IMG/VR virus record: IMGVR_UViG_3300009502_002970 | Coordinates: 1 to 57,518 of that record | DNA: 57,518 nt | Strand: one strand, 5' to 3' | From: a virus | Taxonomy: Duplodnaviria; Caudoviricetes | Part shown: in pieces, positions 1-57,518 of the stretch | How positions within the stretch are numbered: position 1 is the first letter of the stretch | Layout of the letters: each line of letters begins with the position of its first letter | Made by a program: the position numbers and the translations under genes | Notes under the pieces: model-generated | The model's database searches: none | What the model was told of the DNA's origin: nothing | Seen by the model: the letters and a program-made list of their open reading frames with translations, nothing else

Positions 1-417
1 TTACTCCTCCGATATTTTTTTGTGATAACTTTCAACCAACCCAGCGCGTATTCGTGACTTTATGGTGGCAGAAGTATATAGTGCATTCATAGCAGTGTAT
101 ATGCTGGTGAAAGGCACTTGTATTGATTCTCGTCGAATTATGGTATCAGTACCCATGATTCGCTTTTTCGTCAAAATAAATAACGCGTTGCTATGCTTTA
201 GCGAAAAATAATTGTGGTTAAAAACCGTATCATTTTTTGCAGAATCTACGGCTTGAGTAAGGAAATATCCATCTTCCCACGTAAATACGAAATGGGTGGA
301 TATTCCTTCAACCGTTAATGTTGTGTCAAGGATCACTTTAGGATTAGAGATAGTTTTCTGGCCCATTACGGCAACTGAAAACATGAGGATTAAGACAAGA
401 ATGACTGATTTTTTCAT
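1..417 (-). CDS. Secreted hypothetical protein (Sec signal peptide); paralogue of 43385-43801
   Basis: MKKSVILVLILMFSVAVMG-Q N-terminus; shares LTQAVDS.KNDTV and KRI.GTDTI with the unit 2 copy. Confidence 0.8.
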   Translation of the reverse strand: MKKSVILVLILMFSVAVMGQKTISNPKVILDTTLTVEGISTHFVFTWEDGYFLTQAVDSAKNDTVFNHNYFSLKHSNALFILTKKRIMGTDTIIRRESIQVPFTSIYTAMNALYTSATIKSRIRAGLVESYHKKISEE

Positions 418-427
418 GATTTTAAAA

Positions 428-1513
428 TTAAAAGGGTGACCAGAAAAATGATTTGTTTTGAATACAATTTGGAAATACCCAATTTGTATTATTTCCGTTA
501 TTTATTGAATTACAACCTGTACCCCATGTTGCCCCCCCGGAGCCTGTTGAATAACTCAGATTCACGTAGTCAACAGTGACTGTTCCAGAAGATTTACTCA
601 ACGTCCATCCGTTAGTTGATGTGCCAGTAAGATTTATTAATCCTACTCCACTACCATCTGCCGTGAACGTGGTAATGGTTTGAGTAGTCCCATCGGTAAA
701 CTTGAAGGTCTTATTTGCAACATATGGCGAAAACTTTAGTTCGTGAAATATATTTGAACCACTTATTGTACCTCCCCCGATAGTAGCATCAAAATATACA
801 TTATAAAATGTTTTACCATTTCCCTTTAACGAGCATGTAGTATAATTGCCGCTAAGATGGATAGTTGAAGTGCCGCAAATAAACGTGAAATTTGAACCAT
901 TGGTCAAAAAGTCTACGCCATTAGAACCGTTAACAGTTATGTCGGACGCGCCCAAATTAATTACTGATGGGTCTCCATCCCACCAAATTGCAATATTATT
1001 AACCTTGCCGACTTTCCCATTTGTATTTAACGTCCCCCCTTCTACAGCCATGTCGTAAATACTGAAATTATCGACAAATAATGATGTTCCTCCAGCACCG
1101 ACCCTGTCTATTGACCCACCCCAAATAATACCACCGCTTTGGATATTTTTTGTGCCACTTGTATTTGCATGATATATTTGTATAAAACTGTTTGCTGTTC
1201 CACCGAAATAAATATCCCCATATATATAAATATATTTTGCAGTTGATGCAGTAATTGACCCTCCCCATCCTCGGCAATCAAAATTCAAACAGTACATAGT
1301 CGCTACAACAGTGCAAGTGACATTCCCCGCAGCCTTTGTAAAAAAAATATTATCAGATGCACTGGGAACAGCAGATGCAGATGTCCAGCTTGTAGTATCT
1401 GTTGCCCAGTTTGCTGCAACATTTGAATTTCCATTCAACGGTTTCCAATATTTATTCGTGGAGAACCCCATCATGGTCAGGATCATTAAAAGAATAACCG
1501 CTATTGTTCTCAT
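428..1513 (-). CDS. Gly/Thr/Asn-rich beta-solenoid-like putative receptor-binding/fibre accessory protein with signal peptide
   Basis: Hydrophobic N-terminus, repetitive G/T/N beta-strand pattern, distal tail position, C-terminal FFWSPF. Confidence 0.6.
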   Translation of the reverse strand: MRTIAVILLMILTMMGFSTNKYWKPLNGNSNVAANWATDTTSWTSASAVPSASDNIFFTKAAGNVTCTVVATMYCLNFDCRGWGGSITASTAKYIYIYGDIYFGGTANSFIQIYHANTSGTKNIQSGGIIWGGSIDRVGAGGTSLFVDNFSIYDMAVEGGTLNTNGKVGKVNNIAIWWDGDPSVINLGASDITVNGSNGVDFLTNGSNFTFICGTSTIHLSGNYTTCSLKGNGKTFYNVYFDATIGGGTISGSNIFHELKFSPYVANKTFKFTDGTTQTITTFTADGSGVGLINLTGTSTNGWTLSKSSGTVTVDYVNLSYSTGSGGATWGTGCNSINNGNNTNWVFPNCIQNKSFFWSPF

Positions 1514-2805
1514 TACTGTAAAGTGTTAAACGGTCCAGCCACCTGACCAAACCACGTTGAACCAATAAGTTTGAGAACTACAATATCCTTCGCCCCCGAA
1601 CTATTGGTGAAAGTGGGTGCAGCAGTCCACGTTACTTGTGGGGAAAAAGCCACGGTATATGTAGTGCTGGATGCTTCATGTGTGAATAGAATCGTTAACG
1701 TTTGGCCTGATGTTCCCCCGATTAGTGTATAGGTACAATTCCCTGTCCGGGTAATCGTGTAAGTATTTCCTTGGGTGCAATAAATATTCATGGACGTAGA
1801 ACTATTTCCACCCGCTTTTATTCCAGCAATAATAGCACTATCTGCCACTTCTTTTGTCGAGTGAACCTTACCTAAATTTGTGATGTTGGATGATCCTGCC
1901 CAGGTTGACAATGCCGTGTTCTCAACATTTCCAAGTCCCACAGCACTTGAATTCATAGTGCCCAGGGAAAGATCACCTTTGAAATATTGACCTGAAGAAC
2001 CTGTTGTGATAGCGGATTGCTTACCATTGAATATATTCCAGTCAGTGTATTTGAGAAATCCATCATTCGACCCGGTGGCCGCCGCCATCGAGATGGCCGG
2101 CGTGGATCCACCGCTGGAGGATACCGGAGCCGTACCGGTAACGGTGGTAACAGCCGTCTGCGGCAACGTCACATCCCCGGATACGGTTACCGTATGAGTA
2201 TTGAGTGTCAGTGTCCCGGTACCCACGGTGATCGTATTGCCATTCACGTGTCCAGCCTCAAGTTTCCCCTTGATCTTAGCCCCTTGTTCGCAGTCAAAGC
2301 TCTTTACCTTCAATGCTGAATCACTGCTTGAGGTAACCCCATCAATCACCGCGTTTCCATGTACATCAATACCATTATTAATCACTGTTGGTATCGGATT
2401 TCCGGTTGCCGAATCCACAGAACTGATCTTGTTCACATGAAGCTCTGCTCCTCCCCCGCCCACACCCACATTACCCCCGTCGCTGTAGATCACGTTGCTG
2501 GATGGATCGAAAAGCAGGAAGGATACCTGAGTAGGTTTAAGGCCGTCTGCCAGCTTCCTGCAGCCGGGGTAAGACATCTTATCGTTGTACTCAGTAGGGA
2601 TCAGTACTACCTGGCCAACCTTGGTGTTGTACTTTCGCCGCCAGGCTGAAGAATACCATACGCCGTTCAAGCCCAGGGAATCCGGACCTAATTCATACTT
2701 GCCCAGGGTTCCACCATGGACAAAGCCAACAGAGTCAAAAACATGCTTCTGTGCAAAGCTCAGCGCAGGCGCCAGAAGCAATAAAAACAGGATGATTTTT
2801 TTCAT
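1513..2805 (-). CDS. Tail fibre-like protein with Sec signal peptide
   Basis: Likely start MKKIILFLLLLAPALSFA-Q; fibre-shaft motifs VGLGNVENT and DWNIFNGKQ; C-terminal fibre domain; paralogue of 44418-45473. Confidence 0.7.
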   Translation of the reverse strand: MKKIILFLLLLAPALSFAQKHVFDSVGFVHGGTLGKYELGPDSLGLNGVWYSSAWRRKYNTKVGQVVLIPTEYNDKMSYPGCRKLADGLKPTQVSFLLFDPSSNVIYSDGGNVGVGGGGAELHVNKISSVDSATGNPIPTVINNGIDVHGNAVIDGVTSSSDSALKVKSFDCEQGAKIKGKLEAGHVNGNTITVGTGTLTLNTHTVTVSGDVTLPQTAVTTVTGTAPVSSSGGSTPAISMAAATGSNDGFLKYTDWNIFNGKQSAITTGSSGQYFKGDLSLGTMNSSAVGLGNVENTALSTWAGSSNITNLGKVHSTKEVADSAIIAGIKAGGNSSTSMNIYCTQGNTYTITRTGNCTYTLIGGTSGQTLTILFTHEASSTTYTVAFSPQVTWTAAPTFTNSSGAKDIVVLKLIGSTWFGQVAGPFNTLQ

Positions 2806-2815
2806 ATGATTTGGG

Positions 2816-3160
2816 TTAGTAAGCATTTGCGATTGCGTAAATGGTTGCGTCCACGAACGTTTTAACAGTAATCTTTGATGCGGTTTTGGTGATCAGCGTG
2901 ATCTCGACGGGGTTTCCTGAGGCGTCGAATCCATTCACGGTGAACGAATAATTCGTATTGGAAAAAACGCTGTTCCAGGTCAGATCACAATTCGTGCCGG
3001 ACGTGGCCGAAGCATGCGCGTTACGACCGGCGGCGTGGTCATCGATGTAATCAATGATGGCGATCTCCAGTGTCTCATGCGCCGTATCCTGAACCTGCGT
3101 TCCGGATGCCCTGCCGGTAAGCGTTGAATGAGCTAGTGCTTTTAATTCCGTCGAGGTCAT
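2816..3160 (-). CDS. Small tail-tip/fibre adaptor-like protein
   Basis: 114 aa, strongly conserved with 45483-45830 (NTNY..TVNGFD..GNPVEI). Confidence 0.6.
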   Translation of the reverse strand: MTSTELKALAHSTLTGRASGTQVQDTAHETLEIAIIDYIDDHAAGRNAHASATSGTNCDLTWNSVFSNTNYSFTVNGFDASGNPVEITLITKTASKITVKTFVDATIYAIANAY

Positions 3161-3170
3161 GTCCTAATGT

Positions 3171-4793
3171 TTAACTGTAAGCTGCACTATATGCATCACA
3201 GTAATTCCTGCCCAAAGGCAGAATGATTACTGGGATCTTAGAAAAAAAAAAATCACGGTAAGCGCGTTCATATTCGAGGTCGAGAGAGTATAGATACTGA
3301 TCATCGACCAGGTGTTCCTTTATCGCATCGTTGGTGATGATCACCGGGAACAGAAGGTTATCCTTGTACTCATACACTTCCTTTGACAACAGGAAATCCC
3401 TGAAGTAATCTTTCATCGACCTGGATACCCATCCCGAGTTCGTTTTCAGCATCTGTCCCTCGCTCGCGTCGAACCTGCGCGTAGGCGCGTTAAACGATGT
3501 TACATCAGAATCCGACTGTGAAACGCAGGTCGAAGCCTCCAGCTTGATGTCAGTACTGCCCTTTCCGGTAAACCTTATCACGTCATATGCCCGGCCGAAA
3601 CTGTTCTGGAACAGGAATACACGTTCATTCTCATAATACTGCTGATCCAGGGTGAATGTCCTGGTTTCAGAAAGATTATCAATTCCTGAGGCGAAAAGGT
3701 TGATATCCCATTTGGCAACGACCTTGCTGCCAGTGATCATCGAAGAAATATCCAGGTCTGCATAGCCGGCCGAAATCTCAATCACCTGGTTTGATGACAC
3801 GGAAAATCCTGTCAGCTCCTGCTCTGCATAGGTACCATCCGTAAAAAAAACTTTCAGGTATAAGCCGAAATATTCAAAGGCCGGTTCGGGCCCAACATAA
3901 AAATATAATCGTTCAGGGACAGTCATCCCGGTGAGTTTATCCACCGGTGCCCAGGTCATGAATGATTTCTGGTTTCCTGCCACGGAAAAGAAGTGAAGTG
4001 CATGCTGATTGTAGTACATCAGCGTTTCACGATTGAGGCCACCGGTGATCGCGTTGCGAAGATCATCATAATGGATCCTTCGCACGGTGCCCGAATACCT
4101 TTCGGCAAACCCGGCATATAACTGAAGAACATAATTGCTGAAGGTATGCACGATGTCCGTGTCAAACGGATAGGTAAACTTCTGCCCTGCCAGGCATTCA
4201 GAGAGCACTGTAAGATACTCCGAAAAGTCGAACAAAACTTCACCCGATTCATCAACCGGCTTGATATCGCGGGCCAGAACTTTGAAATCAGTATCCCACA
4301 GGCCGCCGATCACGCAGAAGTTATCACGCAACAGCGCATCGAGTCCGGCCAGGTATGAGCCGATCGAAACAGTCACCATGTTGGTCGATATCACCACAGA
4401 GTTATCACTTCCCTTGTCAAACGCTTCAAAGAAGATCGTCCGTGAAGATGACCCGGCCGCTTCCAGGGTCATCTTGAACCGGGAAGAGATATCATAGTTA
4501 CTCTGCAGGCATAAAAACAACGTGGCGCACCAGGTGGACCATGCGCCCGATGATGCCGCCTTCTGCACCTGCAGGCCTGAGTCATCCGGGGTTGTCACGG
4601 TGGTAAATGTAACGGCCTTGTCAACGAAGGTAAACGTCAGAAGGTGTCCAGTAGCGGTGTCGGCAGTCGTAACAATCAACTGAAAACTACACTTTCTACC
4701 AGTTTGTGACAGGAAATTATCCGTGGAAATCTTCCACTGCGAAGGATTTCCGCAGAAAAATACTGACTGGGGCGTTGATTCGATGGTGATCAT
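3171..4793 (-). CDS. Tail tip/baseplate-like structural protein
   Basis: 540 aa, second gene after tape measure; paralogue 45842-47467; C-terminal Y-x3-Y-x3-Y tail. Confidence 0.65.
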   Translation of the reverse strand: MITIESTPQSVFFCGNPSQWKISTDNFLSQTGRKCSFQLIVTTADTATGHLLTFTFVDKAVTFTTVTTPDDSGLQVQKAASSGAWSTWCATLFLCLQSNYDISSRFKMTLEAAGSSSRTIFFEAFDKGSDNSVVISTNMVTVSIGSYLAGLDALLRDNFCVIGGLWDTDFKVLARDIKPVDESGEVLFDFSEYLTVLSECLAGQKFTYPFDTDIVHTFSNYVLQLYAGFAERYSGTVRRIHYDDLRNAITGGLNRETLMYYNQHALHFFSVAGNQKSFMTWAPVDKLTGMTVPERLYFYVGPEPAFEYFGLYLKVFFTDGTYAEQELTGFSVSSNQVIEISAGYADLDISSMITGSKVVAKWDINLFASGIDNLSETRTFTLDQQYYENERVFLFQNSFGRAYDVIRFTGKGSTDIKLEASTCVSQSDSDVTSFNAPTRRFDASEGQMLKTNSGWVSRSMKDYFRDFLLSKEVYEYKDNLLFPVIITNDAIKEHLVDDQYLYSLDLEYERAYRDFFFSKIPVIILPLGRNYCDAYSAAYS

Positions 4794-4833
4794 GCAGCAA
4801 TATTATAATTTGATGAACGAAAAATAAAGGACA
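4794..4833 (-). promoter_or_regulatory. Putative late promoter TGTCCTTT-N20-TAATATTG, leaderless
   Basis: TGTCCTTTA starts exactly 40 nt before the ATG at 4793; same geometry at other sites. Confidence 0.75.
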
Positions 4834-6477
4834 TTACAAGCATGAAAATGCTTTGATCAGCGATGGCTTAATTGTGTTTTTCGTTAACGTAACTGCCACT
4901 TCCGATAACAGATAATTATTGCCGTGGATCTCATGTTTTGCAGTAAAATCCAAATCCCGGATGTCAATAAAACTCAGTTGTTTTGAAAATTGAACATTAA
5001 CTGCCATGTCCAACTGCCAGTTTATCCATTCCTGAAAGAATTTTTTAAACAACCCTTTGGGACCGTGGAAAAACAATGATAGGTTCTCGTTCGATGTGGC
5101 CGATCGAATTCGCCCGTCAACCATGGTTACGAAAATTAATCTGGAAGATATTTTTTTCCAATCATCCTTCTTGTTTTCACAGGATGGGTATTCCCATGAA
5201 GTGAACTGATACAGACAAGAAAGATCAGTCTCTATCTTTGTAATGAGCTCGCTCATGTAACGATAATTGAATGTAGTGCTGGCAGTGATATCCTGCGTGA
5301 GCTCTGCCCAGGTGATTACCTGACCTGAACCCAATGAAGCCTTGTAATACTTATTGACGTCAATCACGTACCATACATCGCCGGCGGTTACAATATTTGA
5401 GTATGGAGGTATAAACAAATCACCCATGGTCTGGACAGTTCCAGTCCATTCAATAGTATTACCGGTTTCCCATTGTATTTGATCAGAGAATGCCGGATCG
5501 CCGTCATCAGGTTTCATCGCCAGCTGGGCGCCGGTGATCTGATCGGCAATTAATACTGCAAGGTTGGTTACGCCCTCAGTGAAAGGGATCACTACGGAGG
5601 AGTGAAGGATATCCTGTGCACCCTTTATCGTCACTATCTTATTGATATCGTCGACAAAAAAGTAGCAATTAAGATATTTCTCCAATCCATGGATAAACGC
5701 GTTGAGAGATACCCGCGGCATATGCTGCTGATAGAAAATCGTCCCCGGATACATCCCACCAAAGAGCTGATCATTATCAATGTTCCGTGAATTATATATC
5801 AATAGATTCGCAAGTTCTTCGCTCTGCCCGAAGAACTGATCATCCAGGCTATAATTAAGCAGGGAAACGGCCTTATTCAGCAGGAACCGCAAATACACAA
5901 ACGGAACCAGGATCGTGGGATCACCATGGTCTGTCACATCACGCAGACCTGTCGGCACGGAGGAAAAGTAGAAGTTGTAAAACGCTTTCTGCTCATCGGT
6001 GGCCACCGTGCCATAAAAAAGATCATTGGCCACCAGGGGAAACGCGACGTTCACTTCCGGATAAACCTTGGTCAGGGAATCATTATAATACTCCATGGCC
6101 GCCGTCTCGGAGGTTTGCACGATCTTACCGAGGTTCATCTCATGCAGAGTTTGCTTTGAACTTTGGAAGTTGAAGTTTCCCTTATCGATGTACAGTACTG
6201 CTTCATAGTAATCTGCCGCTGTTTTAATTCGCATGGATCCCGATAACATTCCCACACCGGCCCAAAGTACGTCTGCAGGAAAGAACTGGTATTTATCGTT
6301 CGTGTTCTCCACCCGGTGAATGAACCGCAAGATCATCTTGTTTTTGGAAGTAAACGGCAGTTTGAATGGAAATGAATAATCTCCCAGGGTATTGAACAAC
6401 GGAGACATGAACTTGATGGAGATAACCACATCCTGGTTAAGGTCCAGGTACTCTTCGTTTACTCTGATTGCCAGCAT
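4834..6477 (-). CDS. Distal tail/hub-like structural protein
   Basis: 547 aa directly after tape measure; N-terminal SPLFN..GDYS.PFKLP; paralogue 47508-49157. Confidence 0.65.
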   Translation of the reverse strand: MLAIRVNEEYLDLNQDVVISIKFMSPLFNTLGDYSFPFKLPFTSKNKMILRFIHRVENTNDKYQFFPADVLWAGVGMLSGSMRIKTAADYYEAVLYIDKGNFNFQSSKQTLHEMNLGKIVQTSETAAMEYYNDSLTKVYPEVNVAFPLVANDLFYGTVATDEQKAFYNFYFSSVPTGLRDVTDHGDPTILVPFVYLRFLLNKAVSLLNYSLDDQFFGQSEELANLLIYNSRNIDNDQLFGGMYPGTIFYQQHMPRVSLNAFIHGLEKYLNCYFFVDDINKIVTIKGAQDILHSSVVIPFTEGVTNLAVLIADQITGAQLAMKPDDGDPAFSDQIQWETGNTIEWTGTVQTMGDLFIPPYSNIVTAGDVWYVIDVNKYYKASLGSGQVITWAELTQDITASTTFNYRYMSELITKIETDLSCLYQFTSWEYPSCENKKDDWKKISSRLIFVTMVDGRIRSATSNENLSLFFHGPKGLFKKFFQEWINWQLDMAVNVQFSKQLSFIDIRDLDFTAKHEIHGNNYLLSEVAVTLTKNTIKPSLIKAFSCL

Positions 6478-6479
6478 AC

Positions 6480-9400
6480 CTATTGTTTTGAAACGTCAGA
6501 TTCGATTGAGCGCATGGTATCGTCCGCCGTGCGGATATCCTGGTAAACCACAAACGAGCGTTGTGGCTGCCGTGCATTCGCGTTGAACGCGTTCAGCGCC
6601 TCCAGCAGCGCCATGTTCTCGGCCGATCCCTGGCTCATTGCCCCGGCTGTCGATGATACGGATCCGGCAGGGTAGTTCCCCATGGCTCTTTGCGGTACCC
6701 GGGCGTATTCAATGGCATTGATCACGTGAGGGTAGTTCATCATCAGGTTGCGCGTTGTCCTGGGATCGATGACATATTCAGGACCAGTCTCGCTGATCAG
6801 TGTGGGTGTGCTGTACAACCCGGTGCGTGGTGATCCCACAAATGGGACATTGGAATACGACCGGTTATCATCTGCACCAACCACGTTGTACCGGCCTTTG
6901 TCGGCCTGGGGCACTTTTGATGACAAGATATATCCAACCTGAATAGCTCCCAGCGCCGCGGTAATTATGGATAATGCAATACCAACACCCGGACCCGCGG
7001 TAAGAGCAGCTGCCACAGCCTGTGCAACGTTAATCAATGCATTGAACAGTGCTAATTGTTTTGCACGCTGCGCCTGGTCATGCTCCATTTTCTTTTTCTT
7101 GTTATCCAGATCCTGGTCCATCTTCCCTACCCGGGCGTCATACTCCTTTTGCGTGATGATTTTGGCATCCAGCTGCTTTTTCAGGTTATCCTTTTTCTGA
7201 GTATTGGCAGCCTCATCTTCTTTCAGCCTTTGGTTTTCAGCATCGTTTTGCATGCTGAAAATAGATGACAATCCATCGGCGGCACCCTTTGCAATGGTGA
7301 TGGCCCCTTCGATCAGCTTTTTCTGCGTCTCCTTTTTTAACTGGACTTCCCTGGCAGCCTCTTCCTGATCCATCTGGGCCTTGATCTTCTTGATCTTAGC
7401 CTCATCCTTCACATTATCATCAAGAAGTTTCTTGTATTTGGCATTCACCTCCAGGTGAATCTTTTCCTTTCCGATTGCCAAAGCCTGCTCACTCTTTAAT
7501 TCCAGGTTCTTCAGCTCTTCATTAAACTTGATATCGGCATTCTTATGAACATCGTTAATCTCTGCTTTTTGAGCAGCCTTCATTGTTTCAACATCGGCCC
7601 TGATCTTCAATTCAGCATCAGCCTTGTTCTTTTCAGCAATGGCGATTTTCTCGGCGTTCCCTTTTGCGGCAATGACCTCCTCATCATAGGCATACTTTAT
7701 GGCGCTGAGAATCTCAGCCTGGGCATCCTCGTACTTTTTGTTTACCTCATAGATCTGCCGCTCGGTGATACTCATCCTGGCCACCCGCAGGTTCTCATGT
7801 ATCTTGGCCACATCGTCGGCAAACTTCTGTTCGGCCTGGGTGAGGACCTGCTTTATCTGTGCATCCCGGGCAATTTCGAGTTTCGTAATGTTGTCATCCA
7901 CCTCTTTCTTCTGATCCGGGCTGAGTTTTTTCTCCTTTTCCTTATATTTTATCGCTATTTCAATCATGTCGTTGTATTTCTTTTCGACATTTCGGATCTC
8001 CTGTTGCGTCCTGGTATAGTTGTTGGCAAAATTCTCAAGTTCCATATTCTCCATGGAATCAATCATTTTCTTATAATCGTCCTCTGATTTTTTCCGGAGT
8101 TCATGTTCATGTTCAGCTGTTTTTCCTCTACGCTTCAATTCCTCTTCTGCTTTTTCAGCTAAAATCCTGGACTGATCCGTTACATCAGATCCCTTTCCCG
8201 CGGCCATATATTTCCGAAGGTCCTCTTCAGTTGCCTTTTTGAAATTACTAACGGTTATTGCCGTTTTTTTTGCATCTTCTGCAGCTTTATCCCTGGCTGT
8301 TTTTTCTTTATCAAAATTGTCAATAGATTGTTGAACTGCATCCCCATTTAAAACTTTCAATTTTATTTGAAGCGCGATCTGATCATTTATCCTTTGCTGG
8401 TTTGCTGCTTTAAATTCTGCAACCTCTTCTTGTGTTGCTCTTCGCATATCAAGTCCTCTGGAGCCTTTAACCACTGTGTATGATCCTGTTTTAGTGATAT
8501 CCTCCATTTGGGGACTATGAATTTTCAACTCGTTGTTTGCCTTGTCAAGTGATTTTTTTGTTTCTTCAATGGCTTTCTTGTTCTCGTATTGCAATAAAAT
8601 AATTTGATTCTTAAGGTAATCACGAACACGATCCGAAGATATACTTATCGCGTTGCCGTATTTGTCAAACGCATCCGCCGCACCAGGCATTACTGCTGTC
8701 ACATCCCCAATTATTTTTTTAAGTTCCGCCTGTTCATCCTTGTTCAGGCTAGCTTTAGACTTTAATTCATCATATCGGGTTAGAAGAGGGGTAGTTTCAG
8801 TAATCAATTGGCCCACTGATCTTCCTAATTCTTCATATTTAGTCACTGACGACTTTACCTCTTCATTATGACGAGCTATGCGTTTCGTGAGATCATCAAA
8901 AAGAGATTTTGTCCCTGATAATATTCCATTGAAAAATGTTCCTGATCCTAATAGATATTCACCTAGAGTTCTTTGCAATGCCCCCCAACTCTTTTGCATC
9001 TGGATGATCTTCCCACTGGTTGTATCCATTTCACCTTCAGCCAATCCTTTATATTTTCTGGCAACGATATCAATGGCATCTCCATGGTATAATTCATCTT
9101 TTGAAAGATTTTTAAATTCCTGCGACAGTTTCCCCAGGCTTTTCCCGAGCCTGCCTTCCATAGTTCCATCAAGATCCTGAACAGAATTCTTGAGTGTATT
9201 CCCAGTGACCGTAGCCAGATCCATAGCTGCCGAAATAGTTTTTCTAATCTGTTCCGGTGTTCTACCCTGGATTACAAGAAATTTTTCAGCCTCTTCAATC
9301 TCGAACCTGGTATATTTAGTCACGCCGGCCCTTTCTTTTGCCAGGTTGATGAGTTCCTTTTGAGTAGATTTATTCCCATCCAGCACGTCAAGTAATATTT

Positions 9401-9782
9401 TTTCGGAATCACGCAATTCCATTGCTTTTTTGACACCTTCCTTAAAATAATCTACAATTTTCTCAACAGCGAAAGCTGCCGCCATTGCACCTCCGAGTGC
9501 AACCAGTTTTTCCTTCATACTCCCGATGGCTGAATCAAACACGGACTTGTTCTTGTCCATCTCATCGGCCACGGCCTTCACGTTTTTCTTCTGATCAACC
9601 AGCGTGGTATTGATCTTCTGTATCTCTGCAGCTTTGGCAATGTACTCCTCAGTGCCAATGGTCATCTTACGCCATTCTCCCGTAAGAGCTCTGACATTAT
9701 TCTCAAGGTCCTTGATACTGGAGGCTGCCTTCTTGCCATCCATCAGCACTTCAGCTGTCGCGGTTTCTTTGTTCGATGCCAT
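6480..9782 (-). CDS. Tape measure protein
   Basis: 1100 aa, long K/E/A-rich coiled coil, hydrophobic Ala/Gly segments, C-terminal ISETGPEYVI motif. Confidence 0.9.
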   Translation of the reverse strand: MASNKETATAEVLMDGKKAASSIKDLENNVRALTGEWRKMTIGTEEYIAKAAEIQKINTTLVDQKKNVKAVADEMDKNKSVFDSAIGSMKEKLVALGGAMAAAFAVEKIVDYFKEGVKKAMELRDSEKILLDVLDGNKSTQKELINLAKERAGVTKYTRFEIEEAEKFLVIQGRTPEQIRKTISAAMDLATVTGNTLKNSVQDLDGTMEGRLGKSLGKLSQEFKNLSKDELYHGDAIDIVARKYKGLAEGEMDTTSGKIIQMQKSWGALQRTLGEYLLGSGTFFNGILSGTKSLFDDLTKRIARHNEEVKSSVTKYEELGRSVGQLITETTPLLTRYDELKSKASLNKDEQAELKKIIGDVTAVMPGAADAFDKYGNAISISSDRVRDYLKNQIILLQYENKKAIEETKKSLDKANNELKIHSPQMEDITKTGSYTVVKGSRGLDMRRATQEEVAEFKAANQQRINDQIALQIKLKVLNGDAVQQSIDNFDKEKTARDKAAEDAKKTAITVSNFKKATEEDLRKYMAAGKGSDVTDQSRILAEKAEEELKRRGKTAEHEHELRKKSEDDYKKMIDSMENMELENFANNYTRTQQEIRNVEKKYNDMIEIAIKYKEKEKKLSPDQKKEVDDNITKLEIARDAQIKQVLTQAEQKFADDVAKIHENLRVARMSITERQIYEVNKKYEDAQAEILSAIKYAYDEEVIAAKGNAEKIAIAEKNKADAELKIRADVETMKAAQKAEINDVHKNADIKFNEELKNLELKSEQALAIGKEKIHLEVNAKYKKLLDDNVKDEAKIKKIKAQMDQEEAAREVQLKKETQKKLIEGAITIAKGAADGLSSIFSMQNDAENQRLKEDEAANTQKKDNLKKQLDAKIITQKEYDARVGKMDQDLDNKKKKMEHDQAQRAKQLALFNALINVAQAVAAALTAGPGVGIALSIITAALGAIQVGYILSSKVPQADKGRYNVVGADDNRSYSNVPFVGSPRTGLYSTPTLISETGPEYVIDPRTTRNLMMNYPHVINAIEYARVPQRAMGNYPAGSVSSTAGAMSQGSAENMALLEALNAFNANARQPQRSFVVYQDIRTADDTMRSIESDVSKQ

Positions 9783-9784
9783 AA

Positions 9785-10246
9785 TCAGAGTTTTACCCGG
9801 GCTCCGCCCTTGATTGAATTGTCTGCCAAATTTTCAACAGCATCCCTGATCACCAGGGTGCCCTTATGCGCCCACTCGCGCGCCATGATCTCCTTGAGGG
9901 TGGCCACCTCAGCATAGAATGTTTTGCTGTACCATTTCTTCGGTCGGCGACGGTTGCCCAGCATCTTGCCTTCCAGTTTCCGGGAGGTCCTGTTTTCATT
10001 CACACCCCCGATCGGCGTCCCCTTCCCTACCCCCATATCCACGAACTTGCCGTAATACTTAAATGCGAAGTTTATCTTCATTACTGATCCATCCGGAGCA
10101 GTGGTGACATTCTTCTGAAACGAAGAATAGAGCGGACCTCCGGACCTTCCGATTTTGTATTTATGCAGTTTTTCCCGCCATATTGAAACGGTGAAAAACG
10201 CCCACTTTTCGGCAATCTCCTGCGGTGAAAGTTTCGGTTTGCTCAT
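9785..10246 (-). CDS. Basic neck/tail-completion-like protein
   Basis: YGKFVDMGVGKG and KKWYSKTFY conserved in 52466-52894; position before tape measure. Confidence 0.55.
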   Translation of the reverse strand: MSKPKLSPQEIAEKWAFFTVSIWREKLHKYKIGRSGGPLYSSFQKNVTTAPDGSVMKINFAFKYYGKFVDMGVGKGTPIGGVNENRTSRKLEGKMLGNRRRPKKWYSKTFYAEVATLKEIMAREWAHKGTLVIRDAVENLADNSIKGGARVKL

Positions 10247-10261
10247 GGGATTATTTAATTA

Positions 10262-10771
10262 TTACGACGGTAATGGTGTAATAACCGGCTTCCATTTATT
10301 CAAATCGCAACTAAGATCAATTGGTGAAACCAGTGCATAGGTGAACATAAATCCGAAGCAATTATCGAAAATCCCATCAACCATTTGATAAGCAACCGAA
10401 TTGACGTTGAATCCTTGTATTGCCTTAATGGCGGCTGGTTCACATTTGTACAAATCATAATTCATACGGGAAATCACGTCAATACCAAGCTTTTTTGTAT
10501 TCTGCAGGATAACCATTTCCCCGATAAAGTCATCAACATGATCGAGATGGTCAATGATGAGAAAACCTCCATGAATATTATCCATAACGTTGTCCAGGTT
10601 GTTTGCTGCCAAAGAACCTTCCAGGGTATTCATGATCAGCGCCGGGAACTTCATGCAACTGCGCATGGCGTTCAGCGGTTCATTGATATCCATCACGTAG
10701 AAATCGTTGATATTCATGTGAAGGTTCGCCAGGTTGCGGAAATATTGGAGATAAGCGCTAACGTCAGTCAT
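10262..10771 (-). CDS. Tail terminator-like structural protein
   Basis: 169 aa, position and size; paralogue 52937-53452. Confidence 0.5.
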   Translation of the reverse strand: MTDVSAYLQYFRNLANLHMNINDFYVMDINEPLNAMRSCMKFPALIMNTLEGSLAANNLDNVMDNIHGGFLIIDHLDHVDDFIGEMVILQNTKKLGIDVISRMNYDLYKCEPAAIKAIQGFNVNSVAYQMVDGIFDNCFGFMFTYALVSPIDLSCDLNKWKPVITPLPS

Positions 10772-11576
10772 TTTCCGGGAATTTTCGTTTCAGTTCATAA
10801 TAATCGATCGACTTTTTCTCCAATCCAAAGAATACGTTGTACAGATTGGAGTTCATAATGCAGTTCAGGCTTGCATCATCGGTTTTTCCATCGGCCAGGG
10901 AGATCACCAGCGACGTCCACCCGCTCAGATCGCTTTTATCGGATCCTCCCGACTGCCTGTAAACATTCGGGAACTTTTCCATCAGGGATGCCTGTATCCC
11001 GGACAGGAACAGGAATACGGAATACTTGGTTGCATGATCTACCCTGCTCATCCGACCGGCGCGTGCCGGCAGGCTCTTGTCTATAAACCGCTGCCTGGGA
11101 TCATTGGATTCTGTAAACCGCTTGCTTATCAACCAGAACCACTTTCGGGGCCGGTAAAGTATTGCGGCCAGTTCGTCCAATGCTCTGGCATCCGGAGCCG
11201 ATGCATACTGCTCATAACGAACCTGGGCTTTTATGAACTCCCCGAAGGTACATTCCGACATGTTATCCGTCGGACCGGTATACCGGGTCCACGGGAACCG
11301 GGGCATTCGGATCGATTTGACAAGGCAACGCGTAAGCGTCACGTCGTTTTGCAGGAATGAAAAGGATTCTGAGAGGAAAATAACATCATCCGGAGCAATC
11401 TTTTTGAACTGCTTTAATCCCAGGGAAAGGAACTTCCGCAGGATGTTAACCTGGAAAGATGCAAGTGTGCCATACTTGCCGAAAATCGAACACACGTAGA
11501 TCAGCTGATCCCGGGTGAGCTCATTCCATCTAGATGGCAAAAACCTCTTCTTATTATCGATCAAAACCTCGACCAT
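10764..11576 (-). CDS. Phage protein (possible tail assembly chaperone)
   Basis: 270 aa, P..WNELT and TFGEF motifs; paralogue 53445-54257. Confidence 0.5.
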   Translation of the reverse strand: MVEVLIDNKKRFLPSRWNELTRDQLIYVCSIFGKYGTLASFQVNILRKFLSLGLKQFKKIAPDDVIFLSESFSFLQNDVTLTRCLVKSIRMPRFPWTRYTGPTDNMSECTFGEFIKAQVRYEQYASAPDARALDELAAILYRPRKWFWLISKRFTESNDPRQRFIDKSLPARAGRMSRVDHATKYSVFLFLSGIQASLMEKFPNVYRQSGGSDKSDLSGWTSLVISLADGKTDDASLNCIMNSNLYNVFFGLEKKSIDYYELKRKFPEND

Positions 11577-11851
11577 AATTGATCAATCAGTATAAAAACA
11601 ACATATAATGCCATTGCCACCTGTGACAGAGTCGGCTTTTTCGTCTTTGGTTTACACGCGATATCCTCCTGCATCGAGCTTTCAGGGTGAAATAATTTGT
11701 GTTCAGTTTTCATGATCATCAGTTCTTGTGTCAGATTTTCAATCCGGGCGATCATTTCTTTAAAATCGGCACGCTGGTTGCGCTGCTGGTAGAGATATGC
11801 TCCATTCAAAAGAGCGATTATCCCAAGGAGTACGGTGTTGTCATTGAGCAT
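11561..11851 (-). CDS. Small membrane protein (holin-like candidate)
   Basis: N-terminal TM helix, coiled coil, C-terminal hydrophobic segment; paralogue 54254-54532. Confidence 0.45.
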   Translation of the reverse strand: MLNDNTVLLGIIALLNGAYLYQQRNQRADFKEMIARIENLTQELMIMKTEHKLFHPESSMQEDIACKPKTKKPTLSQVAMALYVVFILIDQLWSRF

Positions 11852-11865
11852 GTGGATGAGGTTAA

Positions 11866-12924
11866 TTATGCAACAAAAATTGATTTATCACTCGTGTTAA
11901 TGAATTCAGCCCTGGTGACAGCAGTTGCTGGCCCAACGTAGCGGGATGATCCGAAGTATGCAGCATACTTCGTAGCTGAAGCGTTGTTGTCAAGGAACTC
12001 CTGCAGCGCCTTCATATCGGCGTCCCCATCCCTCTGATATGCTGCCTGCATTTCTCCCAGCCGGTTCTGCTGAAGCAGTGTCTTATTCTGAACATTTTTG
12101 AAGGTGTTGTCGGCCAGGTTGAATATCCCCCAGTCAAGCATGTCGATATTGATTTCCACCAGCGCCCTGGCCATGGTCAGATGTACCACGGCCGGCAGGA
12201 TGTAATCCATCAATTCCTTATTCTCATCTGTTAAGGTAGCCGAACTGGCAATTTGCGTATACAGCAGTTCATATAACTCCCTTGATAATGTGGGCATCAG
12301 GTAGCGCTGCTCAATGTTACGCATAAGCGGCATCATGGCCAGGAATACGCGCCTGGAGGCATGGATATCCGCATATACCTGGAATTGCTTTGCGTCTTTG
12401 ACCAGTAATTTTGAATCGTAAAAATCACCAGCCCGTTCATTGAACGTATCGAAGTTATTTTGAATCAATGCCAGGCACAGATCCATCTGCTCATGTGCCC
12501 GGGCAATGTAACGTTCCTTGACATTCATTACCTGGTACTGCGGCGCCGGCCGGTGCGTATCGCTCTGGATCACCGTCACACCCGTTCCTGATAGATTCAC
12601 CGACAATTCATCCACACTCAGGTACAAGGCGTACAATGATTCTGCCTTAATCACCAGGTGAATCAGTTTCCACCAGTTTAGTTCATCTAAAATCTCACGA
12701 GTAACTAGCGGCGTTTCGTCCTTCGATGGGATCTCTTCAGTTAATGTTGGATCGTCGTCCGTATTTAACCTATAAAAAAGGCTATTCATCATTGGTGTCG
12801 GGAACATCGGCATAATAAAGATGTTATGCGCATCGTCCACGAAAGGCTGCAGTAATTCAAACTTGAGCGTGACCGGCACCGGAGCTGCAGTGGCTATATG
12901 GTCAATGGATGTGACTAAGTTCAT
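11866..12924 (-). CDS. DUF6712-like protein (probable head-tail adaptor)
   Basis: Directly after portal; PAPQYQ and DIH.SRRVFL motifs; paralogue 54544-55599. Confidence 0.65.
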   Translation of the reverse strand: MNLVTSIDHIATAAPVPVTLKFELLQPFVDDAHNIFIMPMFPTPMMNSLFYRLNTDDDPTLTEEIPSKDETPLVTREILDELNWWKLIHLVIKAESLYALYLSVDELSVNLSGTGVTVIQSDTHRPAPQYQVMNVKERYIARAHEQMDLCLALIQNNFDTFNERAGDFYDSKLLVKDAKQFQVYADIHASRRVFLAMMPLMRNIEQRYLMPTLSRELYELLYTQIASSATLTDENKELMDYILPAVVHLTMARALVEINIDMLDWGIFNLADNTFKNVQNKTLLQQNRLGEMQAAYQRDGDADMKALQEFLDNNASATKYAAYFGSSRYVGPATAVTRAEFINTSDKSIFVA

Positions 12925-14249
12925 GGCTGTGTTTTATCAACTTTTTGATTGATTTTTGAGGGATGCTGATCCTGTGTCTGCGAGGTATCAACGCAGATAT
13001 AATCAAATTGGATGGTGGGATCCCAGTGATTGAAATCTCGGATGAAATACAGTGGCGAAAGTGATACGGCCCGGTCTGTTCCCATATCCGCGTTAAGCAT
13101 CCAGTATGCCTCACGTTTGTCAGATCCTGACCCGGCTCCCATTTTCCCTCCCGGGAGACCGGCACCTATCAGGCAGGGATCAACACCGATAGCAAACAGG
13201 ATCTCCGAGTTCGCCGCCTGTGAATCGGGAAGGTATGCCGAGTTCTCCAGCTTGTTTTCAATCACATTGATCTTCCACCCTGTTAAATAATCCTGTTTGG
13301 CTTTGCTATAGAACGCGTAAGTGACCAGGGCTTTTCCAGAATTCTCCACGTTAGCCAGGAAGTCATTCATATCCTGCAATACTTCCGCCCGTTTTGCCTC
13401 CCGCTGTTCCTTGGTATAGTCCGCAGGGGGGAAACGGGTGGTAAAATAATCATCCGGGATCTCAATGTGATACTTGATGGTCATCTGGTTCTTCATGATG
13501 GCTTCCTTAAGCATCGGAACCTTATTGGCGATGCTCAGCCACTTGTTCGCACGAACGGAGTGCCACACGGGAAGCGCGTAGTAACTTTTGTTGAAAGAAC
13601 GGTAAGAGAGCTGCATGGCAAACTGTCCATCCGGATACTTCGTGCCATCATACCTGGAGGAATCGAACATCGGCAGGTCCTTCATGTATGTACCATCATC
13701 CTGGGGCATCATTTCCCACCGGGCCGAATAGTACATGAAATCTATCTTGTCATTCTCATCCATCTTAGCCACGCGGCAATAGGCAGGATCCTTAACATAT
13801 ATCCTGTTTACCTGCGTTTTTCCCTTATTTAGGATAAATTCCACCCATCCGTTGGCAAAAATCTCCAGGCCCAGGATCAGATCCGGCCACTGCAGGTTGA
13901 TTTTGTTAACGCGAAAGAACTCCGTAACCACAGGATCAGTTACGATTTCCCTGGTAACCTCGCCTGCGGCGTCCTTTTTTTCACGGTAAGCGACGATTCC
14001 CCGCCCAAAATGAACCCTCTTGCGCTTGTCAAGTGCCCGCATGGCCACCGAATTCGATTCCAAATCAGTCAGCAGATCCTGCGGAAACAAATTGTTTGAT
14101 CCCCAGTTTGACCATAAATTGGGAGAAACATCATACGGCGGGGTGATAATTGGACCTGCATAGTCTGCAGAAGATCCTTTCATCTGCGCGATAGCCTTTG
14201 CCCCGGGCAATATGGCATAATCTCCCTGTACAATTACTCTGTTTTCCAT
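12921..14249 (-). CDS. Portal protein
   Basis: 442 aa; WGSNNLFPQ, YYALP.W, L..VENSGK and GSGSDKREA motifs typical of Bacteroidota phage portals. Confidence 0.8.
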   Translation of the reverse strand: MENRVIVQGDYAILPGAKAIAQMKGSSADYAGPIITPPYDVSPNLWSNWGSNNLFPQDLLTDLESNSVAMRALDKRKRVHFGRGIVAYREKKDAAGEVTREIVTDPVVTEFFRVNKINLQWPDLILGLEIFANGWVEFILNKGKTQVNRIYVKDPAYCRVAKMDENDKIDFMYYSARWEMMPQDDGTYMKDLPMFDSSRYDGTKYPDGQFAMQLSYRSFNKSYYALPVWHSVRANKWLSIANKVPMLKEAIMKNQMTIKYHIEIPDDYFTTRFPPADYTKEQREAKRAEVLQDMNDFLANVENSGKALVTYAFYSKAKQDYLTGWKINVIENKLENSAYLPDSQAANSEILFAIGVDPCLIGAGLPGGKMGAGSGSDKREAYWMLNADMGTDRAVSLSPLYFIRDFNHWDPTIQFDYICVDTSQTQDQHPSKINQKVDKTQP

Positions 14250-14590
14250 CAGAACACGACTTTTTGGTGATTAAATTCAATGATCAGGCGGATATGGATG
14301 GTCCTGATCTGTTTGTTAGGCAACAGGATGTTCCTTGTAGCATTCGCCCAGTGATGAGGATCACGTTTCTCTTTCACGGTCGTTTTCTTTTCCCTGGTAT
14401 CAAACACTACCTCATCATTGCGGGATCCCACGCATTTACGTGCACTGGGCACCTCTATGATTTCACCGCCTGTTTTACGCTGGCGGTCAGCCGTGACGAA
14501 CTTTAACTGAAAACTCATGGGCACGCCATTCTCATCGAGTTCGTCCATCATGTCGAGCGCTGTGCTGAGCTGTATGATCTTTCCTGCCAT
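14249..14590 (-). CDS. Conserved small phage protein upstream of portal
   Basis: DPHHWANATRNI and IRT.HIRLIIEFN conserved in 56930-57274. Confidence 0.7.
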   Translation of the reverse strand: MAGKIIQLSTALDMMDELDENGVPMSFQLKFVTADRQRKTGGEIIEVPSARKCVGSRNDEVVFDTREKKTTVKEKRDPHHWANATRNILLPNKQIRTIHIRLIIEFNHQKVVF

Positions 14591-14630
14591 GGTGCAATTA
14601 TAATCCGGACCATGCTCTTGTTAAAGGACA
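14591..14630 (-). promoter_or_regulatory. Putative late promoter TGTCCTTT-N20-TATAATTG, leaderless
   Basis: Motif starts exactly 40 nt before ATG 14590. Confidence 0.75.
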
Positions 14631-14647
14631 ATTGTAATCTACACCCG

Positions 14648-14731
14648 ATCTTGCCCATCTTGCCCGGGATATTGCCCATCTTGCCCAAAATCTTCCATTT
14701 CTTCCATGAAATCTTCCATTTCTTCCATTTA
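14648..14731. repeat. Four tandem 21-nt units, each two 9-mers plus 3 nt
   Basis: atcttgcccatcttgcccggg / atattgcccatcttgcccaaa / atcttccatttcttccatgaa / atcttccatttcttccattta. Confidence 0.85.
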
Positions 14732-14737
14732 CGACAT

Positions 14738-14768
14738 AAAAAAAAGGTTCGCCCACCAGGGCGAACCT
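14738..14768 (-). terminator. Rho-independent terminator
   Basis: AGGTTCGCCC/GGGCGAACCT stem followed by T8 on - strand, downstream of 14791-15228. Confidence 0.85.
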
Positions 14769-14790
14769 CTAAGGAACGAAGGATCGAAGA

Positions 14791-15228
14791 TCAGAAGTTT
14801 ATTTCATTCTCTACTTCCAGTATGCTGGCGTCGAAGGCGGTCTTGAGGAACTCAATGACTTTCTTCACACCTGCAGTGAAGCTGGTGGTGAAAACATTGC
14901 CATCAGAGTCATTCAGTCGCATGGAACAGTTGAAATCGTTCGATGAAACCCTGAATCGTTCCAGTTCTGACCTGGTTTGTACCAGTTTTGCCCGTTTTTC
15001 GATCAATAATTCAAGATTTTCGATCAGTTCGATCTTTTCCTGCATGGTCATAACTTTCTTTGGAAGTTCGACCGAGGCAGCCTGATCAGCCTCCATCGCT
15101 TCCATCTGCTGGATGAATGAAGTTTCAATTTCAGTGGCCTGGATAATTTCAGCGACTTCAACTGCATGCGAATTTGTGCGTGACTTTGTCATGAGTGTCG
15201 CCCCTGCCCTGGGGACTTTTGTAGGCAT
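14791..15228 (-). CDS. Hypothetical coiled-coil protein
   Basis: 145 aa; C-terminus (RLNDSDGNVFTTSFT) conserved in partial ORF 57390-57518. Confidence 0.75.
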   Translation of the reverse strand: MPTKVPRAGATLMTKSRTNSHAVEVAEIIQATEIETSFIQQMEAMEADQAASVELPKKVMTMQEKIELIENLELLIEKRAKLVQTRSELERFRVSSNDFNCSMRLNDSDGNVFTTSFTAGVKKVIEFLKTAFDASILEVENEINF

Positions 15229-15244
15229 CTGGCACAGCCTGGTT

Positions 15245-15404
15245 AAAATTTATGCCAGAGAAACAATCGGAATGAAAATTCTGGAACAAACGTTCAGGTC
15301 ATGATCATGCAGTGATCTGAATGAACCCGAAGGGCGACGGATCCATCAGGAGGGCGCGTTTAGTGACACGATATTTTCGTGAGATTACCTTTGCATCAAA
15401 TTTT
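15245..15404 (+). promoter_or_regulatory. Long imperfect hairpin 1 (candidate ssDNA promoter / structured element)
   Basis: Arms aaaatttatgc..aatc and gatt..gcatcaaatttt; TACCTTTG at 15386-15393; core GTTCA-GGTC-GATCAT/GTGATC-TGAA-TGAAC-CCgaaGGG. Confidence 0.65.
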
Positions 15405-15559
15405 GAGTAATTGTGCGTTGGCTTTTGCTTGCTTTTCATAAAAGCTGCCCGTAAACCGGTTTTCTTTTTGGATGTCTTTTTCTTTGCCGGATTGGTCCCA
15501 AAGAAAAAGTCCCGACTCCGAACATCCGGAACCGAGACTTAACCTGGAAATAAATTAAG

Positions 15560-16180
15560 CTATAGCTTAATAACCATCCCTGCAGGTGTTAACTGCACTC
15601 TCTTATGCTGAAGAACTATACCGCTTTTCCTTATGTCATTGCCGCCAGAAATAAGATTAACGATCGATATTATTCCAAATAACCCGGCAGCGCCGCCAAC
15701 AGCATAAATTGAATTCCTCTGCGCATCTACATCTTTTATTAACTGTGGGATTAATGCCGTTGAAGTTGTAAGAAGTACTGAAATGCAGCCATAAATACCG
15801 GCATTCCTCAAGTCTTCCCCTCCCATCCTCATTAATTCACCGGATATTTCATCATCAGTCATGCCAGATTTAAATCCTGTTATTATTTTGCCATAATCAT
15901 TTTTATACTGCCACTCTTGATTCTTATTAAGGTTGGTTTTTGGTAAACTTTGGCCATTTGTACCATCACCTCTGCCGGCCATTTTCATAAACTTTATCGA
16001 ATCATTATTTACAGTCCTTATTGTCGAGTCGGGCGGAACGGTATAAATAATATTTATTCTATCCCGATTAATGATATTTACATTCATTATTTTGCCGGAA
16101 TTCATAATAATTGTATCCTGTGACTGTACGGAAACTGTCATTAACAAGATGATTGAGATAAAAAGAAAAGTAGTTTTCAT
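15560..16180 (-). CDS. Secreted/membrane hypothetical protein (moron-like)
   Basis: Signal peptide ..VSVQS-QDTI, two C-terminal TM helices, AT-rich. Confidence 0.7.
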   Translation of the reverse strand: MKTTFLFISIILLMTVSVQSQDTIIMNSGKIMNVNIINRDRINIIYTVPPDSTIRTVNNDSIKFMKMAGRGDGTNGQSLPKTNLNKNQEWQYKNDYGKIITGFKSGMTDDEISGELMRMGGEDLRNAGIYGCISVLLTTSTALIPQLIKDVDAQRNSIYAVGGAAGLFGIISIVNLISGGNDIRKSGIVLQHKRVQLTPAGMVIKL

Positions 16181-16264
16181 GGCTTTATTTTTGTGCAATT
16201 TATAATAATTTTCTCAATTGTGAAAAATAGCGCCCGGATAGTATGCCCCGGGCGCATTAAATGA

Positions 16265-16600
16265 TCACGCCTCAATGGATAACGGCGGATCAGATGGCAA
16301 CTTTACCTCTTCCCTGGATAAAGCGTTTAACAAGCTTTCGTACACCGGTTCCAGGTCTTCAATCAGTTCGCTGATCTCCTTGTACAGGAAACACAGATCA
16401 GCGCGGTATTCGGGTGTCCACTGTTCCGACTCGTCAGAACTCATGGCCACCACAAACAACTGTCGCAGGTACCGGTTAGCAAATTTGGATTTCGTGATTA
16501 AAAAGAAACTGTCCAGGATATCGAGTATCGATTGTTCTACCGGACTGCCACAAAGGGCGCATGTGGTTGCATTCTCGTCATTTGATCTTTGCATAATCAT
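16265..16600 (-). CDS. Hypothetical protein with CxxC; paralogue of 34597-34875
   Basis: RQLFVVAMSSDESEQWTPEYRA vs RQMFVAAISAEESAVWTQEHRA. Confidence 0.65.
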   Translation of the reverse strand: MIMQRSNDENATTCALCGSPVEQSILDILDSFFLITKSKFANRYLRQLFVVAMSSDESEQWTPEYRADLCFLYKEISELIEDLEPVYESLLNALSREEVKLPSDPPLSIEA

Positions 16601-16696
16601 GAATTTAATTGTTAAAAAATCAGGGAAGGTCGCTGCAGACATAACAAACTTTTGGTTAATTGGTACACTCACAGTGAAATTTATTTTTGGTACCTA

Positions 16697-17242
16697 TCAA
16701 ATATTTGCAATTTTCGATAACCTTTCAGCTCTTAAAGTATCCAAAAATACTCGCCATATTTCATCCCAGAACAGCAAAAACAGCGGAGAAATTCCATAAC
16801 AGATAGGGGGATCATAATTAAACGTTTGCATGAGTGCCGGGCAATATCTTTCCAGGTTATTAAAAAAATCATGTTCCTGTATACGGAAAGGATATTCAAG
16901 CTCTGTCCAGATCACCCTGGCTGTATTGACATGAGTGCTTCCTGATCTTACACTGCATACAACTTCACGTTTGATGGTCTGGATCGTGCGTTCCATATCC
17001 AGCGTGTGGGCGCATCCAAATTTTCTGGCAACATAGTGCTTGTCCAATCCTTCAAGAAACTGTTTAAATGGTTCGCCACAGGCTCCCCAGTAGTAGGACC
17101 AGTTGCCATAATCCGAGGCTATTGATAACCTACCACTTTTCCCATGCGTATCCACGTTGATGTCGGCCCATGGAGTTGCAGAAGAATGCCTTATCTTGTA
17201 GCATTCGATATTATTTTTTGTGATAATAAAGTCTTTTTTCAT
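16697..17242 (-). CDS. Hypothetical phage accessory protein
   Basis: 181 aa ORF with I.SDYGNWSYYW motif, A-rich upstream region. Confidence 0.65.
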   Translation of the reverse strand: MKKDFIITKNNIECYKIRHSSATPWADINVDTHGKSGRLSIASDYGNWSYYWGACGEPFKQFLEGLDKHYVARKFGCAHTLDMERTIQTIKREVVCSVRSGSTHVNTARVIWTELEYPFRIQEHDFFNNLERYCPALMQTFNYDPPICYGISPLFLLFWDEIWRVFLDTLRAERLSKIANI

Positions 17243-17262
17243 TGTTGCGTTTTATTAATTTA

Positions 17263-17301
17263 TCTGACCAACCCTCATGCTGAGCCTGAGGGTTGGTCAG
17301 A
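17263..17301. terminator. Perfect inverted repeat (terminator/stability hairpin)
   Basis: tctgaccaaccctca / tgagggttggtcaga 15-bp stem between two co-directional genes. Confidence 0.6.
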
Positions 17302-17310
17302 AATTTCAAA

Positions 17311-17856
17311 TTATCCCCCGAATTCTTCCTGGTTCCTGAACAGATCAAGCTGGTTTCGGTTGTTTTTGCCCCGGCTGTATGCTGCCTGGCGCTCCTCCAG
17401 TTCAAGACGTTCGATTTCGAAGTACCGTTCATCCTTCAGCAGTTCGGCCCTCAGCTCTTCGATACGGTTCTTTCTGGCGGCACTCTGGCGAAGGCTTTCT
17501 TCAGTTTTGCGCAGCCGGCCGAATAACAGATCGTCGATAGTCGAATAAACCCAAAGTTCGAATGCCGGGCTTAACCATGCGGCAAATTTCAGAGCAAGAA
17601 TACGGTGCATCCAGGTGCCGGATTTCTGTGAAGAAATAATTAAATCATCCTCGGATTTTATGTTTAAATAACGCTGATTAGCGTTATTTAAACATTCTGC
17701 GATGAACAATTTCGACTCTTCAATGCGGGTAAAATTTTCCACACGTTTGTCAAAAATCTTCGCCATCTGTGTGGCATTGATCATTAAATTATGATTTCCC
17801 TGTTCAAAATCGACTTCCAATCCGTTGAACTCAAATTTCACGATGTTTTTTTTCAT
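17311..17856 (-). CDS. KilA-N domain DNA-binding protein
   Basis: MINATQMAKIF and GTWMHRILALKFAAWLSPAFELWVY, plus C-terminal coiled coil. Confidence 0.9.
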   Translation of the reverse strand: MKKNIVKFEFNGLEVDFEQGNHNLMINATQMAKIFDKRVENFTRIEESKLFIAECLNNANQRYLNIKSEDDLIISSQKSGTWMHRILALKFAAWLSPAFELWVYSTIDDLLFGRLRKTEESLRQSAARKNRIEELRAELLKDERYFEIERLELEERQAAYSRGKNNRNQLDLFRNQEEFGG

Positions 17857-17947
17857 TGTTTTACTGTTTTTGTGTTGGGTTAGTATAATTGATTGATTAA
17901 AAAAGGTTGAATAAGGGGATATCCCCCTATTCAACCTGACTTCCTTC

Positions 17948-19657
17948 CTATTTCTTCTTGTTTTTCTTCGCATTCAATTCCCCTTCCAGCTCCAGGATAC
18001 GCATCTTGATGGTGTGGTTGCGTTTGGCATAACTGGCATTAATCTTATCGGTAATGGCCGCCATCTCATCCGCGTAAAAAAACGTGATCACGCTAAACAG
18101 AAGCATTACCTTATCCTTGTTGCTATTCGGATCCGTCTCCTGCAGTTTATACCTGAGCCAATACCTGAACTTTACGATATCCTCATCATGGGGAATGATC
18201 ATGGGAGTGGTTGATTTGCACACGCACTGCTTATCCGTGTACGTATGTCTGTGCGAATCATACATCAGGAACATGAAAGCCCTGGTCTCACTATTTGTGA
18301 TCAAACAACCCGACTTATGATAGTTCGACTTGCGAAACATCTCATAAGCCTGGTTATATGTTTTCTCAAATGCCAGTTCTTCATTACGTTTGAGTTTCTC
18401 GCGCAGCTGCTCCAATTCCTTTGCCTTGTCCAAACCTGCCGGTGTCATGTCAGCGGAAATATCCCGTGACCCAGTGGGCATATAGTGTACGATTTCTCCC
18501 CTGTTATGGCCGGCCACCATCAGCACCTTGACAACGTTTCCTGCTGCAATATCAGCGTTGTATGTTTCAAGTTCGGCCTCGTAATCGGCCATTTCCACAT
18601 AATAGTTGTCAATATCATCCGAAAATTCCTCATCATCGTCAACTTCAGTGTAGTCTTCCCTTTCTGGTTTTTCAGGCATCTGCGGCGGATTTATCCTCTT
18701 GAATCCCGTATCGTACGAGAATTCATTGACCAGTATATTATCAGCCTTGATCTTCTTGATGATTTCCTTGTCATTTTCCGGGATATAGGTATCCACGCCG
18801 ATAGCAATTCCCGGTTCATTGTCTGTGATCCTTTTAACTTCCTTCAGCAGGAACGCTTCTTTTTTCTTCTTTAGGCATGACACGTTCATGCAGATCCCTT
18901 CACCTTCCAGGGGAAACAGGCCGTATCCGGAATTAGTGTTGTCCGGGCATGAATTGCATGCCGGTCTTCCCGGGAGCAAGGTGTCATCATACAGCCCGAA
19001 GGATATTTCAGCAAGCTTGGCCGAATACATTCGCTCGATCCAGTTCTTCAGCTGTGATATTGAAGGAGGATCCCAGTGATTTGATTCGTGATTTTTAAAC
19101 GCAAAATCGTACAGTTCTTCCTGTCCTGGTTGTGAAAGCTTTGCAACCTCCAGTATGGTTGTCATGTTGATCCGATCGGATACCCACAACAGTTTGAATG
19201 GTGCGGTAAGATCATTCAGCTTCAACCGCATCCGGATATATCCTTGAGATTTGCCGAACTTGAGCGCCAGGTCAGCGATAGTATGGTGCCCTTCCCGGAT
19301 CAGGTTGATATATGCGTGCGCTTCTTCCAGCGGATGGATGTCTTCCCGCTGCAGGTTCTCGGTGATGGTCAGTTCCATCACCTCATCATCGGATAGATCA
19401 CGGCAGATACATGGCACCTCAGTCATTCCGGCAATGGCAGCTGCTTTCATCCTGCGTTCGCCGCAGACAACCTGGTATTTGAGTTTCTTGTTTGTACCAT
19501 GCACGCGCACGATCAGCGGGGAAAGGATCCCGACTTCTTTAATGGAAGCGGCCAGCTCTTCCAGGTTCTCTTTCACGAAGCTTTGCCTGGGATTTATCCC
19601 ACTGGCTGCAAGATCCTTCAGCGGGATCATGGTAATTGTTGGTGATTCTGTTTTCAT
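17948..19657 (-). CDS. ParB/RepB/Spo0J family protein (long form)
   Basis: NPRQSF..LEELAASI..G..PL.VR, GERR, ENLQREDIHPLEEA, HTH, CxxC cluster, acidic tract. Confidence 0.9.
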   Translation of the reverse strand: MKTESPTITMIPLKDLAASGINPRQSFVKENLEELAASIKEVGILSPLIVRVHGTNKKLKYQVVCGERRMKAAAIAGMTEVPCICRDLSDDEVMELTITENLQREDIHPLEEAHAYINLIREGHHTIADLALKFGKSQGYIRMRLKLNDLTAPFKLLWVSDRINMTTILEVAKLSQPGQEELYDFAFKNHESNHWDPPSISQLKNWIERMYSAKLAEISFGLYDDTLLPGRPACNSCPDNTNSGYGLFPLEGEGICMNVSCLKKKKEAFLLKEVKRITDNEPGIAIGVDTYIPENDKEIIKKIKADNILVNEFSYDTGFKRINPPQMPEKPEREDYTEVDDDEEFSDDIDNYYVEMADYEAELETYNADIAAGNVVKVLMVAGHNRGEIVHYMPTGSRDISADMTPAGLDKAKELEQLREKLKRNEELAFEKTYNQAYEMFRKSNYHKSGCLITNSETRAFMFLMYDSHRHTYTDKQCVCKSTTPMIIPHDEDIVKFRYWLRYKLQETDPNSNKDKVMLLFSVITFFYADEMAAITDKINASYAKRNHTIKMRILELEGELNAKKNKKK

Positions 19658-19751
19658 TTTGTTGGGTTTGGGTTAGTAAAAGTATTTGTTGCAAAAAATA
19701 CAATTCGATACAGCCGCCATATGGCGGCTGTATACTCATTAACAGAAATTA

Positions 19752-19982
19752 TTATTCAAACATTATTTTATCAATGATGTCGGATGTAGTATATCCAAGT
19801 TTGACATTATATTTTGTTTCAATTTTCTTGATCATTTCGCTGCATTTATTCCGTATTTCATCACCAATCTTTTGTTTATCCTTTTCGCTTATATCAGATT
19901 CCTCGAAAGCAAACGAATCAAATTGTTCACCGGATTTTGCAATTAGTGCCGTTGCTATATCTTTTGCCATTTCCTTTGTCAT
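19752..19982 (-). CDS. Small hypothetical protein
   Basis: 76 aa AT-rich ORF flanked by hairpins at 19708-19733 and 20021-20046. Confidence 0.55.
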   Translation of the reverse strand: MTKEMAKDIATALIAKSGEQFDSFAFEESDISEKDKQKIGDEIRNKCSEMIKKIETKYNVKLGYTTSDIIDKIMFE

Positions 19983-20150
19983 AACCCTGATTTTTTAAAA
20001 TTGAACTTCTGTTAATTGCCGCTAACCGCCATACACGGCGGTTAGCCCTGTGCATTAGGGGCAATAGAGGATGATGACTTTCACCATCCTATGCCCCGTA
20101 ATTTTACAACCTTACAAGCCTTGCCTTTAAGCATTCGTTGTAGGTGCCAT

Positions 20151-20501
20151 TTACCCTGCAGATTCGGCATACTCAACTTTTTTAGGATAAATTACTTCGG
20201 CAAACAAATTCTCAACGGTTGCCATCAGTTTCGATGGCAACACGGTCTGTGTATCCAGCGCGATGGTGGTATCAGCAGCCCACAGGGTGATGCACCATCC
20301 GAACCTAAGGAAATGTTTCTTCCTGGTCTCCGAGTAAACGTACATGTAACGAGGCATGATCGACACGTATCTGAACGTGTCAATCGTTTTCATTGCGCCA
20401 AAGGCGGTTGATTTCCCGTCAAACGTCGTCCCACACCTGTGAAATCCCAGGGATTTAAGCAGCGGCCAGCAGGTAGTTTTTGAAATGTCGATTGTTTCCA
20501 T
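20151..20501 (-). CDS. Hypothetical protein
   Basis: 116 aa, closely spaced with upstream ORF. Confidence 0.55.
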   Translation of the reverse strand: METIDISKTTCWPLLKSLGFHRCGTTFDGKSTAFGAMKTIDTFRYVSIMPRYMYVYSETRKKHFLRFGWCITLWAADTTIALDTQTVLPSKLMATVENLFAEVIYPKKVEYAESAG

Positions 20502-20506
20502 TGGGA

Positions 20507-20824
20507 TCAGTGTTTGAGATTCACAAAGTCGGTGTTGATCAGGTGGAACTTTGATCTTTCCACCGCTGGAATATGTTCACAGGTTGTGAATACAAAATTG
20601 ACTTTCGGATTTCTTTCCCTTAATACATCAAGAGAAAGAATATCCTTTAGTGATGTACATTCTTCAATGATCACCAGGTCATAGGAGAAAACTGTATACG
20701 TGTTCTTCTTGATAAATTCCCTGGTCGTTAGAAGGAAGTTTACACCAAACAAATGTGCGATACCAAGACTGATCCACGACTTTCCTGAAGCATGCGGACC
20801 ACTGATTATAATTGCCTTATTCAT
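20507..20824 (-). CDS. Small P-loop NTPase-like protein
   Basis: Walker A GPHASGKS, Walker B-like LVIIEE; only 105 aa. Confidence 0.55.
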   Translation of the reverse strand: MNKAIIISGPHASGKSWISLGIAHLFGVNFLLTTREFIKKNTYTVFSYDLVIIEECTSLKDILSLDVLRERNPKVNFVFTTCEHIPAVERSKFHLINTDFVNLKH

Positions 20825-20974
20825 CTTTTGTTGCCGGTGCCATCCGGTCTTTTTGAGGGTTTCATGGCGTTCCCTGGGTTAGTTGTTTGAATTATTTTAA
20901 AAACATATCGACAACAAAGTAAATACATTTGAATATATAATCCAAATGTATTTACTTTATTATCTAAATTATTT

Positions 20975-21709
20975 TCACATGGCACCATCATCTGCAAAGG
21001 AATAATACTGATCCCCGCCAATGATGATATGATCGAGCACGGCAATGTCAAGCAAAGCGCCGCTGTCGTGTATCTTCTTGGTGATCCGGATATCAGCCTC
21101 ACTGGGCGTTGTAACGCCCGACGGGTGATTATGTCCCAGGATGATCGATGATGCATGATGATCAAGGCATACCTTGAATATCTTCTTTGGATCCACTACA
21201 GTTCCGGATATCCCGCCTTCGGAAATCCGATGCCGGCCGATCACTTTGTTTGCCCGGTTGAGCATCAGGATCCAGAACTCTTCATAAGGCAGATCGCGCA
21301 TCAGGGATGCCAGTATCCTCCTGGCGTCATCACTGCGGGAAATCTTATCCCGGATAACTGCCTCACATGCCTGTTCCCGCCGGCACATGGAGAACATGGC
21401 TGCCAGTCTCACTGCAATTCCCTGGCCAATGCCTGGTACCTGGCACATGTCAGCCACGCTCATCTTCCACAGCTCCTGCAGGTGATTGTTGCATGCAGCC
21501 AGCAGTGTCCTGGAGATGTTCAGTGAAGTATTTCCAGCTATGCCATTGCCAATGATCAGCGAGAGGATCTCGGCATCAGATAGTGCATGGGTCCCCTTGA
21601 GTAACAGTTTGGTTTCAGGGAGATCATCCTCGGCCCAAAGGCGCATGGGGATTTCATTTGCGTAATTGCGACCATCTTCGGCCACCCGGGATACAGTTGA
21701 TTTTTTCAT
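20975..21709 (-). CDS. radC: RadC-family JAB domain protein
   Basis: N-terminal ALSDAEIL and HhH (VPGIGQG), JAB motif HNHPSG...PSEAD, LDHIIIG. Confidence 0.95.
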   Translation of the reverse strand: MKKSTVSRVAEDGRNYANEIPMRLWAEDDLPETKLLLKGTHALSDAEILSLIIGNGIAGNTSLNISRTLLAACNNHLQELWKMSVADMCQVPGIGQGIAVRLAAMFSMCRREQACEAVIRDKISRSDDARRILASLMRDLPYEEFWILMLNRANKVIGRHRISEGGISGTVVDPKKIFKVCLDHHASSIILGHNHPSGVTTPSEADIRITKKIHDSGALLDIAVLDHIIIGGDQYYSFADDGAM

Positions 21710-21731
21710 AGGAGTAAGGGTTAAGGTTAGA

Positions 21732-21876
21732 ATGAAATTTTCTCGCCCTGGCTCTTAAACCGGATTGATCGGATCAGGTCAATAGTGTTGGTCAGATTAC
21801 ACGGTAATCTGAATACACCCAACGGGCACCGCTGTTGAGCGTTCCGATCGATGCAGGTACCTTGGAAAGATTTCAT
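21732..21876 (+). promoter_or_regulatory. Long imperfect hairpin 2 (candidate ssDNA promoter) upstream of radC
   Basis: atgaaattttc/gaaagatttcat and attgatcgga/tccgatcgat stems; TACCTTGG at 21858-21865; same GGTC/TGAA core. Confidence 0.65.
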
Positions 21877-21924
21877 GCGAACCTACCCTCTCCATATCCC
21901 AATCACGTGGCGGTATTGGGGCAT

Positions 21925-21950
21925 AAAAAAAGCCCTGTTGCCAGGGCTTT
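21925..21950 (-). terminator. Rho-independent terminator
   Basis: aaagccctg/cagggcttt stem with T7 on - strand after HTH gene. Confidence 0.8.
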
Positions 21951-21962
21951 ATAATAATCAGG

Positions 21963-22253
21963 TCATCCCTGATCCGCTGGCCGTCGCCATCGGTTCTTCA
22001 TGGTTTCCACCAACTCATCTTCTGCATTCTTGTCAATAATAAACACATAGGTATCAATGACATCACAGAGGGTTATGAGATTATCCAATGTGATGTTGTG
22101 ATTTCCCGACAACATCCTGAATACATTGGGCTGCTCGAACCCTGTTAATTCAGCGATCTTATAGGTTGACAAACCTTTTTCCTTCGCGGTTTCACGCAAA
22201 TATTTGCACAGTAACTTCCTGGCATAAATTATCTTATCATTTTGCATAAACAT
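21963..22253 (-). CDS. XRE/Cro-family HTH regulator
   Basis: GLSTYKIAELTGFEQPNVFRMLSG..NITLDNL. Confidence 0.85.
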   Translation of the reverse strand: MFMQNDKIIYARKLLCKYLRETAKEKGLSTYKIAELTGFEQPNVFRMLSGNHNITLDNLITLCDVIDTYVFIIDKNAEDELVETMKNRWRRPADQG

Positions 22254-22294
22254 AATTTTAAAGGGCCGGTTTCCCGGCCCCGGTGTTTAAATAA

Positions 22295-22561
22295 TTAATC
22301 GGCGTTATTCCAAGCTTTTGCCAACCAAACTTCGGCAGCATGCGCTTCAGCATATATTGCATATTCGCAGTTACCAGACTTTGCCCGTGCATAGGCGAGA
22401 CTTACCTCTTCAGCACATTTTTTTGATAACCAATTTTCATTTTTAGCAAAAATTGAAGCTTCTACTTCGAACTGATCACAGGCGGCAAGATATGCCGCAC
22501 TCTTATTGGTGATGGTTGCATCTGTCCTGATTTTCTCGATGGTGTCAAATTGTGTGTTCAT
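22295..22561 (-). CDS. Hypothetical protein
   Basis: 88 aa from MNTQF, A-rich leader. Confidence 0.6.
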   Translation of the reverse strand: MNTQFDTIEKIRTDATITNKSAAYLAACDQFEVEASIFAKNENWLSKKCAEEVSLAYARAKSGNCEYAIYAEAHAAEVWLAKAWNNAD

Positions 22562-22756
22562 GGCGTTTTTTTTTTGATTGTTTGATGAAACAAAGATAAT
22601 ATCATTTATGATATTACACAAGTATTTAACTGTTATTTTTGAACAGCTGAGTAATTTATTTCTATTCTAAATAACACTGATCAGTGTCCAAACGCGAGTA
22701 CTCGCGTAATGCCGCGCGATTCTGCCGCGCCTTACAGCCATAAGGCATCCGAGCAT

Positions 22757-22786
22757 AAAAAAAGGGTACGGTATTCACCCGTACCC
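22757..22786 (-). terminator. Rho-independent terminator
   Basis: gggtacgg/ccgtaccc stem with T7 on - strand. Confidence 0.8.
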
Positions 22787-22795
22787 GATGTTCAT

Positions 22796-22966
22796 TTATT
22801 TTTTCACTGAGCACTGGCTTTGCAATTCAGCCATTTCCCACATAAGTTTATCCAGGTTTGTTTCTGCAATGTTTTCTACATAGCCGGGGTAATAGATACT
22901 ATCCAAGGTTTCGATGAACATCTGTTCGTAAGACTGATCTAGCGTAGTTTTTTCGAGCGTTGTCAT
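22796..22966 (-). CDS. Small acidic protein (56 aa, not in ORF track)
   Basis: MTTLEKTTLDQSYEQMFIETLDSIYYPGYVENIAETNLDKLMWEMAELQSQCSVKK; lies between hairpin 3 and a terminator. Confidence 0.7.
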   Translation of the reverse strand: MTTLEKTTLDQSYEQMFIETLDSIYYPGYVENIAETNLDKLMWEMAELQSQCSVKK

Positions 22967-22992
22967 GGCTTTAGAGATTAAGGATTAATACT

Positions 22993-23201
22993 GAAAGTTT
23001 CTCTCTAAGCGAAGCTTCACACCGAATCGGTTGAATTATGTCACAGAGTGCAGGTCACGATTCCCACTATCGAATCTGAATGCACCCCAGGGGCACGGCT
23101 CTTGACAGTACGGGTTCTTCAAGGGATACTCTCCCACCCCGGAGAAACCCGTGAAGAACCCGTAGGCAATTCAACCGATATAGGTACCTTGGAAACGTTT
23201 C
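22993..23201 (+). promoter_or_regulatory. Long branched hairpin 3 (candidate ssDNA promoter)
   Basis: atcggttgaatt/aattcaaccgat 12 bp, tacgggttcttca/tgaagaacccgta 13 bp; TACCTTGG at 23185-23192; same core. Confidence 0.7.
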
Positions 23202-23601
23202 GAGGATTAACCATTCCGCCTAACCGGATAGATCGGTGATCTGTGCCGGTGCATCAAAGGGTTTCTTTTTGCCAGCTTTTTCTTTTCCCGTTTTTCAAAA
23301 GAAAAAGCTGCCCGGATTGCATCTCATGCAAATAAAATGGCGTTTGCAGTCAAAAAACAGGCATTTTTCAAGCCTCCAAAATATTAACCGGCGATCATAA
23401 CCAAAATATTGCATTTTGTGTATGATTGTCCCACGCCCCGCCCTGACGCTTTTTTGACAATTTCAAAGGCTCTCCATGCAGGATATATGAAAAGGCTGTT
23501 TAGAATGGTTCTACATGGGTTCACAATGCACACGCGCCCAATACATAAAGAACTGCTCCCCTATGATGCAGACGCACTATGTTGTAAAGTTGTGTGTAGG
23601 A

Positions 23602-25101
23602 CTATCCTATGATGGACATGTCATGTGATGGCTCATGATCACCAACACTTTGAAAGAACATCCAGTAGTAAAGGTTGTCAACTGCATCACTCAGATCAGT
23701 TGCCTTCCACCTTGGTTGCCCTTCCCTGCGCTCTGATGACTTATCCTTCTTGAACTCACTGGGCAGCACAGGCGCACTGTCCATGGACACAAAGGTCTCC
23801 ATTGCATTGTTCATGTTGATCCTGAAGTCAGGCGTGTTGCCACTGTCATTCATGAGGAACTTATGCCAGAAGATGAACTTATCCATGTGAGATATCTCAT
23901 GCAGTTCAGCACACACGTTGACTATCCATCCTGCCTTGGTTAGTTGCATGGTCACATCATCGAAGTACGTCTGCCTTGATGATGCATCATTGCGACGCGT
24001 ACCATCACTGCCACCATAGATGTTGATTGCCTTACGCTGATGATGCTGGTAATACTCGATGAACTTATCTACCAGTACTGCCAGTGTTTCATTCTCCACA
24101 TAGAAGTTCTTGATGATAGGGAACTCATTGCTTACCCTGTGCCATTGACACACGACCATGCAGTTCTGGGTAGATCCGAAGTCGAATGATGCATACAGTT
24201 CAAGGGCACTGATACAGTCAGCATCACCCCTTGAATCCAGGCCGCCATCTTTAAGATCATGACCTATGCCATCATAGAACGCATAGTTGTACGAATCATA
24301 ATAGCAATGCTTTGCAGCGCTCAGCGCTGGATAGAAACCATTGATGTTTGTTTTGCGGCGGATATTCTCGATCTCTATATCATACACCAATGCAGGTAAT
24401 GTTCGTTTGGCATCACGAAAATAGCGCGCTCCCAGGATTCTTTCATTATATCTGGCTGATGCTTCCAGGAACATGAACTCCTTGGGAAATTCAGTCTCCA
24501 TTTTTTCGTATTCAAAAACCCAGTCACCTCCAGGAGTAAGAGGCTGTGATCCCAGGAACAAGGTACCATGATGAAAGCGTATATGCCCGAACTTATCTCC
24601 ATTGCCACGATTCGCAGGCAACACATCAGAATCGATCGCGCTTTTCTTGAGTTTTGTAGCCTCGTCAAAGATCATGTAATCATAGGATCCTGACCTGGCC
24701 ATCTCCGGCCGGTCGAAGGAATTGAACTCAACCACAAACCCGTTATACCAATGAATGCAGTTGGTATAATCCAACGGCGGCTGAAAAGGTTCGGGCCAAC
24801 CCAGTTTTTTCGGCGCCCGGACACCAACAAAGTAATGCAATCCCCGGTATAATCCCCTGCGCTCCAGGTGAGATATGATAGGCGGCATCGATTTGGTTCT
24901 GATATGGAAATAAGTCAGACCGTTAAGAGATATTTTTCCCCTGGGCATGAACATCATGCAATCAAGTATCTGATCAGCGATGATGGTTGTCTTACCTACA
25001 CCCCTGCCTCCGATAAACATCTTGTGAGGCCGGGTGCACAGCTTGATCACACGCTGCGGGTAGTTATAATATGGGGCCGGGACGATCTCTATATCCTGCA
25101 T
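23602..25101 (-). CDS. terL: Terminase large subunit
   Basis: Walker A GGRGVGKT, Walker B MIFDEA, RNase H-like FDFG and DLSDAVD. Confidence 0.9.
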   Translation of the reverse strand: MQDIEIVPAPYYNYPQRVIKLCTRPHKMFIGGRGVGKTTIIADQILDCMMFMPRGKISLNGLTYFHIRTKSMPPIISHLERRGLYRGLHYFVGVRAPKKLGWPEPFQPPLDYTNCIHWYNGFVVEFNSFDRPEMARSGSYDYMIFDEATKLKKSAIDSDVLPANRGNGDKFGHIRFHHGTLFLGSQPLTPGGDWVFEYEKMETEFPKEFMFLEASARYNERILGARYFRDAKRTLPALVYDIEIENIRRKTNINGFYPALSAAKHCYYDSYNYAFYDGIGHDLKDGGLDSRGDADCISALELYASFDFGSTQNCMVVCQWHRVSNEFPIIKNFYVENETLAVLVDKFIEYYQHHQRKAINIYGGSDGTRRNDASSRQTYFDDVTMQLTKAGWIVNVCAELHEISHMDKFIFWHKFLMNDSGNTPDFRINMNNAMETFVSMDSAPVLPSEFKKDKSSERREGQPRWKATDLSDAVDNLYYWMFFQSVGDHEPSHDMSIIG

Positions 25102-25103
25102 GG

Positions 25104-25712
25104 TCAGTCAACTTCAGTATGATCGATATCTTCAATCATGAAGATATCGGAATAATCAGCAAGGGGAGAAAGTTTGAGCTGAGCCATGAACTCCTGGTAC
25201 ATGTTGATTAGCTTTTCTTTGGTCGTCTCATCCAGTTTCTTGAACATGGCGCTGCGCATAAAATCAAAATCAATCGTGATCAGCTGTATGGGCGGCTGGA
25301 TCTTGGATGGGTCCGGCATATCCGGATCATCCTTATCCAGGTTGTTTGCCTTGGTGATCCGCTCAATGGCTTTTTCCCATGCCTTAAGGTTGTTGGTTTT
25401 CTTTGCCGCCCTGATCAGGTCCATAGACATCTGGGTAACGATATAGCGCAGCGCCTCCTTATTCGCGTTTCGCAGCTCCCCATAGGTATTCTTGCAATTA
25501 TGCAGGTCGATGTATGCCTGGCGCTGGCTGATCTCGAACCGGCCCATGAGCATCCTTACGATATTGGCATCATTCTCATAATCGGCAAGCAACATTGCAT
25601 GTGCTGCATCCATTCTTTCTTTGATCCTGGTATCTTCAGCGGATAATTCGGTACCGCTGAAATAATGATCCCGGATCCGGTCCACGACCGTGCTGGCTGG
25701 TAATTCCTTCAT
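25104..25712 (-). CDS. Helical protein directly upstream of terL (terminase small subunit candidate)
   Basis: HTH-like FEISQRQAYID; position. Confidence 0.5.
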   Translation of the reverse strand: MKELPASTVVDRIRDHYFSGTELSAEDTRIKERMDAAHAMLLADYENDANIVRMLMGRFEISQRQAYIDLHNCKNTYGELRNANKEALRYIVTQMSMDLIRAAKKTNNLKAWEKAIERITKANNLDKDDPDMPDPSKIQPPIQLITIDFDFMRSAMFKKLDETTKEKLINMYQEFMAQLKLSPLADYSDIFMIEDIDHTEVD

Positions 25713-26002
25713 AAATCATCAAGTTTGGCATTCTCAATCAACTTCAGCGCCGCGGTCTGCGCCGGCGAGCTGCCGGCTTTTGCCAGGTCCAGTACTGCCC
25801 GGCGGATGAGCGCCTCTTCCTTGAGCCGGGACGCCTGAAACGAGCGGTAAACATCACCGCCACGGTTTTCCAGCATGTCCAGAAACTGATCATAGGATAC
25901 ATCGATGATCAGGGCTATCTCGCGCCTGGTGAACATCAGGGCGGCATAGTCCCGGATCTCCTGCATGATCGCTTCAGAAACTTCTGCTGACGAGTTGTTC
26001 AT
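25709..26002 (-). CDS. Small HTH-like packaging-region protein
   Basis: FTRREIALIIDV and AKAGSSPAQ, a pattern resembling TerS-like proteins. Confidence 0.5.
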   Translation of the reverse strand: MNNSSAEVSEAIMQEIRDYAALMFTRREIALIIDVSYDQFLDMLENRGGDVYRSFQASRLKEEALIRRAVLDLAKAGSSPAQTAALKLIENAKLDDL

Positions 26003-26549
26003 GTATCCATTTTTTATGAAACGCGCACGATGTTTTTGAGTTCCGGATGATCCCAATCTCGATGCGGGGATTCCGGGTATAGTTCCCACTGCCGGCAATG
26101 GTGATGCTCCACTGTTCATTCTCAACCACGGTCACTTTTGCATGCACGCGTGAGGGTTTAACATTGGGTGATATCCTCTTGAGAAAATGAAACTCTGCTG
26201 ACTTTACCGTAACGTTGCGGTAATCGAATATCCCGGTCAGGTCGGTGATCAGGCCTGATGTTACATAGTTGTACAGTTGCCGGATAGCATACTCGGATAT
26301 TGCCCAGGTAGTAAAATGAACGGCGGCCGGTCCCGTTTTCTCAAGCACGTAGAAGAGCAGGTCATGTACAGACCAGTCACCGGTTGACACGAACTCGATC
26401 GCCTCTTCCACCTGGGGAAGATCCTGGATAACCTCGGTAAGGGTTTGTTGTGAGTTCCCCACCACGAACCTGGTAGGTCCCTTATGCCTGATGGCCGCGG
26501 AACCGCTCTTTCTTGGTTGGTTGATATCGTCAATGGAAAACAGGCTCAT
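25974..26549 (-). CDS. Phospholipase D-like (HxK) nuclease domain protein
   Basis: HAKVTVVE...GSGNYTRNPRIE single HKD-type motif. Confidence 0.75.
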   Translation of the reverse strand: MSLFSIDDINQPRKSGSAAIRHKGPTRFVVGNSQQTLTEVIQDLPQVEEAIEFVSTGDWSVHDLLFYVLEKTGPAAVHFTTWAISEYAIRQLYNYVTSGLITDLTGIFDYRNVTVKSAEFHFLKRISPNVKPSRVHAKVTVVENEQWSITIAGSGNYTRNPRIEIGIIRNSKTSCAFHKKWIHEQLVSRSF

Positions 26550-27232
26550 TTTGCCAGCAGCTTATCAACCTCGAACAGCTGCTCTTCGTATGCTGCCAAT
26601 GACAGCCGGTAATGATCTTGTTTCGCTTCTTTGCCCGGGTTCTTCAGATACCCTTTGATCCGGGAGATGTGTGAACGGATATTCGTTCGGGCCTTGATCA
26701 GTTCAACCGGGTCCAGGGTAGACACTGAAGGTTTCTCTTTCTTACCTGATTTCCCGGCCACCGGTGGCAACACCCCATACTTTTCAAAATGGTTTTTCCT
26801 CTGGTACATGGCATCAAGTTCATCAGCTACATCCAGGATCATCAGTGCATCATGCCTGCGCTGATCATCACCTACCAGCTCGAGGGTTGCATGAAGTGTG
26901 TCCAGGGCTTTCCAGTGCATCTTGATATCCTTGAGCAGCGCGGCAATATCACCCTTGTCATCATTGGAGATGCCTACCCTGGTGATCACTACGGGCGCCG
27001 CCGGCGCATTGACCTGAACCGGTGCAACCCTTTTGGGTGGCACTGTGAACGGTTGCACTGATCCCAGCAGCTGTGTCAGTTCATGCACCAATGTTTCATG
27101 CATGGCCGGCGAAGGATCCTGCCGGGTTAGCAACCGCTTGAGGTTACCGCTGCTTCCATACAGTTCATAGAGTTCTACTCCCCGGGCAAAGTCACGTGAC
27201 GATGCCAGCCAGGCTTTTATTGCTTCATTCAT
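26546..27232 (-). CDS. Hypothetical phage protein
   Basis: 228 aa from MNEAIKAWL; coupled to neighbours. Confidence 0.65.
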   Translation of the reverse strand: MNEAIKAWLASSRDFARGVELYELYGSSGNLKRLLTRQDPSPAMHETLVHELTQLLGSVQPFTVPPKRVAPVQVNAPAAPVVITRVGISNDDKGDIAALLKDIKMHWKALDTLHATLELVGDDQRRHDALMILDVADELDAMYQRKNHFEKYGVLPPVAGKSGKKEKPSVSTLDPVELIKARTNIRSHISRIKGYLKNPGKEAKQDHYRLSLAAYEEQLFEVDKLLAK

Positions 27233-27932
27233 CGAGCAAAGATTTTTGTTCTGCCAAAAATTGGTGCCACTCAGGCGACTTCCGGTCCGGGGCAAAGGAG
27301 AATGACTTAGGATGCACCCGGTAGTCCATCAGTACTGCCTCCATATTATATAAGGTATGACCGTTCAACAGGTACTTAATCCAGAGGGAATAATCTTCGG
27401 CCAGATGTGATGGTGTGGGGTTATACCCACCGAGCTTCAGCAGGGTATCGCGCTGAAAACACACACCCGGGTGATTAATGAACCAGTGACCGGGCATACC
27501 TGCAGCCACCTTCCTGGTTACTTCTGCAGGATGATGCGAATACCATTCCCGTTCATTGTTAAAAAGGCGTATCTGGATCCCACATACCTGCCGGTAGGGA
27601 TACAGTTTGAAGAACCAGTTATGATACATCAGCAGATCCGTATGCGCGATGTCATCTGCATCCATGCGCACAACCAGGTCACCACTGCAGAACTTCAGGC
27701 CGAAGTTCAGTGCTGCAGCAATCCCTTCATTTTTAAACTTACGGACTAAGGTTACCCGCAGGAATGCCACGTCAAGCCACTGCAGGTAATTATACAATGG
27801 TCCTGCAGGATTATTATCATCTACAATAACCAGTTGAAAATCCTGGAAACTTTGTGCCAGGATCGAGTCCACGGCCTCCTGTACCCATTCAACAGGTGTG
27901 GCATAAATCGGCATTAGTACACTAATTCGCAT
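27225..27932 (-). CDS. Glycosyltransferase family 2
   Basis: ISVLMPIY, VIVDD, RMDADD, HP, EDY.LW motifs. Confidence 0.92.
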   Translation of the reverse strand: MRISVLMPIYATPVEWVQEAVDSILAQSFQDFQLVIVDDNNPAGPLYNYLQWLDVAFLRVTLVRKFKNEGIAAALNFGLKFCSGDLVVRMDADDIAHTDLLMYHNWFFKLYPYRQVCGIQIRLFNNEREWYSHHPAEVTRKVAAGMPGHWFINHPGVCFQRDTLLKLGGYNPTPSHLAEDYSLWIKYLLNGHTLYNMEAVLMDYRVHPKSFSFAPDRKSPEWHQFLAEQKSLLDE

Positions 27933-29358
27933 GGATCGGGAGTGTTTTGGCCGGTGAATCATCGTGCCAGTGAATTTTAAAAAATGGGTTCTTGTACTGA
28001 TGCCCGGGAATCGCTTCCGGAAGGATCCCCATGAGCTTGCATATTACCGGAAATGATATCTGATCCTGGTAGGTCCACTTGATATTTTCCCACCACCATT
28101 TCGCCATCAGCTCGCGGATGCGCGGCGAACCTATTTTTCTTACCATCACCCCACAGGCCCACAAGCCTCCATGGGGCGGGTACAACTGCATGTAGAAATT
28201 GGTTTGAGCATTGATGTCCTGGCCGATGTACTTGATAAGCTCCTGCGATGCCTTTGCCTCTTCGTAGATGCAGTCACGTTGCGGGTGCCGGTACAGGGCA
28301 ATGTCACCGGTGCATGATTCAACCATAAACTTAACGAAGTCATTGGATGTGATCTCGATAGATCCGTCGATAAAGATCACGGTTTCATAGCCTGCCAGGG
28401 TAGCTGCTTCCCATGGGAACATCTTGAAAAACTTTGCCCTCATGCGTGGATGCAGGCAGTAATTCGGGTATGATACCGGGATGATCTGCCACCTGGGTGA
28501 ATCATGATCTTTCCCACCCGGTGCCGGATGCCTCATGATCATGTGGATATCGTCGGTGATGCAGTAGAAGTCTGCGTCAACCGACTGTTTTGGAATGATG
28601 TGAAGTTTGGCATAATCGTTAAAGATAGTAGTGTAGATAGCGATTCTTTTTTTTTCAGGAAGGAATGCCGAAATCTTGAGGTCTTCTTTTAATATCTGAC
28701 GCCAGGCAGGACCATATATTTTGGTCATTCCGAAGTTAAGTTCCTGCTTAGCATTTTCTTCATACTCCACCAGCGTCCCCACGGTGTTGATCGTTTGCTG
28801 TCCCATGTGATGGAACACGGAACCGTCATCACAGCAGAGTTTCAGGCCAGCAGCGCGCATGCGCAGCGCCCAGTCGAATTCAACACCATAACCGCGTTCG
28901 AATGTTTCATTGAAGAACCCGATGCGATCGAATACCCAGCGGCTGATCACCGGTGCAGTGAACTCGATACAGGTAACTTCACGAACACCTGGTGAACCAT
29001 TGTTCCTACAGCTGGGCATCCAGCAGTTGTATGCCGGGGTGATCATGTCATACACACACTCATCCATCAACTGTTCAATACGCCTGATCGATGCCGGTGC
29101 GATTTCAATATCAGAGTTCATCAGCCAGTAAGCATCATACCAGGTATGATCCATGTGCATGAGGTGCCGGAGCGCCCTGTTCCAGTTCCTGGTAAATCCA
29201 AGGTTATCCTCAAACCGGTACACGGTATGCTCCGGCATAACAGATGAGAATGGGATATCACTCCCGTTATCAATCACGATAGAATCCGGTACCATGGCAC
29301 ACAGCCTGGAGGTAACCTCAGGTGTATTGTAATGAAGGATGAGCTTTGCTATTTCCAT
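27922..29358 (-). CDS. Two-domain glycosyltransferase (GT2-like plus DUF616/TOD1-MUCI70-like)
   Basis: N-half IDNGS, NLGF, LMNSD; C-half IYTTIFNDY, IFIDGS, HPQRDCIYEE, DQISF. Confidence 0.8.
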   Translation of the reverse strand: MEIAKLILHYNTPEVTSRLCAMVPDSIVIDNGSDIPFSSVMPEHTVYRFEDNLGFTRNWNRALRHLMHMDHTWYDAYWLMNSDIEIAPASIRRIEQLMDECVYDMITPAYNCWMPSCRNNGSPGVREVTCIEFTAPVISRWVFDRIGFFNETFERGYGVEFDWALRMRAAGLKLCCDDGSVFHHMGQQTINTVGTLVEYEENAKQELNFGMTKIYGPAWRQILKEDLKISAFLPEKKRIAIYTTIFNDYAKLHIIPKQSVDADFYCITDDIHMIMRHPAPGGKDHDSPRWQIIPVSYPNYCLHPRMRAKFFKMFPWEAATLAGYETVIFIDGSIEITSNDFVKFMVESCTGDIALYRHPQRDCIYEEAKASQELIKYIGQDINAQTNFYMQLYPPHGGLWACGVMVRKIGSPRIRELMAKWWWENIKWTYQDQISFPVICKLMGILPEAIPGHQYKNPFFKIHWHDDSPAKTLPIHAN

Positions 29359-30110
29359 AGTTCAAACTTTGACGGGTTAGGGAATTTTTCCTCCAGGAAT
29401 CGTTGAAGGTTTTCATTCAATCCGGCGGCGTTATGATTCAGGTAGGTCCTACCCTCGCAGATCCGGGCAATATCACCAGTATTGTCGCTGTAAAATTCGT
29501 TCTCCTGGGTACCATAGAACTGCACGGCATATGATTTCGACCATAACCGGGGCTGTGAGAACGGATAGAATGTATTCCAGTACAGTGAAGAGGTGAGCAA
29601 TCTTTTCTCCAAAGCTCCATACACATCGATGATCCAGCTCATGCGATGTTTGTTGAAGACTTCAGGCAGGTGCGTTTCCGTGTTCCATGCCATGTAACCT
29701 TTCTGCCTGAGCACACCCAGGGTCTTATACAGCTGGTCCCACCAGGTGCCATACCTGCGTGGCACTTTCTCGAACGCATACATGGCCTTGAACTGTCCCA
29801 GCTCTACCAGGTCAGCATCGGCCAGCACATAGATGTCATCGTACATGCGGATGAACTGATCAGTGGTATCAGCATGACCAATGAAAAGCAAGAGTTTTGT
29901 AATTGCATCATAGAGGGTATTCTCCGGGATCCCCTCTATCCTGGTATGAGGAATCACGTTGACCGTTTCCGGATTTATCCATGAAGGGATATCGCCCACG
30001 ATCCACACCCGGAAATCGAATTTAAAATGCTGCTCGATACTCCTGAGGGAATAACGCAGCTCCTGCCAGGAAGCTTCGCGTTCAAAATATGGGTAGTACA
30101 CATCGATCAT
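29349..30110 (-). CDS. Stealth-like glycosyl/hexose-1-phosphate transferase
   Basis: IDVYYPY (CR1-like), ELRYSLRSIE and FIRMYDDIY (CR2-like), H-x-P. Confidence 0.65.
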   Translation of the reverse strand: MIDVYYPYFEREASWQELRYSLRSIEQHFKFDFRVWIVGDIPSWINPETVNVIPHTRIEGIPENTLYDAITKLLLFIGHADTTDQFIRMYDDIYVLADADLVELGQFKAMYAFEKVPRRYGTWWDQLYKTLGVLRQKGYMAWNTETHLPEVFNKHRMSWIIDVYGALEKRLLTSSLYWNTFYPFSQPRLWSKSYAVQFYGTQENEFYSDNTGDIARICEGRTYLNHNAAGLNENLQRFLEEKFPNPSKFELWK

Positions 30111-30150
30111 GAAGCAAAACTAAATTTACAATTGTAAATTCTAAAGGACA
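30111..30150 (-). promoter_or_regulatory. Putative late promoter TGTCCTTT-N20-TAGTTTTG, leaderless
   Basis: Perfect Bacteroidota -7 element; motif starts 40 nt before ATG 30110. Confidence 0.8.
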
Positions 30151-30162
30151 TAAACACCAACG

Positions 30163-30190
30163 AAAAGAGCCGGTCATCGACCGGCTCTTT
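30163..30190 (-). terminator. Rho-independent terminator
   Basis: aaagagccggtc/gaccggctcttt stem after tube gene. Confidence 0.8.
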
Positions 30191-30229
30191 AAGAAACGCA
30201 ACTACTAACCCCAGGAAGGAAACAGTGTC

Positions 30230-30925
30230 TTACCAGGATGCTGATCCCGGATCATACTTGATGGCGCCAGTGTAGATACCCATGGGGTTCTTCTGTTTGG
30301 CACCGAATGTGATGGTGTGGCCTTTATCTTTCTCAACGGTGGCACCCCAGGCAGACTGAATGTCATCGATTAAGGTGAGAAAGCAGGGTTCACCAATGAC
30401 ATAACGTTTGCCATCGGCGTTGTTCTGGATGATGATGATGCCTTCGAATGCATACCCGTACTGGGCGATCCATGATAACACGGCGTTGCCCCATCCCGGG
30501 TAGAATCCCTTGAGCTGGATCTCATACCCCCCGGAGTCCTTGTTGGAACCCTTGATTTTCTTCTGCGACGGTTCGATAACATCCGATGTCATGTAGAACC
30601 GGTGCATGTACTTTCCGGCCTTCAGAGGTATGTCAGCGATGGTTTCCCCGGTTGCTCCCCTGGCCGGATATGTTAACCAGTCAATATTTTCGGAAGGGAT
30701 TAAAAGGATCTCGGATTTCAACCCTCCTCCTGATCCGGGGTTAGACCCTGCAGGTCTTGCAAGGTCGATCAGGGAAACGCAGAGCGCCCCGGCCGGAGCC
30801 TTAAGGAATGACATGGCCACCATGGGGAGCATCACCCAAAGGGGATTAATCTCCAGCACGGCCCCGATGGCGCCACCCACGATGATCACCATCAGTACGA
30901 TTGTTAATATTCTTGCTATTTTCAT
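30230..30925 (-). CDS. Tail tube/major tail-like protein with hydrophobic N-terminal extension
   Basis: Follows capsid gene; ~45 aa hydrophobic N-terminus, then a beta-rich domain resembling 33413-33919. Confidence 0.55.
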   Translation of the reverse strand: MKIARILTIVLMVIIVGGAIGAVLEINPLWVMLPMVAMSFLKAPAGALCVSLIDLARPAGSNPGSGGGLKSEILLIPSENIDWLTYPARGATGETIADIPLKAGKYMHRFYMTSDVIEPSQKKIKGSNKDSGGYEIQLKGFYPGWGNAVLSWIAQYGYAFEGIIIIQNNADGKRYVIGEPCFLTLIDDIQSAWGATVEKDKGHTITFGAKQKNPMGIYTGAIKYDPGSASW

Positions 30926-31026
30926 ATCGGTAAGGATAAATTGTTTGTTAAAAGTGAATTATGATCCACAGTTCCCGGGGAGCGCCTCATTATAGGCGCT
31001 GCCCGGGACGGTGGATTTGTCCAGGC

Positions 31027-31995
31027 CTAGTTGGAGGCGCTGCCCGGATCAGGAACGAATGCGAAGATGGCTTCCTGGATGGCAAAGCCAACATTTTCGT
31101 ACCAGTCAGCGAACATGAACACCTGGCGTTTCTGAGCCTCGATCTGCGGGGTAGACGCGCCGTCGTTTGACTTGATCAGGCGGATAAAGTTCGCCTTTGG
31201 CGTTGCAAACAGGATGTCACTGCCGATCATGGAAGGAAGCGGCTGCAGGGTAAGGTTGGTTCCGTCAATCACGGCATTGCCGAACTTGCCATAATCCATC
31301 ACGTTGCCATGGAGGTCCCTTTTTTTTCGGACGTAATAGGTGAAGTTCTCCTGGCTGCAGAACACGTTCATCGGGATTGACCTGTACGGTCCTACCACGA
31401 TGTCGGCAAACTGTTCGATCTGGGTGAACGCGTTGGCGGCTGTGATAGCCACGTTGTTTTTCGCCCAGTTTACCTTGTTGGTACCATCGGCCTTGAGGGC
31501 CTTAAGTACGGTGAGGAACCCGTCCATTGACAAGCCTGTAGCCTGGGCAGTTCCGGCCACGGGATCAGCGTACTGACCTTTGGCTATCAGGTTAAGCTCG
31601 CGATCCTGGGCAGCCTGCTGGATGAGCATCTGGTACAGGATATACTTGGTGAAAGGCCACTGGTCGCGGGTCTTGCTTTCATCGGCAAGGAATCCCAACC
31701 AGCTGCCGTACACCTCATCCGGGTAAATCTCGACATCAAACTTGTGACGGCGATGACCGATGTGGATCGGGGTGAATGCCGGCGTACCTTTAGGAGTCCA
31801 GCTTTTCTGAAATCCCTGGGTGATGTTTCCGATGGTCGCCTGCGCCGCGCGGAAGTCATCATTCTGCTTGACCGTGGTCATGAAGTTCATTGATTCCGTG
31901 CCCTGCAGTAAGGCCCTGCGGATATCATTCTCATTTTGGCCCAGGAAGGTGCCGAATTCGGCCATCAGCTGGGTAATATTTACTGTGTTTGCCAT
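31027..31995 (-). CDS. Major capsid protein
   Basis: 322 aa directly after protease/scaffold; strong codon bias; QGFQKSWTPKG, MDGFL. Confidence 0.8.
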   Translation of the reverse strand: MANTVNITQLMAEFGTFLGQNENDIRRALLQGTESMNFMTTVKQNDDFRAAQATIGNITQGFQKSWTPKGTPAFTPIHIGHRRHKFDVEIYPDEVYGSWLGFLADESKTRDQWPFTKYILYQMLIQQAAQDRELNLIAKGQYADPVAGTAQATGLSMDGFLTVLKALKADGTNKVNWAKNNVAITAANAFTQIEQFADIVVGPYRSIPMNVFCSQENFTYYVRKKRDLHGNVMDYGKFGNAVIDGTNLTLQPLPSMIGSDILFATPKANFIRLIKSNDGASTPQIEAQKRQVFMFADWYENVGFAIQEAIFAFVPDPGSASN

Positions 31996-32046
31996 TTTGA
32001 AATGGATTATTGGTGGATAACTTGAGTTTCTTTCTCGCGCTCCGGG

Positions 32047-33345
32047 TTACATGGCCTCGTCAGCGAGTTTATTATGAGCGTAACTGTCAGATGCAATCTG
32101 CTCCGGGGTGCGGTCGGCTTTCTTTCCTGCCCTGGTTTCCTGCCCGGCATCAGAAGCCAGTAACGCTTCATGCTGCCTGGTCAATTCGGCAAAGGCAGAC
32201 TGCAGGCAGATATGATCTTCGCTGATCTGGGTCAGCCGGGTGATCTCAGCATCCTTCGCCTCGATAGTGGCGTTCTGATCTGTCAGCCGGTCGTTAAGCT
32301 GGTCAATCATTTCCGGGGTGATATCGTTGGAAGTCACATCACCGGTATACCCGAAAAAACTTGCAATGGCAAGCCATGTTGCCTTCATTTTGATATTCAT
32401 GATATGGGAAGTTAAATTTGGTGTCTTATTGGAAAACTTTTCTGACGGTATTGTAACCGCGGTCTGGATTGCATACTGAAATGAACCTATCTCATCAACC
32501 AAACCCATGCCAATGGCATCTGAGGCGCTATAGATCGCTCCCTTCATGCATGCCGGGTTAACCTGGGGCCGACGGGCCAGTACCTGTGACTTGAACATGT
32601 TAACGATCGGATCGAGCAGGCTCTCGCGAACCGGTTGATATTTTCCGGCCTTGATATCTGCGATCGCCTGGTTCTTTTCGGTGGAATCGGTTGCATAAAC
32701 TTCATGCAGCACGATGCCTTCCTTTGCCAGGTAACCTTCCATGTCGGCCCACACCAGCATGGACCCGATGGATCCTACCATGTCAAGCTCGGAAGAACAG
32801 ATGATTTTCTTTGCAGCTGAAGCGATCCAGTAACCGGCGCTGGCCGCGCAGCCTTCAACATAGGCAACCACGGGAGTCTCGCAGCACGCGATAGCATTGC
32901 ACAGGATATCGGTGTAAGAGCTTTGTCCACCAGGTGTGTCGATGTGAAGCACGATGGCCAGTACTGACATATCATTGTCAGCTGCGATGATGTCATTCGC
33001 GATGGATGTCGTTCCCCTGGGCCCACAGAACTGATCATACTTCATGAGCTCGCCATGAATGGGGATCACCACGACCTGACATGGATCCGGGCAGCAAGCA
33101 TCATGACCATCGGCAGGCTCGTTGGGATCTTCCCCCTGCGAAGGATCGTAAGGCATGGGTGTGGCGCCGGTCTGATCACTGAGGTTGATTACATAAGGCT
33201 TGTGTTTAGCGCGCTCGGCTGAAAAATCTTCATGAGCGGTTTGTTCACCCCGGATCAGGGAAACGAGTCTGGCTCCATATATGCCTGAATTTTCAGCATA
33301 CAGAAGCCAGGGAGATGAAAAGATTCTTGAAAGGAGCGTGTTCAT
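32047..33345 (-). CDS. S49 family prohead protease with C-terminal scaffold-like coiled coil
   Basis: IDTPGG, AASAGYWIAS, VGSIG, GLVDEIG. Confidence 0.92.
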   Translation of the reverse strand: MNTLLSRIFSSPWLLYAENSGIYGARLVSLIRGEQTAHEDFSAERAKHKPYVINLSDQTGATPMPYDPSQGEDPNEPADGHDACCPDPCQVVVIPIHGELMKYDQFCGPRGTTSIANDIIAADNDMSVLAIVLHIDTPGGQSSYTDILCNAIACCETPVVAYVEGCAASAGYWIASAAKKIICSSELDMVGSIGSMLVWADMEGYLAKEGIVLHEVYATDSTEKNQAIADIKAGKYQPVRESLLDPIVNMFKSQVLARRPQVNPACMKGAIYSASDAIGMGLVDEIGSFQYAIQTAVTIPSEKFSNKTPNLTSHIMNIKMKATWLAIASFFGYTGDVTSNDITPEMIDQLNDRLTDQNATIEAKDAEITRLTQISEDHICLQSAFAELTRQHEALLASDAGQETRAGKKADRTPEQIASDSYAHNKLADEAM

Positions 33346-33362
33346 TGTATCCGGTTATCGAG

Positions 33363-33402
33363 GATACAATATTAAAACCCACCCGGGGATTAATAAAGGA
33401 CT
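33363..33402 (-). promoter_or_regulatory. Late promoter variant AGTCCTTT-N20-TAATATTG with 17-nt leader
   Basis: Same internal spacing as the other copies; TGTATCC/GGATACA inverted repeat overlaps the leader. Confidence 0.7.
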
Positions 33403-33412
33403 GAAAATTACA

Positions 33413-33919
33413 TCAGTCGCCAAACGTGGGATCCGGAACCCAACCGGTGCCACCGGCAGCCTTGTAACTGGCCGGGGCAGAAAACGCGCCGGTAAATACC
33501 ACTTCCCAGCCGTTATACCCTTCCACGTTAGCCGGTTTTGTAAGAGTCCCAAGTTTCTTCATTGGGATATCCATGGTCCCAAAGTAACGGGATACCCCAT
33601 TTTTGTCGATCAGGTTAATCACCAGATGACGGTTATTCATAGCATACAATGCGATCTCGACATCAGACCGGTCCTTAGGGATGAGCATCTTGATCTCGTA
33701 GGAATACTTGATGCCGGCCGGTGTCGGATCCTCCTTGCACGTGAGCTGTATGGTCTCATCGGTAGCGTAGAGGTTATTCCAAACCTTACCAGTTTTCAGC
33801 GTGATCACGCCAACCATGGTGACAGGGTTTACGTTATATGAAAGGATATCATCCTTGAATACGAACAGGACCGGGTTGACTCCCCCGATATTTCCATTTG
33901 TGTTTTTCAGAACTGCCAT
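33413..33919 (-). CDS. Tail tube-like paralogue
   Basis: Shares GG, I.LK.GK, NG..Y.G and G...F pattern with 30230-30925. Confidence 0.5.
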   Translation of the reverse strand: MAVLKNTNGNIGGVNPVLFVFKDDILSYNVNPVTMVGVITLKTGKVWNNLYATDETIQLTCKEDPTPAGIKYSYEIKMLIPKDRSDVEIALYAMNNRHLVINLIDKNGVSRYFGTMDIPMKKLGTLTKPANVEGYNGWEVVFTGAFSAPASYKAAGGTGWVPDPTFGD

Positions 33920-33931
33920 TTTCGATTGAAA

Positions 33932-34528
33932 TTATATGATAAAAAATAGGTGACCTATCGTCTTTCTATTGCTGTCAATAAAACCGTGCCTAATCGATTT
34001 TTTTCTTGCCCGGTAATATGCTTTTGAAATCATGTCGAAGGTGATATCATCCCGCCGGATATTCATCTGGCTGCAAAACTCGTTTACAACTGCCTGGATT
34101 GATCCTTTCTGAGTTTTTGTTTCCAGGCGATAACGGACCTTGTCATCACAGTAGAACCTGAAGTGCAGCCTGAAGTGTGCTTCTACGATCTGCTGTATGG
34201 CCTGTTGATTCTTGAGCGATATCCACGCGGTATTGCGCCGCACTTCGAACTCGTGGAAGTATGGCAACGCGAAGGTGAATGAATATCCTTCCTGGTTCTT
34301 CTGGTACCGGTCGAACTGGAAGTTTGGTTTTGCCCTGGGCGGCATGCGTTCCAGGAATGGGAAGATGAGTTTACCCAGGTAAGAGTTCTTGGTTGCGCAA
34401 AGAAGGTCCCCTTCCGGAAACTTGCTTTCCATGTTCATTATGTAACGGATGTAATCCTGCAGGTAAGGCCTCATCTTGATCGTGATGGTTGGCCTTTCTA
34501 ATTCATATTGCTGGGTTTCCTGTTCCAT
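33932..34528 (-). CDS. Hypothetical protein, candidate late transcription regulator
   Basis: At early/late boundary; basic C-terminal helix (KAYYRARKK). Confidence 0.5.
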   Translation of the reverse strand: MEQETQQYELERPTITIKMRPYLQDYIRYIMNMESKFPEGDLLCATKNSYLGKLIFPFLERMPPRAKPNFQFDRYQKNQEGYSFTFALPYFHEFEVRRNTAWISLKNQQAIQQIVEAHFRLHFRFYCDDKVRYRLETKTQKGSIQAVVNEFCSQMNIRRDDITFDMISKAYYRARKKSIRHGFIDSNRKTIGHLFFII

Positions 34529-34564
34529 GGGTGCGAATATAGTTTATGATTTGTTTTTGATAAA

Positions 34565-34596
34565 GGCCGTCCCATGGCAGGGACGGCCGGCTTTTT
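34565..34596. terminator. Hairpin at end of early operon, overlapping a degenerate late promoter (34530-34569)
   Basis: ggccgtccc/gggacggcc stem; CGGCCTTT-N20-TATATTCG on - strand. Confidence 0.6.
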
Positions 34597-34875
34597 CTAC
34601 TCTTTTTCTGACGACTGATTTTTGTAGTCGTTCAAAGTTTCCAATAATTCCGAAAGTTCCTGGTAAACGAAGGCCATGTGAGCCCGGTGCTCCTGGGTCC
34701 ACACGGCCGACTCCTCGGCGCTGATGGCTGCTACGAACATCTGCCTGATTGTTTTAATTGCATCTCCAACACTTGTGAATGTAAAGAATTTGTCCAGGAT
34801 CACCAGTATCGAGGGATCAACCGGGCCAGTGCATGCAACACATGCACTCTGAGTCTGTGTTTCTTCGGAATTCAT
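34597..34875 (-). CDS. Hypothetical CxxC protein; paralogue of 16265-16600
   Basis: Alignable by eye over most of its length. Confidence 0.65.
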   Translation of the reverse strand: MNSEETQTQSACVACTGPVDPSILVILDKFFTFTSVGDAIKTIRQMFVAAISAEESAVWTQEHRAHMAFVYQELSELLETLNDYKNQSSEKE

Positions 34876-34947
34876 GGGGTTAAGTTTAGTTATGCAACAT
34901 TAACGTAACATCATCATGCGATTGTTTCGTAAATAATGAATTTATTT

Positions 34948-35133
34948 CTAAAAATAATGTTCAATATCAGGTTTGGGTAATGGCATAGGATGGGTGTTAC
35001 GTATATCACGCAATTTTTCATCGAGCTCTTCTTTGGTAAGCTTTGGTTTTGCTGTAGTTACCGGGGGAATAATGGATTCAGCTTTTGTCTGATCAATGAT
35101 ATCTATTGATTTAGGAACCGTAGATGGTAACAA
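34948..35133 (-). CDS. Small hypothetical protein
   Basis: 61 aa in early gene run. Confidence 0.45.
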   Translation of the reverse strand: MLPSTVPKSIDIIDQTKAESIIPPVTTAKPKLTKEELDEKLRDIRNTHPMPLPKPDIEHYF

Positions 35134-35139
35134 CGATTT

Positions 35140-35526
35140 TTACACCCTGATACTTTCACGGGCAAGTGCGCGCTGCTTAATATTGGATAAGTATTTTTGG
35201 CATTTTTCTCCACATCCACGCTGAGTTGCACGTTGTGGAGTGAACCAGGATCCACATACCTCGCATTTAATATTTGCATACTTGGTAAACTTTTTGTGAC
35301 GATGAATAGGATCAGCTGGCGGCGGATCAACTGTTTCCTGCACGGGGTCTGATGTTGATTCAATTTCTTTGATCTGTTGATTACAAGCTTCGATAAATTC
35401 CTGCGGAGTTTCAACCATACTTTCACCATTGAGCGCGGAGATGGCAGCGCGTAACTGTTTTATCTTCCCCAAATGATCATCAATGATGGAATACATTTCG
35501 AAGATTATTTCAAGTTCTGTTTTCAT
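35140..35526 (-). CDS. Hypothetical protein with C-terminal zinc finger
   Basis: CEVCGSWF...CGEKC. Confidence 0.7.
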   Translation of the reverse strand: MKTELEIIFEMYSIIDDHLGKIKQLRAAISALNGESMVETPQEFIEACNQQIKEIESTSDPVQETVDPPPADPIHRHKKFTKYANIKCEVCGSWFTPQRATQRGCGEKCQKYLSNIKQRALARESIRV

Positions 35527-35548
35527 GTTGTTTTTTTTTGACTGTTAA

Positions 35549-35869
35549 TTACTCGGCATCAGCTTTCATGTCTCCCATGAGATCCCGGATTGGATCATGG
35601 CTCTTGAACTTAGGTTTGTGCGACACGTATTCATGATCCTCATGGATGGTGATGTCGGTAAACTTATCACCGTTGTATACCGGATCATTTTTTTTCATCA
35701 CGGAGTGAAGAATATCTGACACTTGTCTCAACTTTGGTTCTGCTGGATAAATATCCAGCGTGTAACCATTTGGCAACAATGATTCTATTGCCAATAATTC
35801 ATCATCACTGACTTGAACTACCTGGTCGAATTCAACGACCGTTTTAAACTGAACTCTTACTTTTTTCAT
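35549..35869 (-). CDS. Hypothetical protein
   Basis: 106 aa, operonic. Confidence 0.6.
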   Translation of the reverse strand: MKKVRVQFKTVVEFDQVVQVSDDELLAIESLLPNGYTLDIYPAEPKLRQVSDILHSVMKKNDPVYNGDKFTDITIHEDHEYVSHKPKFKSHDPIRDLMGDMKADAE

Positions 35870-36068
35870 GTTTAACTGGGGTTTTAGGGTTAATAATCAA
35901 CTGTATTCCTCTTTTAGCAAAACTGTTATATAGTGATCTGGCCAGCTTATGCAGCTCGCCAGCGGTTGGCTCCCAGGCTGAGAATTCCGGGCGAAGCAGC
36001 ACGCTGATCAGCGCTTCCTGCAGTGCCGCGAAATCAGCGGGTTCTTTGACTATGTTACTCTTGTTCAT
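35844..36068 (-). CDS. Hypothetical protein
   Basis: 74 aa, overlapping neighbours. Confidence 0.55.
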   Translation of the reverse strand: MNKSNIVKEPADFAALQEALISVLLRPEFSAWEPTAGELHKLARSLYNSFAKRGIQLIINPKTPVKHEKSKSSV

Positions 36069-36312
36069 TTTCTTTTACAAATACGCGATCCTCGTCGATG
36101 AATGGCTGAAGGAACTCGCTGGTTAAATTCATCGATACCTCGCAGATCTGGAATACATCCTCGTAATCCACCCACTGGATCAGGAAGGTCATCCCGATCT
36201 TTCTTTTTCCATTTTCGGTGAAATCTGCTAACGTTGCCCTGCGGAAATTGTCTGGCAATTTGTCATAGTGTGGGCAACCATGCTTTGTGTACTTTATTTC
36301 CATTTCAATCAT
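36055..36312 (-). CDS. Hypothetical protein
   Basis: 85 aa, A-rich leader. Confidence 0.6.
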   Translation of the reverse strand: MIEMEIKYTKHGCPHYDKLPDNFRRATLADFTENGKRKIGMTFLIQWVDYEDVFQICEVSMNLTSEFLQPFIDEDRVFVKENEQE

Positions 36313-36370
36313 TTTTTGTCATTTTTTGATGAAAATAAAAAAAAACAGCGTTTGCCAAACCGAAATGTCC

Positions 36371-36487
36371 ACACCTACACACCTACAGACCATACAAGCA
36401 CCTACAGCGACCATACAGACACCTACAATATTTTCGTAGGTATATATATAATAATCAATAATATATAATCTTGTATGGTGTGTAGGT
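36371..36487. repeat. Origin-like cluster of CCTACA/CATACA repeats with an inverted set
   Basis: Six direct (C)C[T/A]TACA-type units at 36371-36427, AT-rich spacer, inverted tgtatggtgtgtaggt at 36472-36487; directly downstream of helicase. Confidence 0.7.
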
Positions 36488-36547
36488 ATTGAAAAACGCA
36501 TTTTTGCCAGGTATTTTGTGTTTTTTTTTCTTTTTTCGCTGATGCTG

Positions 36548-38728
36548 TCAAAATGGCGGTTCTTCCTGATCTGGCGAGGGTGGAAAAACAATCGGATTTT
36601 CTACAGATTGAACAACCGATTTAACATCTGCCGGCAGATCTGTTCCGGGAAGTGGTTTATACATCACCAACCGTTCAAGGTTCACATCAAGTTCCCCGGG
36701 CCCAAACTTGAACACGAATGCCGAGCTGTTTGAATTATCGAACCTCACCTGATCACTGTGCCCGACATATGACTTATTCCCTTTCATGTAATGAATGATG
36801 GACACCATGTCGATCCCGTTGCGTCCGGTCTGCTGGCGGTGTTTCTCCATGTATAGCGGATGGATCCGGGATAGCCGGATACACAGCAATTTCGTTGGTT
36901 CAGTAAAATCTACATTCTTTAGGTCTCCGCTCTTGAGCGTAACTTTGATTGATTCCAATGTTGATATTTTGAAATCGATATTATTGGCGATGCGGCCCTC
37001 GTCGAGTAGATATTCAACGGTCTGCCAGAACCCGGCCACAGATTCAGAACTTGATACCTGCTTACTTTGATCCGAAAGGTTCTTCTTGATTACCTGGTAC
37101 AGGTATTCATAGGTGAAATTGAACTTCAGCCCTTCAGGTTCCTTTGATATGATCCTGATCGGGGTAAGGATACAGGCATAATTGCGAACCAGTCGTTCAT
37201 CGTATGAAAGTTTCTCGGCTATCAGATCACTCTTGAGTTGTTCTTGAACCTCGGTGAACTCAATCCCAAACTTCTGATCGATCAGAGATCTGAAGTTCAG
37301 AATATCACCCAGCAAGGATGATATCCCGGCCAGCTCATAATCCTTGAGTTTGTTATAAGCATTCATCTCAACCTCTGTGTACGCGTGTTTTTGGAACATC
37401 AGAAGAATGGCCCGGGTGAGCAGCGCGTTATCATCAGCGGTGGGCATATGCTGTCCGCTGATGGCCAGGGATCCGTTGATCTTGGTTGTCTTCGTTCTGT
37501 TATCCTGTGTCATCTTACCCTTTTCCGAGCCGGCGCCATCATAGGCACCCTTGAGGGACTGGAACCTGCGGGGATCAATATCATTGTAATATTCATCCAC
37601 CCAAATCAGGGCATTCTTTACCCGGGCCAGGTTTCGGTCAAAACCTACCTGGGTACCTGAGCTCAGGTTAAAGGTTGGTTTATTATGAAAAAACAGGTTA
37701 CTTAATGACCATGCCAGGGTACTCTTCCCTGACTGAACAGTGCCAAAGAGGAACAGGTGCGGGAAGATCTTGTACTTTTCAAATATGATATCTCTGAACA
37801 CGGTGGCCACAGCATAAGCAATGCCTATCATTCCGTTATCATTGAATGATTCCAACATCAGCTTTGTCCAGGTACCGAAACTTATCGGGGACTGGTTCCA
37901 CACGAAGTACCGGTCGTTCTCGTATTCATCATCATCATCCCGCACGTTCTTGTATATGGATGAGAATGCGGCTGTGAAATACTTCTTGTTTTTAAACTCG
38001 GTAATCCCAAAATCATTCACCGGTTGCCACACGCCATGAAAGATGCCATTGGCGAAAGCATAGAATCCTTCACGCATCCAGCCCAGGGTTCTCAATTCTT
38101 CACATACCGGGAAGTTTATCGATATGTGATCGAGAATTCGCATGTAATGCCCTTTTTGACCATAAAAAAGGAAATCTCCTTTGCAAAAAACGTACTGGCT
38201 GAAGAGTTCCACGCTAAGGAAATTCTTTGAAGGAATTTCCAACACCCGTGTATATCCAAGGTAGTTCACGATCTCCACCAGGCGTTTGTTATCCGTTATT
38301 GAATCAATATGAAATAACGGTTTTATGATGAAATTCGAGCACTTGAAATCATGCTGCGTGGCGGTATAGAACCAATAACAATTATTCAAAATGTACCATC
38401 CTAAAGGATTCTCCTCGTCCGAGTTTTCACCATCTGTTCTTGTCCGGGTAGATTGCACCGACTTCCTTGAATCGGCCAGGAACTTGAGTTGAGTCGCAAA
38501 AGTTTTCTTGGTGATCTTGTATTTCTTGGCCAGGTAATTGATAAATGATTCCCTGGTTCCCGGGCTGGAAAGGTCGAAGAGCATGAGGCAAACCTTGTCA
38601 ACGGCCTCCCCCATTTTGGACGGGCTGTCGTCAACCGATTCAAGGATAATTTCCATTTGTGAAAGGATATTATCATCCGCGCCGACATTGGTATCGATCA
38701 GGGCGATTGTTGGTGGTAGTTCACTCAT
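36548..38728 (-). CDS. Replicative P-loop helicase (primase-associated type) lacking CHC2/TOPRIM domains
   Basis: Walker A GTVQSGKST, Walker B WVDEY, SNFIIKPLFHI, ALLTRAI. Confidence 0.75.
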   Translation of the reverse strand: MSELPPTIALIDTNVGADDNILSQMEIILESVDDSPSKMGEAVDKVCLMLFDLSSPGTRESFINYLAKKYKITKKTFATQLKFLADSRKSVQSTRTRTDGENSDEENPLGWYILNNCYWFYTATQHDFKCSNFIIKPLFHIDSITDNKRLVEIVNYLGYTRVLEIPSKNFLSVELFSQYVFCKGDFLFYGQKGHYMRILDHISINFPVCEELRTLGWMREGFYAFANGIFHGVWQPVNDFGITEFKNKKYFTAAFSSIYKNVRDDDDEYENDRYFVWNQSPISFGTWTKLMLESFNDNGMIGIAYAVATVFRDIIFEKYKIFPHLFLFGTVQSGKSTLAWSLSNLFFHNKPTFNLSSGTQVGFDRNLARVKNALIWVDEYYNDIDPRRFQSLKGAYDGAGSEKGKMTQDNRTKTTKINGSLAISGQHMPTADDNALLTRAILLMFQKHAYTEVEMNAYNKLKDYELAGISSLLGDILNFRSLIDQKFGIEFTEVQEQLKSDLIAEKLSYDERLVRNYACILTPIRIISKEPEGLKFNFTYEYLYQVIKKNLSDQSKQVSSSESVAGFWQTVEYLLDEGRIANNIDFKISTLESIKVTLKSGDLKNVDFTEPTKLLCIRLSRIHPLYMEKHRQQTGRNGIDMVSIIHYMKGNKSYVGHSDQVRFDNSNSSAFVFKFGPGELDVNLERLVMYKPLPGTDLPADVKSVVQSVENPIVFPPSPDQEEPPF

Positions 38729-39113
38729 GACTTTCTTTTTCCTTATCCTTAAGATCCTTTTGCATCGTTTTCTCAACAGCGGATATCACCTCGTCCATCT
38801 TATCCTGAGTTATGAGAAATCGTACTTGTTCGTATGATGACACTCTTGTCATGAGTTCAGCATTCCATGACTCCAACCATGCGCAGCGCTGCTTGAGCTG
38901 GTAGTTTTCCTTGATCACCCAGGCAAGATCCTGCATGTAGTCCCAGGCAAACTTCATGATATCAGAAGTTCGTTTCCAGAACTTCCAGGAGTCATTTTCT
39001 CCCGTCTTAATCTTGTAATTGGTCAACATGGCTTCTACCTCATGTATTCTGTTCATCAATAGTTCCGGGGCGCCTTCATAGATCGTATGTGATATATATT
39101 TCTGCTCGGTCAT
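38721..39113 (-). CDS. Hypothetical coiled-coil protein
   Basis: 130 aa coupled to helicase. Confidence 0.6.
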   Translation of the reverse strand: MTEQKYISHTIYEGAPELLMNRIHEVEAMLTNYKIKTGENDSWKFWKRTSDIMKFAWDYMQDLAWVIKENYQLKQRCAWLESWNAELMTRVSSYEQVRFLITQDKMDEVISAVEKTMQKDLKDKEKESHE

Positions 39114-39114
39114 A

Positions 39115-39336
39115 TTAATCCCCTTCCTGAATTACCAGTTCAGCATTAATGGCCGCGATCAAATCGATGATCCGGCATTGCACTTCAACATTTCCAAGGG
39201 TAGATTCCGCCCAGTCATCCGGGGGAACTGTAAGGATGATCACTGATTTAACCTCAGATATGAGGTAAAAAGCGGATAGGGCCCGCTTGATAATTTTGAG
39301 ATCCTTTGTCCCAAAATTCGAGAATGACTTCGCCAT
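39115..39336 (-). CDS. Hypothetical protein
   Basis: 73 aa operonic. Confidence 0.5.
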   Translation of the reverse strand: MAKSFSNFGTKDLKIIKRALSAFYLISEVKSVIILTVPPDDWAESTLGNVEVQCRIIDLIAAINAELVIQEGD

Positions 39337-39348
39337 GATCCAAATTGT

Positions 39349-39636
39349 TTAGTCAAGAATCCCGGCAATATCCCTTTTGATCTTATCATTCGATGCCTTT
39401 AGCTCTTTAAGATAAGCCACAGCTACTTTCACAATCTCCAGATTCCACCTCTTATCGTCCGGATTTATAACACCATTGATATGCCCTATTGAGTATGTTT
39501 TCATTTCAGGGTGCTGATTTTTAATAATATCCCTGATTTTTCTGCCAGAACCCAACGGGAAGGACCGGAACAAATCGCGGTAAGATTCATTTTGATCAAA
39601 AAACTTTTTCTTAGTCATTGACAATTTTGTTTTCAT
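39349..39636 (-). CDS. Cro-like/HTH early regulator candidate
   Basis: First gene of leftward operon, basic, divergent from repressor-like gene. Confidence 0.5.
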   Translation of the reverse strand: MKTKLSMTKKKFFDQNESYRDLFRSFPLGSGRKIRDIIKNQHPEMKTYSIGHINGVINPDDKRWNLEIVKVAVAYLKELKASNDKIKRDIAGILD

Positions 39637-39779
39637 GTTGTAACTTTGTTTTTAAAATGTGTTAAAATGGTTTATGGATATACACGTAATAAGGCCGCAA
39701 ATATCAATTAATTATTATTGCAAATCAATATTATTTTTGATTACATCATAATTTATATCGATTCTATACAAGTAAAAAA

Positions 39780-40169
39780 ATGCATATGACTACAAAACTG
39801 ATTGGTACGAAGATTTCAGAATTGCTTAAGGAAAAGAAAATTGTCGTAAAAACGCTCTTGAAAAACATGCGGACACAGTTCCCTCATGAACGGGGTTTGA
39901 CCGAAAATGGATTTAAATACTCGTTGGAAAATGACACTGTAAAATCAGGATTACTGGTAAAACTCGCTGATTCACTGGATATGCCATTGGTAGACCTGCT
40001 CCCGGATGAATACATCCTGAGTGCATCTCAGTTAAAAAACAGAATCGAGGAAAATGAGAAGCTCATCGCCCGGGTCCGGGAACTGGAGAATGACAAGGCA
40101 CAGTGCCTGAAAATTATTTCCTTCCTGGAGGAGAAAGTGAAACGACTGGAGCCGGGATCCCCTGGTTAG
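39780..40169 (+). CDS. Repressor-like HTH protein with C-terminal coiled coil
   Basis: IGTKISELLKEK..LVKLADSLDM XRE-like pattern; divergent orientation. Confidence 0.6.
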   Translation: MHMTTKLIGTKISELLKEKKIVVKTLLKNMRTQFPHERGLTENGFKYSLENDTVKSGLLVKLADSLDMPLVDLLPDEYILSASQLKNRIEENEKLIARVRELENDKAQCLKIISFLEEKVKRLEPGSPG

Positions 40170-40195
40170 AAAACCTGATCGAAATTAACTTCATG

Positions 40196-40234
40196 AAAAC
40201 AGCGGAATGCCAATTGGAGTTCCGCTGTTTTTTT
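40196..40234 (+). terminator. Rho-independent terminator
   Basis: aaaacagcggaa/ttccgctgtttt plus T run. Confidence 0.85.
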
Positions 40235-40430
40235 GTAACTGTACATGCTTAAATGTGAATATGTTAACCATACCCTTTCATTATCAACAATTTGGCAATC
40301 ACAATATACTTTGAATAGAATCAATTAATTTTGATCATACTATTAATTATAAGACAAATATGTTTTTCTATATATTTGATATTTAGATAGATATATTTTT
40401 GAAAACCGTCAATACTCCGTATTATTTCCC

Positions 40431-40438
40431 TACATTTG
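40431..40438 (+). promoter_or_regulatory. Bacteroidota -7 promoter element
   Basis: TACATTTG(CA) upstream of 40575. Confidence 0.5.
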
Positions 40439-40574
40439 CAGCTGAATCTTTGTAAAACACTAACAATCAACTAAGAATAACAGGAGAATAACCTCCGTAT
40501 AACCTCCTTTTATTTTATATTTATTTGATATTCTGTATTTTATAAAATGGTTCAAAATCTCTTGATTTTGCCAT

Positions 40575-41192
40575 ATGAAACGAATAGAATTCAAAAATAT
40601 CATCTCTCCAAATGGTCGCAGTATTATCACTGACGAGAATCGTTGGCGGGTCATTATCGGAAGTAAAACTGAAATCTCATTCAAAAACCAAAAATATGCC
40701 ATCGCATTTCAAGCCAGGATCAATGAGGAGTTGAATGACGCCCTGTTTACTTTCAACGATGTTTCAATGGAACTTTACCGTCACTATAAGACCAATTGGT
40801 TCTACTTTAACATGAACCGTGAACAGGTTGACAACGAGAAACAAATCCGGTACGCTTTTTCTGAGGTTGAACGCCTGATGGACAAAGTTGTCATTGAATA
40901 TGAGCCTGGGAGAATGTTTGCGCACATTAAAAACACCTCGGCATATTTAAAAACCATTGCAAAGTGTCTGCAATCATTGCAACGGCACCGGGAAGCCTAT
41001 GCCGAAGTCAGAAGTCTGGAACTTCTTATTGGCAGGGTCAACAATAGCTTTGAGATCGTTGATGGTCTTGGATGGAACCCAGTTCCGCCCGGTGGTGAGA
41101 TTGTTCGTTGTGAGCCAATGCAGCAACTCACTGTGCGGGAGCAATTGAAAACATTGCAGGAAACATTACACAAGAGGAGTCTCAAAGATTAG
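40575..41192 (+). CDS. Hypothetical protein
   Basis: 205 aa ORF; no recombinase catalytic motifs seen. Confidence 0.7.
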   Translation: MKRIEFKNIISPNGRSIITDENRWRVIIGSKTEISFKNQKYAIAFQARINEELNDALFTFNDVSMELYRHYKTNWFYFNMNREQVDNEKQIRYAFSEVERLMDKVVIEYEPGRMFAHIKNTSAYLKTIAKCLQSLQRHREAYAEVRSLELLIGRVNNSFEIVDGLGWNPVPPGGEIVRCEPMQQLTVREQLKTLQETLHKRSLKD

Positions 41193-41635
41193 TGTCATTT
41201 GGTAGCAATCATTGTGTCTTGTGACATAATTTAAGTTTACAAGATACTTGTAAAATTTTCATTATAAAGCGATTCGATGTTCTATAATGTATTATTTGAT
41301 TTTTAAAGTACCGCACACATCATCAACTTGTTTCTTAACCAGGTCATTACTTTTACTTTCAACAATAATCAAATTGGTAGCAAAGGTCGGGGTATTAAAA
41401 GACAAATATGAAATGGTAATTATTATTCCACCGTTTTTGTTTTGAATAACCGTTTTCATTGCTTTATTATACATATGCCAAGTGTTTTCATAAATGTAAA
41501 TTTAGTATTTCTAACTCTAAATTAGTCTTGAAAAACATAATGAACAGCCTAAACAGTAATGAGAACCTTGTTCAAAGTCTTAGTATGAATTATTTTATTT
41601 CGAATCCAAACCTTGCTAACCTTCCTGCATATATC

Positions 41636-42154
41636 CTACTTTTTATCAAACTTTGGAGATAGAAAAATCCAAGAAAATCCCCCACCTATAAGTCCAAGGC
41701 CTATTCCGACAGCATCCATTAGCCACCCTTCATCATTCAACGATAATAATTTAAGCACTACCGTAGCAATTAGTGCAAATAATAGAGCGCATAAGACAGA
41801 TACTATTATTAGGGGTAAGCAACCATAATTTTCTGACTCATCATTGTCAGCCATTAGAAATCCTGGGAAAAACCCACCAATAAATATCCATAAACAACTA
41901 ATTACCATTCCTAATAAAAAATTAGGATTTGAAGGTGGTGTCAAATTACCAGTATTAATGAACCCATAAATGCAAATAGCACCAGTTAATAACATCCATT
42001 CAAAAGCAACAATAACACTAGAATAAATACCAAAACGAAAATGTTTATAAAAACCTGCTATTGTTATTTTATCTTTTTTAACCAATTTTCCTTTTTCTAC
42101 AGAAATATTAGCACTATTACCCTGTTGAGTTTTGTTATCATTATTATGCTTCAT
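41636..42154 (-). CDS. Four-TM membrane protein
   Basis: Four hydrophobic helices; AT-rich DNA. Confidence 0.7.
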   Translation of the reverse strand: MKHNNDNKTQQGNSANISVEKGKLVKKDKITIAGFYKHFRFGIYSSVIVAFEWMLLTGAICIYGFINTGNLTPPSNPNFLLGMVISCLWIFIGGFFPGFLMADNDESENYGCLPLIIVSVLCALLFALIATVVLKLLSLNDEGWLMDAVGIGLGLIGGGFSWIFLSPKFDKK

Positions 42155-42246
42155 AAAAGTTCATTTTGTTGATATTGATCTAACTAAAAAAAAATTAAGT
42201 TTATTCCTATTATTCTTATAATCAAATTTGAAATTCACAATATTTT

Positions 42247-42894
42247 TTATTTGAACAATTTATTAATAATCGGGCTAACTCCTACCATTGCAAAAAAAGT
42301 AAACACATATCCACGCATAGACTTATAGGGAACAAAACTTGCAGCTAAAATCCCTACTACAATAAAAATTGCAGCATAGATCAGATAAGATGGGACTTCA
42401 GATGTGTCATTAAAATGCTCCTCTTTTTCTGTTTTTATACTTTGATATTCTGCATCTTCAATTTGCGTTAGCAATTCCTCCTTTTTTGAAACAGTAATTA
42501 ATCCTCGTTGTTCCCTTATGGTCAATGCTGCTTCAACATATGCCAATTGATAATTTTTATAGGAGTAAATAATTTCTAATAACTCTTCGTCAGAATTCTT
42601 TTCTAGTTGTTCAATAAAAAGAGTAACATCACTTTGTCGTTTTATCCTTTCGTTTCTGATATAATCCTCTTTTTCGTAATCAATTTCCTCCTCCTCCGGT
42701 ACTACGGAACCATTTGTTGATTTAATATTGAAAGTTTTTGGCAAAGATTTTCTTTCAATTAAAATCTCTTCAACAATTTCTATTTCTTCTATAGCCCCCT
42801 TGTTTGATCCAAAAATCTCCAACAATGTTTGAGTTGATTTTTCAACATAAGCGTTATAAATTCTCTGCTGATCATCTGTGTAATCTTTTTTCAT
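42247..42894 (-). CDS. Acidic protein with two C-terminal TM helices
   Basis: KNSDEELLEII..Y...EAA motif, hydrophobic C-terminus. Confidence 0.7.
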   Translation of the reverse strand: MKKDYTDDQQRIYNAYVEKSTQTLLEIFGSNKGAIEEIEIVEEILIERKSLPKTFNIKSTNGSVVPEEEEIDYEKEDYIRNERIKRQSDVTLFIEQLEKNSDEELLEIIYSYKNYQLAYVEAALTIREQRGLITVSKKEELLTQIEDAEYQSIKTEKEEHFNDTSEVPSYLIYAAIFIVVGILAASFVPYKSMRGYVFTFFAMVGVSPIINKLFK

Positions 42895-43115
42895 ATGATT
42901 TATAAGGTTAAAGCAACATGAAAACGACCAATTATCAAATCCAAAATATCTGACAAAATAGGAGCTAGATAATAACTAAGTAAAAATAAAATTAAATTTT
43001 AAATGAATGACAAAAAATTTAAAATTTTCATAGTATATTAATATTTAATGATTTAGTTATCTAAGACAGGTAAAATGGTGTCAGTCCAAATTTTTGTCAA
43101 TAGGGAAATTTTACC

Positions 43116-43385
43116 TTATTCGAGTGTCGATTCTTTTTGTTCTGCTATTTTTAAAGGTGTCGATCTATAAATCATTTCATTTTTGGCTGCAGTTTCTTTA
43201 TTCCCATCATAAAAAAACTTGGTAACCAGGACAACAATAACGGTCATGGTGTCAAACAAACTTCTGGCTAAATCTTTATTTTCTGCCGGAACTACCTTAA
43301 ACAGAATACAACCGATCAGGGTGAAATATCCCAGATAGATCACCACTGCTAGGCAATACCCGAATATCTCTCTTGCCTGTTTCAT
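43116..43385 (-). CDS. Holin-like two-TM protein
   Basis: 89 aa, two TM helices, charged C-terminal tail, last gene of late operon. Confidence 0.55.
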   Translation of the reverse strand: MKQAREIFGYCLAVVIYLGYFTLIGCILFKVVPAENKDLARSLFDTMTVIVVLVTKFFYDGNKETAAKNEMIYRSTPLKIAEQKESTLE

Positions 43386-43801
43386 TATTTTTGGGATATT
43401 TTTTTGTGAAAATTAGGGATCAAGGATGCTTTTAATTTCCCGGCCAGCAGGGTTGAACTGTAAATCGTATTCATCAAAGTATAAATAGATAAATACGACT
43501 GTTGAATTTCTTCAATAGTATAGATTGTATCAGTTCCGACAATGCGCCTTTTGTTCAGGTAAAACTTTGAATTGCTTCCCCTTGTAGAAAAATAATCAGG
43601 GACCGAAACAGTATCGTTTTTCATGCTGTCAACGGCCTGCGTGAGAATCATACCTGCCGGCCAGGTATATGTAAGGTGGGTGGTAAGACCATCCACCTGT
43701 AATACCGTATCGGCCACAATGGGAGGTTTTAACATTGTTTTTTGAGCCATAACAGAAATGGCCAGAGAAATGAATACGAGTAAAAAAATTGATTTTTTCA
43801 T
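43385..43801 (-). CDS. Secreted hypothetical protein; paralogue of 1-417
   Basis: Signal peptide ..ISVMA-Q; both 138 aa. Confidence 0.8.
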   Translation of the reverse strand: MKKSIFLLVFISLAISVMAQKTMLKPPIVADTVLQVDGLTTHLTYTWPAGMILTQAVDSMKNDTVSVPDYFSTRGSNSKFYLNKRRIVGTDTIYTIEEIQQSYLSIYTLMNTIYSSTLLAGKLKASLIPNFHKKISQK

Positions 43802-43810
43802 AAATTGGAT

Positions 43811-44416
43811 TTAAAAAGGTGAGGAAAAAAATAAATATTTTTTTGTTGTTGGAGAAATACCATAAACATAAAAGAATAAATCACTTCCCATATATTCCCA
43901 TGTGGAGATATTATTTTGATAGAACCCAACATTTCCAGGATGGACTGTGCCGTCTGTAGTGCCACCGGGAGAGGGACTTGGATTGGAATTATAATTCCAA
44001 ACAAGGCTTAACAGGTAATTACCAACAGGCAATGTTGCTTGATCAGCTCCATTAAATGTTAAATTAATTATCTGAAAAGTGTAATTACTTGTCAAAGTTG
44101 TTAAAGGTATCGTTGATGAAAGAGCAAGCGGGCTACCGGTTCCAGTACAATTAACTCCGTATGTTCCTGTAGTTGCATAAATTGCATATTGAATGGGATT
44201 TGAATTAGTTCCATAAACATATCGCAATTTTAAAGAAGCACTTGTTATGGTAATGGGAGTTGAAACATGAAAACATTGTCCCATGTTTGTTCTGTCTATG
44301 TCTATGCCTACAGTCCAGGCAGAAGTAATTGAAGCGGGATTATAATAATCCACTGTAATTTGTCCAAAAGAAAGACCGGTAATTAAAATGAAGATTGATA
44401 TTAAAAAGTATCTCAT
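43811..44416 (-). CDS. Secreted beta-rich putative receptor-binding accessory protein
   Basis: MRYFLISIFILITGLSFG-Q; occupies the slot of 428-1513 but is not alignable except for C-terminal FFSSPF. Confidence 0.65.
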   Translation of the reverse strand: MRYFLISIFILITGLSFGQITVDYYNPASITSAWTVGIDIDRTNMGQCFHVSTPITITSASLKLRYVYGTNSNPIQYAIYATTGTYGVNCTGTGSPLALSSTIPLTTLTSNYTFQIINLTFNGADQATLPVGNYLLSLVWNYNSNPSPSPGGTTDGTVHPGNVGFYQNNISTWEYMGSDLFFYVYGISPTTKKYLFFSSPF

Positions 44417-44417
44417 A

Positions 44418-45473
44418 TTATCTGAAATCGGCTCCTTGACCGGCAATATAATTTGTACCATCAAATTTCAGCCACATACAATCAATCCCTGTTGCCGTGT
44501 TTGTCCATGTCGGGGCCGTTCCTCCCTGCCATTTTATTGTAGGTGAAAATGCCAATGTATAAACAGTGGTGCTGGATTCATGGGTAAAAATAAAAGTGTA
44601 TGATGTGCCTTTTTTTGCACCGATAAGCATAACAGTACAATTGGCATTACGTGTGGCTGTATGAGTATTTGCCTGGGAAAGGTAAAAGCTGATGGCAGTT
44701 CCTGTATTGCCATAATCTTTTTGATTTGGGGAAATGGTGCTGTCGGAAGTAAGAGCTGTTACTTTAATTTTTCCTGCCGTGACAAACGCTGTTGATCCCG
44801 CCCATGACGCCCACGGAGTGCCGGTAAGATACCCAAGTGAAGTCCATGGGGTACCAGTAACATAACCCATGCCGGTCCATGGGGTGCCGGTGACATAGCC
44901 CATGGCAGTCCAGGGGGTAGTCAATGAAAATGAGTATGCGGAATTTGCATTGGCGCTGGATCCTCCTGACCATGTGACGGACCCACTTGGTGTTGAAATA
45001 TTTCCCAAAACACTTACACCGGTTGAAACAATCAATGGTATCGGGTTGCCGGTGGCCGAATCTATTGGTGTGATTTTATTAACATGCATTTCAGCAATAC
45101 CGCCACCTACCGCCACATTTCCACCATCACTGTAAATAACATTACTGGAAGGGTCGAATAGCATGATAGAAACCTTGGTAGGCTTTAATCCGTCCGCAAG
45201 CTGACGGATGCCTGGATAGGCCCATTTGTCATTGTAGTTGGTTGCAATGATCGTATTTTGGTTGATGTGCGTGTTATATTTCCTACGGAATGGAGAGCAG
45301 TAGAAAATGTTGTTTAAGGCAAATGAATCCTGAGCGCTTTGGAAGTTTGACAAGGATCCTCCGGATGTGAAACTAATTTGTCTGAACAGGTGATCCTGTC
45401 CGGCTGTCAGACCATTCTGGGCGGTTAAAAACAACGGCAACAGAGCGAAATAAAACAAAAGAAACTTTTTCAT
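44418..45473 (-). CDS. Tail fibre-like protein with Sec signal peptide
   Basis: MKKFLLFYFALLPLFLTA-Q; shares LADGLKPT..LFDPSSNVIYSDGGNV and C-terminal domain with 1513-2805. Confidence 0.7.
   Translation of the reverse strand: MKKFLLFYFALLPLFLTAQNGLTAGQDHLFRQISFTSGGSLSNFQSAQDSFALNNIFYCSPFRRKYNTHINQNTIIATNYNDKWAYPGIRQLADGLKPTKVSIMLFDPSSNVIYSDGGNVAVGGGIAEMHVNKITPIDSATGNPIPLIVSTGVSVLGNISTPSGSVTWSGGSSANANSAYSFSLTTPWTAMGYVTGTPWTGMGYVTGTPWTSLGYLTGTPWASWAGSTAFVTAGKIKVTALTSDSTISPNQKDYGNTGTAISFYLSQANTHTATRNANCTVMLIGAKKGTSYTFIFTHESSTTVYTLAFSPTIKWQGGTAPTWTNTATGIDCMWLKFDGTNYIAGQGADFR
44811..44918 (-). repeat. In-frame 33-nt (11 aa) tandem repeat
   Basis: TPWTAMGYVTG-TPWTGMGYVTG-TPWTSLGYLTG-TPW. Confidence 0.85.
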
Positions 45474-45482
45474 AGGTTGGAA

Positions 45483-45830
45483 TTAATAAGGGGTTGAAAT
45501 TGCTGTGATGGTTGCTGCGATAAGGGTGGTGATGGTGATTTTAGTTGCGGTTTTGGCGACCAGGGCAATTTCAACCGGGTTTCCGGCTGAATCGAACCCA
45601 TTAACCGTGTAGGCATAATTCGTATTCAAATATGCAGAACTCCATACAAGGTCACAACTTGTATTTGCGGTGGCGCTGGCATGAGCAGAGCGCATAAAGC
45701 CGGCCTGAGCATCGATATAATCGATGATGGCATTTTCTAAAACCTCATGTTCGCTATCTAAAATCAACTGACCTGAAGGGCGGCCGGTCAGAGTGGAATG
45801 GACTAAGGCTTTTAACTGTGTGGATGTCAT
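45483..45830 (-). CDS. Small tail-tip adaptor-like protein (unit 2)
   Basis: MTSTQLKAL start matches unit 1 MTSTELKAL. Confidence 0.6.
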   Translation of the reverse strand: MTSTQLKALVHSTLTGRPSGQLILDSEHEVLENAIIDYIDAQAGFMRSAHASATANTSCDLVWSSAYLNTNYAYTVNGFDSAGNPVEIALVAKTATKITITTLIAATITAISTPY

Positions 45831-45841
45831 AATTTCAAAAT

Positions 45842-47467
45842 TTAACTGTATGCAGGACCATAAGAGCTGCAATAATCCCTACCCAATACAGGAAGGACTA
45901 CGGGAAGCTTAGAAAAAAAAAAATCACGATAAGCTCGCTGGTATTGCAGGTCGAGGCTGTAAAGGAACTGATCATCGATCAGGTGTTCCTTTATTGATTC
46001 GTTTGTAATTATGATAGGGTATAACAGATCATCCTTGTACTCGTACACTTGTTTTGAAAGGAGCATTTCTCGTAACCAGTCTTTGATCTCTTTTGTGACC
46101 CATCCGGAATTCGTTACCATAAGCTGGCCTTCGGTAACATCAAACCTTCTTGATGGTGCGTTGAAGCTGCTGGCCGGGTCGATGGTGACAGAATTACTTT
46201 GAGAACTTTCAATTTTTATTTCCGTTGAACCTATCCCGGTAAAGCGGATCACATCATAAGCTCTTCCGAAACTATTTTCAAACATGAATACACGTTCATT
46301 ATCATACTGAACCGGGTCCAGGCGGAATATCCTTCTTTCTGAAATTTCACCAAGGGCGCCATCGACGTAAATGTAAATCTCCCAATAATAAACGATGCGT
46401 GTGGGATCCACAGAGCCCAGATCAAGTTGAGAATATCCCACGGATAATTCGATAACGTCACCAGCTGAAATTCCGAATTCCTGACCGGGTCCGTCAATAG
46501 ATGTCCCATCAGTGAAATGGATGATTGAAACCATTGTACACATATTGAAGGCAGGGTCCCGGCCTACGAAAAAAAACAACTTTTCGGGAGTTGTTATTCC
46601 GGTTGTCTTATCAATCGGGGCCCAGGTCATGAATGATTTGATATTCCCGGGCTGAGTGAAAAAGTCAATATTGTTGAGATTATAATAGACCAAAGTTTCA
46701 CGGTTCAGACCTCCCTGCATGGTGGAAAGAAGATCTGAGAAATGGAGCTTGCGAATTATTCCTGAGTAATTTTCAGCGAATACGCCATAGAAATTGAAAA
46801 TGTAATTTGCAAACGTATGAACGCAAACTGAAGGATCAAAAGGGTAAGTGAAACGTGGTCCGGCGACATTTTCTGAGAGAATCGTCAGGTACTCTGAGAA
46901 ATCGAAATTTACCACACCATCAGCATCAACCGGTTTATTATCCTGGGCCAGTTTGTTATGCTGAAAATCAAACAGGCAGCCAATAACGGAAAAGCCATCA
47001 CGCAGAAGCCTTGAAACTCCTATAACCTGTGAAACTATTGAAATGGTGACTATATTGGTTGAAATAACCACGTTTGATTCATTACCGGTTTCAAGTGCTT
47101 CCACGTAGATATCCCTGTATGTTGGTTGAACTGCTAACAGGATAACTTTGAACCTTGATGTAAACTCATAATTGCTGAGTAACGCTATATAGATTTTCTG
47201 AGAAAATATAGCGAAATGGCTGGTGGTGGTTTCGGTTTGAATCTGCAAACCGGAATCATCAGGGGTTGTGGCCGTGTTAAATTCAATGGTTATATCGGAA
47301 AATTGAAAATTTAAAACATGACCGGCTGAAGGATCCCCGGCACTTACCCGAAGGTTAAAGCTGCATTTGGTTCCGGATGAGGTCAGGTAATTATCGGATA
47401 TGACCTTGAACTGAGAAGGGTTCCCGCAGAAGGCCAAGGCTGGAGGTGTTTGTAGAATAGTTAGCAT
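45842..47467 (-). CDS. Tail tip/baseplate-like protein (unit 2)
   Basis: 541 aa paralogue of 3171-4793. Confidence 0.65.
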   Translation of the reverse strand: MLTILQTPPALAFCGNPSQFKVISDNYLTSSGTKCSFNLRVSAGDPSAGHVLNFQFSDITIEFNTATTPDDSGLQIQTETTTSHFAIFSQKIYIALLSNYEFTSRFKVILLAVQPTYRDIYVEALETGNESNVVISTNIVTISIVSQVIGVSRLLRDGFSVIGCLFDFQHNKLAQDNKPVDADGVVNFDFSEYLTILSENVAGPRFTYPFDPSVCVHTFANYIFNFYGVFAENYSGIIRKLHFSDLLSTMQGGLNRETLVYYNLNNIDFFTQPGNIKSFMTWAPIDKTTGITTPEKLFFFVGRDPAFNMCTMVSIIHFTDGTSIDGPGQEFGISAGDVIELSVGYSQLDLGSVDPTRIVYYWEIYIYVDGALGEISERRIFRLDPVQYDNERVFMFENSFGRAYDVIRFTGIGSTEIKIESSQSNSVTIDPASSFNAPSRRFDVTEGQLMVTNSGWVTKEIKDWLREMLLSKQVYEYKDDLLYPIIITNESIKEHLIDDQFLYSLDLQYQRAYRDFFFSKLPVVLPVLGRDYCSSYGPAYS

Positions 47468-47507
47468 GGAACAATATTAAGTTTTGAAATGAAAAAGATA
47501 AAGGACA
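47468..47507 (-). promoter_or_regulatory. Putative late promoter, leaderless
   Basis: TGTCCTTT-N20-TAATATTG, 40 nt before ATG 47467. Confidence 0.75.
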
Positions 47508-49157
47508 TTAAAGGCATGAAAAGGCTTTAATTACCGCTGGCTTAATAGTGTCTTTGGTGAGGGTTACGGCTATTTCACTGAGCAGGTATTTATTTCCATT
47601 TACCTCATATTTACTGGAAAAATCAAGGTTTCGGATATCAAGGAAGGACAGTTGTTTGTTGAATTGAACGTTGGTTCGGCTTTCCATCATCCAATTAACC
47701 CAGGCCTTATAAAAAAGATTGAAAATCCCAACCGGGCCGTTAAAATTCAGGTCCATATTATCATTCCTTGAATGGGCCTTAATTACATCATCGACAAATG
47801 TGACAAAGATTAAACGGGGGCTGATTTTCTTCCAGTCCGCTTTAAGATTTTCACAGAAAGGGGAACCTGCTCCAAGGAATCCTGTTTGACAAAGACAGCT
47901 GAAGGCTGTATCTATTTTGAGCGTGGTATCGGTGAGGTACTTGTAATTGAATGTTGTTGAAACATCAATGGACTGGGTAAGTATTACCCAGGCGACCTTC
48001 CCTCCTGCCCCGATGGTTGCCCGGTAGAAAATATTTGAATCAATAACATACCAGACGTCACCAATCATGATGATGTTGGATATTGGACCATAGAGAAGTT
48101 GTTCCATGGTTTCAACTGATCCGGTCCATTCAATGACATTATCCTGTTCCCATTTTGTTTGATCTGTGAAGGCCTGGTCGTTATCATCGCCTTTCATGGT
48201 GAGTGTTAATCCGGTGATTCGATCACCGATTAATATTGCCATTTCTGTTACACACTCTGAAAATGGAATGACCGGCGATGAAAACAGGATATCATTGGCA
48301 CCCTTAACTGTTACTGTTTTAAGAAGGTCATTGACAAAGAACCTGCAATTAAAATATTTTTCCAGCTCATGAATAAACAGGTTCACCTTCACATGGGGAA
48401 CATGGTGCTGGTAAAAGATACTGCCCGGGTAAAGGCCGCCAAATAACTGGGCTTCATCAATATTCCATGAGTTGTATAAAACAAGGTTTGAAAGTTCATT
48501 TGTTTTCGTAAAAAACTGATCATCAAAAACATACCCGGTTAATTCGACAATTTTACTCAGGACAAAGCGTAGGTACAGGAAGGGTACCAGAATACTCAAA
48601 TGTCTTGTTTCTCCAACATCCCTTAACCCGGTGGGACTATGGGTATAGTAATAATTGTAGAATGCCTGGAATTCATCACTCATAACCACTCCTGTAAACA
48701 TATCATTCTCAATCATCGGGAAGGCAATATTTACTTCAGGGAAGCATTTTGAGCATGTTTCATTATAAAAGGCCATGGCTGCGGTTTCTGAATCGTACAA
48801 TTCATGGCCCAGGTCAAGTTCATGAAGCATCAAATTTGCAATCTGCCAGTTAAAATTTCCCTTATCCAGGTACAATACACCTTCAAAAAATGAACCGGCA
48901 GTCCTAATCCGCAGGGTCCCGCTGAAAATTTCAATGCCACACCATAATACATCGGTGGGAAAATACTGGTATTTGTCATTTGAATTTTCAACCCGGTGAA
49001 TGAAATTCAATATCCTTTTGTTGGGATTGGTCAGGGGAAGTTTGAACGGGTAGGAATAATCACCTACATCATTAAATAAGGGCGAAGAGAATTTTAAGGC
49101 GATGGCGATATCGGGACTGATATCTAAAAATTCATCTAAGGTTCGAAGTGCTAACAT
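47508..49157 (-). CDS. Distal tail/hub-like protein (unit 2)
   Basis: 549 aa paralogue of 4834-6477. Confidence 0.65.
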   Translation of the reverse strand: MLALRTLDEFLDISPDIAIALKFSSPLFNDVGDYSYPFKLPLTNPNKRILNFIHRVENSNDKYQYFPTDVLWCGIEIFSGTLRIRTAGSFFEGVLYLDKGNFNWQIANLMLHELDLGHELYDSETAAMAFYNETCSKCFPEVNIAFPMIENDMFTGVVMSDEFQAFYNYYYTHSPTGLRDVGETRHLSILVPFLYLRFVLSKIVELTGYVFDDQFFTKTNELSNLVLYNSWNIDEAQLFGGLYPGSIFYQHHVPHVKVNLFIHELEKYFNCRFFVNDLLKTVTVKGANDILFSSPVIPFSECVTEMAILIGDRITGLTLTMKGDDNDQAFTDQTKWEQDNVIEWTGSVETMEQLLYGPISNIIMIGDVWYVIDSNIFYRATIGAGGKVAWVILTQSIDVSTTFNYKYLTDTTLKIDTAFSCLCQTGFLGAGSPFCENLKADWKKISPRLIFVTFVDDVIKAHSRNDNMDLNFNGPVGIFNLFYKAWVNWMMESRTNVQFNKQLSFLDIRNLDFSSKYEVNGNKYLLSEIAVTLTKDTIKPAVIKAFSCL

Positions 49158-49160
49158 GGA

Positions 49161-52100
49161 TTACTGTTTTGAAACGTCTGATTCAATTACTCTCATTTTA
49201 TCATCTGCAATTCTGAAATCACTGTAAACCATGTATGAACGCAAACCGTTCTTTGCATGGTTGTTCAGTTCTTTGATGGCGCTGAGTAGTTCATCATTCT
49301 TATCACTCTGGCCGGGAGGGAGTGCCTGTGCCTGGCTGGTGCTTGTAGGGTAACTGCCGGTTGCGAATTGTGCAACCCGGGCGTGTTGGATGGCATCAAT
49401 AACATGAGGGTAATTCACCATCAGGTTTTTGGTGGTGGCCGGATCGATGACAAATTCTCCACCAGTCTCGCTGATCAGCGTGGGCGATGTATATAAACCG
49501 GTTGCCGGGTTAGGTACCATCGGAACATCTTTGTACAGTTTATTATCATCCTGGCCGATGACAGAATACCTCCCGGCTGCGGCCTGTGGAACCTTTTGGT
49601 TCAGGATGTAACCAACCTGAACGGCACCCAGGGCAGCGGTGATGATGGAAAGCACGATCCCGGTCCCGGGACCTGCGGTAAGGGCAGCGGCCACGGCAGC
49701 TGCAACGTTGATCAGCGCATTGAACAGGGCTATTTCCTTGGCTCGTTCAGCCTGGTCATGGTCCATCTTCTTTTTCTTGGCGGCAATATCAGCATCCATT
49801 TTGCCTACCCGGGCATCATACTGGGTTTTGTTTATGATACCGGAATCAAGTTGTTTTTTAAGGTTGTCTTTTTTCTCGGTATTATTTTGTTCATCGATTT
49901 TCAGTTGATCATTTTCCATGTTGTTCTGCATGGAAAATATCTGCGACAATCCTCCTACAGCGGCGTTTGCAACGGAAACGGCGCTTTCTGCGAACTTCTT
50001 AACATTTTCTTTATTCAGTTTTATTGTCCTGTCTGCAACCTCATGATCCATTTGTTCTTTGATCTCATTTGTTTTAATGGAATCATGAAGGTTAGCATCA
50101 AGGAGTTTTTTGTATTTTGCGTTTACCTCAAGCTGAATTTTGATTTTATCTTCAGCAAGGGCACGGTCACTTTTCAGCTTGAGGTTATTCAGATCTTCGG
50201 TAAACTTTAAATCTGCCGCCTCCCGAACATCTTTATTCTCTTGTCGTTCCGCATATTTTAATTTATCGATATCCTTCTGAATCTTTTTCAGGGATTCAGC
50301 TTTATGTTCTGCAGCAGAAATGATCTTCGCAGCATCACCATTGGCGGCCTTTATCTCTTCGGCATATTTGAAATCTACCGCACCAAGGATCTCTTTTCGG
50401 GCATCATCATATTTCTTTTTTACTTCGTAAAGTTGTCTCTGTGTTATAGACAATCTGGCTACCCGTAAATTTTCATGAATCAACTTTACATCATCTGAAA
50501 ACTTTTGTTCTGCCTGGATTAAAACCTGATTAACCTGGGTTGTTCGTGCGATCTGGAGTTTGGTAACATTATCATCAATTTCCGTTTTCTGAGCAGGAGT
50601 CAAAAGTTTGGCATTATCTTCCTTGTACTTCAGTGCCTTTTTGATCATGGCATCGTACTTTTCTTCCACCTGGCGAATTTCAGCCTGAGTTTGCGTCAAT
50701 TTATCAGCGTAATTCTTCCCCTCCATTTCTTTGATAGAATCCATGAGGTTCTTATAAGATTCCTGAATTTTATCCAGGTGTTCTTGCGTTTTTTTACCAT
50801 CGTTAGTTCTATGATCAATTTCTGTCTTGGCAGAAGCGGCCAACCTTTTTTCCGTCTCGGTGGCGCCCATCACGGCGCCGGCATCGACAAAGTGCTGTAA
50901 TTCATCGATTGTTTTCTTTTTGAACTCACTCACATCTACAACTGACTTTTTGGAATCTGCGGCCTCCTTATCACGGGCTTCTTTTTCCTTTTTGAAATTA
51001 TCAATGGCGGCCTGCAGGGAATCACCCCGAAGTACGCCTAATTTCAAAGTAATGGCTATCTGGTTGTTTAACCTTTCCTGATTTGCAGCCATTTCCTTAC
51101 CAACCTCTGCCTGGGTTGCATCACGCATTTCAAGGTCATGGTACCCGGAAGAAATGGTATAAGTGCCTCTTGGTGATTGAATAGATTCAATATCCGGCTT
51201 ATGTATTTTTAACTCTTTATTAGCTTTATCAAGGTCTTTTTGTGTTTCTTCGATGGCCTTTTTATTGGTGTATTGCAACAGGATGATCTGGTTTTTAATA
51301 TAATCCCTGACCTTATCGCTTGAAATGCTGATGGCGTTACCATATTTATCGAAGGCATCGGCAGCGCCAGGCATTACAGCGGTAACGTCACCAATGATTT
51401 TTTTTAATTCCCCCTGTTCATCTGAAGAGAGATTTGTTTTTGAACTTAACTCATCATACCGGGATAACAGGGGAGTTGTTTCGTTGACTAATTGACCTAC
51501 TGAGGTACTCAGTTCCTCAAACTTTTTCACTGCAGACTTGTTTTCTTCATTCAACCTGGCGATATGTCCGGTAATGGAATCAAACCAGCTTTTAGCTCCC
51601 TGTAGTGCGGATTGGTAAAAGGTTCCGGAACCCAAAATATATTCACCCAAGGTTCTTTGAAGTACAGACCATGACTTTTCGGCCATGATGATCATTCCAC
51701 CGGTTGTCTTAGCTTCATCTTCGGCCAGGCCTGCATATTTCGCACCAATCATATCAATAGCAGCGCCATTATATAGCTGATCCTTCGTTAAATCTTTAAA
51801 TCCGGCTGATAATTTCAGAAGGCCTTTACCCATGCGGCCCTCCATTGTGGCATCAAGTTCCTCTACGGCACTCTGAAGGCTCTGCCCAGTGACCACGGCC
51901 AGATCCTGTGCGGCTACAATAGTTTTACGGATTTGATCGGGGGTGCGCTGCTGGATGGCTAAGAACTTTTCAGCCTGTTCAATTTCAAGTCTTCCATTGG
52001 TGGTTACTCCTGCCCTCTCCCGGGCAAGGCCGATAAGTTCTTTTTGTGAGGATTTGTTTTTATCCAGTACCAGGAGCAGGATATTTTCAGTGTCCTTTAA

Positions 52101-52466
52101 CTCTACGGCTTTTTTGATGCCTTCCTTGAAATATTCAGCCATTTTATCAACTGCAAAGGCAGCTAATAGAGCACCACCAAACTCTAAGACCTTTTCTTTG
52201 AGGTTGGCAAACATACCTTCCATTGTGAACTGGCCACGTTTCATTTCCTCTGTCATGGCCTTGGTTTGCGTTTTGGTATCGACAATGGAGGTATTCAGTT
52301 TTTGAATTTCCTTCGACTTGTCAGCCAGCTCCTGGCTACCTTTTGCACAATTACGCCATTCAGCTGTAAGCTGTTTGACTGCATTTTCCATCTCTTTAAT
52401 CGTGGCATTTGCCTGTTTGCCGTCAAGGATTACTTTTGCTTTCGCTTCTTCTGTTTGTGCTGCCAT
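49161..52466 (-). CDS. Tape measure protein (unit 2)
   Basis: 1101 aa paralogue of 6480-9782. Confidence 0.9.
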   Translation of the reverse strand: MAAQTEEAKAKVILDGKQANATIKEMENAVKQLTAEWRNCAKGSQELADKSKEIQKLNTSIVDTKTQTKAMTEEMKRGQFTMEGMFANLKEKVLEFGGALLAAFAVDKMAEYFKEGIKKAVELKDTENILLLVLDKNKSSQKELIGLARERAGVTTNGRLEIEQAEKFLAIQQRTPDQIRKTIVAAQDLAVVTGQSLQSAVEELDATMEGRMGKGLLKLSAGFKDLTKDQLYNGAAIDMIGAKYAGLAEDEAKTTGGMIIMAEKSWSVLQRTLGEYILGSGTFYQSALQGAKSWFDSITGHIARLNEENKSAVKKFEELSTSVGQLVNETTPLLSRYDELSSKTNLSSDEQGELKKIIGDVTAVMPGAADAFDKYGNAISISSDKVRDYIKNQIILLQYTNKKAIEETQKDLDKANKELKIHKPDIESIQSPRGTYTISSGYHDLEMRDATQAEVGKEMAANQERLNNQIAITLKLGVLRGDSLQAAIDNFKKEKEARDKEAADSKKSVVDVSEFKKKTIDELQHFVDAGAVMGATETEKRLAASAKTEIDHRTNDGKKTQEHLDKIQESYKNLMDSIKEMEGKNYADKLTQTQAEIRQVEEKYDAMIKKALKYKEDNAKLLTPAQKTEIDDNVTKLQIARTTQVNQVLIQAEQKFSDDVKLIHENLRVARLSITQRQLYEVKKKYDDARKEILGAVDFKYAEEIKAANGDAAKIISAAEHKAESLKKIQKDIDKLKYAERQENKDVREAADLKFTEDLNNLKLKSDRALAEDKIKIQLEVNAKYKKLLDANLHDSIKTNEIKEQMDHEVADRTIKLNKENVKKFAESAVSVANAAVGGLSQIFSMQNNMENDQLKIDEQNNTEKKDNLKKQLDSGIINKTQYDARVGKMDADIAAKKKKMDHDQAERAKEIALFNALINVAAAVAAALTAGPGTGIVLSIITAALGAVQVGYILNQKVPQAAAGRYSVIGQDDNKLYKDVPMVPNPATGLYTSPTLISETGGEFVIDPATTKNLMVNYPHVIDAIQHARVAQFATGSYPTSTSQAQALPPGQSDKNDELLSAIKELNNHAKNGLRSYMVYSDFRIADDKMRVIESDVSKQ

Positions 52467-52894
52467 TACAATGAAATTGTTTTTTCATTAATATCTTCTG
52501 TGATTTGCAAAATTCCTTTATGTGCAAAATCCCGGGCCATGATCTCCCGCAGGGTTGCCACTTCATGGTAAAATGTTTTGCCATACCATTTTTTGGCAAC
52601 CCTGCGGTTTCCAAGCATTTTGCCTTCTAGGTACCTGGATGTTTTATTTTCACGAACATCTGAAATACGTACTCCCCTACCCACACCCATATCTACGAAC
52701 CTGCCTGTATATTTAAAGCCGAACTCGATGGAGATAACATTTCCATCGGGGTCGGCTGAAATTTTGCTTTTGAAGGATGATCGAAGAGATTTACCCAGGA
52801 TCTTGTATTTCCAGAGTTTTTCTTTCCAGACCTTTATCGTAAAGAAGGCCCATTTGTCAGCGACCTCCCGGGGGGTGAATTTTACTTTGTCCAT
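52466..52894 (-). CDS. Neck/tail-completion-like protein (unit 2)
   Basis: Start MDKVK supported by promoter spacing and homology. Confidence 0.55.
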   Translation of the reverse strand: MDKVKFTPREVADKWAFFTIKVWKEKLWKYKILGKSLRSSFKSKISADPDGNVISIEFGFKYTGRFVDMGVGRGVRISDVRENKTSRYLEGKMLGNRRVAKKWYGKTFYHEVATLREIMARDFAHKGILQITEDINEKTISL

Positions 52895-52934
52895 GGGGCA
52901 AAGGAACAACCTGAATGCCCGGGAACAAAGGACA
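52895..52934 (-). promoter_or_regulatory. Putative late promoter, leaderless
   Basis: TGTCCTTT-N20-TTCCTTTG, 40 nt before ATG 52894. Confidence 0.65.
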
Positions 52935-52936
52935 GA

Positions 52937-53452
52937 TTACATCTGTGGTTCTGGTTTGATTTTTGGGAAACTCCAACAATCCGGATTATATGATTGGGAT
53001 AAGGCTGTTTCAATTTTGAAATTAAATATGAACCCGAAGCATTTATCCCAAATACCATCAATCATCTGGTAACTGACCGAATTGAGGTTGAATCCATTGA
53101 GCCAGGTGTTTGTCATTGAAAGCCGGTTGATTGCATCATGCTCCATTTTGAGGATGATATCCAGGCCTATTGTTTTCATGCGATCCAAAATGTCCATTTC
53201 TGTGGTGAAATCCGTTGGGTCATCAAGGAAATCAAGCAGCATGAAGCCTCCCTGAATACCGTCCAGAATATTATCACGGTTGTTGGCGAGCAACGTGCCG
53301 GTTACGGCATGAAGCACCAGCATTGGGAATTTCATATCAGCATGAAAGGCTATTAATGGCTCATTAATGTCCATCATGTAAAAACTGTTGATTGCAGGAT
53401 GCAGGTCTTGCAAAGTTCTGAAATAGCTGATGTAGGAATTTACACTATTCAT
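52937..53452 (-). CDS. Tail terminator-like protein (unit 2)
   Basis: Paralogue of 10262-10771. Confidence 0.5.
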   Translation of the reverse strand: MNSVNSYISYFRTLQDLHPAINSFYMMDINEPLIAFHADMKFPMLVLHAVTGTLLANNRDNILDGIQGGFMLLDFLDDPTDFTTEMDILDRMKTIGLDIILKMEHDAINRLSMTNTWLNGFNLNSVSYQMIDGIWDKCFGFIFNFKIETALSQSYNPDCWSFPKIKPEPQM

Positions 53453-54257
53453 TTGTGGGATATTTTCTCATGAATTCTAAATAATCAATCGACTGTTTTT
53501 CAAGGCCAAAGAACACGTTATATACATTGGAATTCATCACCCGTTCAAGGCTTTTATCATCTGTCTTGCCATCGGCCAGGGAGATGATCAGCGACACCCA
53601 GCCGTCAAGCTGAGTACTTTCCTTTTTGGCTGTTGGTTTATAAACGTTGGGGTACCGGATGGTGAGGGATGACTGAATCCCGGAAAAGAACAAAAGAACC
53701 GCATATTTTATTTCGATGGGTACTTTCTCAAACCTTTGGGCTCTTCGCCCGAGTGTTCTGTCGTAAAACATTTGCCGGGGATCTGTAGCCTGGCCAAAGT
53801 GTTTGCGGATGAACCAGAAGGTTTTTTTAGGCCGGAATAAAATTGCCACCATTTCATTTAGTGCCATTGGGTCTTTTGTTTTGGAGTACAGGTCAAAGCG
53901 CATCTGTGCTTTGGCAAACTCCCCGAAGGTGCTCTCTGACATACTGTCCATGGGGCCGTGATACCGGGTCCATGGGTATCCTTTAACGCGGATGGTCTTT
54001 ATCAGGGCCCTGGTGAGGGTAACATCCAACTGCAGGAAATCAAAGGTGGTTGAAAGGAAAATTACATCTTCGGGTGAAATTGTCCTGAAAAGCTTTTTGC
54101 TGATGCCCAGGAACCTTTTTAACACCTTCAGTTTAAAAGGGATGGTCCTGATTTCCGTGTTGAAAAGGCCGCAGACATACAGCAATTGTTTGCGCGTTAA
54201 TTCATTCCAGCTCCCGGGCAGGGTGCATTGTACCGAATTGATCTGTACCTGGTTCAT
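53445..54257 (-). CDS. Phage protein, possible tail chaperone (unit 2)
   Basis: 270 aa paralogue of 10764-11576. Confidence 0.5.
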   Translation of the reverse strand: MNQVQINSVQCTLPGSWNELTRKQLLYVCGLFNTEIRTIPFKLKVLKRFLGISKKLFRTISPEDVIFLSTTFDFLQLDVTLTRALIKTIRVKGYPWTRYHGPMDSMSESTFGEFAKAQMRFDLYSKTKDPMALNEMVAILFRPKKTFWFIRKHFGQATDPRQMFYDRTLGRRAQRFEKVPIEIKYAVLLFFSGIQSSLTIRYPNVYKPTAKKESTQLDGWVSLIISLADGKTDDKSLERVMNSNVYNVFFGLEKQSIDYLEFMRKYPTNE

Positions 54258-54532
54258 ATTGAAATTAAAAGCATTATTATGACAAGTGCCATTGATCTTC
54301 GCAGCCCTTTTCTTTTTAAAATGACCTTTTTTTCAGGTGGTTTCACCCGGGGCAATAATTGATCCGGATGGTTGAAATGGTGTTCTGTCTTAACGATAAG
54401 GAATTCGTTTGCCAAAGCTTCGAACTTCCCTGTCATATCCTTAAAATCGGCCCTTTGGTTCTTCTGGCCGAAAAGATAGGCTCCATTGAGCAGGGCGATA
54501 ATGCCGAGTAATATTGTGTTGTCTGCTAACAT
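54254..54532 (-). CDS. Small membrane protein (unit 2)
   Basis: Paralogue of 11561-11851. Confidence 0.45.
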   Translation of the reverse strand: MLADNTILLGIIALLNGAYLFGQKNQRADFKDMTGKFEALANEFLIVKTEHHFNHPDQLLPRVKPPEKKVILKRKGLRRSMALVIIMLLISI

Positions 54533-54543
54533 CTTTATCTGTT

Positions 54544-55599
54544 TTAAACTACGAAAATCGCATTGGTTGCCGAGTTGACAAATTCCCCTCTGGTGGTAGC
54601 GGCCACCGGGCCGACATATTTAATTGACCTGACATATGCAGCATACAGATCAGCGGTTGCCGTGGTATCAAGAAACTCCTGCAATGCTTTCAGATTGGCG
54701 TCACCATCACGACGATGAGCCTGTTGCATGGTATCAATTCTGGATTCATTGGCCAGGTTCTTATTCTGAACATTATTGAAGGTGTTGGATGAATTGTTGA
54801 AAATACCCCAGTCCAGCATATCAATGTTGATTTCCTCCAGTGCCCGGGCCATGGTCAGGTGAACCAGCGCAGGCAGTATCATGTCAAGCAGCGCATGATC
54901 TTCGGGGGTTAATGTCTGATCAGGTCTGTTATTTAAATATAGCAGATCATATAATTCCCGGGTCATCGTTGGGATGATATATCTTTCTGTTACACTTTTC
55001 ATCACTGGCAGCAAGGAAAGAAAAACTCTGCGGGATGAATGGATATCGGTATAAATCTGAAAATTGGCGGCACTGCGGATCAGTGCGGATGAATCATAGA
55101 AATCACCGAACTTGTCATCAAATTCACTGGCAAAATCCTCAATTAATTTCAGGGCAAGGTCAATATTCTGATGTGCCCTGGTCAGAAGGGTTTCCTTCAT
55201 GTTCATGATCTGGTACTGGGGGGCCGGTTTATTGTTATCAGATTGAACAACCTGGATCCCGGCGCCTGAAACATAAACGGCCAACTCGTCAGTACTGAGC
55301 CACAAGGCATATAAGGCTTCTGCTTTTCGCAACAAGTGAATAAGTTGAAAATAATGTAATATTTTCGACTGTTCTACATCAATACAGGGTTGTTCTTCCT
55401 TATAATCGGGCGTATTCAGCGTAGGATCAGCTTCATTCTGGGCGATCACAAACGATTTGTATAACAGGTTGGGGGGGAACAAAGGGACGATAAAAACATT
55501 GTATGCATCCTCAAGGTAGGGCAGCAATGCTTCAATTCTTAATGACGTGTTCAGGGTGGTTGCCTCTCTCACCTGGTCCATGTTGGTTACGTAGTTCAT
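54544..55599 (-). CDS. DUF6712-like adaptor (unit 2)
   Basis: Paralogue of 11866-12924. Confidence 0.65.
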   Translation of the reverse strand: MNYVTNMDQVREATTLNTSLRIEALLPYLEDAYNVFIVPLFPPNLLYKSFVIAQNEADPTLNTPDYKEEQPCIDVEQSKILHYFQLIHLLRKAEALYALWLSTDELAVYVSGAGIQVVQSDNNKPAPQYQIMNMKETLLTRAHQNIDLALKLIEDFASEFDDKFGDFYDSSALIRSAANFQIYTDIHSSRRVFLSLLPVMKSVTERYIIPTMTRELYDLLYLNNRPDQTLTPEDHALLDMILPALVHLTMARALEEINIDMLDWGIFNNSSNTFNNVQNKNLANESRIDTMQQAHRRDGDANLKALQEFLDTTATADLYAAYVRSIKYVGPVAATTRGEFVNSATNAIFVV

Positions 55600-56930
55600 G
55601 CCTGTGTTTTGTCTATTTTCTGGTTGATTTTTGAAGGATGCTGGTTTTGAGTTTGCGATGTATCAACGCAAACGTAATCGAACTGAATCGCGGGGTCCCA
55701 TTTGTTGAAATCACGGATAAAATACAAAGGTGAAAGGCTTACGGACCGGTCAGTGCCCATATCGGCATTGAGCATCCAGTAAGCCTCACGTTTATCTGAC
55801 CCGCTGCCGGCGCCGATGGCGCTGCCCGGGTTCCCGGCTCCGATCAGACAGGGATCAACGCCCATTGCGAACAGAATTTCAGAATTTGCAGCTTGACTGT
55901 CGGGTAGGTAAGCCTGGTTGTCAAGTTTGTTCTGGATGACTTCGATTTTCCAGCCCGTTAAATAATCCTGCTTTACCTTATTGAAAAACGAATAGGAAAT
56001 AAATGACTTGCCTGAGTTTTCCACGTTGGAAAGGAAGTCATTCATGTCGGTGAGCACGGCCAGCCTTTTCACTTCTCTTTCTTCTTTGGTGAAGTCCTTA
56101 TCAGGGTAGCGTTCGGTAAAATAGTTATCCGGAATCTGGATATGGTATTTTATCGTCATCTGGTTTTTCATGATAGCGCTTTTCAGAACCGGCACGCTGG
56201 AGGCAATGTTCATCCATGTGTTCAGTCTTACCGCATTCCAAACGGGCAAATGGTAATATGACCGGTTAAAGCTGCGGTAAGAAAGATGCATTGCGAAATT
56301 CGGGTCGGGATATTTTGTTCCATCATACTGATCGGGGTTCCACATCGGAATTTCTTTGACCAGCACACCGTCGTTTGAAGGTCTCATTTCCCACCGGGCT
56401 GAAAGGTACATGGAGTCAATTCTGTTGTTTACATCCATCTTGGCCATCCTGCAATACGCGGGATCCTTTACAAAAACACGGTTTATCTTGTCTTTGCCTT
56501 TGTTCATGATCATTTCGAGCCATGTGTTTGCAAATGTCTCAAGGCCCATGATCAAATCGGGCCACTGGAGGTTGATCTGGTTAAGCCTTAAAAACTCTAC
56601 CACCTCAGGATCTGTGACAGGAACCCGCAGCGGGGCAGCTCCGGGGCCGGACGGGTCCGGGGATTCCCGGTAGCAGATAATACCTCTTCCGAAATGGACA
56701 CGTTTACGTTTGTCCAGGGCACGGAATGCCACCGAGTTTTTTTCAAGGTCGGTGATCACCTCTTGGGGGAACAAATTGGAATCACCCCAATTTGACCATT
56801 CCTGCGGTGAAATGTCGTACGGGGCGGTTACGTTCTGTGCACCTGCATCGGCGAAGGCTGATTTGGGGCCAACAATTGCTTTGCCACCAGGCAGGATGGC
56901 ATACTCTCCGGAAATAATGATGTCGCTCAT
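55596..56930 (-). CDS. Portal protein (unit 2)
   Basis: Paralogue of 12921-14249. Confidence 0.8.
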   Translation of the reverse strand: MSDIIISGEYAILPGGKAIVGPKSAFADAGAQNVTAPYDISPQEWSNWGDSNLFPQEVITDLEKNSVAFRALDKRKRVHFGRGIICYRESPDPSGPGAAPLRVPVTDPEVVEFLRLNQINLQWPDLIMGLETFANTWLEMIMNKGKDKINRVFVKDPAYCRMAKMDVNNRIDSMYLSARWEMRPSNDGVLVKEIPMWNPDQYDGTKYPDPNFAMHLSYRSFNRSYYHLPVWNAVRLNTWMNIASSVPVLKSAIMKNQMTIKYHIQIPDNYFTERYPDKDFTKEEREVKRLAVLTDMNDFLSNVENSGKSFISYSFFNKVKQDYLTGWKIEVIQNKLDNQAYLPDSQAANSEILFAMGVDPCLIGAGNPGSAIGAGSGSDKREAYWMLNADMGTDRSVSLSPLYFIRDFNKWDPAIQFDYVCVDTSQTQNQHPSKINQKIDKTQA

Positions 56931-57274
56931 CAGAAACAAACTTTTTGGTTATTGAATTCAATGATCAGGCGAATATGGACTGTCCGTATTCTCCTGTTCT
57001 GCAGAATGATATTTCTTGTTGCATTGGCCCAGTGATGGGGGTCTTTGCCATTGGCCTGATTTGGGGAAGAGGATTCCCGGGTATCGAACACTATTTTACC
57101 ACTGCGGAATCCCACACATTTCCTTGCTCCTGCCACTTCTATGATCTCTCCTCCTGTACGGCGGATGCGATCAGCGGTGACAAATTTCATTTGGAACGGA
57201 ATGGGAAGGTTATTTGCATCCAGCCTGTTCATTTCGTCCAGTACGGTGGATAGCTGAATATAGGTTGTTTTCAT
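56930..57274 (-). CDS. Conserved small phage protein (unit 2)
   Basis: Start MKTTY supported by promoter spacing; paralogue of 14249-14590. Confidence 0.7.
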   Translation of the reverse strand: MKTTYIQLSTVLDEMNRLDANNLPIPFQMKFVTADRIRRTGGEIIEVAGARKCVGFRSGKIVFDTRESSSPNQANGKDPHHWANATRNIILQNRRIRTVHIRLIIEFNNQKVCF

Positions 57275-57314
57275 GCTGCAATGATATAACTCCAACCCAC
57301 TTTGATAAAGGACA
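57275..57314 (-). promoter_or_regulatory. Putative late promoter, leaderless
   Basis: TGTCCTTT-N20-TATCATTG, 40 nt before ATG 57274. Confidence 0.75.
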
Positions 57315-57334
57315 ATTTTTGCCTTTACGACAAT

Positions 57335-57366
57335 AAAAAAAGCGGTCAGGCCTTAGCCTGACCGCC
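57335..57366 (-). terminator. Rho-independent terminator
   Basis: gcggtcagg/cctgaccgc stem plus T7 on - strand. Confidence 0.85.
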
Positions 57367-57389
57367 GGATCACTTGATGAAGCCGAAGG

Positions 57390-57518
57390 TTAGAAAGTGA
57401 TCTTGTTCTCTACATCGGTGATGCTTGCATCGAACGATGATTTGAGAAAGTCAATGACCTTCTTGATTCCGGGAGTGAAGCTGGTGGTGAAGACGTTTCC
57501 GTCTGAATCGTTCAGCCT
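57390..57518 (-). CDS. 3' fragment of paralogue of 14791-15228 (truncated by window edge)
   Basis: RLNDSDGNVFTTSFTPGIKKVIDFLKSSFDASITDVENKITF*. Confidence 0.8.
   Translation of the reverse strand, partial: RLNDSDGNVFTTSFTPGIKKVIDFLKSSFDASITDVENKITF

Follow-up and report, generated by a model that had tools for sequence, protein, structure and literature searches.

The roughly 9 kb of non-structural genes lying between terL and the portal operon (12921-14590, minus strand) probably constitute a cos-adjacent accessory island of a temperate, cos-type siphophage with 3' cohesive ends, related to the Helgolandviridae, as judged by sequence comparison. The phage carrying this island is integrated in a freshwater Bacteroidota genome, and the window referred to below is the whole 57,518-nt stretch that was analysed. 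The island can be viewed as two layers, a conserved frame and a freely exchanged middle. A new feature of the frame is module M, a previously undescribed folded control element of about 300 nt, the fold of which is supported by covariation.

Layout of the island and its relatives

As listed in Table 1, the island is bounded by terL on one side and by g113 and the portal gene, the start of the structural operon, on the other, and every gene of the element is on the minus strand. Over 94% of its length, the terL product has 28-31% identity to gp48 of Polaribacter phage Leef_1 and to an annotated Microcystis phage terL (tblastn); the PHROG match of the portal is weak (1.2e-4). Terminator-like sites number 21 in the interval versus 8.7 +/- 3.8 in shuffles. 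Six ORFs have strong coding-strand terminators directly 3' (22764-22786, 21929-21950, 17904-17937, 16230-16255, 15507-15540 and 14743-14770), and each transcription unit of the island has its own. The Pfam families above cut-off are RadC with UPF0758_N, ParB_N with HTH_ParB, KilA-N and HTH_26, and the remaining 11 ORFs tested in the interval gave no Pfam family above it. Small acidic ORFs of 56 aa (pI 4.2), 135 aa (pI 4.35), 145 aa (pI 4.9) and 76 aa (pI 5.0) are also present. All components that an earlier sequence-only reading had placed in this cassette, including the RadC-like JAB, ParB-like, KilA-N and XRE-type HTH proteins, were found.

Table 1. Positions of the features of the island and its flanks in the window
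Feature	Position	Strand	Evidence or remark
Portal	12921-14249	-	32% identity, 439 aa, to Leef_1 gp06 'portal protein'
g113	14249-14590	-	homology to Leef_1 gp05
g145, conserved acidic last island gene	14791-15228	-	terminator 14743-14770
Module M copy 3, before g145	15223-15528	-	nhmmer 1.3e-56; covariance model R1 5.7e-13
Copy 3 domain D	15276-15371	-	
Copy 3 template-strand TACCTTTG box	15386-15393	+	TANNTTTG scan
Copy 3 hairpin	15476-15509	-	
Variable cargo block of window copy	15560-20980	-	Pfam, PHROG, inverted repeats, -7 boxes
212-aa protein	within 15560-20980	-	signal-peptide-like N-terminus
135-aa acidic protein	within 15560-20980	-	pI 4.35
181-aa protein	within 15560-20980	-	phrog_13202
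116-aa and 76-aa ORFs	within 15560-20980	-	
105-aa protein	within 15560-20980	-	P-loop-like motif
KilA-N protein	17311-17973	-	Pfam 3e-17
ParB-like protein, 569 aa	17948-19657	-	ParB_N + HTH_ParB, Pfam 3.6e-25
AT-rich inverted repeat, 41-nt arms	20894-20980		divergent -7 boxes
RadC-like JAB protein	20975-21709	-	UPF0758_N + RadC, Pfam 5.1e-43
Module M copy 2, 3' part only, directly before RadC	21712-21846	-	nhmmer 1e-17; R1 7.7e-7
Copy 2 domain D	21769-21846	-	
XRE-type HTH protein	21963-22253	-	Pfam HTH_26 (Cro/C1-type HTH); terminator 21929-21950
108-aa ORF, variable cargo	22295-22621	-	consensus -7 box 22591-22598 (TANNTTTG scan)
g56, 56-aa acidic protein, pI 4.2	22796-22966	-	first gene inside cos site; terminator 22764-22786 after it
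Module M copy 1, before g56	22974-23318	-	nhmmer 1.2e-31; R1 6.7e-9
Copy 1 folded core 'domain D'	23031-23123	-	
Copy 1 upstream hairpin	23273-23310	-	inverted repeat I7
Candidate cos region	23432-23564	-	alignment of intergenic regions
Invariant 13-mer AGGGCGGGGCGTG, proposed 3' cohesive end	23432-23444	-	
cos block TTTTCATATATCC	23481-23493	-	
cos AATTG element	within 23432-23564	-	
cos block ATAGGGGAGCA	23554-23564	-	
terL, terminase large subunit	23602-25101	-	PHROG phrog_2 at 2.6e-11
terS-like gene, 202 aa	25104-25712	-	upstream of terL
Unit 2 g145 homologue	57390-57518	-	blastp 78% over 90 aa; cut by window/contig end

The claim that the cassette is not a one-off insertion was confirmed. 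Unit 2 keeps the last cassette gene, a g145 homologue just upstream of its own g113 and portal genes, and in a third copy, on another contig of the same genome (C56), terL and portal are about 9.3 kb apart, with RadC in the interval. The same layout is common to metagenomic relatives, and comparison of the interval across them shows a range from no island to about 9 kb, with a conserved frame and a hypervariable middle. The gap between terL and g113 is 325-880 nt in L013, L014/L015 and L010 (no island at 325 nt), about 3 kb in L007 and L164, and 6.2-9.4 kb in L117, L119, L120/L122, L153, L161, L190, C56 and the window. The cultured phage Leef_1 (Helgolandviridae, NC_062750) shares the unusual order of protease/capsid, terL, interval, g113-like gene and portal, with 31-34% identity in terL, portal and protease. 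However, its interval is only 2.6 kb long with five small ORFs; RadC and module M are absent from it, and tblastn found no homologue of g56 or g145.

A candidate cos site and the probable order of entry

Comparative evidence gives good support to a genome end near 23440, as had been predicted from the window alone. Of 80 metagenome relatives, 70 have the 13-mer after terL, 60 of them as an exact match and the other 10 with up to 2 mismatches, and 8 of the 10 loci without a match end before the site. Contig L126 stops immediately before the 13-mer and L114, from another data set, stops 2 nt into it; since L126 suggested the cos hypothesis, only L114 is an independent test, with a coincidence chance of roughly 1 in 8 by our own estimate. 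A homologous motif is located at the Cos 3' ends of Leef_1, which are given in the available text of Bartlau et al. (PMC8776804) as a PhageTerm prediction unverified by the authors, and the homologous TTTTCATAT..GTTTCGT AGGCCACGGCGTTGT is immediately followed by the end of the Leef_1 record. The same conserved blocks also precede the 13-mer in integrase-primase elements that have no terL. Assembled metagenome contigs continue through the site, as those of a prophage should, and in the relative L010 the whole cos module is instead 6.6 kb upstream of terL.

With cos about 160 nt after terL, the island would form the first ~9 kb at one end of the virion chromosome. The conserved packaging-signal blocks are on the terminase side of the cut, suggesting that the island end is probably packaged last and is the first to enter the cell, the packaging direction being taken by analogy with lambda. 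The strand logic of the sequence-only reading is also correct, as the template strand has its 3' end at the cassette-side terminus. The frame genes may therefore form a module that acts at once on entry, in the manner of T7 gene 0.3 or of plasmid leading regions. In T7 (gene 0.3/Ocr) and in the first-step-transfer region of T5, small acidic or anti-restriction genes are located at the first-entering chromosome end, and their entry order and their expression from ordinary duplex promoters have been demonstrated, whereas both are inferred for the island genes.

The conserved frame and module M

The frame appears to consist of small genes of counter-defence or establishment type, namely g56, the RadC-like JAB gene, in most relatives an ArdC-like gene, and g145, each of which would have its own terminator and the same structured control module at its head. 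Homologues of g56 are found directly after cos in relatives and satellites. All 9 complete cassettes from relatives contain RadC and g145, and 7 of the 9 contain ArdC-like anti-restriction genes (ArdcN + MPTase-PolyVal); the window's own cassette has no ArdC-like gene. Six copies of g145 exist in the genome, no family was found for it in Pfam or PHROG searches, and comparison of leaders places its true start probably near 15192. The content on one strand thus agrees with the earlier description as leading-region-like. The premise that ParB-like, RadC-like and anti-defence genes are typical of such regions is backed only in part, as RadC is unmentioned in the available main text of Samuel et al. 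2024 (PMC11541004).

This content, together with the uniform orientation and the ParB-like gene, is all that favours mobilisation of the element, or of the cassette alone, by conjugation in trans, with a true leading region next to an oriT. Such a transfer is very improbable. A search of the 99%-complete genome for PF03432 relaxases gave no match, with a positive result in the Bacteroides thetaiotaomicron control, and all three ArdcN genes of the genome sit inside these cassettes. Moreover, the neighbours of the island are in every case either terL/cos and portal or satellite primase/cos, and its conserved site is already accounted for by the cos explanation.

All 143 matches of module M in 80 loci fall within the terL-to-portal interval and on the gene strand, and none was found in 480 kb upstream across the loci. 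Among 117 matches, the gene that follows is g56 in 47 cases, RadC in 29, ArdC-like in 16, g145 in 7 and a frame variant of g145 in 4, and is never R-M or TA cargo. Of the cells of the proposed helices, 92.3% are paired versus 78.2% in shuffles (0 of 500 shuffles reach the observed values), with compensatory changes in 23 of 29 pairs. Short helices of 3-9 bp, arranged around junctions, make up this compact fold, which is not a long hairpin. In the regions before 1599 long ORFs, the host -7 box, TAnnTTTG, has its maximum at -40 to -21, and this is seen for the sense strand alone. One of 105 distinct module copies has the box on the sense strand, and about 90 have it at a fixed position on the template strand.

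The sequence-only reading had proposed hairpin promoters active on single-stranded DNA. Module M may act, like Frpo/ssi, as a promoter or priming signal on single-stranded DNA, although this mode of action is rather doubtful. The template strand (plus strand of the window) would be exposed from the cos end by 5'-to-3' resection or displacement, or in replication, and the fold would set the TAnnTTTG box facing the region just upstream of the gene, so that host RNA polymerase transcribes the counter-defence gene. What stood of the proposal is a conserved folded module whose sole consensus -7 box is on the template strand. Additionally, the terminator of the upstream gene precedes each module, which leaves the folded core between a divergent box and the gene with no obvious origin for transcripts in the sense direction. 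Pairing in the core is nearly all Watson-Crick (1798 pairs; G.T 15 sense, 30 antisense), which is unusual for RNA, and in 70 of 76 copies the more stable fold is that of the template strand rather than the sense strand. If GAAATTT pairs with AAATTTC, or AAAATTTGATGC with GCATAAATTTT, the resulting short helix would bring the box to about 32-40 nt ahead of the start codon, the spacing found in host genes. The controlled families (ArdC-like, RadC) are those of DNA that enters cells single-stranded, and all modules point the same way with respect to the cos end. Against the proposal, the thermodynamic stability of the fold is weak: the window copy as DNA is no stabler than shuffles (z = -0.25 and -0.61), the closing helix is missing from its minimum-energy fold, and z across copies is only about -2, alike on both strands. 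Covariation of the closing helix is weak as well: its cognate partners score scarcely better than non-cognate ones (-9.27 versus -8.31 kcal/mol) and are better in 49 of 84, and the palindromic AAATTT core pairs by default. Moreover, tailed phages inject duplex DNA, copy 3 is 8 kb from the end, the short helices differ from the long Frpo hairpin, and module M was not found in plasmids or beside conjugation genes.

Close to an even chance is given to a duplex-DNA promoter of a special, non-consensus class followed by a transcribed, structured 5' leader RNA. The (T/G)AAATTT(C/T) elements would be the promoter signal and the leader an RNA that regulates counter-defence genes in cis, equivalent in Bacteroidota to the radC or STAXI motifs. 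The template-strand box would then be coincidental or belong to a divergent or antisense promoter. Strong covariation in a compact fold of several helices is what structured RNAs typically show, and (T/G)AAATTT(C/T) is conserved in a promoter-like place, 20-70 nt before start codons, with a second copy upstream of the fold and a further conserved leader after it in g145 and ArdC-like genes. Against this, 104 of 105 copies have no consensus host promoter in sense orientation, terminators lie just upstream of the modules, and G.U pairs are nearly absent. Precedents are the radC RNA motif (RF01754) and STAXI (RF01728), conserved folds beside radC, antirestriction, ssb and integrase genes in mobile DNA, listed for Proteobacteria or Enterobacteriales in the available text of Weinberg et al. 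2010 (PMC2864571), where a single-stranded DNA role was also raised for STAXI. However, their architecture is different, and no Rfam family, these two included, matched module M even at E = 10 on short stretches. The remaining probability falls to other mechanisms. Compared with the Frpo plasmid leading regions (PMC11541004, as far as its available text goes), the island likewise has counter-defence genes on one strand at the end thought to enter first, headed individually by a repeated, orientation-locked structured element. In contrast, the carrier here is a tailed phage packaging duplex DNA from cos, the helices are short, the promoter boxes are of Bacteroidota type, and single-strand activity is only proposed.

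The exchanged middle

In the window's cassette, the XRE-type HTH, ParB-like and KilA-N genes are among those that make up the middle, and the cargo clusters of the variable block are each unique among 9 cassettes. PADLOC found no significant defence system in the window's cassette, and no recognised anti-defence or defence protein is present there. Relatives carry restriction-modification systems (L117, L120, L190, C129), toxin-antitoxin pairs (HigBA in L153) or a Schlafen-like gene. The exchanged cargo probably serves the lysogen.

Satellite-like integrase-primase elements of the same genome, without terL, share the cos site and the island, which therefore resembles the cos-adjacent hotspots of P2 and P4 reported in 2022 (PMC9122126). 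As in the available account of those hotspots, a hypervariable island with defence cargo (R-M, TA) lies directly beside cos, adjoins the portal gene, and occupies a position common to a helper-type phage and integrase-primase satellites with the same cos signal. The differences are a host from the phylum Bacteroidota, an unrelated phage lineage, and a position of the island between terL and portal. The conserved frame (g56, RadC, ArdC-like, g145) and the repeated structured module are also features that this account does not describe. As a separate observation, a large part of what relatives carry as variable cargo belongs to defence (R-M, TA) rather than anti-defence.

A variable island between the terminase and portal genes

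The window lies at positions 77212-134729 of contig C136 in G000, a genome of 5.16 Mb in 140 contigs with 48% G+C. The carrier is judged to belong to the Bacteroidota from its type-IX-secretion sorting domains, the host range of the related phages, and a TAnnTTTG promoter box that peaks 21-40 nt before its start codons. Two related phage units were found in tandem on the minus strand of the window, unit 2 being truncated by the contig end. These prophage units stand head to tail with 45-71% protein identity, and are separated by a low-G+C spacer (28-37%). Additionally, contig C56 holds a third unit of the same kind, and C47 probably carries the upstream half that corresponds to unit 2.

In unit 1, an interval of 9.0 kb separates terL from the pair formed by g113 and the portal gene. 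A cassette of non-structural genes splitting terL from portal had been proposed in a sequence-only reading, and this was borne out, as RadC, ParB, KilA-N and HTH genes with their own terminators are present. All other ORFs of the interval lack a Pfam family, and several of them are small and acidic. Terminator-like sites number 21, compared to 8.7 +/- 3.8 in shuffles, and coding-strand terminators lie directly 3' of six interval ORFs. As that reading also stated, unit 2 retains the last cassette gene at the same place, a homologue of g145 (a 145-aa acidic protein). The cassette is likewise no one-off insertion: the C56 element has a 9.3-kb interval with RadC. Searches of the protein atlas, Pfam and PHROG with g145 matched hypothetical proteins only.

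Coordinates and annotation of the features discussed (window positions unless a contig or locus is named)
Feature	Location	Strand	Remarks
Unit 1	1-39700	-	prophage unit
Spacer between units	about 39.7-43.4 kb		low G+C
Unit 2	43385-57518	-	truncated prophage unit
g113/portal pair	12921-14590	-	portal-side flank
Short direct repeats, two sets	14600-14735	-	AATGGAAGA-type and GGGCAAGAT-type, between g145 terminator and g113
KilA-N (PF04383)	17311-17973	-	Pfam 62.8 bits, above gathering cut-off
ParB_N (PF02195)/HTH_ParB protein, 569 aa	17948-19657	-	Pfam 88.3 bits, above gathering cut-off
AT-rich inverted repeat	20894-20980		41-nt arms, 78% complementary; -7 boxes at 20924-20931 (+) and 20943-20950 (-)
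RadC-like JAB (PF04002)	20975-21709	-	Pfam 146.3 bits, above gathering cut-off
Cro/C1-type HTH (PF13443) protein	21963-22253	-	Pfam 27.6 bits, above gathering cut-off
13-mer, proposed 3' cohesive end	23432-23444		single copy in window
terL	23602-25101	-	terminase-side flank
Endonuclease-like gene	25974-26549	-	phrog_16945, 2.4e-18; no Pfam match
Second variable region	27225-30110	-	glycosyltransferase/GtrB-like genes (PHROG 'moron' categories)
Features of relative L010	380-560 and 8640-9540
P4-like satellite candidate	G000:C140:14876-23036 (L314) into C107:1-1443 (L308)
P4-like satellite candidate	G000:C136:1-6494 (L318)
Cassette without portal	C129:1652-7505 (L315)		Eco57I-type methylase, BsuBI/PstI endonuclease, ArdC-like, c4, c6, g145, then host-like genes
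Eco57I-type methylase + BsuBI/PstI endonuclease	L117, C129		cargo
PLD-type endonuclease + M.Eco57I-type methylase	L120		cargo
Vsr + C5 methylase + EcoRII	L190		cargo
HigB/HigA	L153		cargo
Schlafen/AlbA_2 protein	C56/L161		cargo

Among relatives, the gap from terL to g113 ranges from 325 nt (L013), about 360 nt (L014 and L015) and 880 nt (L010) to about 3 kb (L007 and L164), and in another eight complete cassettes it reaches 6.2-9.4 kb. A fixed frame emerged when ORFs from nine complete cassettes were clustered. On the cos side, g56 (a 56-aa acidic protein, the first gene inside cos) and RadC were each found in 9/9 cassettes, as was g145 on the portal side, and clusters c3, c4 and c6 occur in 6-7 of the 9. 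Cluster c3, present in 7/9, is an ArdC-like protein with ArdcN and zincin-like MPTase-PolyVal domains. The cassette middles are unique to each of the nine, except for one content common to C56 and L161. In the window, the middle holds XRE, ParB-like and KilA-N proteins, one protein bearing a P-loop-like motif and another bearing a signal peptide. None of these is a recognised defence system, PADLOC having returned nothing significant for this cassette and only hits that look sub-threshold. The ArdC-like and RadC genes of the frame stand on one strand, yet most of the cargo is of the defence kind, and no proven anti-defence gene is present in the window copy. In the island, a fixed set of counter-defence-type frame genes and a new structured control motif are combined with exchangeable defence cargo. 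As candidates for new proteins with an anti-restriction or anti-defence role, g56 and g145 are both promising.

Several minor features were seen around the island. A late-gene activator may bind at the short direct repeats that stand upstream of the portal operon. The second variable region sits between the capsid genes and HNH-like/terS-like genes; it is found in some relatives (L010, L012, L013 and C47) and is absent from most others. Two genes upstream of the terS-like gene, the endonuclease-like gene is reminiscent of the HNH proteins by which cleavage at cos is aided in other cos phages.

The candidate cos site

A terL search for relatives yielded 17 viral and 80 metagenomic loci. Just one cultured relative was found, the Polaribacter phage Leef_1 (Helgolandviridae), whose unusual gene order matches that of the window phage: the protease and capsid genes precede terL, which is followed by a 2.6-kb interval with small ORFs and then by a g113-like gene and portal. 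Alignment across the relatives showed that the spacer of about 600 nt after terL is poorly conserved overall but contains invariant blocks, namely ATAGGGGAGCA, TTTCATATATCC, a CAATTG palindrome and the 13-mer AGGGCGGGGCGTG. In 70/80 metagenome loci, the 13-mer is kept 3' of terL together with three flanking blocks, the 13-mer being exact in 60 and carrying 1-2 mismatches in 10; of the remaining 10, 8 end before the site and 2 are without it. Elements lacking terL likewise have these blocks in front of the 13-mer, and the blocks are therefore cis signals rather than trailers of terL.

Contig L126 has as its last base the one just before the 13-mer, and L114, from another data set, stops 2 nt into it; two further contigs have their ends at other points of the spacer (+23 and +84). 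The ends of Leef_1 were predicted by PhageTerm as 'Cos 3'', a prediction for which its authors give no experimental verification (PMC8776804). The deposited Leef_1 record stops right after ...TTTTCATATTATC...GTTTCGTAGGCCACGGCGTTGT, which is evidently the homologue of the block series in the spacer. The conservation of the 13-mer, the contig ends and the end of the Leef_1 record fit one picture, in which the 13-mer would be a 3' cohesive end. Library preparation, by established practice, removes 3' overhangs, and this would be why the contigs stop short of the 13-mer. A scan of viral contigs for TAGGGCGGGGCGTG gave 94 stretches, 7 of them in cos context, which comprised 5 already-known contigs and the additional L034 and L081; a scan for CTGTCAAGGGCGAC gave only chance matches, with no contig starting at the cos site among the matches listed. 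One 8547-nt contig assembled from sequencing runs spans 15272-23818 and thus crosses the candidate cos site, and the breaks in the assembled contigs fall at k-mers common to paralogous elements. The ends of L011 and L017 were discounted as DNA ends; both stop exactly at the terL stop codon and are attributed to trimming at gene boundaries.

In lambda, the terminase side of the cos cut is packaged first. In the window phage it is this side of the proposed cut that holds the conserved blocks, and the island end is inferred by analogy to be the last packaged and the first into the cell. In L010, a complete cos module (GGGGAGCA twice, TTTCATATATCC, CAATTG and the 13-mer) was observed 6.6 kb upstream of terL, before glycosyltransferase genes; downstream of terL, a single additional ORF comes before g113 and portal. 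The cos module has changed its place within the family, with accessory genes once more following it in L010.

Satellite-like elements and known systems

The same genome holds elements with an integrase, an HTH gene and a DnaG-type primase, in which no structural genes were seen and the order is cos blocks, module M (the folded control element of the island), g56 and then cargo. This cargo is a nucleotidyltransferase/HEPN-like pair, RadC, or restriction-modification genes with an ArdC-like gene and g145. The two P4-like candidates (C140/C107 and C136) encode a tyrosine integrase, an HTH_17 protein and a 1059-aa DnaG-type primase, and possess the cos blocks of the phage with the 13-mer; a nucleotidyltransferase/HEPN-like pair and RadC follow g56, and capsid or tail genes were not seen in either. 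On C140, two tandem cos modules are found at 21044 and 21513. The C129 cassette probably represents the island end of either another unit or a satellite.

P2 and P4 have been described as possessing a hotspot that adjoins their shared cos site (Rousset et al., PMC9122126). The present island is similar in its hypervariable content between conserved flanks beside cos, with a gap of 325 nt to 9.4 kb, and in the known defence cargo of relatives (restriction-modification in L117, L120, L190 and C129; HigBA in L153), though not of the window copy. Moreover, cos and the neighbouring hotspot are common to phage and satellite candidates. It is a real, recurrent cos-adjacent accessory island, a variant of the P2/P4-type hotspot that is new in being from Bacteroidota. 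The rule of a cos-side defence hotspot common to helper phage and satellite is thereby extended from the enterobacterial P2/P4 to an unrelated phage and its satellite candidates in Bacteroidota.

Plasmid leading regions enter as single-stranded DNA by means of a relaxase and type IV secretion, whereas the present element carries terminase, portal, capsid and tail genes, and no PF03432 relaxase was found in the genome. All three ArdcN genes of the genome are inside these cassettes. Conjugative mobilisation in trans, offered as an alternative by the sequence-only reading, is therefore unlikely. The Frpo concept and the strand rule agree with the account of Samuel et al. 2024 (PMC11541004). The premise of the sequence-only reading that RadC-like genes are typical of leading regions finds no backing in the main text of that paper, RadC having 0 mentions there.

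Module M and its possible action

The regions upstream of g56 and of g145 are homologous, and a profile built from 51 copies defined module M. In the window, three copies were found, before g56, RadC and g145, and none elsewhere in the 57.5 kb. Across the 80 metagenome loci, 143/143 matches lie between terL and portal, while the 480 kb upstream and the 18 kb downstream of this interval have no match, and all 161/161 matches in relatives are on the gene strand. For the 117 matches that extend to the module's 3' end, the gene that comes next is g56 in 47, RadC in 29, the ArdC-like gene in 16, g145 in 7 and a g145 frame variant in 4; spurious or other ORFs follow in 8 and none in 6. A restriction, methylase or toxin gene was never next among these 117.

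The core of the module, domain D (about 95 nt), can be aligned over 98 distinct copies, and its structure was curated as helices P1-P5. Paired cells amount to 92.3%, compared to 78.2% in shuffles, and compensatory changes occur at 23/29 pairs; these values were reached by 0/500 shuffles, and controls with the structure slid along gave pairing of at most 47%. RNAalifold independently recovers P2, P4 and P5. No family of Rfam 15 matches, neither radC (RF01754) nor STAXI (RF01728) among them, whether under the gathering cut-off, with E<=1 over 9.2 kb or with E<=10 over the two module stretches. Module M is a new structured nucleic-acid motif with strong covariation, tied to ArdC-like, RadC-like and two acidic proteins. 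A long imperfect hairpin given by RNAalifold for the g145-type module was not upheld by single-sequence DNA folds or by a partner-swap test, and a de novo helix search under loose criteria was too noisy and was superseded by the curated structure. With R1, the covariance model of domain D, matches were found in 3/151 genomes of the host's order, the carrier's own included, with no link to conjugative elements established; cassette-less relatives and Leef_1 gave none. Blastn with module M found no match in the plasmid or the phage collection, and the stray copies of the genome (C68, C27, C50 and C107) have no conjugation genes in their context.

The sequence-only reading placed hairpin promoters on single-stranded DNA near the genome end. 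In these terms, module M would be a Bacteroidota-type single-strand DNA promoter or priming signal in a tailed phage and satellites, which we regard as less likely than not. Host nucleases would resect or unwind the cos end that enters first; the template strand, once exposed, would fold and present its own consensus -7 box, and this box would switch on the ArdC-like, RadC-like and small acidic counter-defence genes. Such a promoter accords with the TAnnTTTG box, which stands at a fixed place on the template strand in about 90/105 module copies, compared to a consensus -7 box on the sense strand in 1/105. A terminator precedes each module, the core helices are nearly pure Watson-Crick, and a short helix would set the box at the usual distance from the start codon. 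Additionally, the template strand has its 3' end at the near cos terminus, so that 5'-to-3' resection would expose it. However, the folding evidence is less favourable. The window copy (15236-15425) folds as DNA no better than shuffles (z = -0.25 for the + strand, -0.61 for the - strand), and across 24 copies folding is only modestly better than in shuffles (mean z of about -1.9 to -2.2). The stable extended stem-loop expected of a hairpin promoter was not found, in which module M differs from Frpo and ssi; the fold is a junction of short helices and has a more RNA-like look, and covariation of the closing helix in the partner-swap test is weak. Moreover, tailed phages inject duplex DNA, and the third module copy is 8 kb from the end.

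Control acting on duplex DNA is given about an even chance. A conserved (T/G)AAATTT(C/T) element is found at the position expected of a duplex promoter, and thus a promoter that departs from the consensus, whether or not it has a transcribed leader, stays at least as likely as a single-strand one; what probability remains falls to other mechanisms. The odd promoter geometry of the module poses the question of whether single-strand promoters occur in duplex-DNA phages, as in conjugative plasmids. If so, a conjugation-style 'leading region' and a damage-triggered alarm would exist in a duplex-DNA virus. The mechanism of module M is experimentally tractable.

Just downstream of RadC, the AT-rich inverted repeat carries consensus -7 boxes on both strands.

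Follow-up and report, generated by a model that had tools for sequence, protein, structure and literature searches.

Candidate hairpin promoters in the terminase-portal slot of a tailed phage

Genes and elements at the locus

The window comprised all 57,518 nt of a tailed-phage record (Caudoviricetes; IMG/VR IMGVR_UViG_3300009502_002970), a Bacteroidales prophage. The slot considered here is bordered upstream by the gene for the large terminase subunit (23602-25101, - strand; phrog_2, 2.6e-11; 28-31% identity to phage terminases) and downstream by a putative portal protein gene (12921-14249, - strand), assigned by a weak PHROG portal match and by conserved gene order. Three accessory - strand genes of the slot lie behind the elements described below: p56 (22796-22966; 56 aa), with homologues after other copies of the element on C47, C140 and L057; a gene for a RadC-like JAB protein of 244 aa (20975-21709; Pfam RadC 5.1e-43, UPF0758_N 4.8e-17); and p145 (14791-15228), whose product had no match in Pfam, NCBIfam or PHROG. 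The conserved start of p145 is probably Met13 at 15192, which would make its real leader ~50 nt long.

The R2 covariance model, run with filters off, matched exactly three copies within the window, all on the + strand and all at positions named in an earlier note on this DNA; the next-best match scored 16.8 bits (E ~1). E1 (15243-15415; 166.6 bits, E 1.2e-26) is a full family copy upstream of p145. E2 (21732-21885; 49.6 bits, E 2.1e-06), upstream of radC, is divergent and lacks the third hairpin, and E3 (22992-23212; 32.2 bits, E 0.0021), upstream of p56, is likewise divergent. The three are members of one element family, and the core ATCTGAATRNACCCNANGGGC common to them occurred 3 times against 0.00 expected (100 shuffles).

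In E1, the 5' strand of the base stem P1 (AAAATTTATGC, 15245-15255) pairs with 15393-15404, leaving one bulged C at 15397. The 3' arm carries a -7 box, TACCTTTG (15386-15393), in an internal loop that separates P1 from the next helix, and the apical core (15297-15334) consists of GGTCA, a variable hairpin, TGAAT and the mini hairpin CCCGAAGGG (15326-15334). From sequence and fold together, P1 of E2 was placed at 21732-21744 with 21864-21876 and its core at 21790-21826; P1 of E3 was placed at 22991-23003 with 23191-23204 and its core at 23053-23093, with an extra hairpin at 23110-23163 assigned from the fold. Both divergent copies carry the box as TACCTTGG (21858-21865 and 23185-23192, + strand), so that all three boxes claimed for the 3' arms were found, as were the G.T-containing pairings tcaatagtg/cgctgttga (E2) and atgaaaat/attttcgt (E1). 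Stem base and annotated ATG are separated by 14, 22 and 25 nt in E1, E2 and E3, respectively.

Intrinsic terminators on the - strand stand directly before two of the elements: one (15507-15540; 15-pair stem and T run) closes the unit upstream of E1, and the other (21929-21950) follows an HTH gene directly before E2. Terminators were also predicted in the window after p145 (14770-14743, - strand) and after p56 (22786-22764, - strand).

The order TerL, elements, p145, putative portal gene is kept on C56 and in L054, and in 7/7 tailed phages examined the elements lay in this slot, flanked by the genes for large terminase and portal. Their second setting is small integrase/primase islands. The phage encodes a primase-like protein of 742 aa; the islands encode a Toprim/CHC2 primase, VapE and a tyrosine recombinase. 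Conjugation markers were sought in five genomes with 4 to 13 model matches each. Relaxase PF03432 was not found in 4/5 of them, and neither TraM PF12508 nor Mob_Pre was found in any of the five; TraG-D_C was confined to G053, where it lies 3 Mb away from the elements, apart from a marginal 23-bit match on G000:C3. The elements thus belong to tailed phages and small islands, not to conjugative elements, in keeping with the tailed-phage setting without a relaxase described before.

Covariation and strand preference

The covariance model, proposed in the earlier note as a check, gave 271 matches, spread over 59 of 90 genomes from the family of the host, and recovered a family whose pairing covaries over 62 distinct copies, which were used as the comparative set. 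Across these copies 91.1% of cells were paired, with compensatory changes at 30 of 41 pairs (0/500 shuffles as high; 36-52% paired in slid controls), although the copies are related and counts across them are not independent. When P1 and the mini hairpin were included, 87.6% of cells were paired and 38 of 56 pairs showed compensation. P1 column pair 3:285, for example, was AU in 34 sequences and GC in 11, and two mini-hairpin pairs were CG in 48 and UA in 13, and CG in 44 and UA in 7.

Wherever p145 homologues elsewhere in this genome had upstream sequence, a copy was present (5/5). The end of the contig at C136:135065 falls ~35 nt before the expected start of a proposed fourth copy. ArdC genes from other families of the order had a recognisable copy at only 2/21. 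The element is a lineage-specific device and no general rule across the phylum.

Folding of single sequences took the window elements only moderately beyond chance, and the main evidence for structure is the covariation. Under DNA parameters the + strand z scores were -1.3 (E1), -3.7 (E2) and -5.2 (E3); E1 alone, at -1.3 on either strand, was not significantly structured. The earlier claim that the + strand folds better was borne out clearly for E2, in which it out-folds the - strand; E1 and E3 showed the advantage only under RNA parameters, the two strands of E3 being equal under DNA parameters. Over the family, the element strand out-folded its complement in 57/60 copies (DNA parameters) and 56/60 copies (RNA parameters). 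This bias is partly one of base composition, since shuffled sequences already differed by -1.37 kcal/mol; against a dinucleotide-shuffle control the net advantage was -1.74 kcal/mol and 47/60 copies lay beyond their own null. Wobble cells numbered 97 for G.T (20 pair columns) and 45 for A.C (7 columns), which favours the template strand of the downstream gene.

The -7 box and the units behind the elements

An exact TAnnTTTG stood at the internal-loop position of the 3' arm in 55/62 distinct copies, and the relaxed form TAnnTT[TGC]G in 61/62. Conservation was at least 90% in each of the columns T, A, T, T and G and at least 80% for the third T of TTTG; at the two n positions it was at least 50% and at least 80%. 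Opposite the box, the loop was variable on its 5' side, and the earlier description of a 3'-arm box facing a poorly paired 5' arm therefore applies across the family. TAnnTTTG agrees with the sigma-A -7 consensus of Bacteroidota given in the portion of the source consulted here (PMC7366714). E2 and E3, with TACCTTGG in place of TTTG, match 5/6 consensus positions. A clear -33 TTTG was not found: the nearest TTTA/TTGA lay at least 22-23 nt away from the box, with an inserted hairpin separating the two in many copies. In the commonest subtype the conserved sequence just past P1 (TTTTGAGTAA) has no partner to pair with.

On the gene-sense strand, TAnnTTTG was found inside the element in 0/62 copies and within 100 nt upstream of it in 1/62. 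Between 14500 and 24000 of the window there were only 3 sense-strand -7 boxes, none preceding p145, radC or p56.

An opposite-strand ORF of at least 40 aa started 8-58 nt from the 5' end of the element in 64/65 copies; for the remaining copy just 70 nt of flank was available. In six multi-copy loci, all 20 copies were co-oriented within their own locus. The genes behind the copies encode ArdC (ArdcN 7.4e-21), SSB (6.7e-22), RadC and small unknown proteins, and element subtype tracks the downstream gene, in the way a promoter would be expected to. Of 21 pairs that aligned across the element, 13 had blocks of homology, spanning element and ArdC, that stopped 1 nt inside or 9 nt past the distal end. 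The gap between element and start codon held a leader hairpin with an AGGGCA loop in 40/61 leaders, its wobbles lying on the sense strand, opposite to those of the element; the count allowed sense-strand wobbles only and is therefore weak support.

Hairpin promoters and competing readings

From these sequence features we consider it somewhat better than an even chance that the elements are hairpin promoters, of the single-strand type, recognised by the sigma-A polymerase of the host. The template strand of the downstream gene would fold over ~170 nt into a branched stem made up of P1, the internal loop, a long imperfect helix and, at the apex, a junction of two or three hairpins. Serving as the non-template strand, the 3' arm would offer TAnnTTTG already unpaired in the loop, with the helix above the loop standing in for upstream promoter DNA and P1 for downstream DNA. 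We infer that RNA polymerase uses the box, starts within P1 (in E1, on the template arm at 15245-15255) and reads down the 5' arm, so that the transcript would cross a conserved leader of ~20-55 nt into the gene (ArdC, SSB, RadC, p145, p56 or others). In ordinary duplex the box aims away from the gene, so the unit would be silent, and the upstream terminators would insulate it. The locus may fold on the strand displaced when the phage or island replicates by rolling circle, by SSB-aided extrusion from supercoiled DNA, as in the early promoters of phage N4, or upon resection of an injected DNA end. Structure, wobble bias, a box on the 3' arm and none on the gene's own strand, terminators and kinds of genes all fit the single-strand promoter proposed in the earlier note; the want of a clear -33 box and the inexact boxes of E2 and E3 speak against it. 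So does the setting, as we know of no single-stranded stage in dsDNA tailed phages or integrase/primase islands.

The fold could instead be a single-strand initiation site at which RNA polymerase or the element's own primase primes the complementary strand, with gene expression secondary. Plasmid sso/ssi sites and the f1 minus-strand origin are folded single strands that recruit primer synthesis, and this reading overlaps the hairpin-promoter one because Frpo is reportedly both promoter and priming site (Masai and Arai 1997). A strand-specific conserved fold, primase genes in both phage and island settings and an SSB gene behind one copy would suit it. We nevertheless judge it unlikely: there are 3-5 copies per carrying element, each within 58 nt of a start codon and never nearer than 8 nt, gene control better fits copies bound to particular gene families, and the conserved leader suggests a transcript meant for translation. 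That the elements are structured 5' leaders of mRNAs transcribed from farther upstream (attenuator, processing site, stabiliser or protein-binding site) appears quite unlikely. They directly precede start codons, and their complements fold well too (RNA parameters, mean -43 kcal/mol; z -2.6 and -3.7 for E2 and E3), but the wobble bias and the folding advantage, the latter under RNA parameters as well, lie on the other strand, 61/62 copies have no sense-strand -7 box either inside them or in the 100 nt upstream, E1 and E2 each come right after a terminator, and a conserved TAnnTTTG has no meaning on the RNA strand. Rfam, named earlier as a check on such transcribed RNAs, gave no match to the elements even at E up to 5.

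A conventional duplex promoter directed away from the gene, making a + strand RNA (antisense or regulatory) and leaving the palindrome some other role such as protein site or barrier, would account for the good + strand consensus of the box and for the unpaired conservation of TTTTGAGTAA. This is very unlikely in our view. The window has neither a conserved ORF nor an RNA fold nor a + strand terminator in that direction, the terminator directly before E1 scoring on the - strand only; compensation along ~50 pairs would go unexplained, as a protein site would keep sequence and not pairing, and so would the placement of the box in an unpaired loop and a subtype that tracks the gene on the opposite side. 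Most improbable is a cassette recombination site resembling integron attC, in which the folded template strand would be a recombinase substrate in the terminase-portal slot and the islands. Like attC, which uses the template strand and forms structure-conserved, strand-specific folds between co-oriented gene units, the elements fold on the template strand and set apart single-gene units in same-strand arrays; breaks in homology concentrate at their distal edge (-1 or +9 nt), and the islands carry a tyrosine recombinase. An attC site, however, measures 57-141 nt, belongs to the upstream cassette and has no promoter box, whereas the elements are longer (~170 nt) and branched, move whole with the downstream gene and carry a conserved TAnnTTTG that matches a sigma-factor site, and no recombinase adjoined the arrays in the phage slots examined.

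Comparable hairpin promoters are known elsewhere. In the leading regions of F and ColIb-P9, the folded single strand of Frpo / ssi rebuilds primary sigma-factor boxes, and the genes behind plasmid Frpo include ssb and anti-restriction genes, according to parts of two reports (PMC9849209, PMC11541004). As in those accounts, the elements are long imperfect stem-loops of the one strand that is the template for downstream genes, occur as several same-strand copies a few kb apart, would be switched off by duplex formation and precede genes of the ArdC/SSB/RadC kind. Unlike Frpo / ssi with its -35/-10 boxes, they have a Bacteroidota -7 box and a branched fold with a conserved apical core, and their carriers, without relaxase or T4SS, transfer no strand. 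The term "Frpo-like" is therefore apt for the design and not for descent: a blastn search with the E1 region matched none of 72,556 plasmids. A single-stranded promoter for establishment genes in the pLS20 family of conjugative Firmicutes plasmids, as outlined in part of PMC8708921, places the design outside Proteobacteria, as here, although it is conjugative, from another phylum and of another promoter type.

The early promoters of N4, a dsDNA phage, are template-strand hairpins extruded from the duplex with SSB help, and suggest how a dsDNA phage might make use of such hairpins. They have 5-7 bp stems, 3-nt loops and a giant phage polymerase, in contrast to the ~170 nt and host sigma-A box here; ORFs of the window are at most 1101 aa long. 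N4-like hairpin promoters are mentioned in the part of PMC3715699 drawn on here. The minus-strand origin of filamentous phages and rolling-circle sso are promoter-mimicking hairpins read by host RNA polymerase on one strand. These give rise to short replication primers, occur once per replicon and are uncoupled from start codons, unlike the multi-copy, gene-proximal elements described here. As hairpin promoters, the elements would bring to Bacteroidota, and to phages such as this one, a device known so far from conjugative plasmids and from neither of these.

The hairpin family and its distribution

The three stretches of the window that the earlier note had described as long imperfect stems (E1, 15243-15415; E2, 21732-21885; E3, 22992-23212) were found to form one family: a common core, consisting of GGTCA, a variable hairpin, TGAAT and ACCCnAnGGGC, is present in three copies in the window, all of them on the + strand (0.00 expected), and each copy folds as a long imperfect stem. 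In an alignment of 62 distinct copies, standard pairs filled 91.1% of cells and changes on both sides were present in 30 of 41 pairs; 0/500 shuffles attained the observed measures, and partners slid by 1-3 columns were 36-52% paired. Once P1, the stem at the base, and a mini hairpin of two pairs were included, 87.6% of cells were paired and compensation was seen in 38 of 56 pairs. The fold comprises P1 (around AAATTT), a long imperfect helix separated from it by an internal loop, an apical junction with an invariant GGTCA/TGAAT hairpin, the mini hairpin (CC-NNN-GG) and, in the majority of copies, a third hairpin that is missing in E2; E3 carries an extra hairpin (23110-23163). Single-sequence z values for the + strand (DNA parameters) were -1.3 for E1, -3.7 for E2 and -5.2 for E3. 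Since these thermodynamics are moderate, the case for structure rests on covariation, which bears out the long-stem folding proposed earlier; the conserved structure of the element is real.

A covariance-model search, as the earlier note had suggested, was run with a model built from seven copies (R1) and returned 271 matches at E ≤0.001 in 59 of the 90 genomes of the host's family, often in clusters of two to five, spaced by 0.5-8 kb and all on one strand; E2 and E3 are missing from this family-scale listing, so divergent copies are under-counted in it. A second model (R2), applied to the whole window with filters off, scored E1 at 166.6, E2 at 49.6 and E3 at 32.2 bits, and everything else below 17 bits. 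At least 15 copies are spread over nine contigs of the window's own genome, and the related loci belong to uncultured environmental Bacteroidales. The family was rare in an order-level scan with 18 candidates scored per genome (matches in 4/151 sampled genomes, two of these outside the home family). Among 25 ArdC loci outside the family in the same order, four were left out (late alignment start or no ATG), and a divergent copy was recognisable in 2 of the 21 analysable loci (L155, L156); the hairpin device is lineage-specific as far as the model sees, and the element as a general rule for ArdC genes across the order found no support.

An Rfam match, which the earlier note had named as evidence against its reading, was found on none of the elements: Rfam 15 gave no gathering-score match across the window, and at E ≤5 nothing overlapped an element (15000-23500). 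No tRNA or tmRNA was found in the window, and E1 together with the p145 gene behind it had no blastn match in phage and plasmid collections.

Wobbles in the model pairs comprised 97 G.T cells in 20 columns versus 45 A.C cells in 7 columns, part of the A.C cells adjoining columns apparently misaligned in one subtype; A.C cells are wobbles of the complementary strand. The element strand was lower in folding energy in 57/60 copies with DNA parameters and in 56/60 with RNA parameters. Under a dinucleotide-type null, the shuffled strand difference was -1.37 kcal/mol versus -3.11 kcal/mol observed, with 47 of 60 copies exceeding their own null; the strand bias in folding is partly due to base composition. 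In 64 of 65 copies the opposite strand has an ORF whose start lies 8-58 nt from the 5' end of the element (the single exception had 70 nt of flank only), although the copies are related and these strand and orientation counts thus overstate independence. The better-folding strand always serves as template for the following gene, as had been claimed from the wobble pairs.

The -7 box, transcription units and downstream genes

At one fixed site of the 3' arm, exact TAnnTTTG was present in 55/62 distinct copies and TAnnTT[TGC]G in 61/62; in the window, the box of E1 is exact and E2 and E3 carry TACCTTGG. Within the box, the T, A, T, T and G columns are each at least 90% conserved, the third T of TTTG at least 80%, and the two n columns at least 50% and at least 80%. 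On the gene-sense strand the box occurred inside the element in 0/62 copies and within 100 nt upstream in 1/62. In the fold, the first T closes a helix, the internal loop takes up the following six bases and P1 begins with the last G, with about nine variable bases facing the box on the 5' arm; the earlier description of a -7 box opposite a poorly paired 5' side thus held. So placed, the box would stand unpaired on the would-be non-template strand, a few bases ahead of P1. For the primary sigma factor of Bacteroidota, TAnnTTTG has been deduced as the -7 element; the -33 TTTG is less general, and that motif was also not found in one further member of the phylum (PMC7366714). Antisense -7 boxes inside the downstream genes (14 flanks) fall across the opening codons of p145 and ArdC and were therefore set aside as codon coincidence.

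Strong intrinsic terminators on the - strand lie ahead of E1 (15540..15507) and E2 (21950..21929), and further - strand terminators follow p145 (14770..14743) and p56, the 56-aa gene behind E3 (22786..22764); none was scored on the - strand between the terminase gene and E3. Three sense-strand -7 boxes were found in 14500-24000 (22598, 20950 and 16749), none of them ahead of p145, radC or p56, so these units are without a visible duplex promoter. Back-to-back exact TAnnTTTG boxes at 22598 (-) and 22634 (+) flank the start of an operon whose last gene encodes a Cro/C1-type HTH protein (21963-22253), and the pair resembles an ordinary divergent regulatory region. Another conserved inverted repeat (CTTTTTCTTT...AAAGAAAAAG), upstream of E1 (15476-15509) and E3 (23272-23309), has a stem of 11-14 bp and no T run after it; related GCTTTT...AAAAGC hairpins adjoin other element copies.

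Behind the copies stand the p145 family (133-148 aa, without family or fold match), ArdC-like genes (ArdcN plus a zincin peptidase), long and short forms of RadC, an SSB, a 56-aa family and other small proteins. The RadC-type gene with an element upstream was upheld from the first reading of the window, and ArdC and SSB genes were found behind other copies. Genes of a similar kind, such as ssb and ardA, sit behind Frpo-type promoters of plasmid leading regions (PMC9849209, PMC11541004). The p145 protein (14791-15228) had no match in Pfam, PHROG or NCBIfam; its AlphaFold model (mean pLDDT 70.6) predicts a helical hairpin and a small beta hairpin, with no match at E ≤0.001 in fold searches of PDB and BFVD, and a wide VIA-align search gave Z up to 7.9 to generic helical hairpins. 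A few rows for small terminase at E 0.09-2 were discounted as evidence. Codons 1-12 of the 145-aa ORF (15192-15228) are probably non-coding, since homologues begin at Met13; the stretch upstream of Met13, in frame in some copies but not in others, belongs to a conserved leader (AACC.GGCGAGCCAGATGCC.AAAAAAGT; about 50 nt; window 15190-15243). This leader, which closes with a four-pair hairpin with an AGGGCA loop, also occurs at L023, L010, L053 and other loci; it is common to p145 and ArdC units and missing from RadC and p56 units, including those of E2 and E3. The hairpin, with covarying stems, was seen in 40 of 61 leaders between element and start codon; its few wobbles lie on the sense strand, and as the count admitted sense-strand wobbles only, it gives a hint of a leader at the RNA level.

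Phage and island settings

By its predicted genes the window is a tailed prophage: the large terminase matches phrog_2 (2.6e-11), the head maturation protease matches phrog_53 (8.3e-44) as well as Peptidase_S49, a primase-like protein is a further prophage marker, and matches for tape measure and portal are weak. The elements occupy a slot between the terminase and the p145/portal genes, with the same layout in 7/7 phage regions examined (the window, contigs C56 and C47 of the same genome, a phage of the complete genome G055, and three IMG/VR contigs). Different phages carry different sets of element-plus-gene units in this slot. Two tandem related structural modules (1-14590 and 43385-57518) run from p145 and portal through tape measure and tail genes, with 51-71% amino-acid identity between their portal, DUF6712 and tape measure proteins; the p145 homologue of the second module extends past the window, and the contig ends shortly after, short of where the fourth copy suggested in the earlier note would begin. 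Between capsid genes and terminase lies a glycosyltransferase-like cluster (GT2, TOD1/MUCI70-like, Stealth CR2/CR4; 27225-30110), and between both prophage units a low-GC stretch (0.32-0.36; 40000-44000) with small ORFs without family match.

The other setting was found to be islands of 15-20 kb with a tyrosine integrase (Phage_integrase family), excisionase, VapE and primase, in places with restriction-modification or other defence genes. Integrative islands of this type adjoin mnmE in G055 (L052:18200 to L053:14100) and in genome G053 (L055), span about 16-20 kb and carry ArdC, RadC, SSB and p145 units together with a pair of type IIG restriction-modification genes or of AAA_21 and RloB genes. 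These islands have p145 in common with the phages and are perhaps satellites or mobilisable elements. The G053 island encodes a 1229-aa RecD-like helicase, to whose N-terminal half no family was assigned, and family searches matched nothing to a 308-aa island protein. Element-plus-ArdC units behave like cassettes at seven loci (L053, L057, L056, L010, L055, L006, L036).

Conjugation markers were searched in five genomes with 4-13 model matches each. Relaxase (PF03432) was present in 1/5, 3 Mb away; profile searches found TraM and Mob_Pre in 0/5; and TraG-D_C was found in the relaxase-bearing genome, plus a marginal match elsewhere in genome G000. A conjugative reading was rejected for the window's genome, G055, G042 and G051 on searches of four Pfam families, which an unrecognised relaxase may have escaped. 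The tailed-phage setting with no relaxase in view, which had made hairpin promoters of this type unexpected, was in this way substantiated.

Proposed folded-template promoters and rival readings

Despite an unclear -33 box, the sequence evidence taken together leads us to lean slightly towards promoters that would exist only in the folded template strand, with the design of Frpo and the -7 grammar of the phylum. The elements share with Frpo/ssi, the single-stranded hairpin promoters known from plasmid leading regions, a long stem-loop formed by one strand (87.6-91.1% paired), and this folded strand is in both the template of the downstream gene (64/65 copies here). Frpo/ssi rebuild both boxes of the host's primary sigma factor. 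In the present elements the -7 box is exact in 55/62 copies and no convincing -33 TTTG was seen at the usual spacing, the nearest TTTA/TTGA lying 22-23 nt upstream of the box in one subtype and further off, with a hairpin inserted between, in another. Frpo/ssi adjoin oriT in conjugative leading regions, whereas these elements lie in the terminase-portal slot and in integrase/primase islands. As to sequence homology with Frpo/ssi, a blastn search (distant mode) of window:14780-15470 against the PLSDB plasmids gave no match at E 1e-3. N4-type hairpin promoters need a giant phage-coded virion RNA polymerase, and no gene of such size was found within this window, where the largest ORF is 1101 aa. 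In phage N4, hairpins are extruded from supercoiled duplex and SSB melts the weaker complementary hairpin. Folding of the present elements could come about through extrusion in the same manner or through resection of an injected DNA end, or could take place on the displaced strand of rolling-circle replication; that strand is always the same one and would fit the uniform element orientation.

A duplex promoter firing in the other direction would account for the fixed -7 box, and is rated very unlikely. The element might instead act in the mRNA leader; as its G.T wobbles and folding energy point to the template strand, this role is considered quite unlikely. A priming site would likewise use a folded single strand and can coexist with the promoter reading; it is judged unlikely. 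Least probable is an attC-like recombination site. Cassette-like mobility would suit it, but an integron attC belongs to the upstream cassette, whereas here the homology block is the element plus the downstream ArdC gene: across alignments spanning the element, homology between ArdC units of different settings stops 1 nt inside or 9 nt past its distal edge in 13/21 pairs, and this reading is weakened because the element moves with the downstream gene.

Conjugative plasmids of Proteobacteria are known to use single-strand promoters as an early switch, and such promoters are also reported for Firmicutes plasmids. A literature search, mostly of non-subscription journals without supplements, found no paper on such promoters in Bacteroidota or prophages, and the word stem 'Bacteroid' is absent from the text, supplementary tables apart, of a 2024 leading-region survey (PMC11541004). 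If folded-template promoters are indeed what the elements are, the device arose with a different sigma-factor grammar, and, with tailed phages and satellite-like islands using it, one must ask at which point their DNA becomes single-stranded. The covariance model would then be a cheap marker for as yet unknown early or anti-defence genes, with the p145, p56 and 136-aa families as candidates, and the elements would offer a clean test bed for the sigma-A of the phylum reading a pre-melted -7 element.

More tentatively, dsDNA tailed phages of environmental Bacteroidales and the small integrative islands that share genes with them may keep an insulated set of establishment and anti-defence genes (ArdC, SSB, RadC and unknowns), each under a private folded-template promoter. 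Were this true, a single-stranded or extruded phase would matter for the function of these elements; it could be replication-coupled or set off by DNA entry or end resection, and the folded state would serve as a timing switch as in conjugative plasmids, without conjugation and in the -7 grammar of Bacteroidota.

Follow-up and report, generated by a model that had tools for sequence, protein, structure and literature searches.

Recurrent palindromic cassettes upstream of prophage operons in Bacteroidales as candidate fold-dependent promoters

Three long imperfect palindromes in the window (the whole stretch of viral DNA analysed here, 57,518 nt) belong to a family of about 230 copies, which is characterised by a covarying apex, a constant orientation, a host-type -7 box with its own geometry and a recurring set of downstream genes. 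With slightly less than even confidence, we interpret these cassettes as a new Bacteroidota class of fold-dependent (single-stranded DNA or cruciform) sigma-A promoter on a tailed phage. To our knowledge, promoters that work only in a folded single strand come from a handful of proteobacterial plasmids, where they place the expression of anti-defence genes in the first minutes following entry. If the interpretation is true, the cassettes would carry this principle into a second phylum and onto a different kind of mobile element. It would also suggest a tailed phage with a single-stranded or extruded DNA stage and provide a simple sequence rule for early anti-defence genes in Bacteroidota viromes, namely, a palindrome across which a perfect -7 box stands on the "wrong" strand. 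The wider claim, that one lineage of the tailed dsDNA phages infecting Bacteroidales has its template strand single-stranded or extruded early in infection or replication and fires ArdC, SSB, RadC and ParB-like genes from hairpin promoters read by the host sigma factor, is doubtful; if it is true, the cassettes would be the first fold-dependent promoters outside Proteobacteria and a phage counterpart of zygotic induction in conjugation, and the invariant apex would be a new recognition module on folded DNA.

Results

A sequence-only reading of the window had described three copies of a core at the top of long hairpins, consisting of a covarying stem, a GGTC/TGAA internal loop and a CCCnnnGGG hairpin. 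All the strings were confirmed at the three apex positions (Table 1), each at the top of a long hairpin as had been described; in every copy of the family, the apex forms P3 of an imperfect palindrome of 170-250 nt. The pattern built from the earlier description matched three places in the window (four rows, one of which was an overlapping alternative), and 0.04 matches were expected from 100 shuffles of the window. The covariation of the stems was borne out against shuffles in a wider set of 74 distinct copies: 92.0% of the cells paired (74.5% in the shuffles), 148 cells carried double changes (50 in the shuffles), and none of 500 shuffles attained the observed value. When the 3' partners were slid along, the pairing fell to 24-51%. 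The loop is less open than it was drawn; TCA can pair with TGA (UA, CG and AU, invariant in 74, 74 and 70 of the 74 copies, respectively), which leaves GG facing A(T) as the whole internal loop. One base is bulged within the apex of copies 1 and 3. The small CCCnnnGGG hairpin, the last G of which is common to the next stem, is present in the window copies but is not general, being absent or replaced by CTC/GAG or CC/GG in many relatives.

Table 1. Positions of the cassettes, their parts and the neighbouring genes in the window
Feature	Position	Strand	Remarks
Cassette 1	15237..15409	+	Whole imperfect palindrome, type B, upstream of structural operon; CM match 51.6 bits
Apex 1	15292..15335	+	P3 stem, GG/A(T) loop, TCA/TGA + variable hairpin, CCC-GAA-GGG hairpin
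Base duplex of cassette 1, gene-side arm (AAAATTT)	15245..15251	+	53 nt before likely ATG at 15192
Base duplex of cassette 1, far arm (AAATTTT)	15398..15404	+	Pairs with 15245-15251; predicted start region
Exact host -7 box of cassette 1, TACCTTTG	15386..15393	+	Template strand, gene-distal arm
Cassette 2	21725..21885	+	Long hairpin upstream of radC; z -3.5 as RNA
Apex 2	21785..21827	+	CM match 59.4 bits
Base arms of cassette 2 (ATGAAAT, ATTTCAT)	21732-21738 and 21870-21876	+	Arms pair; DNA fold of this strand closes the base
Box variant of cassette 2, TACCTTGG	21858..21865	+	One mismatch to TAnnTTTG
Cassette 3	22985..23210	+	Long hairpin with extra inserted hairpin, upstream of 56-aa gene
Apex 3	23048..23094	+	CM match 53.6 bits
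Base arms of cassette 3	22993-23001 and 23192-23201		
Box variant of cassette 3, TACCTTGG	23185..23192	+	One mismatch
First gene after cassette 1	14791..15192	-	133-aa protein; family accounts for 18/103 first genes
radC	20975..21709	-	RadC JAB + UPF0758_N; first gene after cassette 2
ParB_N protein gene	17948-19657		Behind radC
KilA-N protein gene	17311-17973		Behind radC
First gene after cassette 3	22796..22966	-	56-aa protein; family accounts for 25/103 first genes; no known domain
Terminase-large-subunit-like gene	23602..25101	-	Landmark upstream of cassette island
Intrinsic-terminator-like site	14743..14770	-	Right behind first gene of cassette 1
Further terminator-like sites	22764-22786, 21929-21950, 17904-17937, 16230-16255, 15507-15540		

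Of 101 related genomes, 43 contained copies of the apex family, as did phage contigs of IMG/VR; a phylum-wide sample of 150 genomes from outside the taxonomic family did not yield the motif. The Rfam search proposed by the sequence-only reading (radC and Flavo-1 included) gave no family match: there were 0 matches at the gathering score in the whole window, radC, Flavo-1, Pedo-repair and STAXI were not among the 13 weak matches (E up to 10) in the region 15100-23700, and searches of seven further loci (E up to 1) gave none of these four. Cassette 1 had no blastn match among phages and none at E 0.01 among 72,556 plasmid records, and the family model found nothing in Polaribacter phage Leef_1 (best E-value, 1.8). 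A possible fourth cassette near 39291 was inspected and dropped. Likenesses to loop A of the hairpin ribozyme (NGUC/NGAA; dropped for the TCA/TGA pairing and with no loop B seen), to the K-turn, to the tRNA T-loop and to lambda boxA were considered and likewise dropped.

Cassette 1 belongs to an alignment of 29 type B sequences with a consensus fold, and the consensus folds contained 17 and 13 compensated pairs. As DNA, the template-strand folds had a mean z-score of -3.8, with 77% below -2. The palindromes precede minus-strand operons of tandem prophages of Bacteroidales, in which terminase, portal-like, protease and tape-measure genes are ordered as in Polaribacter phage Leef_1 (Helgolandviridae). 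All 34 matches in terminase-anchored loci were on the gene strand and downstream of the terminase gene. The first genes after 103 copies were a 57-aa family (25), RadC (22), ArdC (19), a 133-163-aa family (18), SSB (2) and ArdcN only (1); for the 133-aa gene of cassette 1, the start was placed at the second ATG on the basis of an MTK/MSK start conserved across copies. Neither the 57-aa nor the 133-163-aa family had a functional lead in ESM Atlas, and many phage ORFs were without a Pfam or PHROG family. Strong terminator-like sites stand behind the first genes that follow cassettes 1 and 3, and operon 2 contains such sites as well.

The -7 box of the host, TAnnTTTG, was enriched 5.3-fold at -55 to -20 from host start codons, whereas its one-base or spacing variants were at 0.85-2.1-fold at the same positions. 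Of the 105 copies that were defined by the pattern and had complete flanks (about 6 look false), 79 carried the exact box on the template (window +) strand in the gene-distal arm, 60-120 nt beyond the apex; only 1/105 had an exact box on the gene strand downstream, and no host-type -7 box was found on the gene strand within 200 nt upstream of the cassettes (0/105). At least 12 further copies had a one-mismatch box in the same setting. The following bases C and A agree with the host consensus, the box often being TAnnTTTGCA. The box is directed away from the genes as long as the DNA is a duplex, and faces them only once the template strand is folded. Note that TACCTTGG, present in two of the three window copies, was not enriched at host promoters, which counts against the promoter interpretation. 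There was no clear -33 element at the usual spacing; the -33 element is weak in this genome too.

The flanks of the box were complementary to the gene-side arm in 0.8-0.99 of the copies, and the box itself in 0.44-0.77; in the predicted DNA folds of the template strand, the box was paired in 0.29-0.43 and the flanks in 0.5-0.63. A base duplex begins 2-5 nt past the box, with its partner arm located 23-67 nt ahead of the ATG. The sequence of this duplex varies by subtype with its complementarity kept (12 bp in type C and 17 bp in genome G081; AAGAATTT/AAATTCTT in L087). In the gene-side arm the copy of the box is degraded differently in each subtype, whereas in the upstream arm the complement of the -7 box is perfectly preserved. 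Two candidates were dropped: a gene-strand -7 box at the downstream block, because its variants TAAATTT[C/T] and TAnnnTTTG were not enriched at host promoters, and a sigma-54 site at the downstream box, because the -12 GC is missing.

The strand that folds was examined with wobble pairs. In type B they favour the template strand (24 cells versus 2), whereas type A was mixed, with template-strand wobbles in the base helix (35 cells) and P1 (8 cells) and sense-strand wobbles in a well-covarying helix (7 cells) and in a doubtful one (48 cells); thus, the test is clear in type B alone. Wobble pairs were rare in P3 (12 of 888 cells). The predicted fold of each strand favours that strand's own wobbles. 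The template strand gave the better fold in 64 of 75 copies, but the shuffles were equally biased (4.7 versus 5.2 kcal/mol), so that the difference in folding energy reflects base composition. Single mismatches within predicted helices numbered 156 versus 122, which decides for neither strand, and in one block a count by register gave too noisy a result for a strand call.

Discussion

The promoter that we propose would work as follows. The window + (template) strand would fold back on itself, and the gene-distal arm would supply the perfect sigma-A -7 box of the host as the non-template strand, facing a deliberately imperfect partner, with the short conserved duplex (AAATTT) 2-5 nt further on. 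RNA polymerase would start in this duplex and exit through the base of the hairpin into the gene, giving a leader of 23-67 nt. In duplex DNA the promoter would be silent, because the box is misdirected and the gene-side copy is spoiled. The cassettes would thereby drive the first genes of an anti-defence or establishment island (RadC, ArdC and SSB, with ParB-like genes behind radC) and, in one case, a small gene ahead of the structural genes, and the terminators would fence off the genes so driven. We infer that sigma-A uses the cassette box and that this tailed phage has its template strand single-stranded or extruded at some stage, whether through displacement of the strand, resection of ends or extrusion of a cruciform. 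Against this, the element is related to tailed dsDNA phages and no relaxase (PF03432) was found in the 99%-complete host genome, so that no single-stranded stage is known for it. The sequence-only reading had offered a protein-binding fold of single-stranded DNA (primosome, RNA polymerase or SSB exclusion) or an unnamed non-coding RNA. This interpretation is borne out in part: its single-stranded DNA and RNA polymerase branch is favoured by the lack of an Rfam match, by a -7 box on the folded strand that faces the genes only when folded, and by ArdC, SSB and RadC downstream. The wobble test, clear in one subtype only, limits this support. The apex described there is itself not the promoter; it is the most conserved part, and the promoter model gives it no role.

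The main rival, somewhat unlikely in our judgement, is a leader in the sense RNA, in which read-through, or a phage-specific promoter lying directly upstream, would make the palindrome part of the mRNA, and the apex would contact a protein or the polymerase to give resistance to terminators (as nut, put or conAn do) or would control translation or processing. The terminator-like sites after the first genes of cassettes 1 and 3 and in operon 2 agree with such a leader, and terminators inside operons fit antitermination as well as they fit the promoter scheme. Invariant loop bases with covarying stems resemble a protein-binding RNA; a block (CGCAC, a few bases, TTA) is conserved directly 5' of the hairpin base; the commonest loop of the small hairpin is C(UUCG)G when read on the sense strand; and type A has the 7 sense-strand G.U cells in its covarying helix. 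Plasmids of the pLS20 family, as far as described in the cited account, control like genes by a promoter with antitermination or by long structured repeats (PMC8708921). However, the gene strand lacks a host-type promoter within 200 nt upstream in all 105 copies, although it may have a phage-specific one, and the terminators of the preceding operons stand directly upstream. The scarcity of wobbles in P3 and the type B wobbles on the other strand also speak against an RNA, and a leader leaves unexplained why the upstream box complement is perfect and the downstream copy is degraded subtype by subtype. If this explanation is right instead, the cassettes are a new and abundant family of phage leaders, with about 230 copies for study.

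A second alternative, which we regard as improbable, is that the box is an ordinary duplex promoter for an antisense or divergent, oop-like transcript that runs toward the end of the operon before it, and that the adjacent palindrome is a separate element such as a terminator, an insulator or, within read-through RNA, a site for RNase III. The box fits the host consensus and would fire toward the preceding operon in duplex DNA, and type A has a U-rich run on the sense strand after the 3' arm of P1. On the other hand, the + strand has no T-tailed terminator-like site downstream of the box in any of the three window cassettes, the + strand sequence past the box is poorly conserved between subtypes, and neither the constant order and orientation nor the pairing of the start region with a conserved block some 200 nt away, 23-67 nt before the ATG, is explained. 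Finally, it is very improbable that the apex and stems play no part in a promoter and are an operator on duplex DNA or, on single-stranded DNA, a priming or replication site (for a primosome, a primase or the exclusion of SSB): the inverted repeat TCAGATT...AATCTGA is common to about 60% of the copies and a priming function in complementary-strand synthesis is also reported for Frpo-type elements (in the cited description; PMC12672017), but the remaining copies carry unrelated complementary sequences in its place, with loops of 3 to about 40 nt, so that a fold fits and a fixed duplex operator, its stems and loop lengths being too variable, was dropped, and a replication site leaves unexplained the -7 box and the strict one-strand placement before genes (34/34).

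The fold-dependent promoter that we favour can be compared with known systems. In phage N4, early promoters are hairpins with a 5-7-bp stem and a 3-nt loop that are read by a giant virion RNA polymerase; the proposed cassettes would share with them the expression of phage early genes from a promoter extruded as a template-strand hairpin, but here the fold spans about 200 nt and the box belongs to the host, and the scanned ORFs yielded no gene for a giant virion RNA polymerase of this kind. The published single-stranded DNA promoters, in the descriptions cited, are large stem-loops that rebuild promoter boxes and fall into classes with no sequence relationship to one another; the genes they drive are ssb, psiB, ardA and klcA (PMC12672017, PMC11541004). 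Frpo/ssi elements of IncF and IncI1 plasmids (classes 1-3), as there described, share with the cassettes a large imperfect template-strand stem-loop immediately ahead of operons, several co-oriented copies per element, and downstream genes of the same kinds (ssb, antirestriction); their stem re-forms a host sigma promoter box, as that of the cassettes may do with the -7 box. The cassettes differ in that the search with cassette 1 gave no match to any plasmid record (the Frpo/ssi classes, as described, are mutually unrelated too), and in having a Bacteroidota -7 box instead of -35/-10 and a conserved three-way apex with invariant bases; they are in a tailed prophage of a host without relaxase, not in the leading region of a conjugative element, and their activity on single-stranded DNA is a prediction.

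The STAXI and radC motifs are, as far as the cited report describes them, structured and placed beside SSB, antirestriction, integrase or RadC genes, as the cassettes are; its authors raise a single-stranded DNA role for STAXI and list the radC motif for Proteobacteria (Weinberg et al. 2010, PMC2864571). Neither covariance model matched the cassettes (E up to 10 in the window region and up to 1 in the seven loci). Lambda nut, HK022 put and pLS20 conAn/EGeRS are likewise repeated structured elements at the start of operons followed by terminators, and the pLS20 leader elements precede establishment genes in the cited account (PMC8708921); these elements act as RNA behind a normal promoter, whereas the sole host box of the cassettes is on the other strand.

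Core motif and architecture of the cassettes

Re-reading of the sequence placed the three copies of the core motif (Table) exactly where the sequence-only reading had put them, and a pattern derived from its description matched only these three places of the window, with 0.04 matches expected. The compensatory stem changes that it had pointed out were borne out in 74 distinct copies, in which 92.0% of the stem cells were paired (74.5% in shuffled sequences) and 148 cells carried double changes (50 in shuffled sequences). Within the proposed GGTC/TGAA internal loop, TCA and TGA are nearly invariant and complementary to each other; thus, what is left of the internal loop on the + strand is GG facing A(T). 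Many members of the family, though not all, have the small CCCnnnGGG hairpin. Rfam, suggested earlier as a check, gave no match at the motif copies at the gathering score or with E up to 10. All the long ORFs around the three copies are on the minus strand, and each copy precedes one of their minus-strand genes by 60-110 nt.

In the wide alignments, the core proved to be, as described, the top of a long hairpin; it forms P3, the apical stem of a three-way junction, with P1 and P2 as the other stems, seated on an imperfect palindrome of 170-250 nt (the cassette). On the sense (minus) strand, the palindrome ends with the conserved CTCGAAATTT and gCAAAGTTACC upstream and with AAAATTTCA downstream. 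The upstream end block pairs with the downstream one to form the base duplex, of which the sequence varies by cassette subtype (types A and B among them) with complementarity retained.

In most copies of types A and B, the P2 loop reads AGGAGG(T) on the template (+) strand and (A)CCTCCT on the sense strand, the latter resembling the 16S anti-Shine-Dalgarno tail; the loop is conserved in many copies, not all. A conserved block of GCCAGATGCC, an A-rich stretch and CAGGGCAGGGGC, on the leader side of the 133-aa gene, is common to all type B copies; it separates the predicted start from the ATG that this gene likely uses. Another ATG further upstream (15228) is in frame here but not in relatives, and this block is therefore probably leader rather than coding sequence. 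A/T-rich hairpins, GGGCAGCTTTT...AAAAGC(TG) followed by A-rich runs, lie ahead of cassettes 1 and 3, and again upstream of type B copies on other contigs. Directly after radC there is a long perfect inverted repeat that is AT-rich (17% G+C), for which Rfam gave only weak matches at chance level.

Table. Positions in the window of the motif copies, their first genes, and associated features
Feature	Positions	Strand	Remark
Core motif, copy 1	15292-15335		
133-aa ORF	14791-15192	-	First gene after copy 1
Core motif, copy 2	21785-21827		
radC	20975-21709	-	First gene after copy 2
Core motif, copy 3	23048-23094		
56-aa ORF	22796-22966	-	First gene after copy 3
P2 loop (example)	15347-15352	+	AGGAGG
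Leader-side block	15193-15235	-	Probably leader
A/T-rich hairpins	15440-15475, 23280-23345	-	Ahead of cassettes 1 and 3
Inverted repeat	20887-20963		Exact TAnnTTTG on both strands (20924, 20950)
Divergent exact boxes	22598, 22634	-, +	36 nt apart
Exact gene-strand box	30122	-	At the glycosyltransferase-like cluster
Exact gene-strand boxes	40599, 40696		Within plus-strand gene region
Glycosyltransferase-like cluster	27225-30110		
Tandem phage-like elements	428-14916, 43100-57515		42.67 kb apart

Distribution of the cassettes

A covariance model of the core, made from 13 copies in the 99%-complete host genome that bears the prophage, found 15 copies in that genome and had matches in 43 of 101 related genomes. 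Of the 60 genomes that belong to the family, 40 were positive, and these usually had a cluster of several copies; a sample of 150 genomes across the remainder of the phylum gave no match. Anchoring on homologues of the terminase-like gene yielded 37 loci, 17 on IMG/VR contigs and 20 taken from 31 MAG loci; all 34 matches in them lay downstream of the terminase-like gene, on its strand. The loci of the terminase-like homologues include some from lake-derived MAGs of Bacteroidales and Prolixibacteraceae. Many cassette copies lie 0.03-2 kb from contig ends on C47, C68, C86, C138 and C140 of the host genome (loci L009, L011, L015, L013 and L014); assembly seems to have broken off at the repeats, and the copy numbers per genome are therefore lower bounds.

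Candidate promoter box and folding strand

On the opposite strand, the conserved block upstream reads TAnnTTTG, of which the two n positions vary among copies. This is the -7 box of the host: between -40 and -21 relative to start codons, each 10-nt bin holds 157-162 occurrences versus about 25 elsewhere, a 5.3-fold enrichment (0.85-2.1-fold for one-base and spacing variants). Counts were made on 115 distinct cores collected by pattern; 105 had full flanks, and about six look false. In 79 of these 105 copies, the template strand carried the exact box at 60-120 nt past the apex; the gene strand had it in one copy downstream and in none upstream. At least 12 further copies, window copy 3 among them, have a box with one mismatch at the corresponding place; in the window, only copy 1 has the exact box, and copies 2 and 3 share a one-mismatch variant. 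No clear -33 element accompanies the cassette box.

In duplex DNA, the template-strand box is directed away from the genes. The box pairs imperfectly with the facing arm, and its flanks are nearly always complementary; the gene-side copy of the box appears, as we read the alignments, to have been spoiled differently in each subtype. An AAATTT duplex lies 2-5 nt past the box, with its partner 23-67 nt before the ATG, which is the usual distance from box to ATG in the host genome.

We tentatively regard the cassette as a fold-dependent sigma-A promoter of the Frpo kind (the single-stranded-DNA promoters of conjugative plasmids), which would bring such promoters to a new phylum and to a tailed phage; this is the best-supported reading, plausible rather than probable. 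In the folded template strand, which would have to become single or extruded, the box would lie on the arm acting as the non-template strand and would be read from loop to base. The main rival is a sense RNA leader that would act in antitermination. It would accord with the terminator-like sites found within operon 2 and behind the first genes of cassettes 1 and 3, and with an apex that resembles a protein site, but is opposed by the lack of any host-type promoter upstream on the gene strand and by the asymmetric conservation of the box.

As for the strand that folds, folding energy favoured the template strand, yet shuffled sequences had an equal bias. For type B (29 aligned sequences), the consensus fold was -20.8 kcal/mol on the template versus -13.7 kcal/mol on the sense strand, and the helices that were shared or supported by compensation held 24 G.T cells on the template versus 2 on the sense strand. 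The type A signal (34 sequences) was mixed: on the template strand, the base helix held 35 wobble cells and P1 held 8, and on the sense strand, one helix that covaries well held 7 and an extension of P2 held 48, the latter in competition with an invariant Watson-Crick pairing. In P3, wobble was rare on either strand (12 of 888 cells). Overall, the evidence leans toward the template strand as the folding strand, short of proof.

First genes and phage context

When 103 cassette copies were grouped by their first ORF, this encoded a 57-aa family in 25, RadC in 22, ArdC (ArdcN with a zincin peptidase) in 19, a 133-163-aa family in 18, SSB in two and an ArdcN-only protein in one; small groups made up the remainder. 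Behind radC, the window has genes of ParB_N and KilA-N proteins. According to PMC11541004, PMC12672017 and PMC8708921, the single-stranded-DNA promoters of IncF and IncI plasmids serve the same gene set from several co-oriented structured repeats; they are large stem-loops in which promoter boxes are rebuilt, and their classes are unrelated in sequence. No relaxase was found in the host genome.

The window holds two tandem phage-like elements with 70-80% nucleotide identity, which carry terminase-like, portal-like, S49 protease, primase and tape-measure-like genes; the scanned ORFs of the window contained no integrase domain. The host genome has three terminase homologues, with cassettes after each. 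About 340 nt past the window, at the point expected for the start of the next cassette, the contig ends. The Polaribacter phage Leef_1 (Helgolandviridae) has a terminase-like protein of 31% identity and shares the gene order; unlike the window phage, it is devoid of the motif.

In the remaining phage, only two exact gene-strand boxes lie in intergenic DNA leading into minus-strand genes (22598 and 30122), and two more are within a plus-strand gene region. The former of the intergenic boxes belongs to a divergent pair between the 56-aa gene and an HTH (XRE-type) gene, which resembles a conventional switch region of duplex DNA within operon 3. The latter is at a glycosyltransferase-like cluster within the phage (GT2, TOD1/MUCI70-like and Stealth-like); the cluster is probably a moron that brings a normal promoter of its own.
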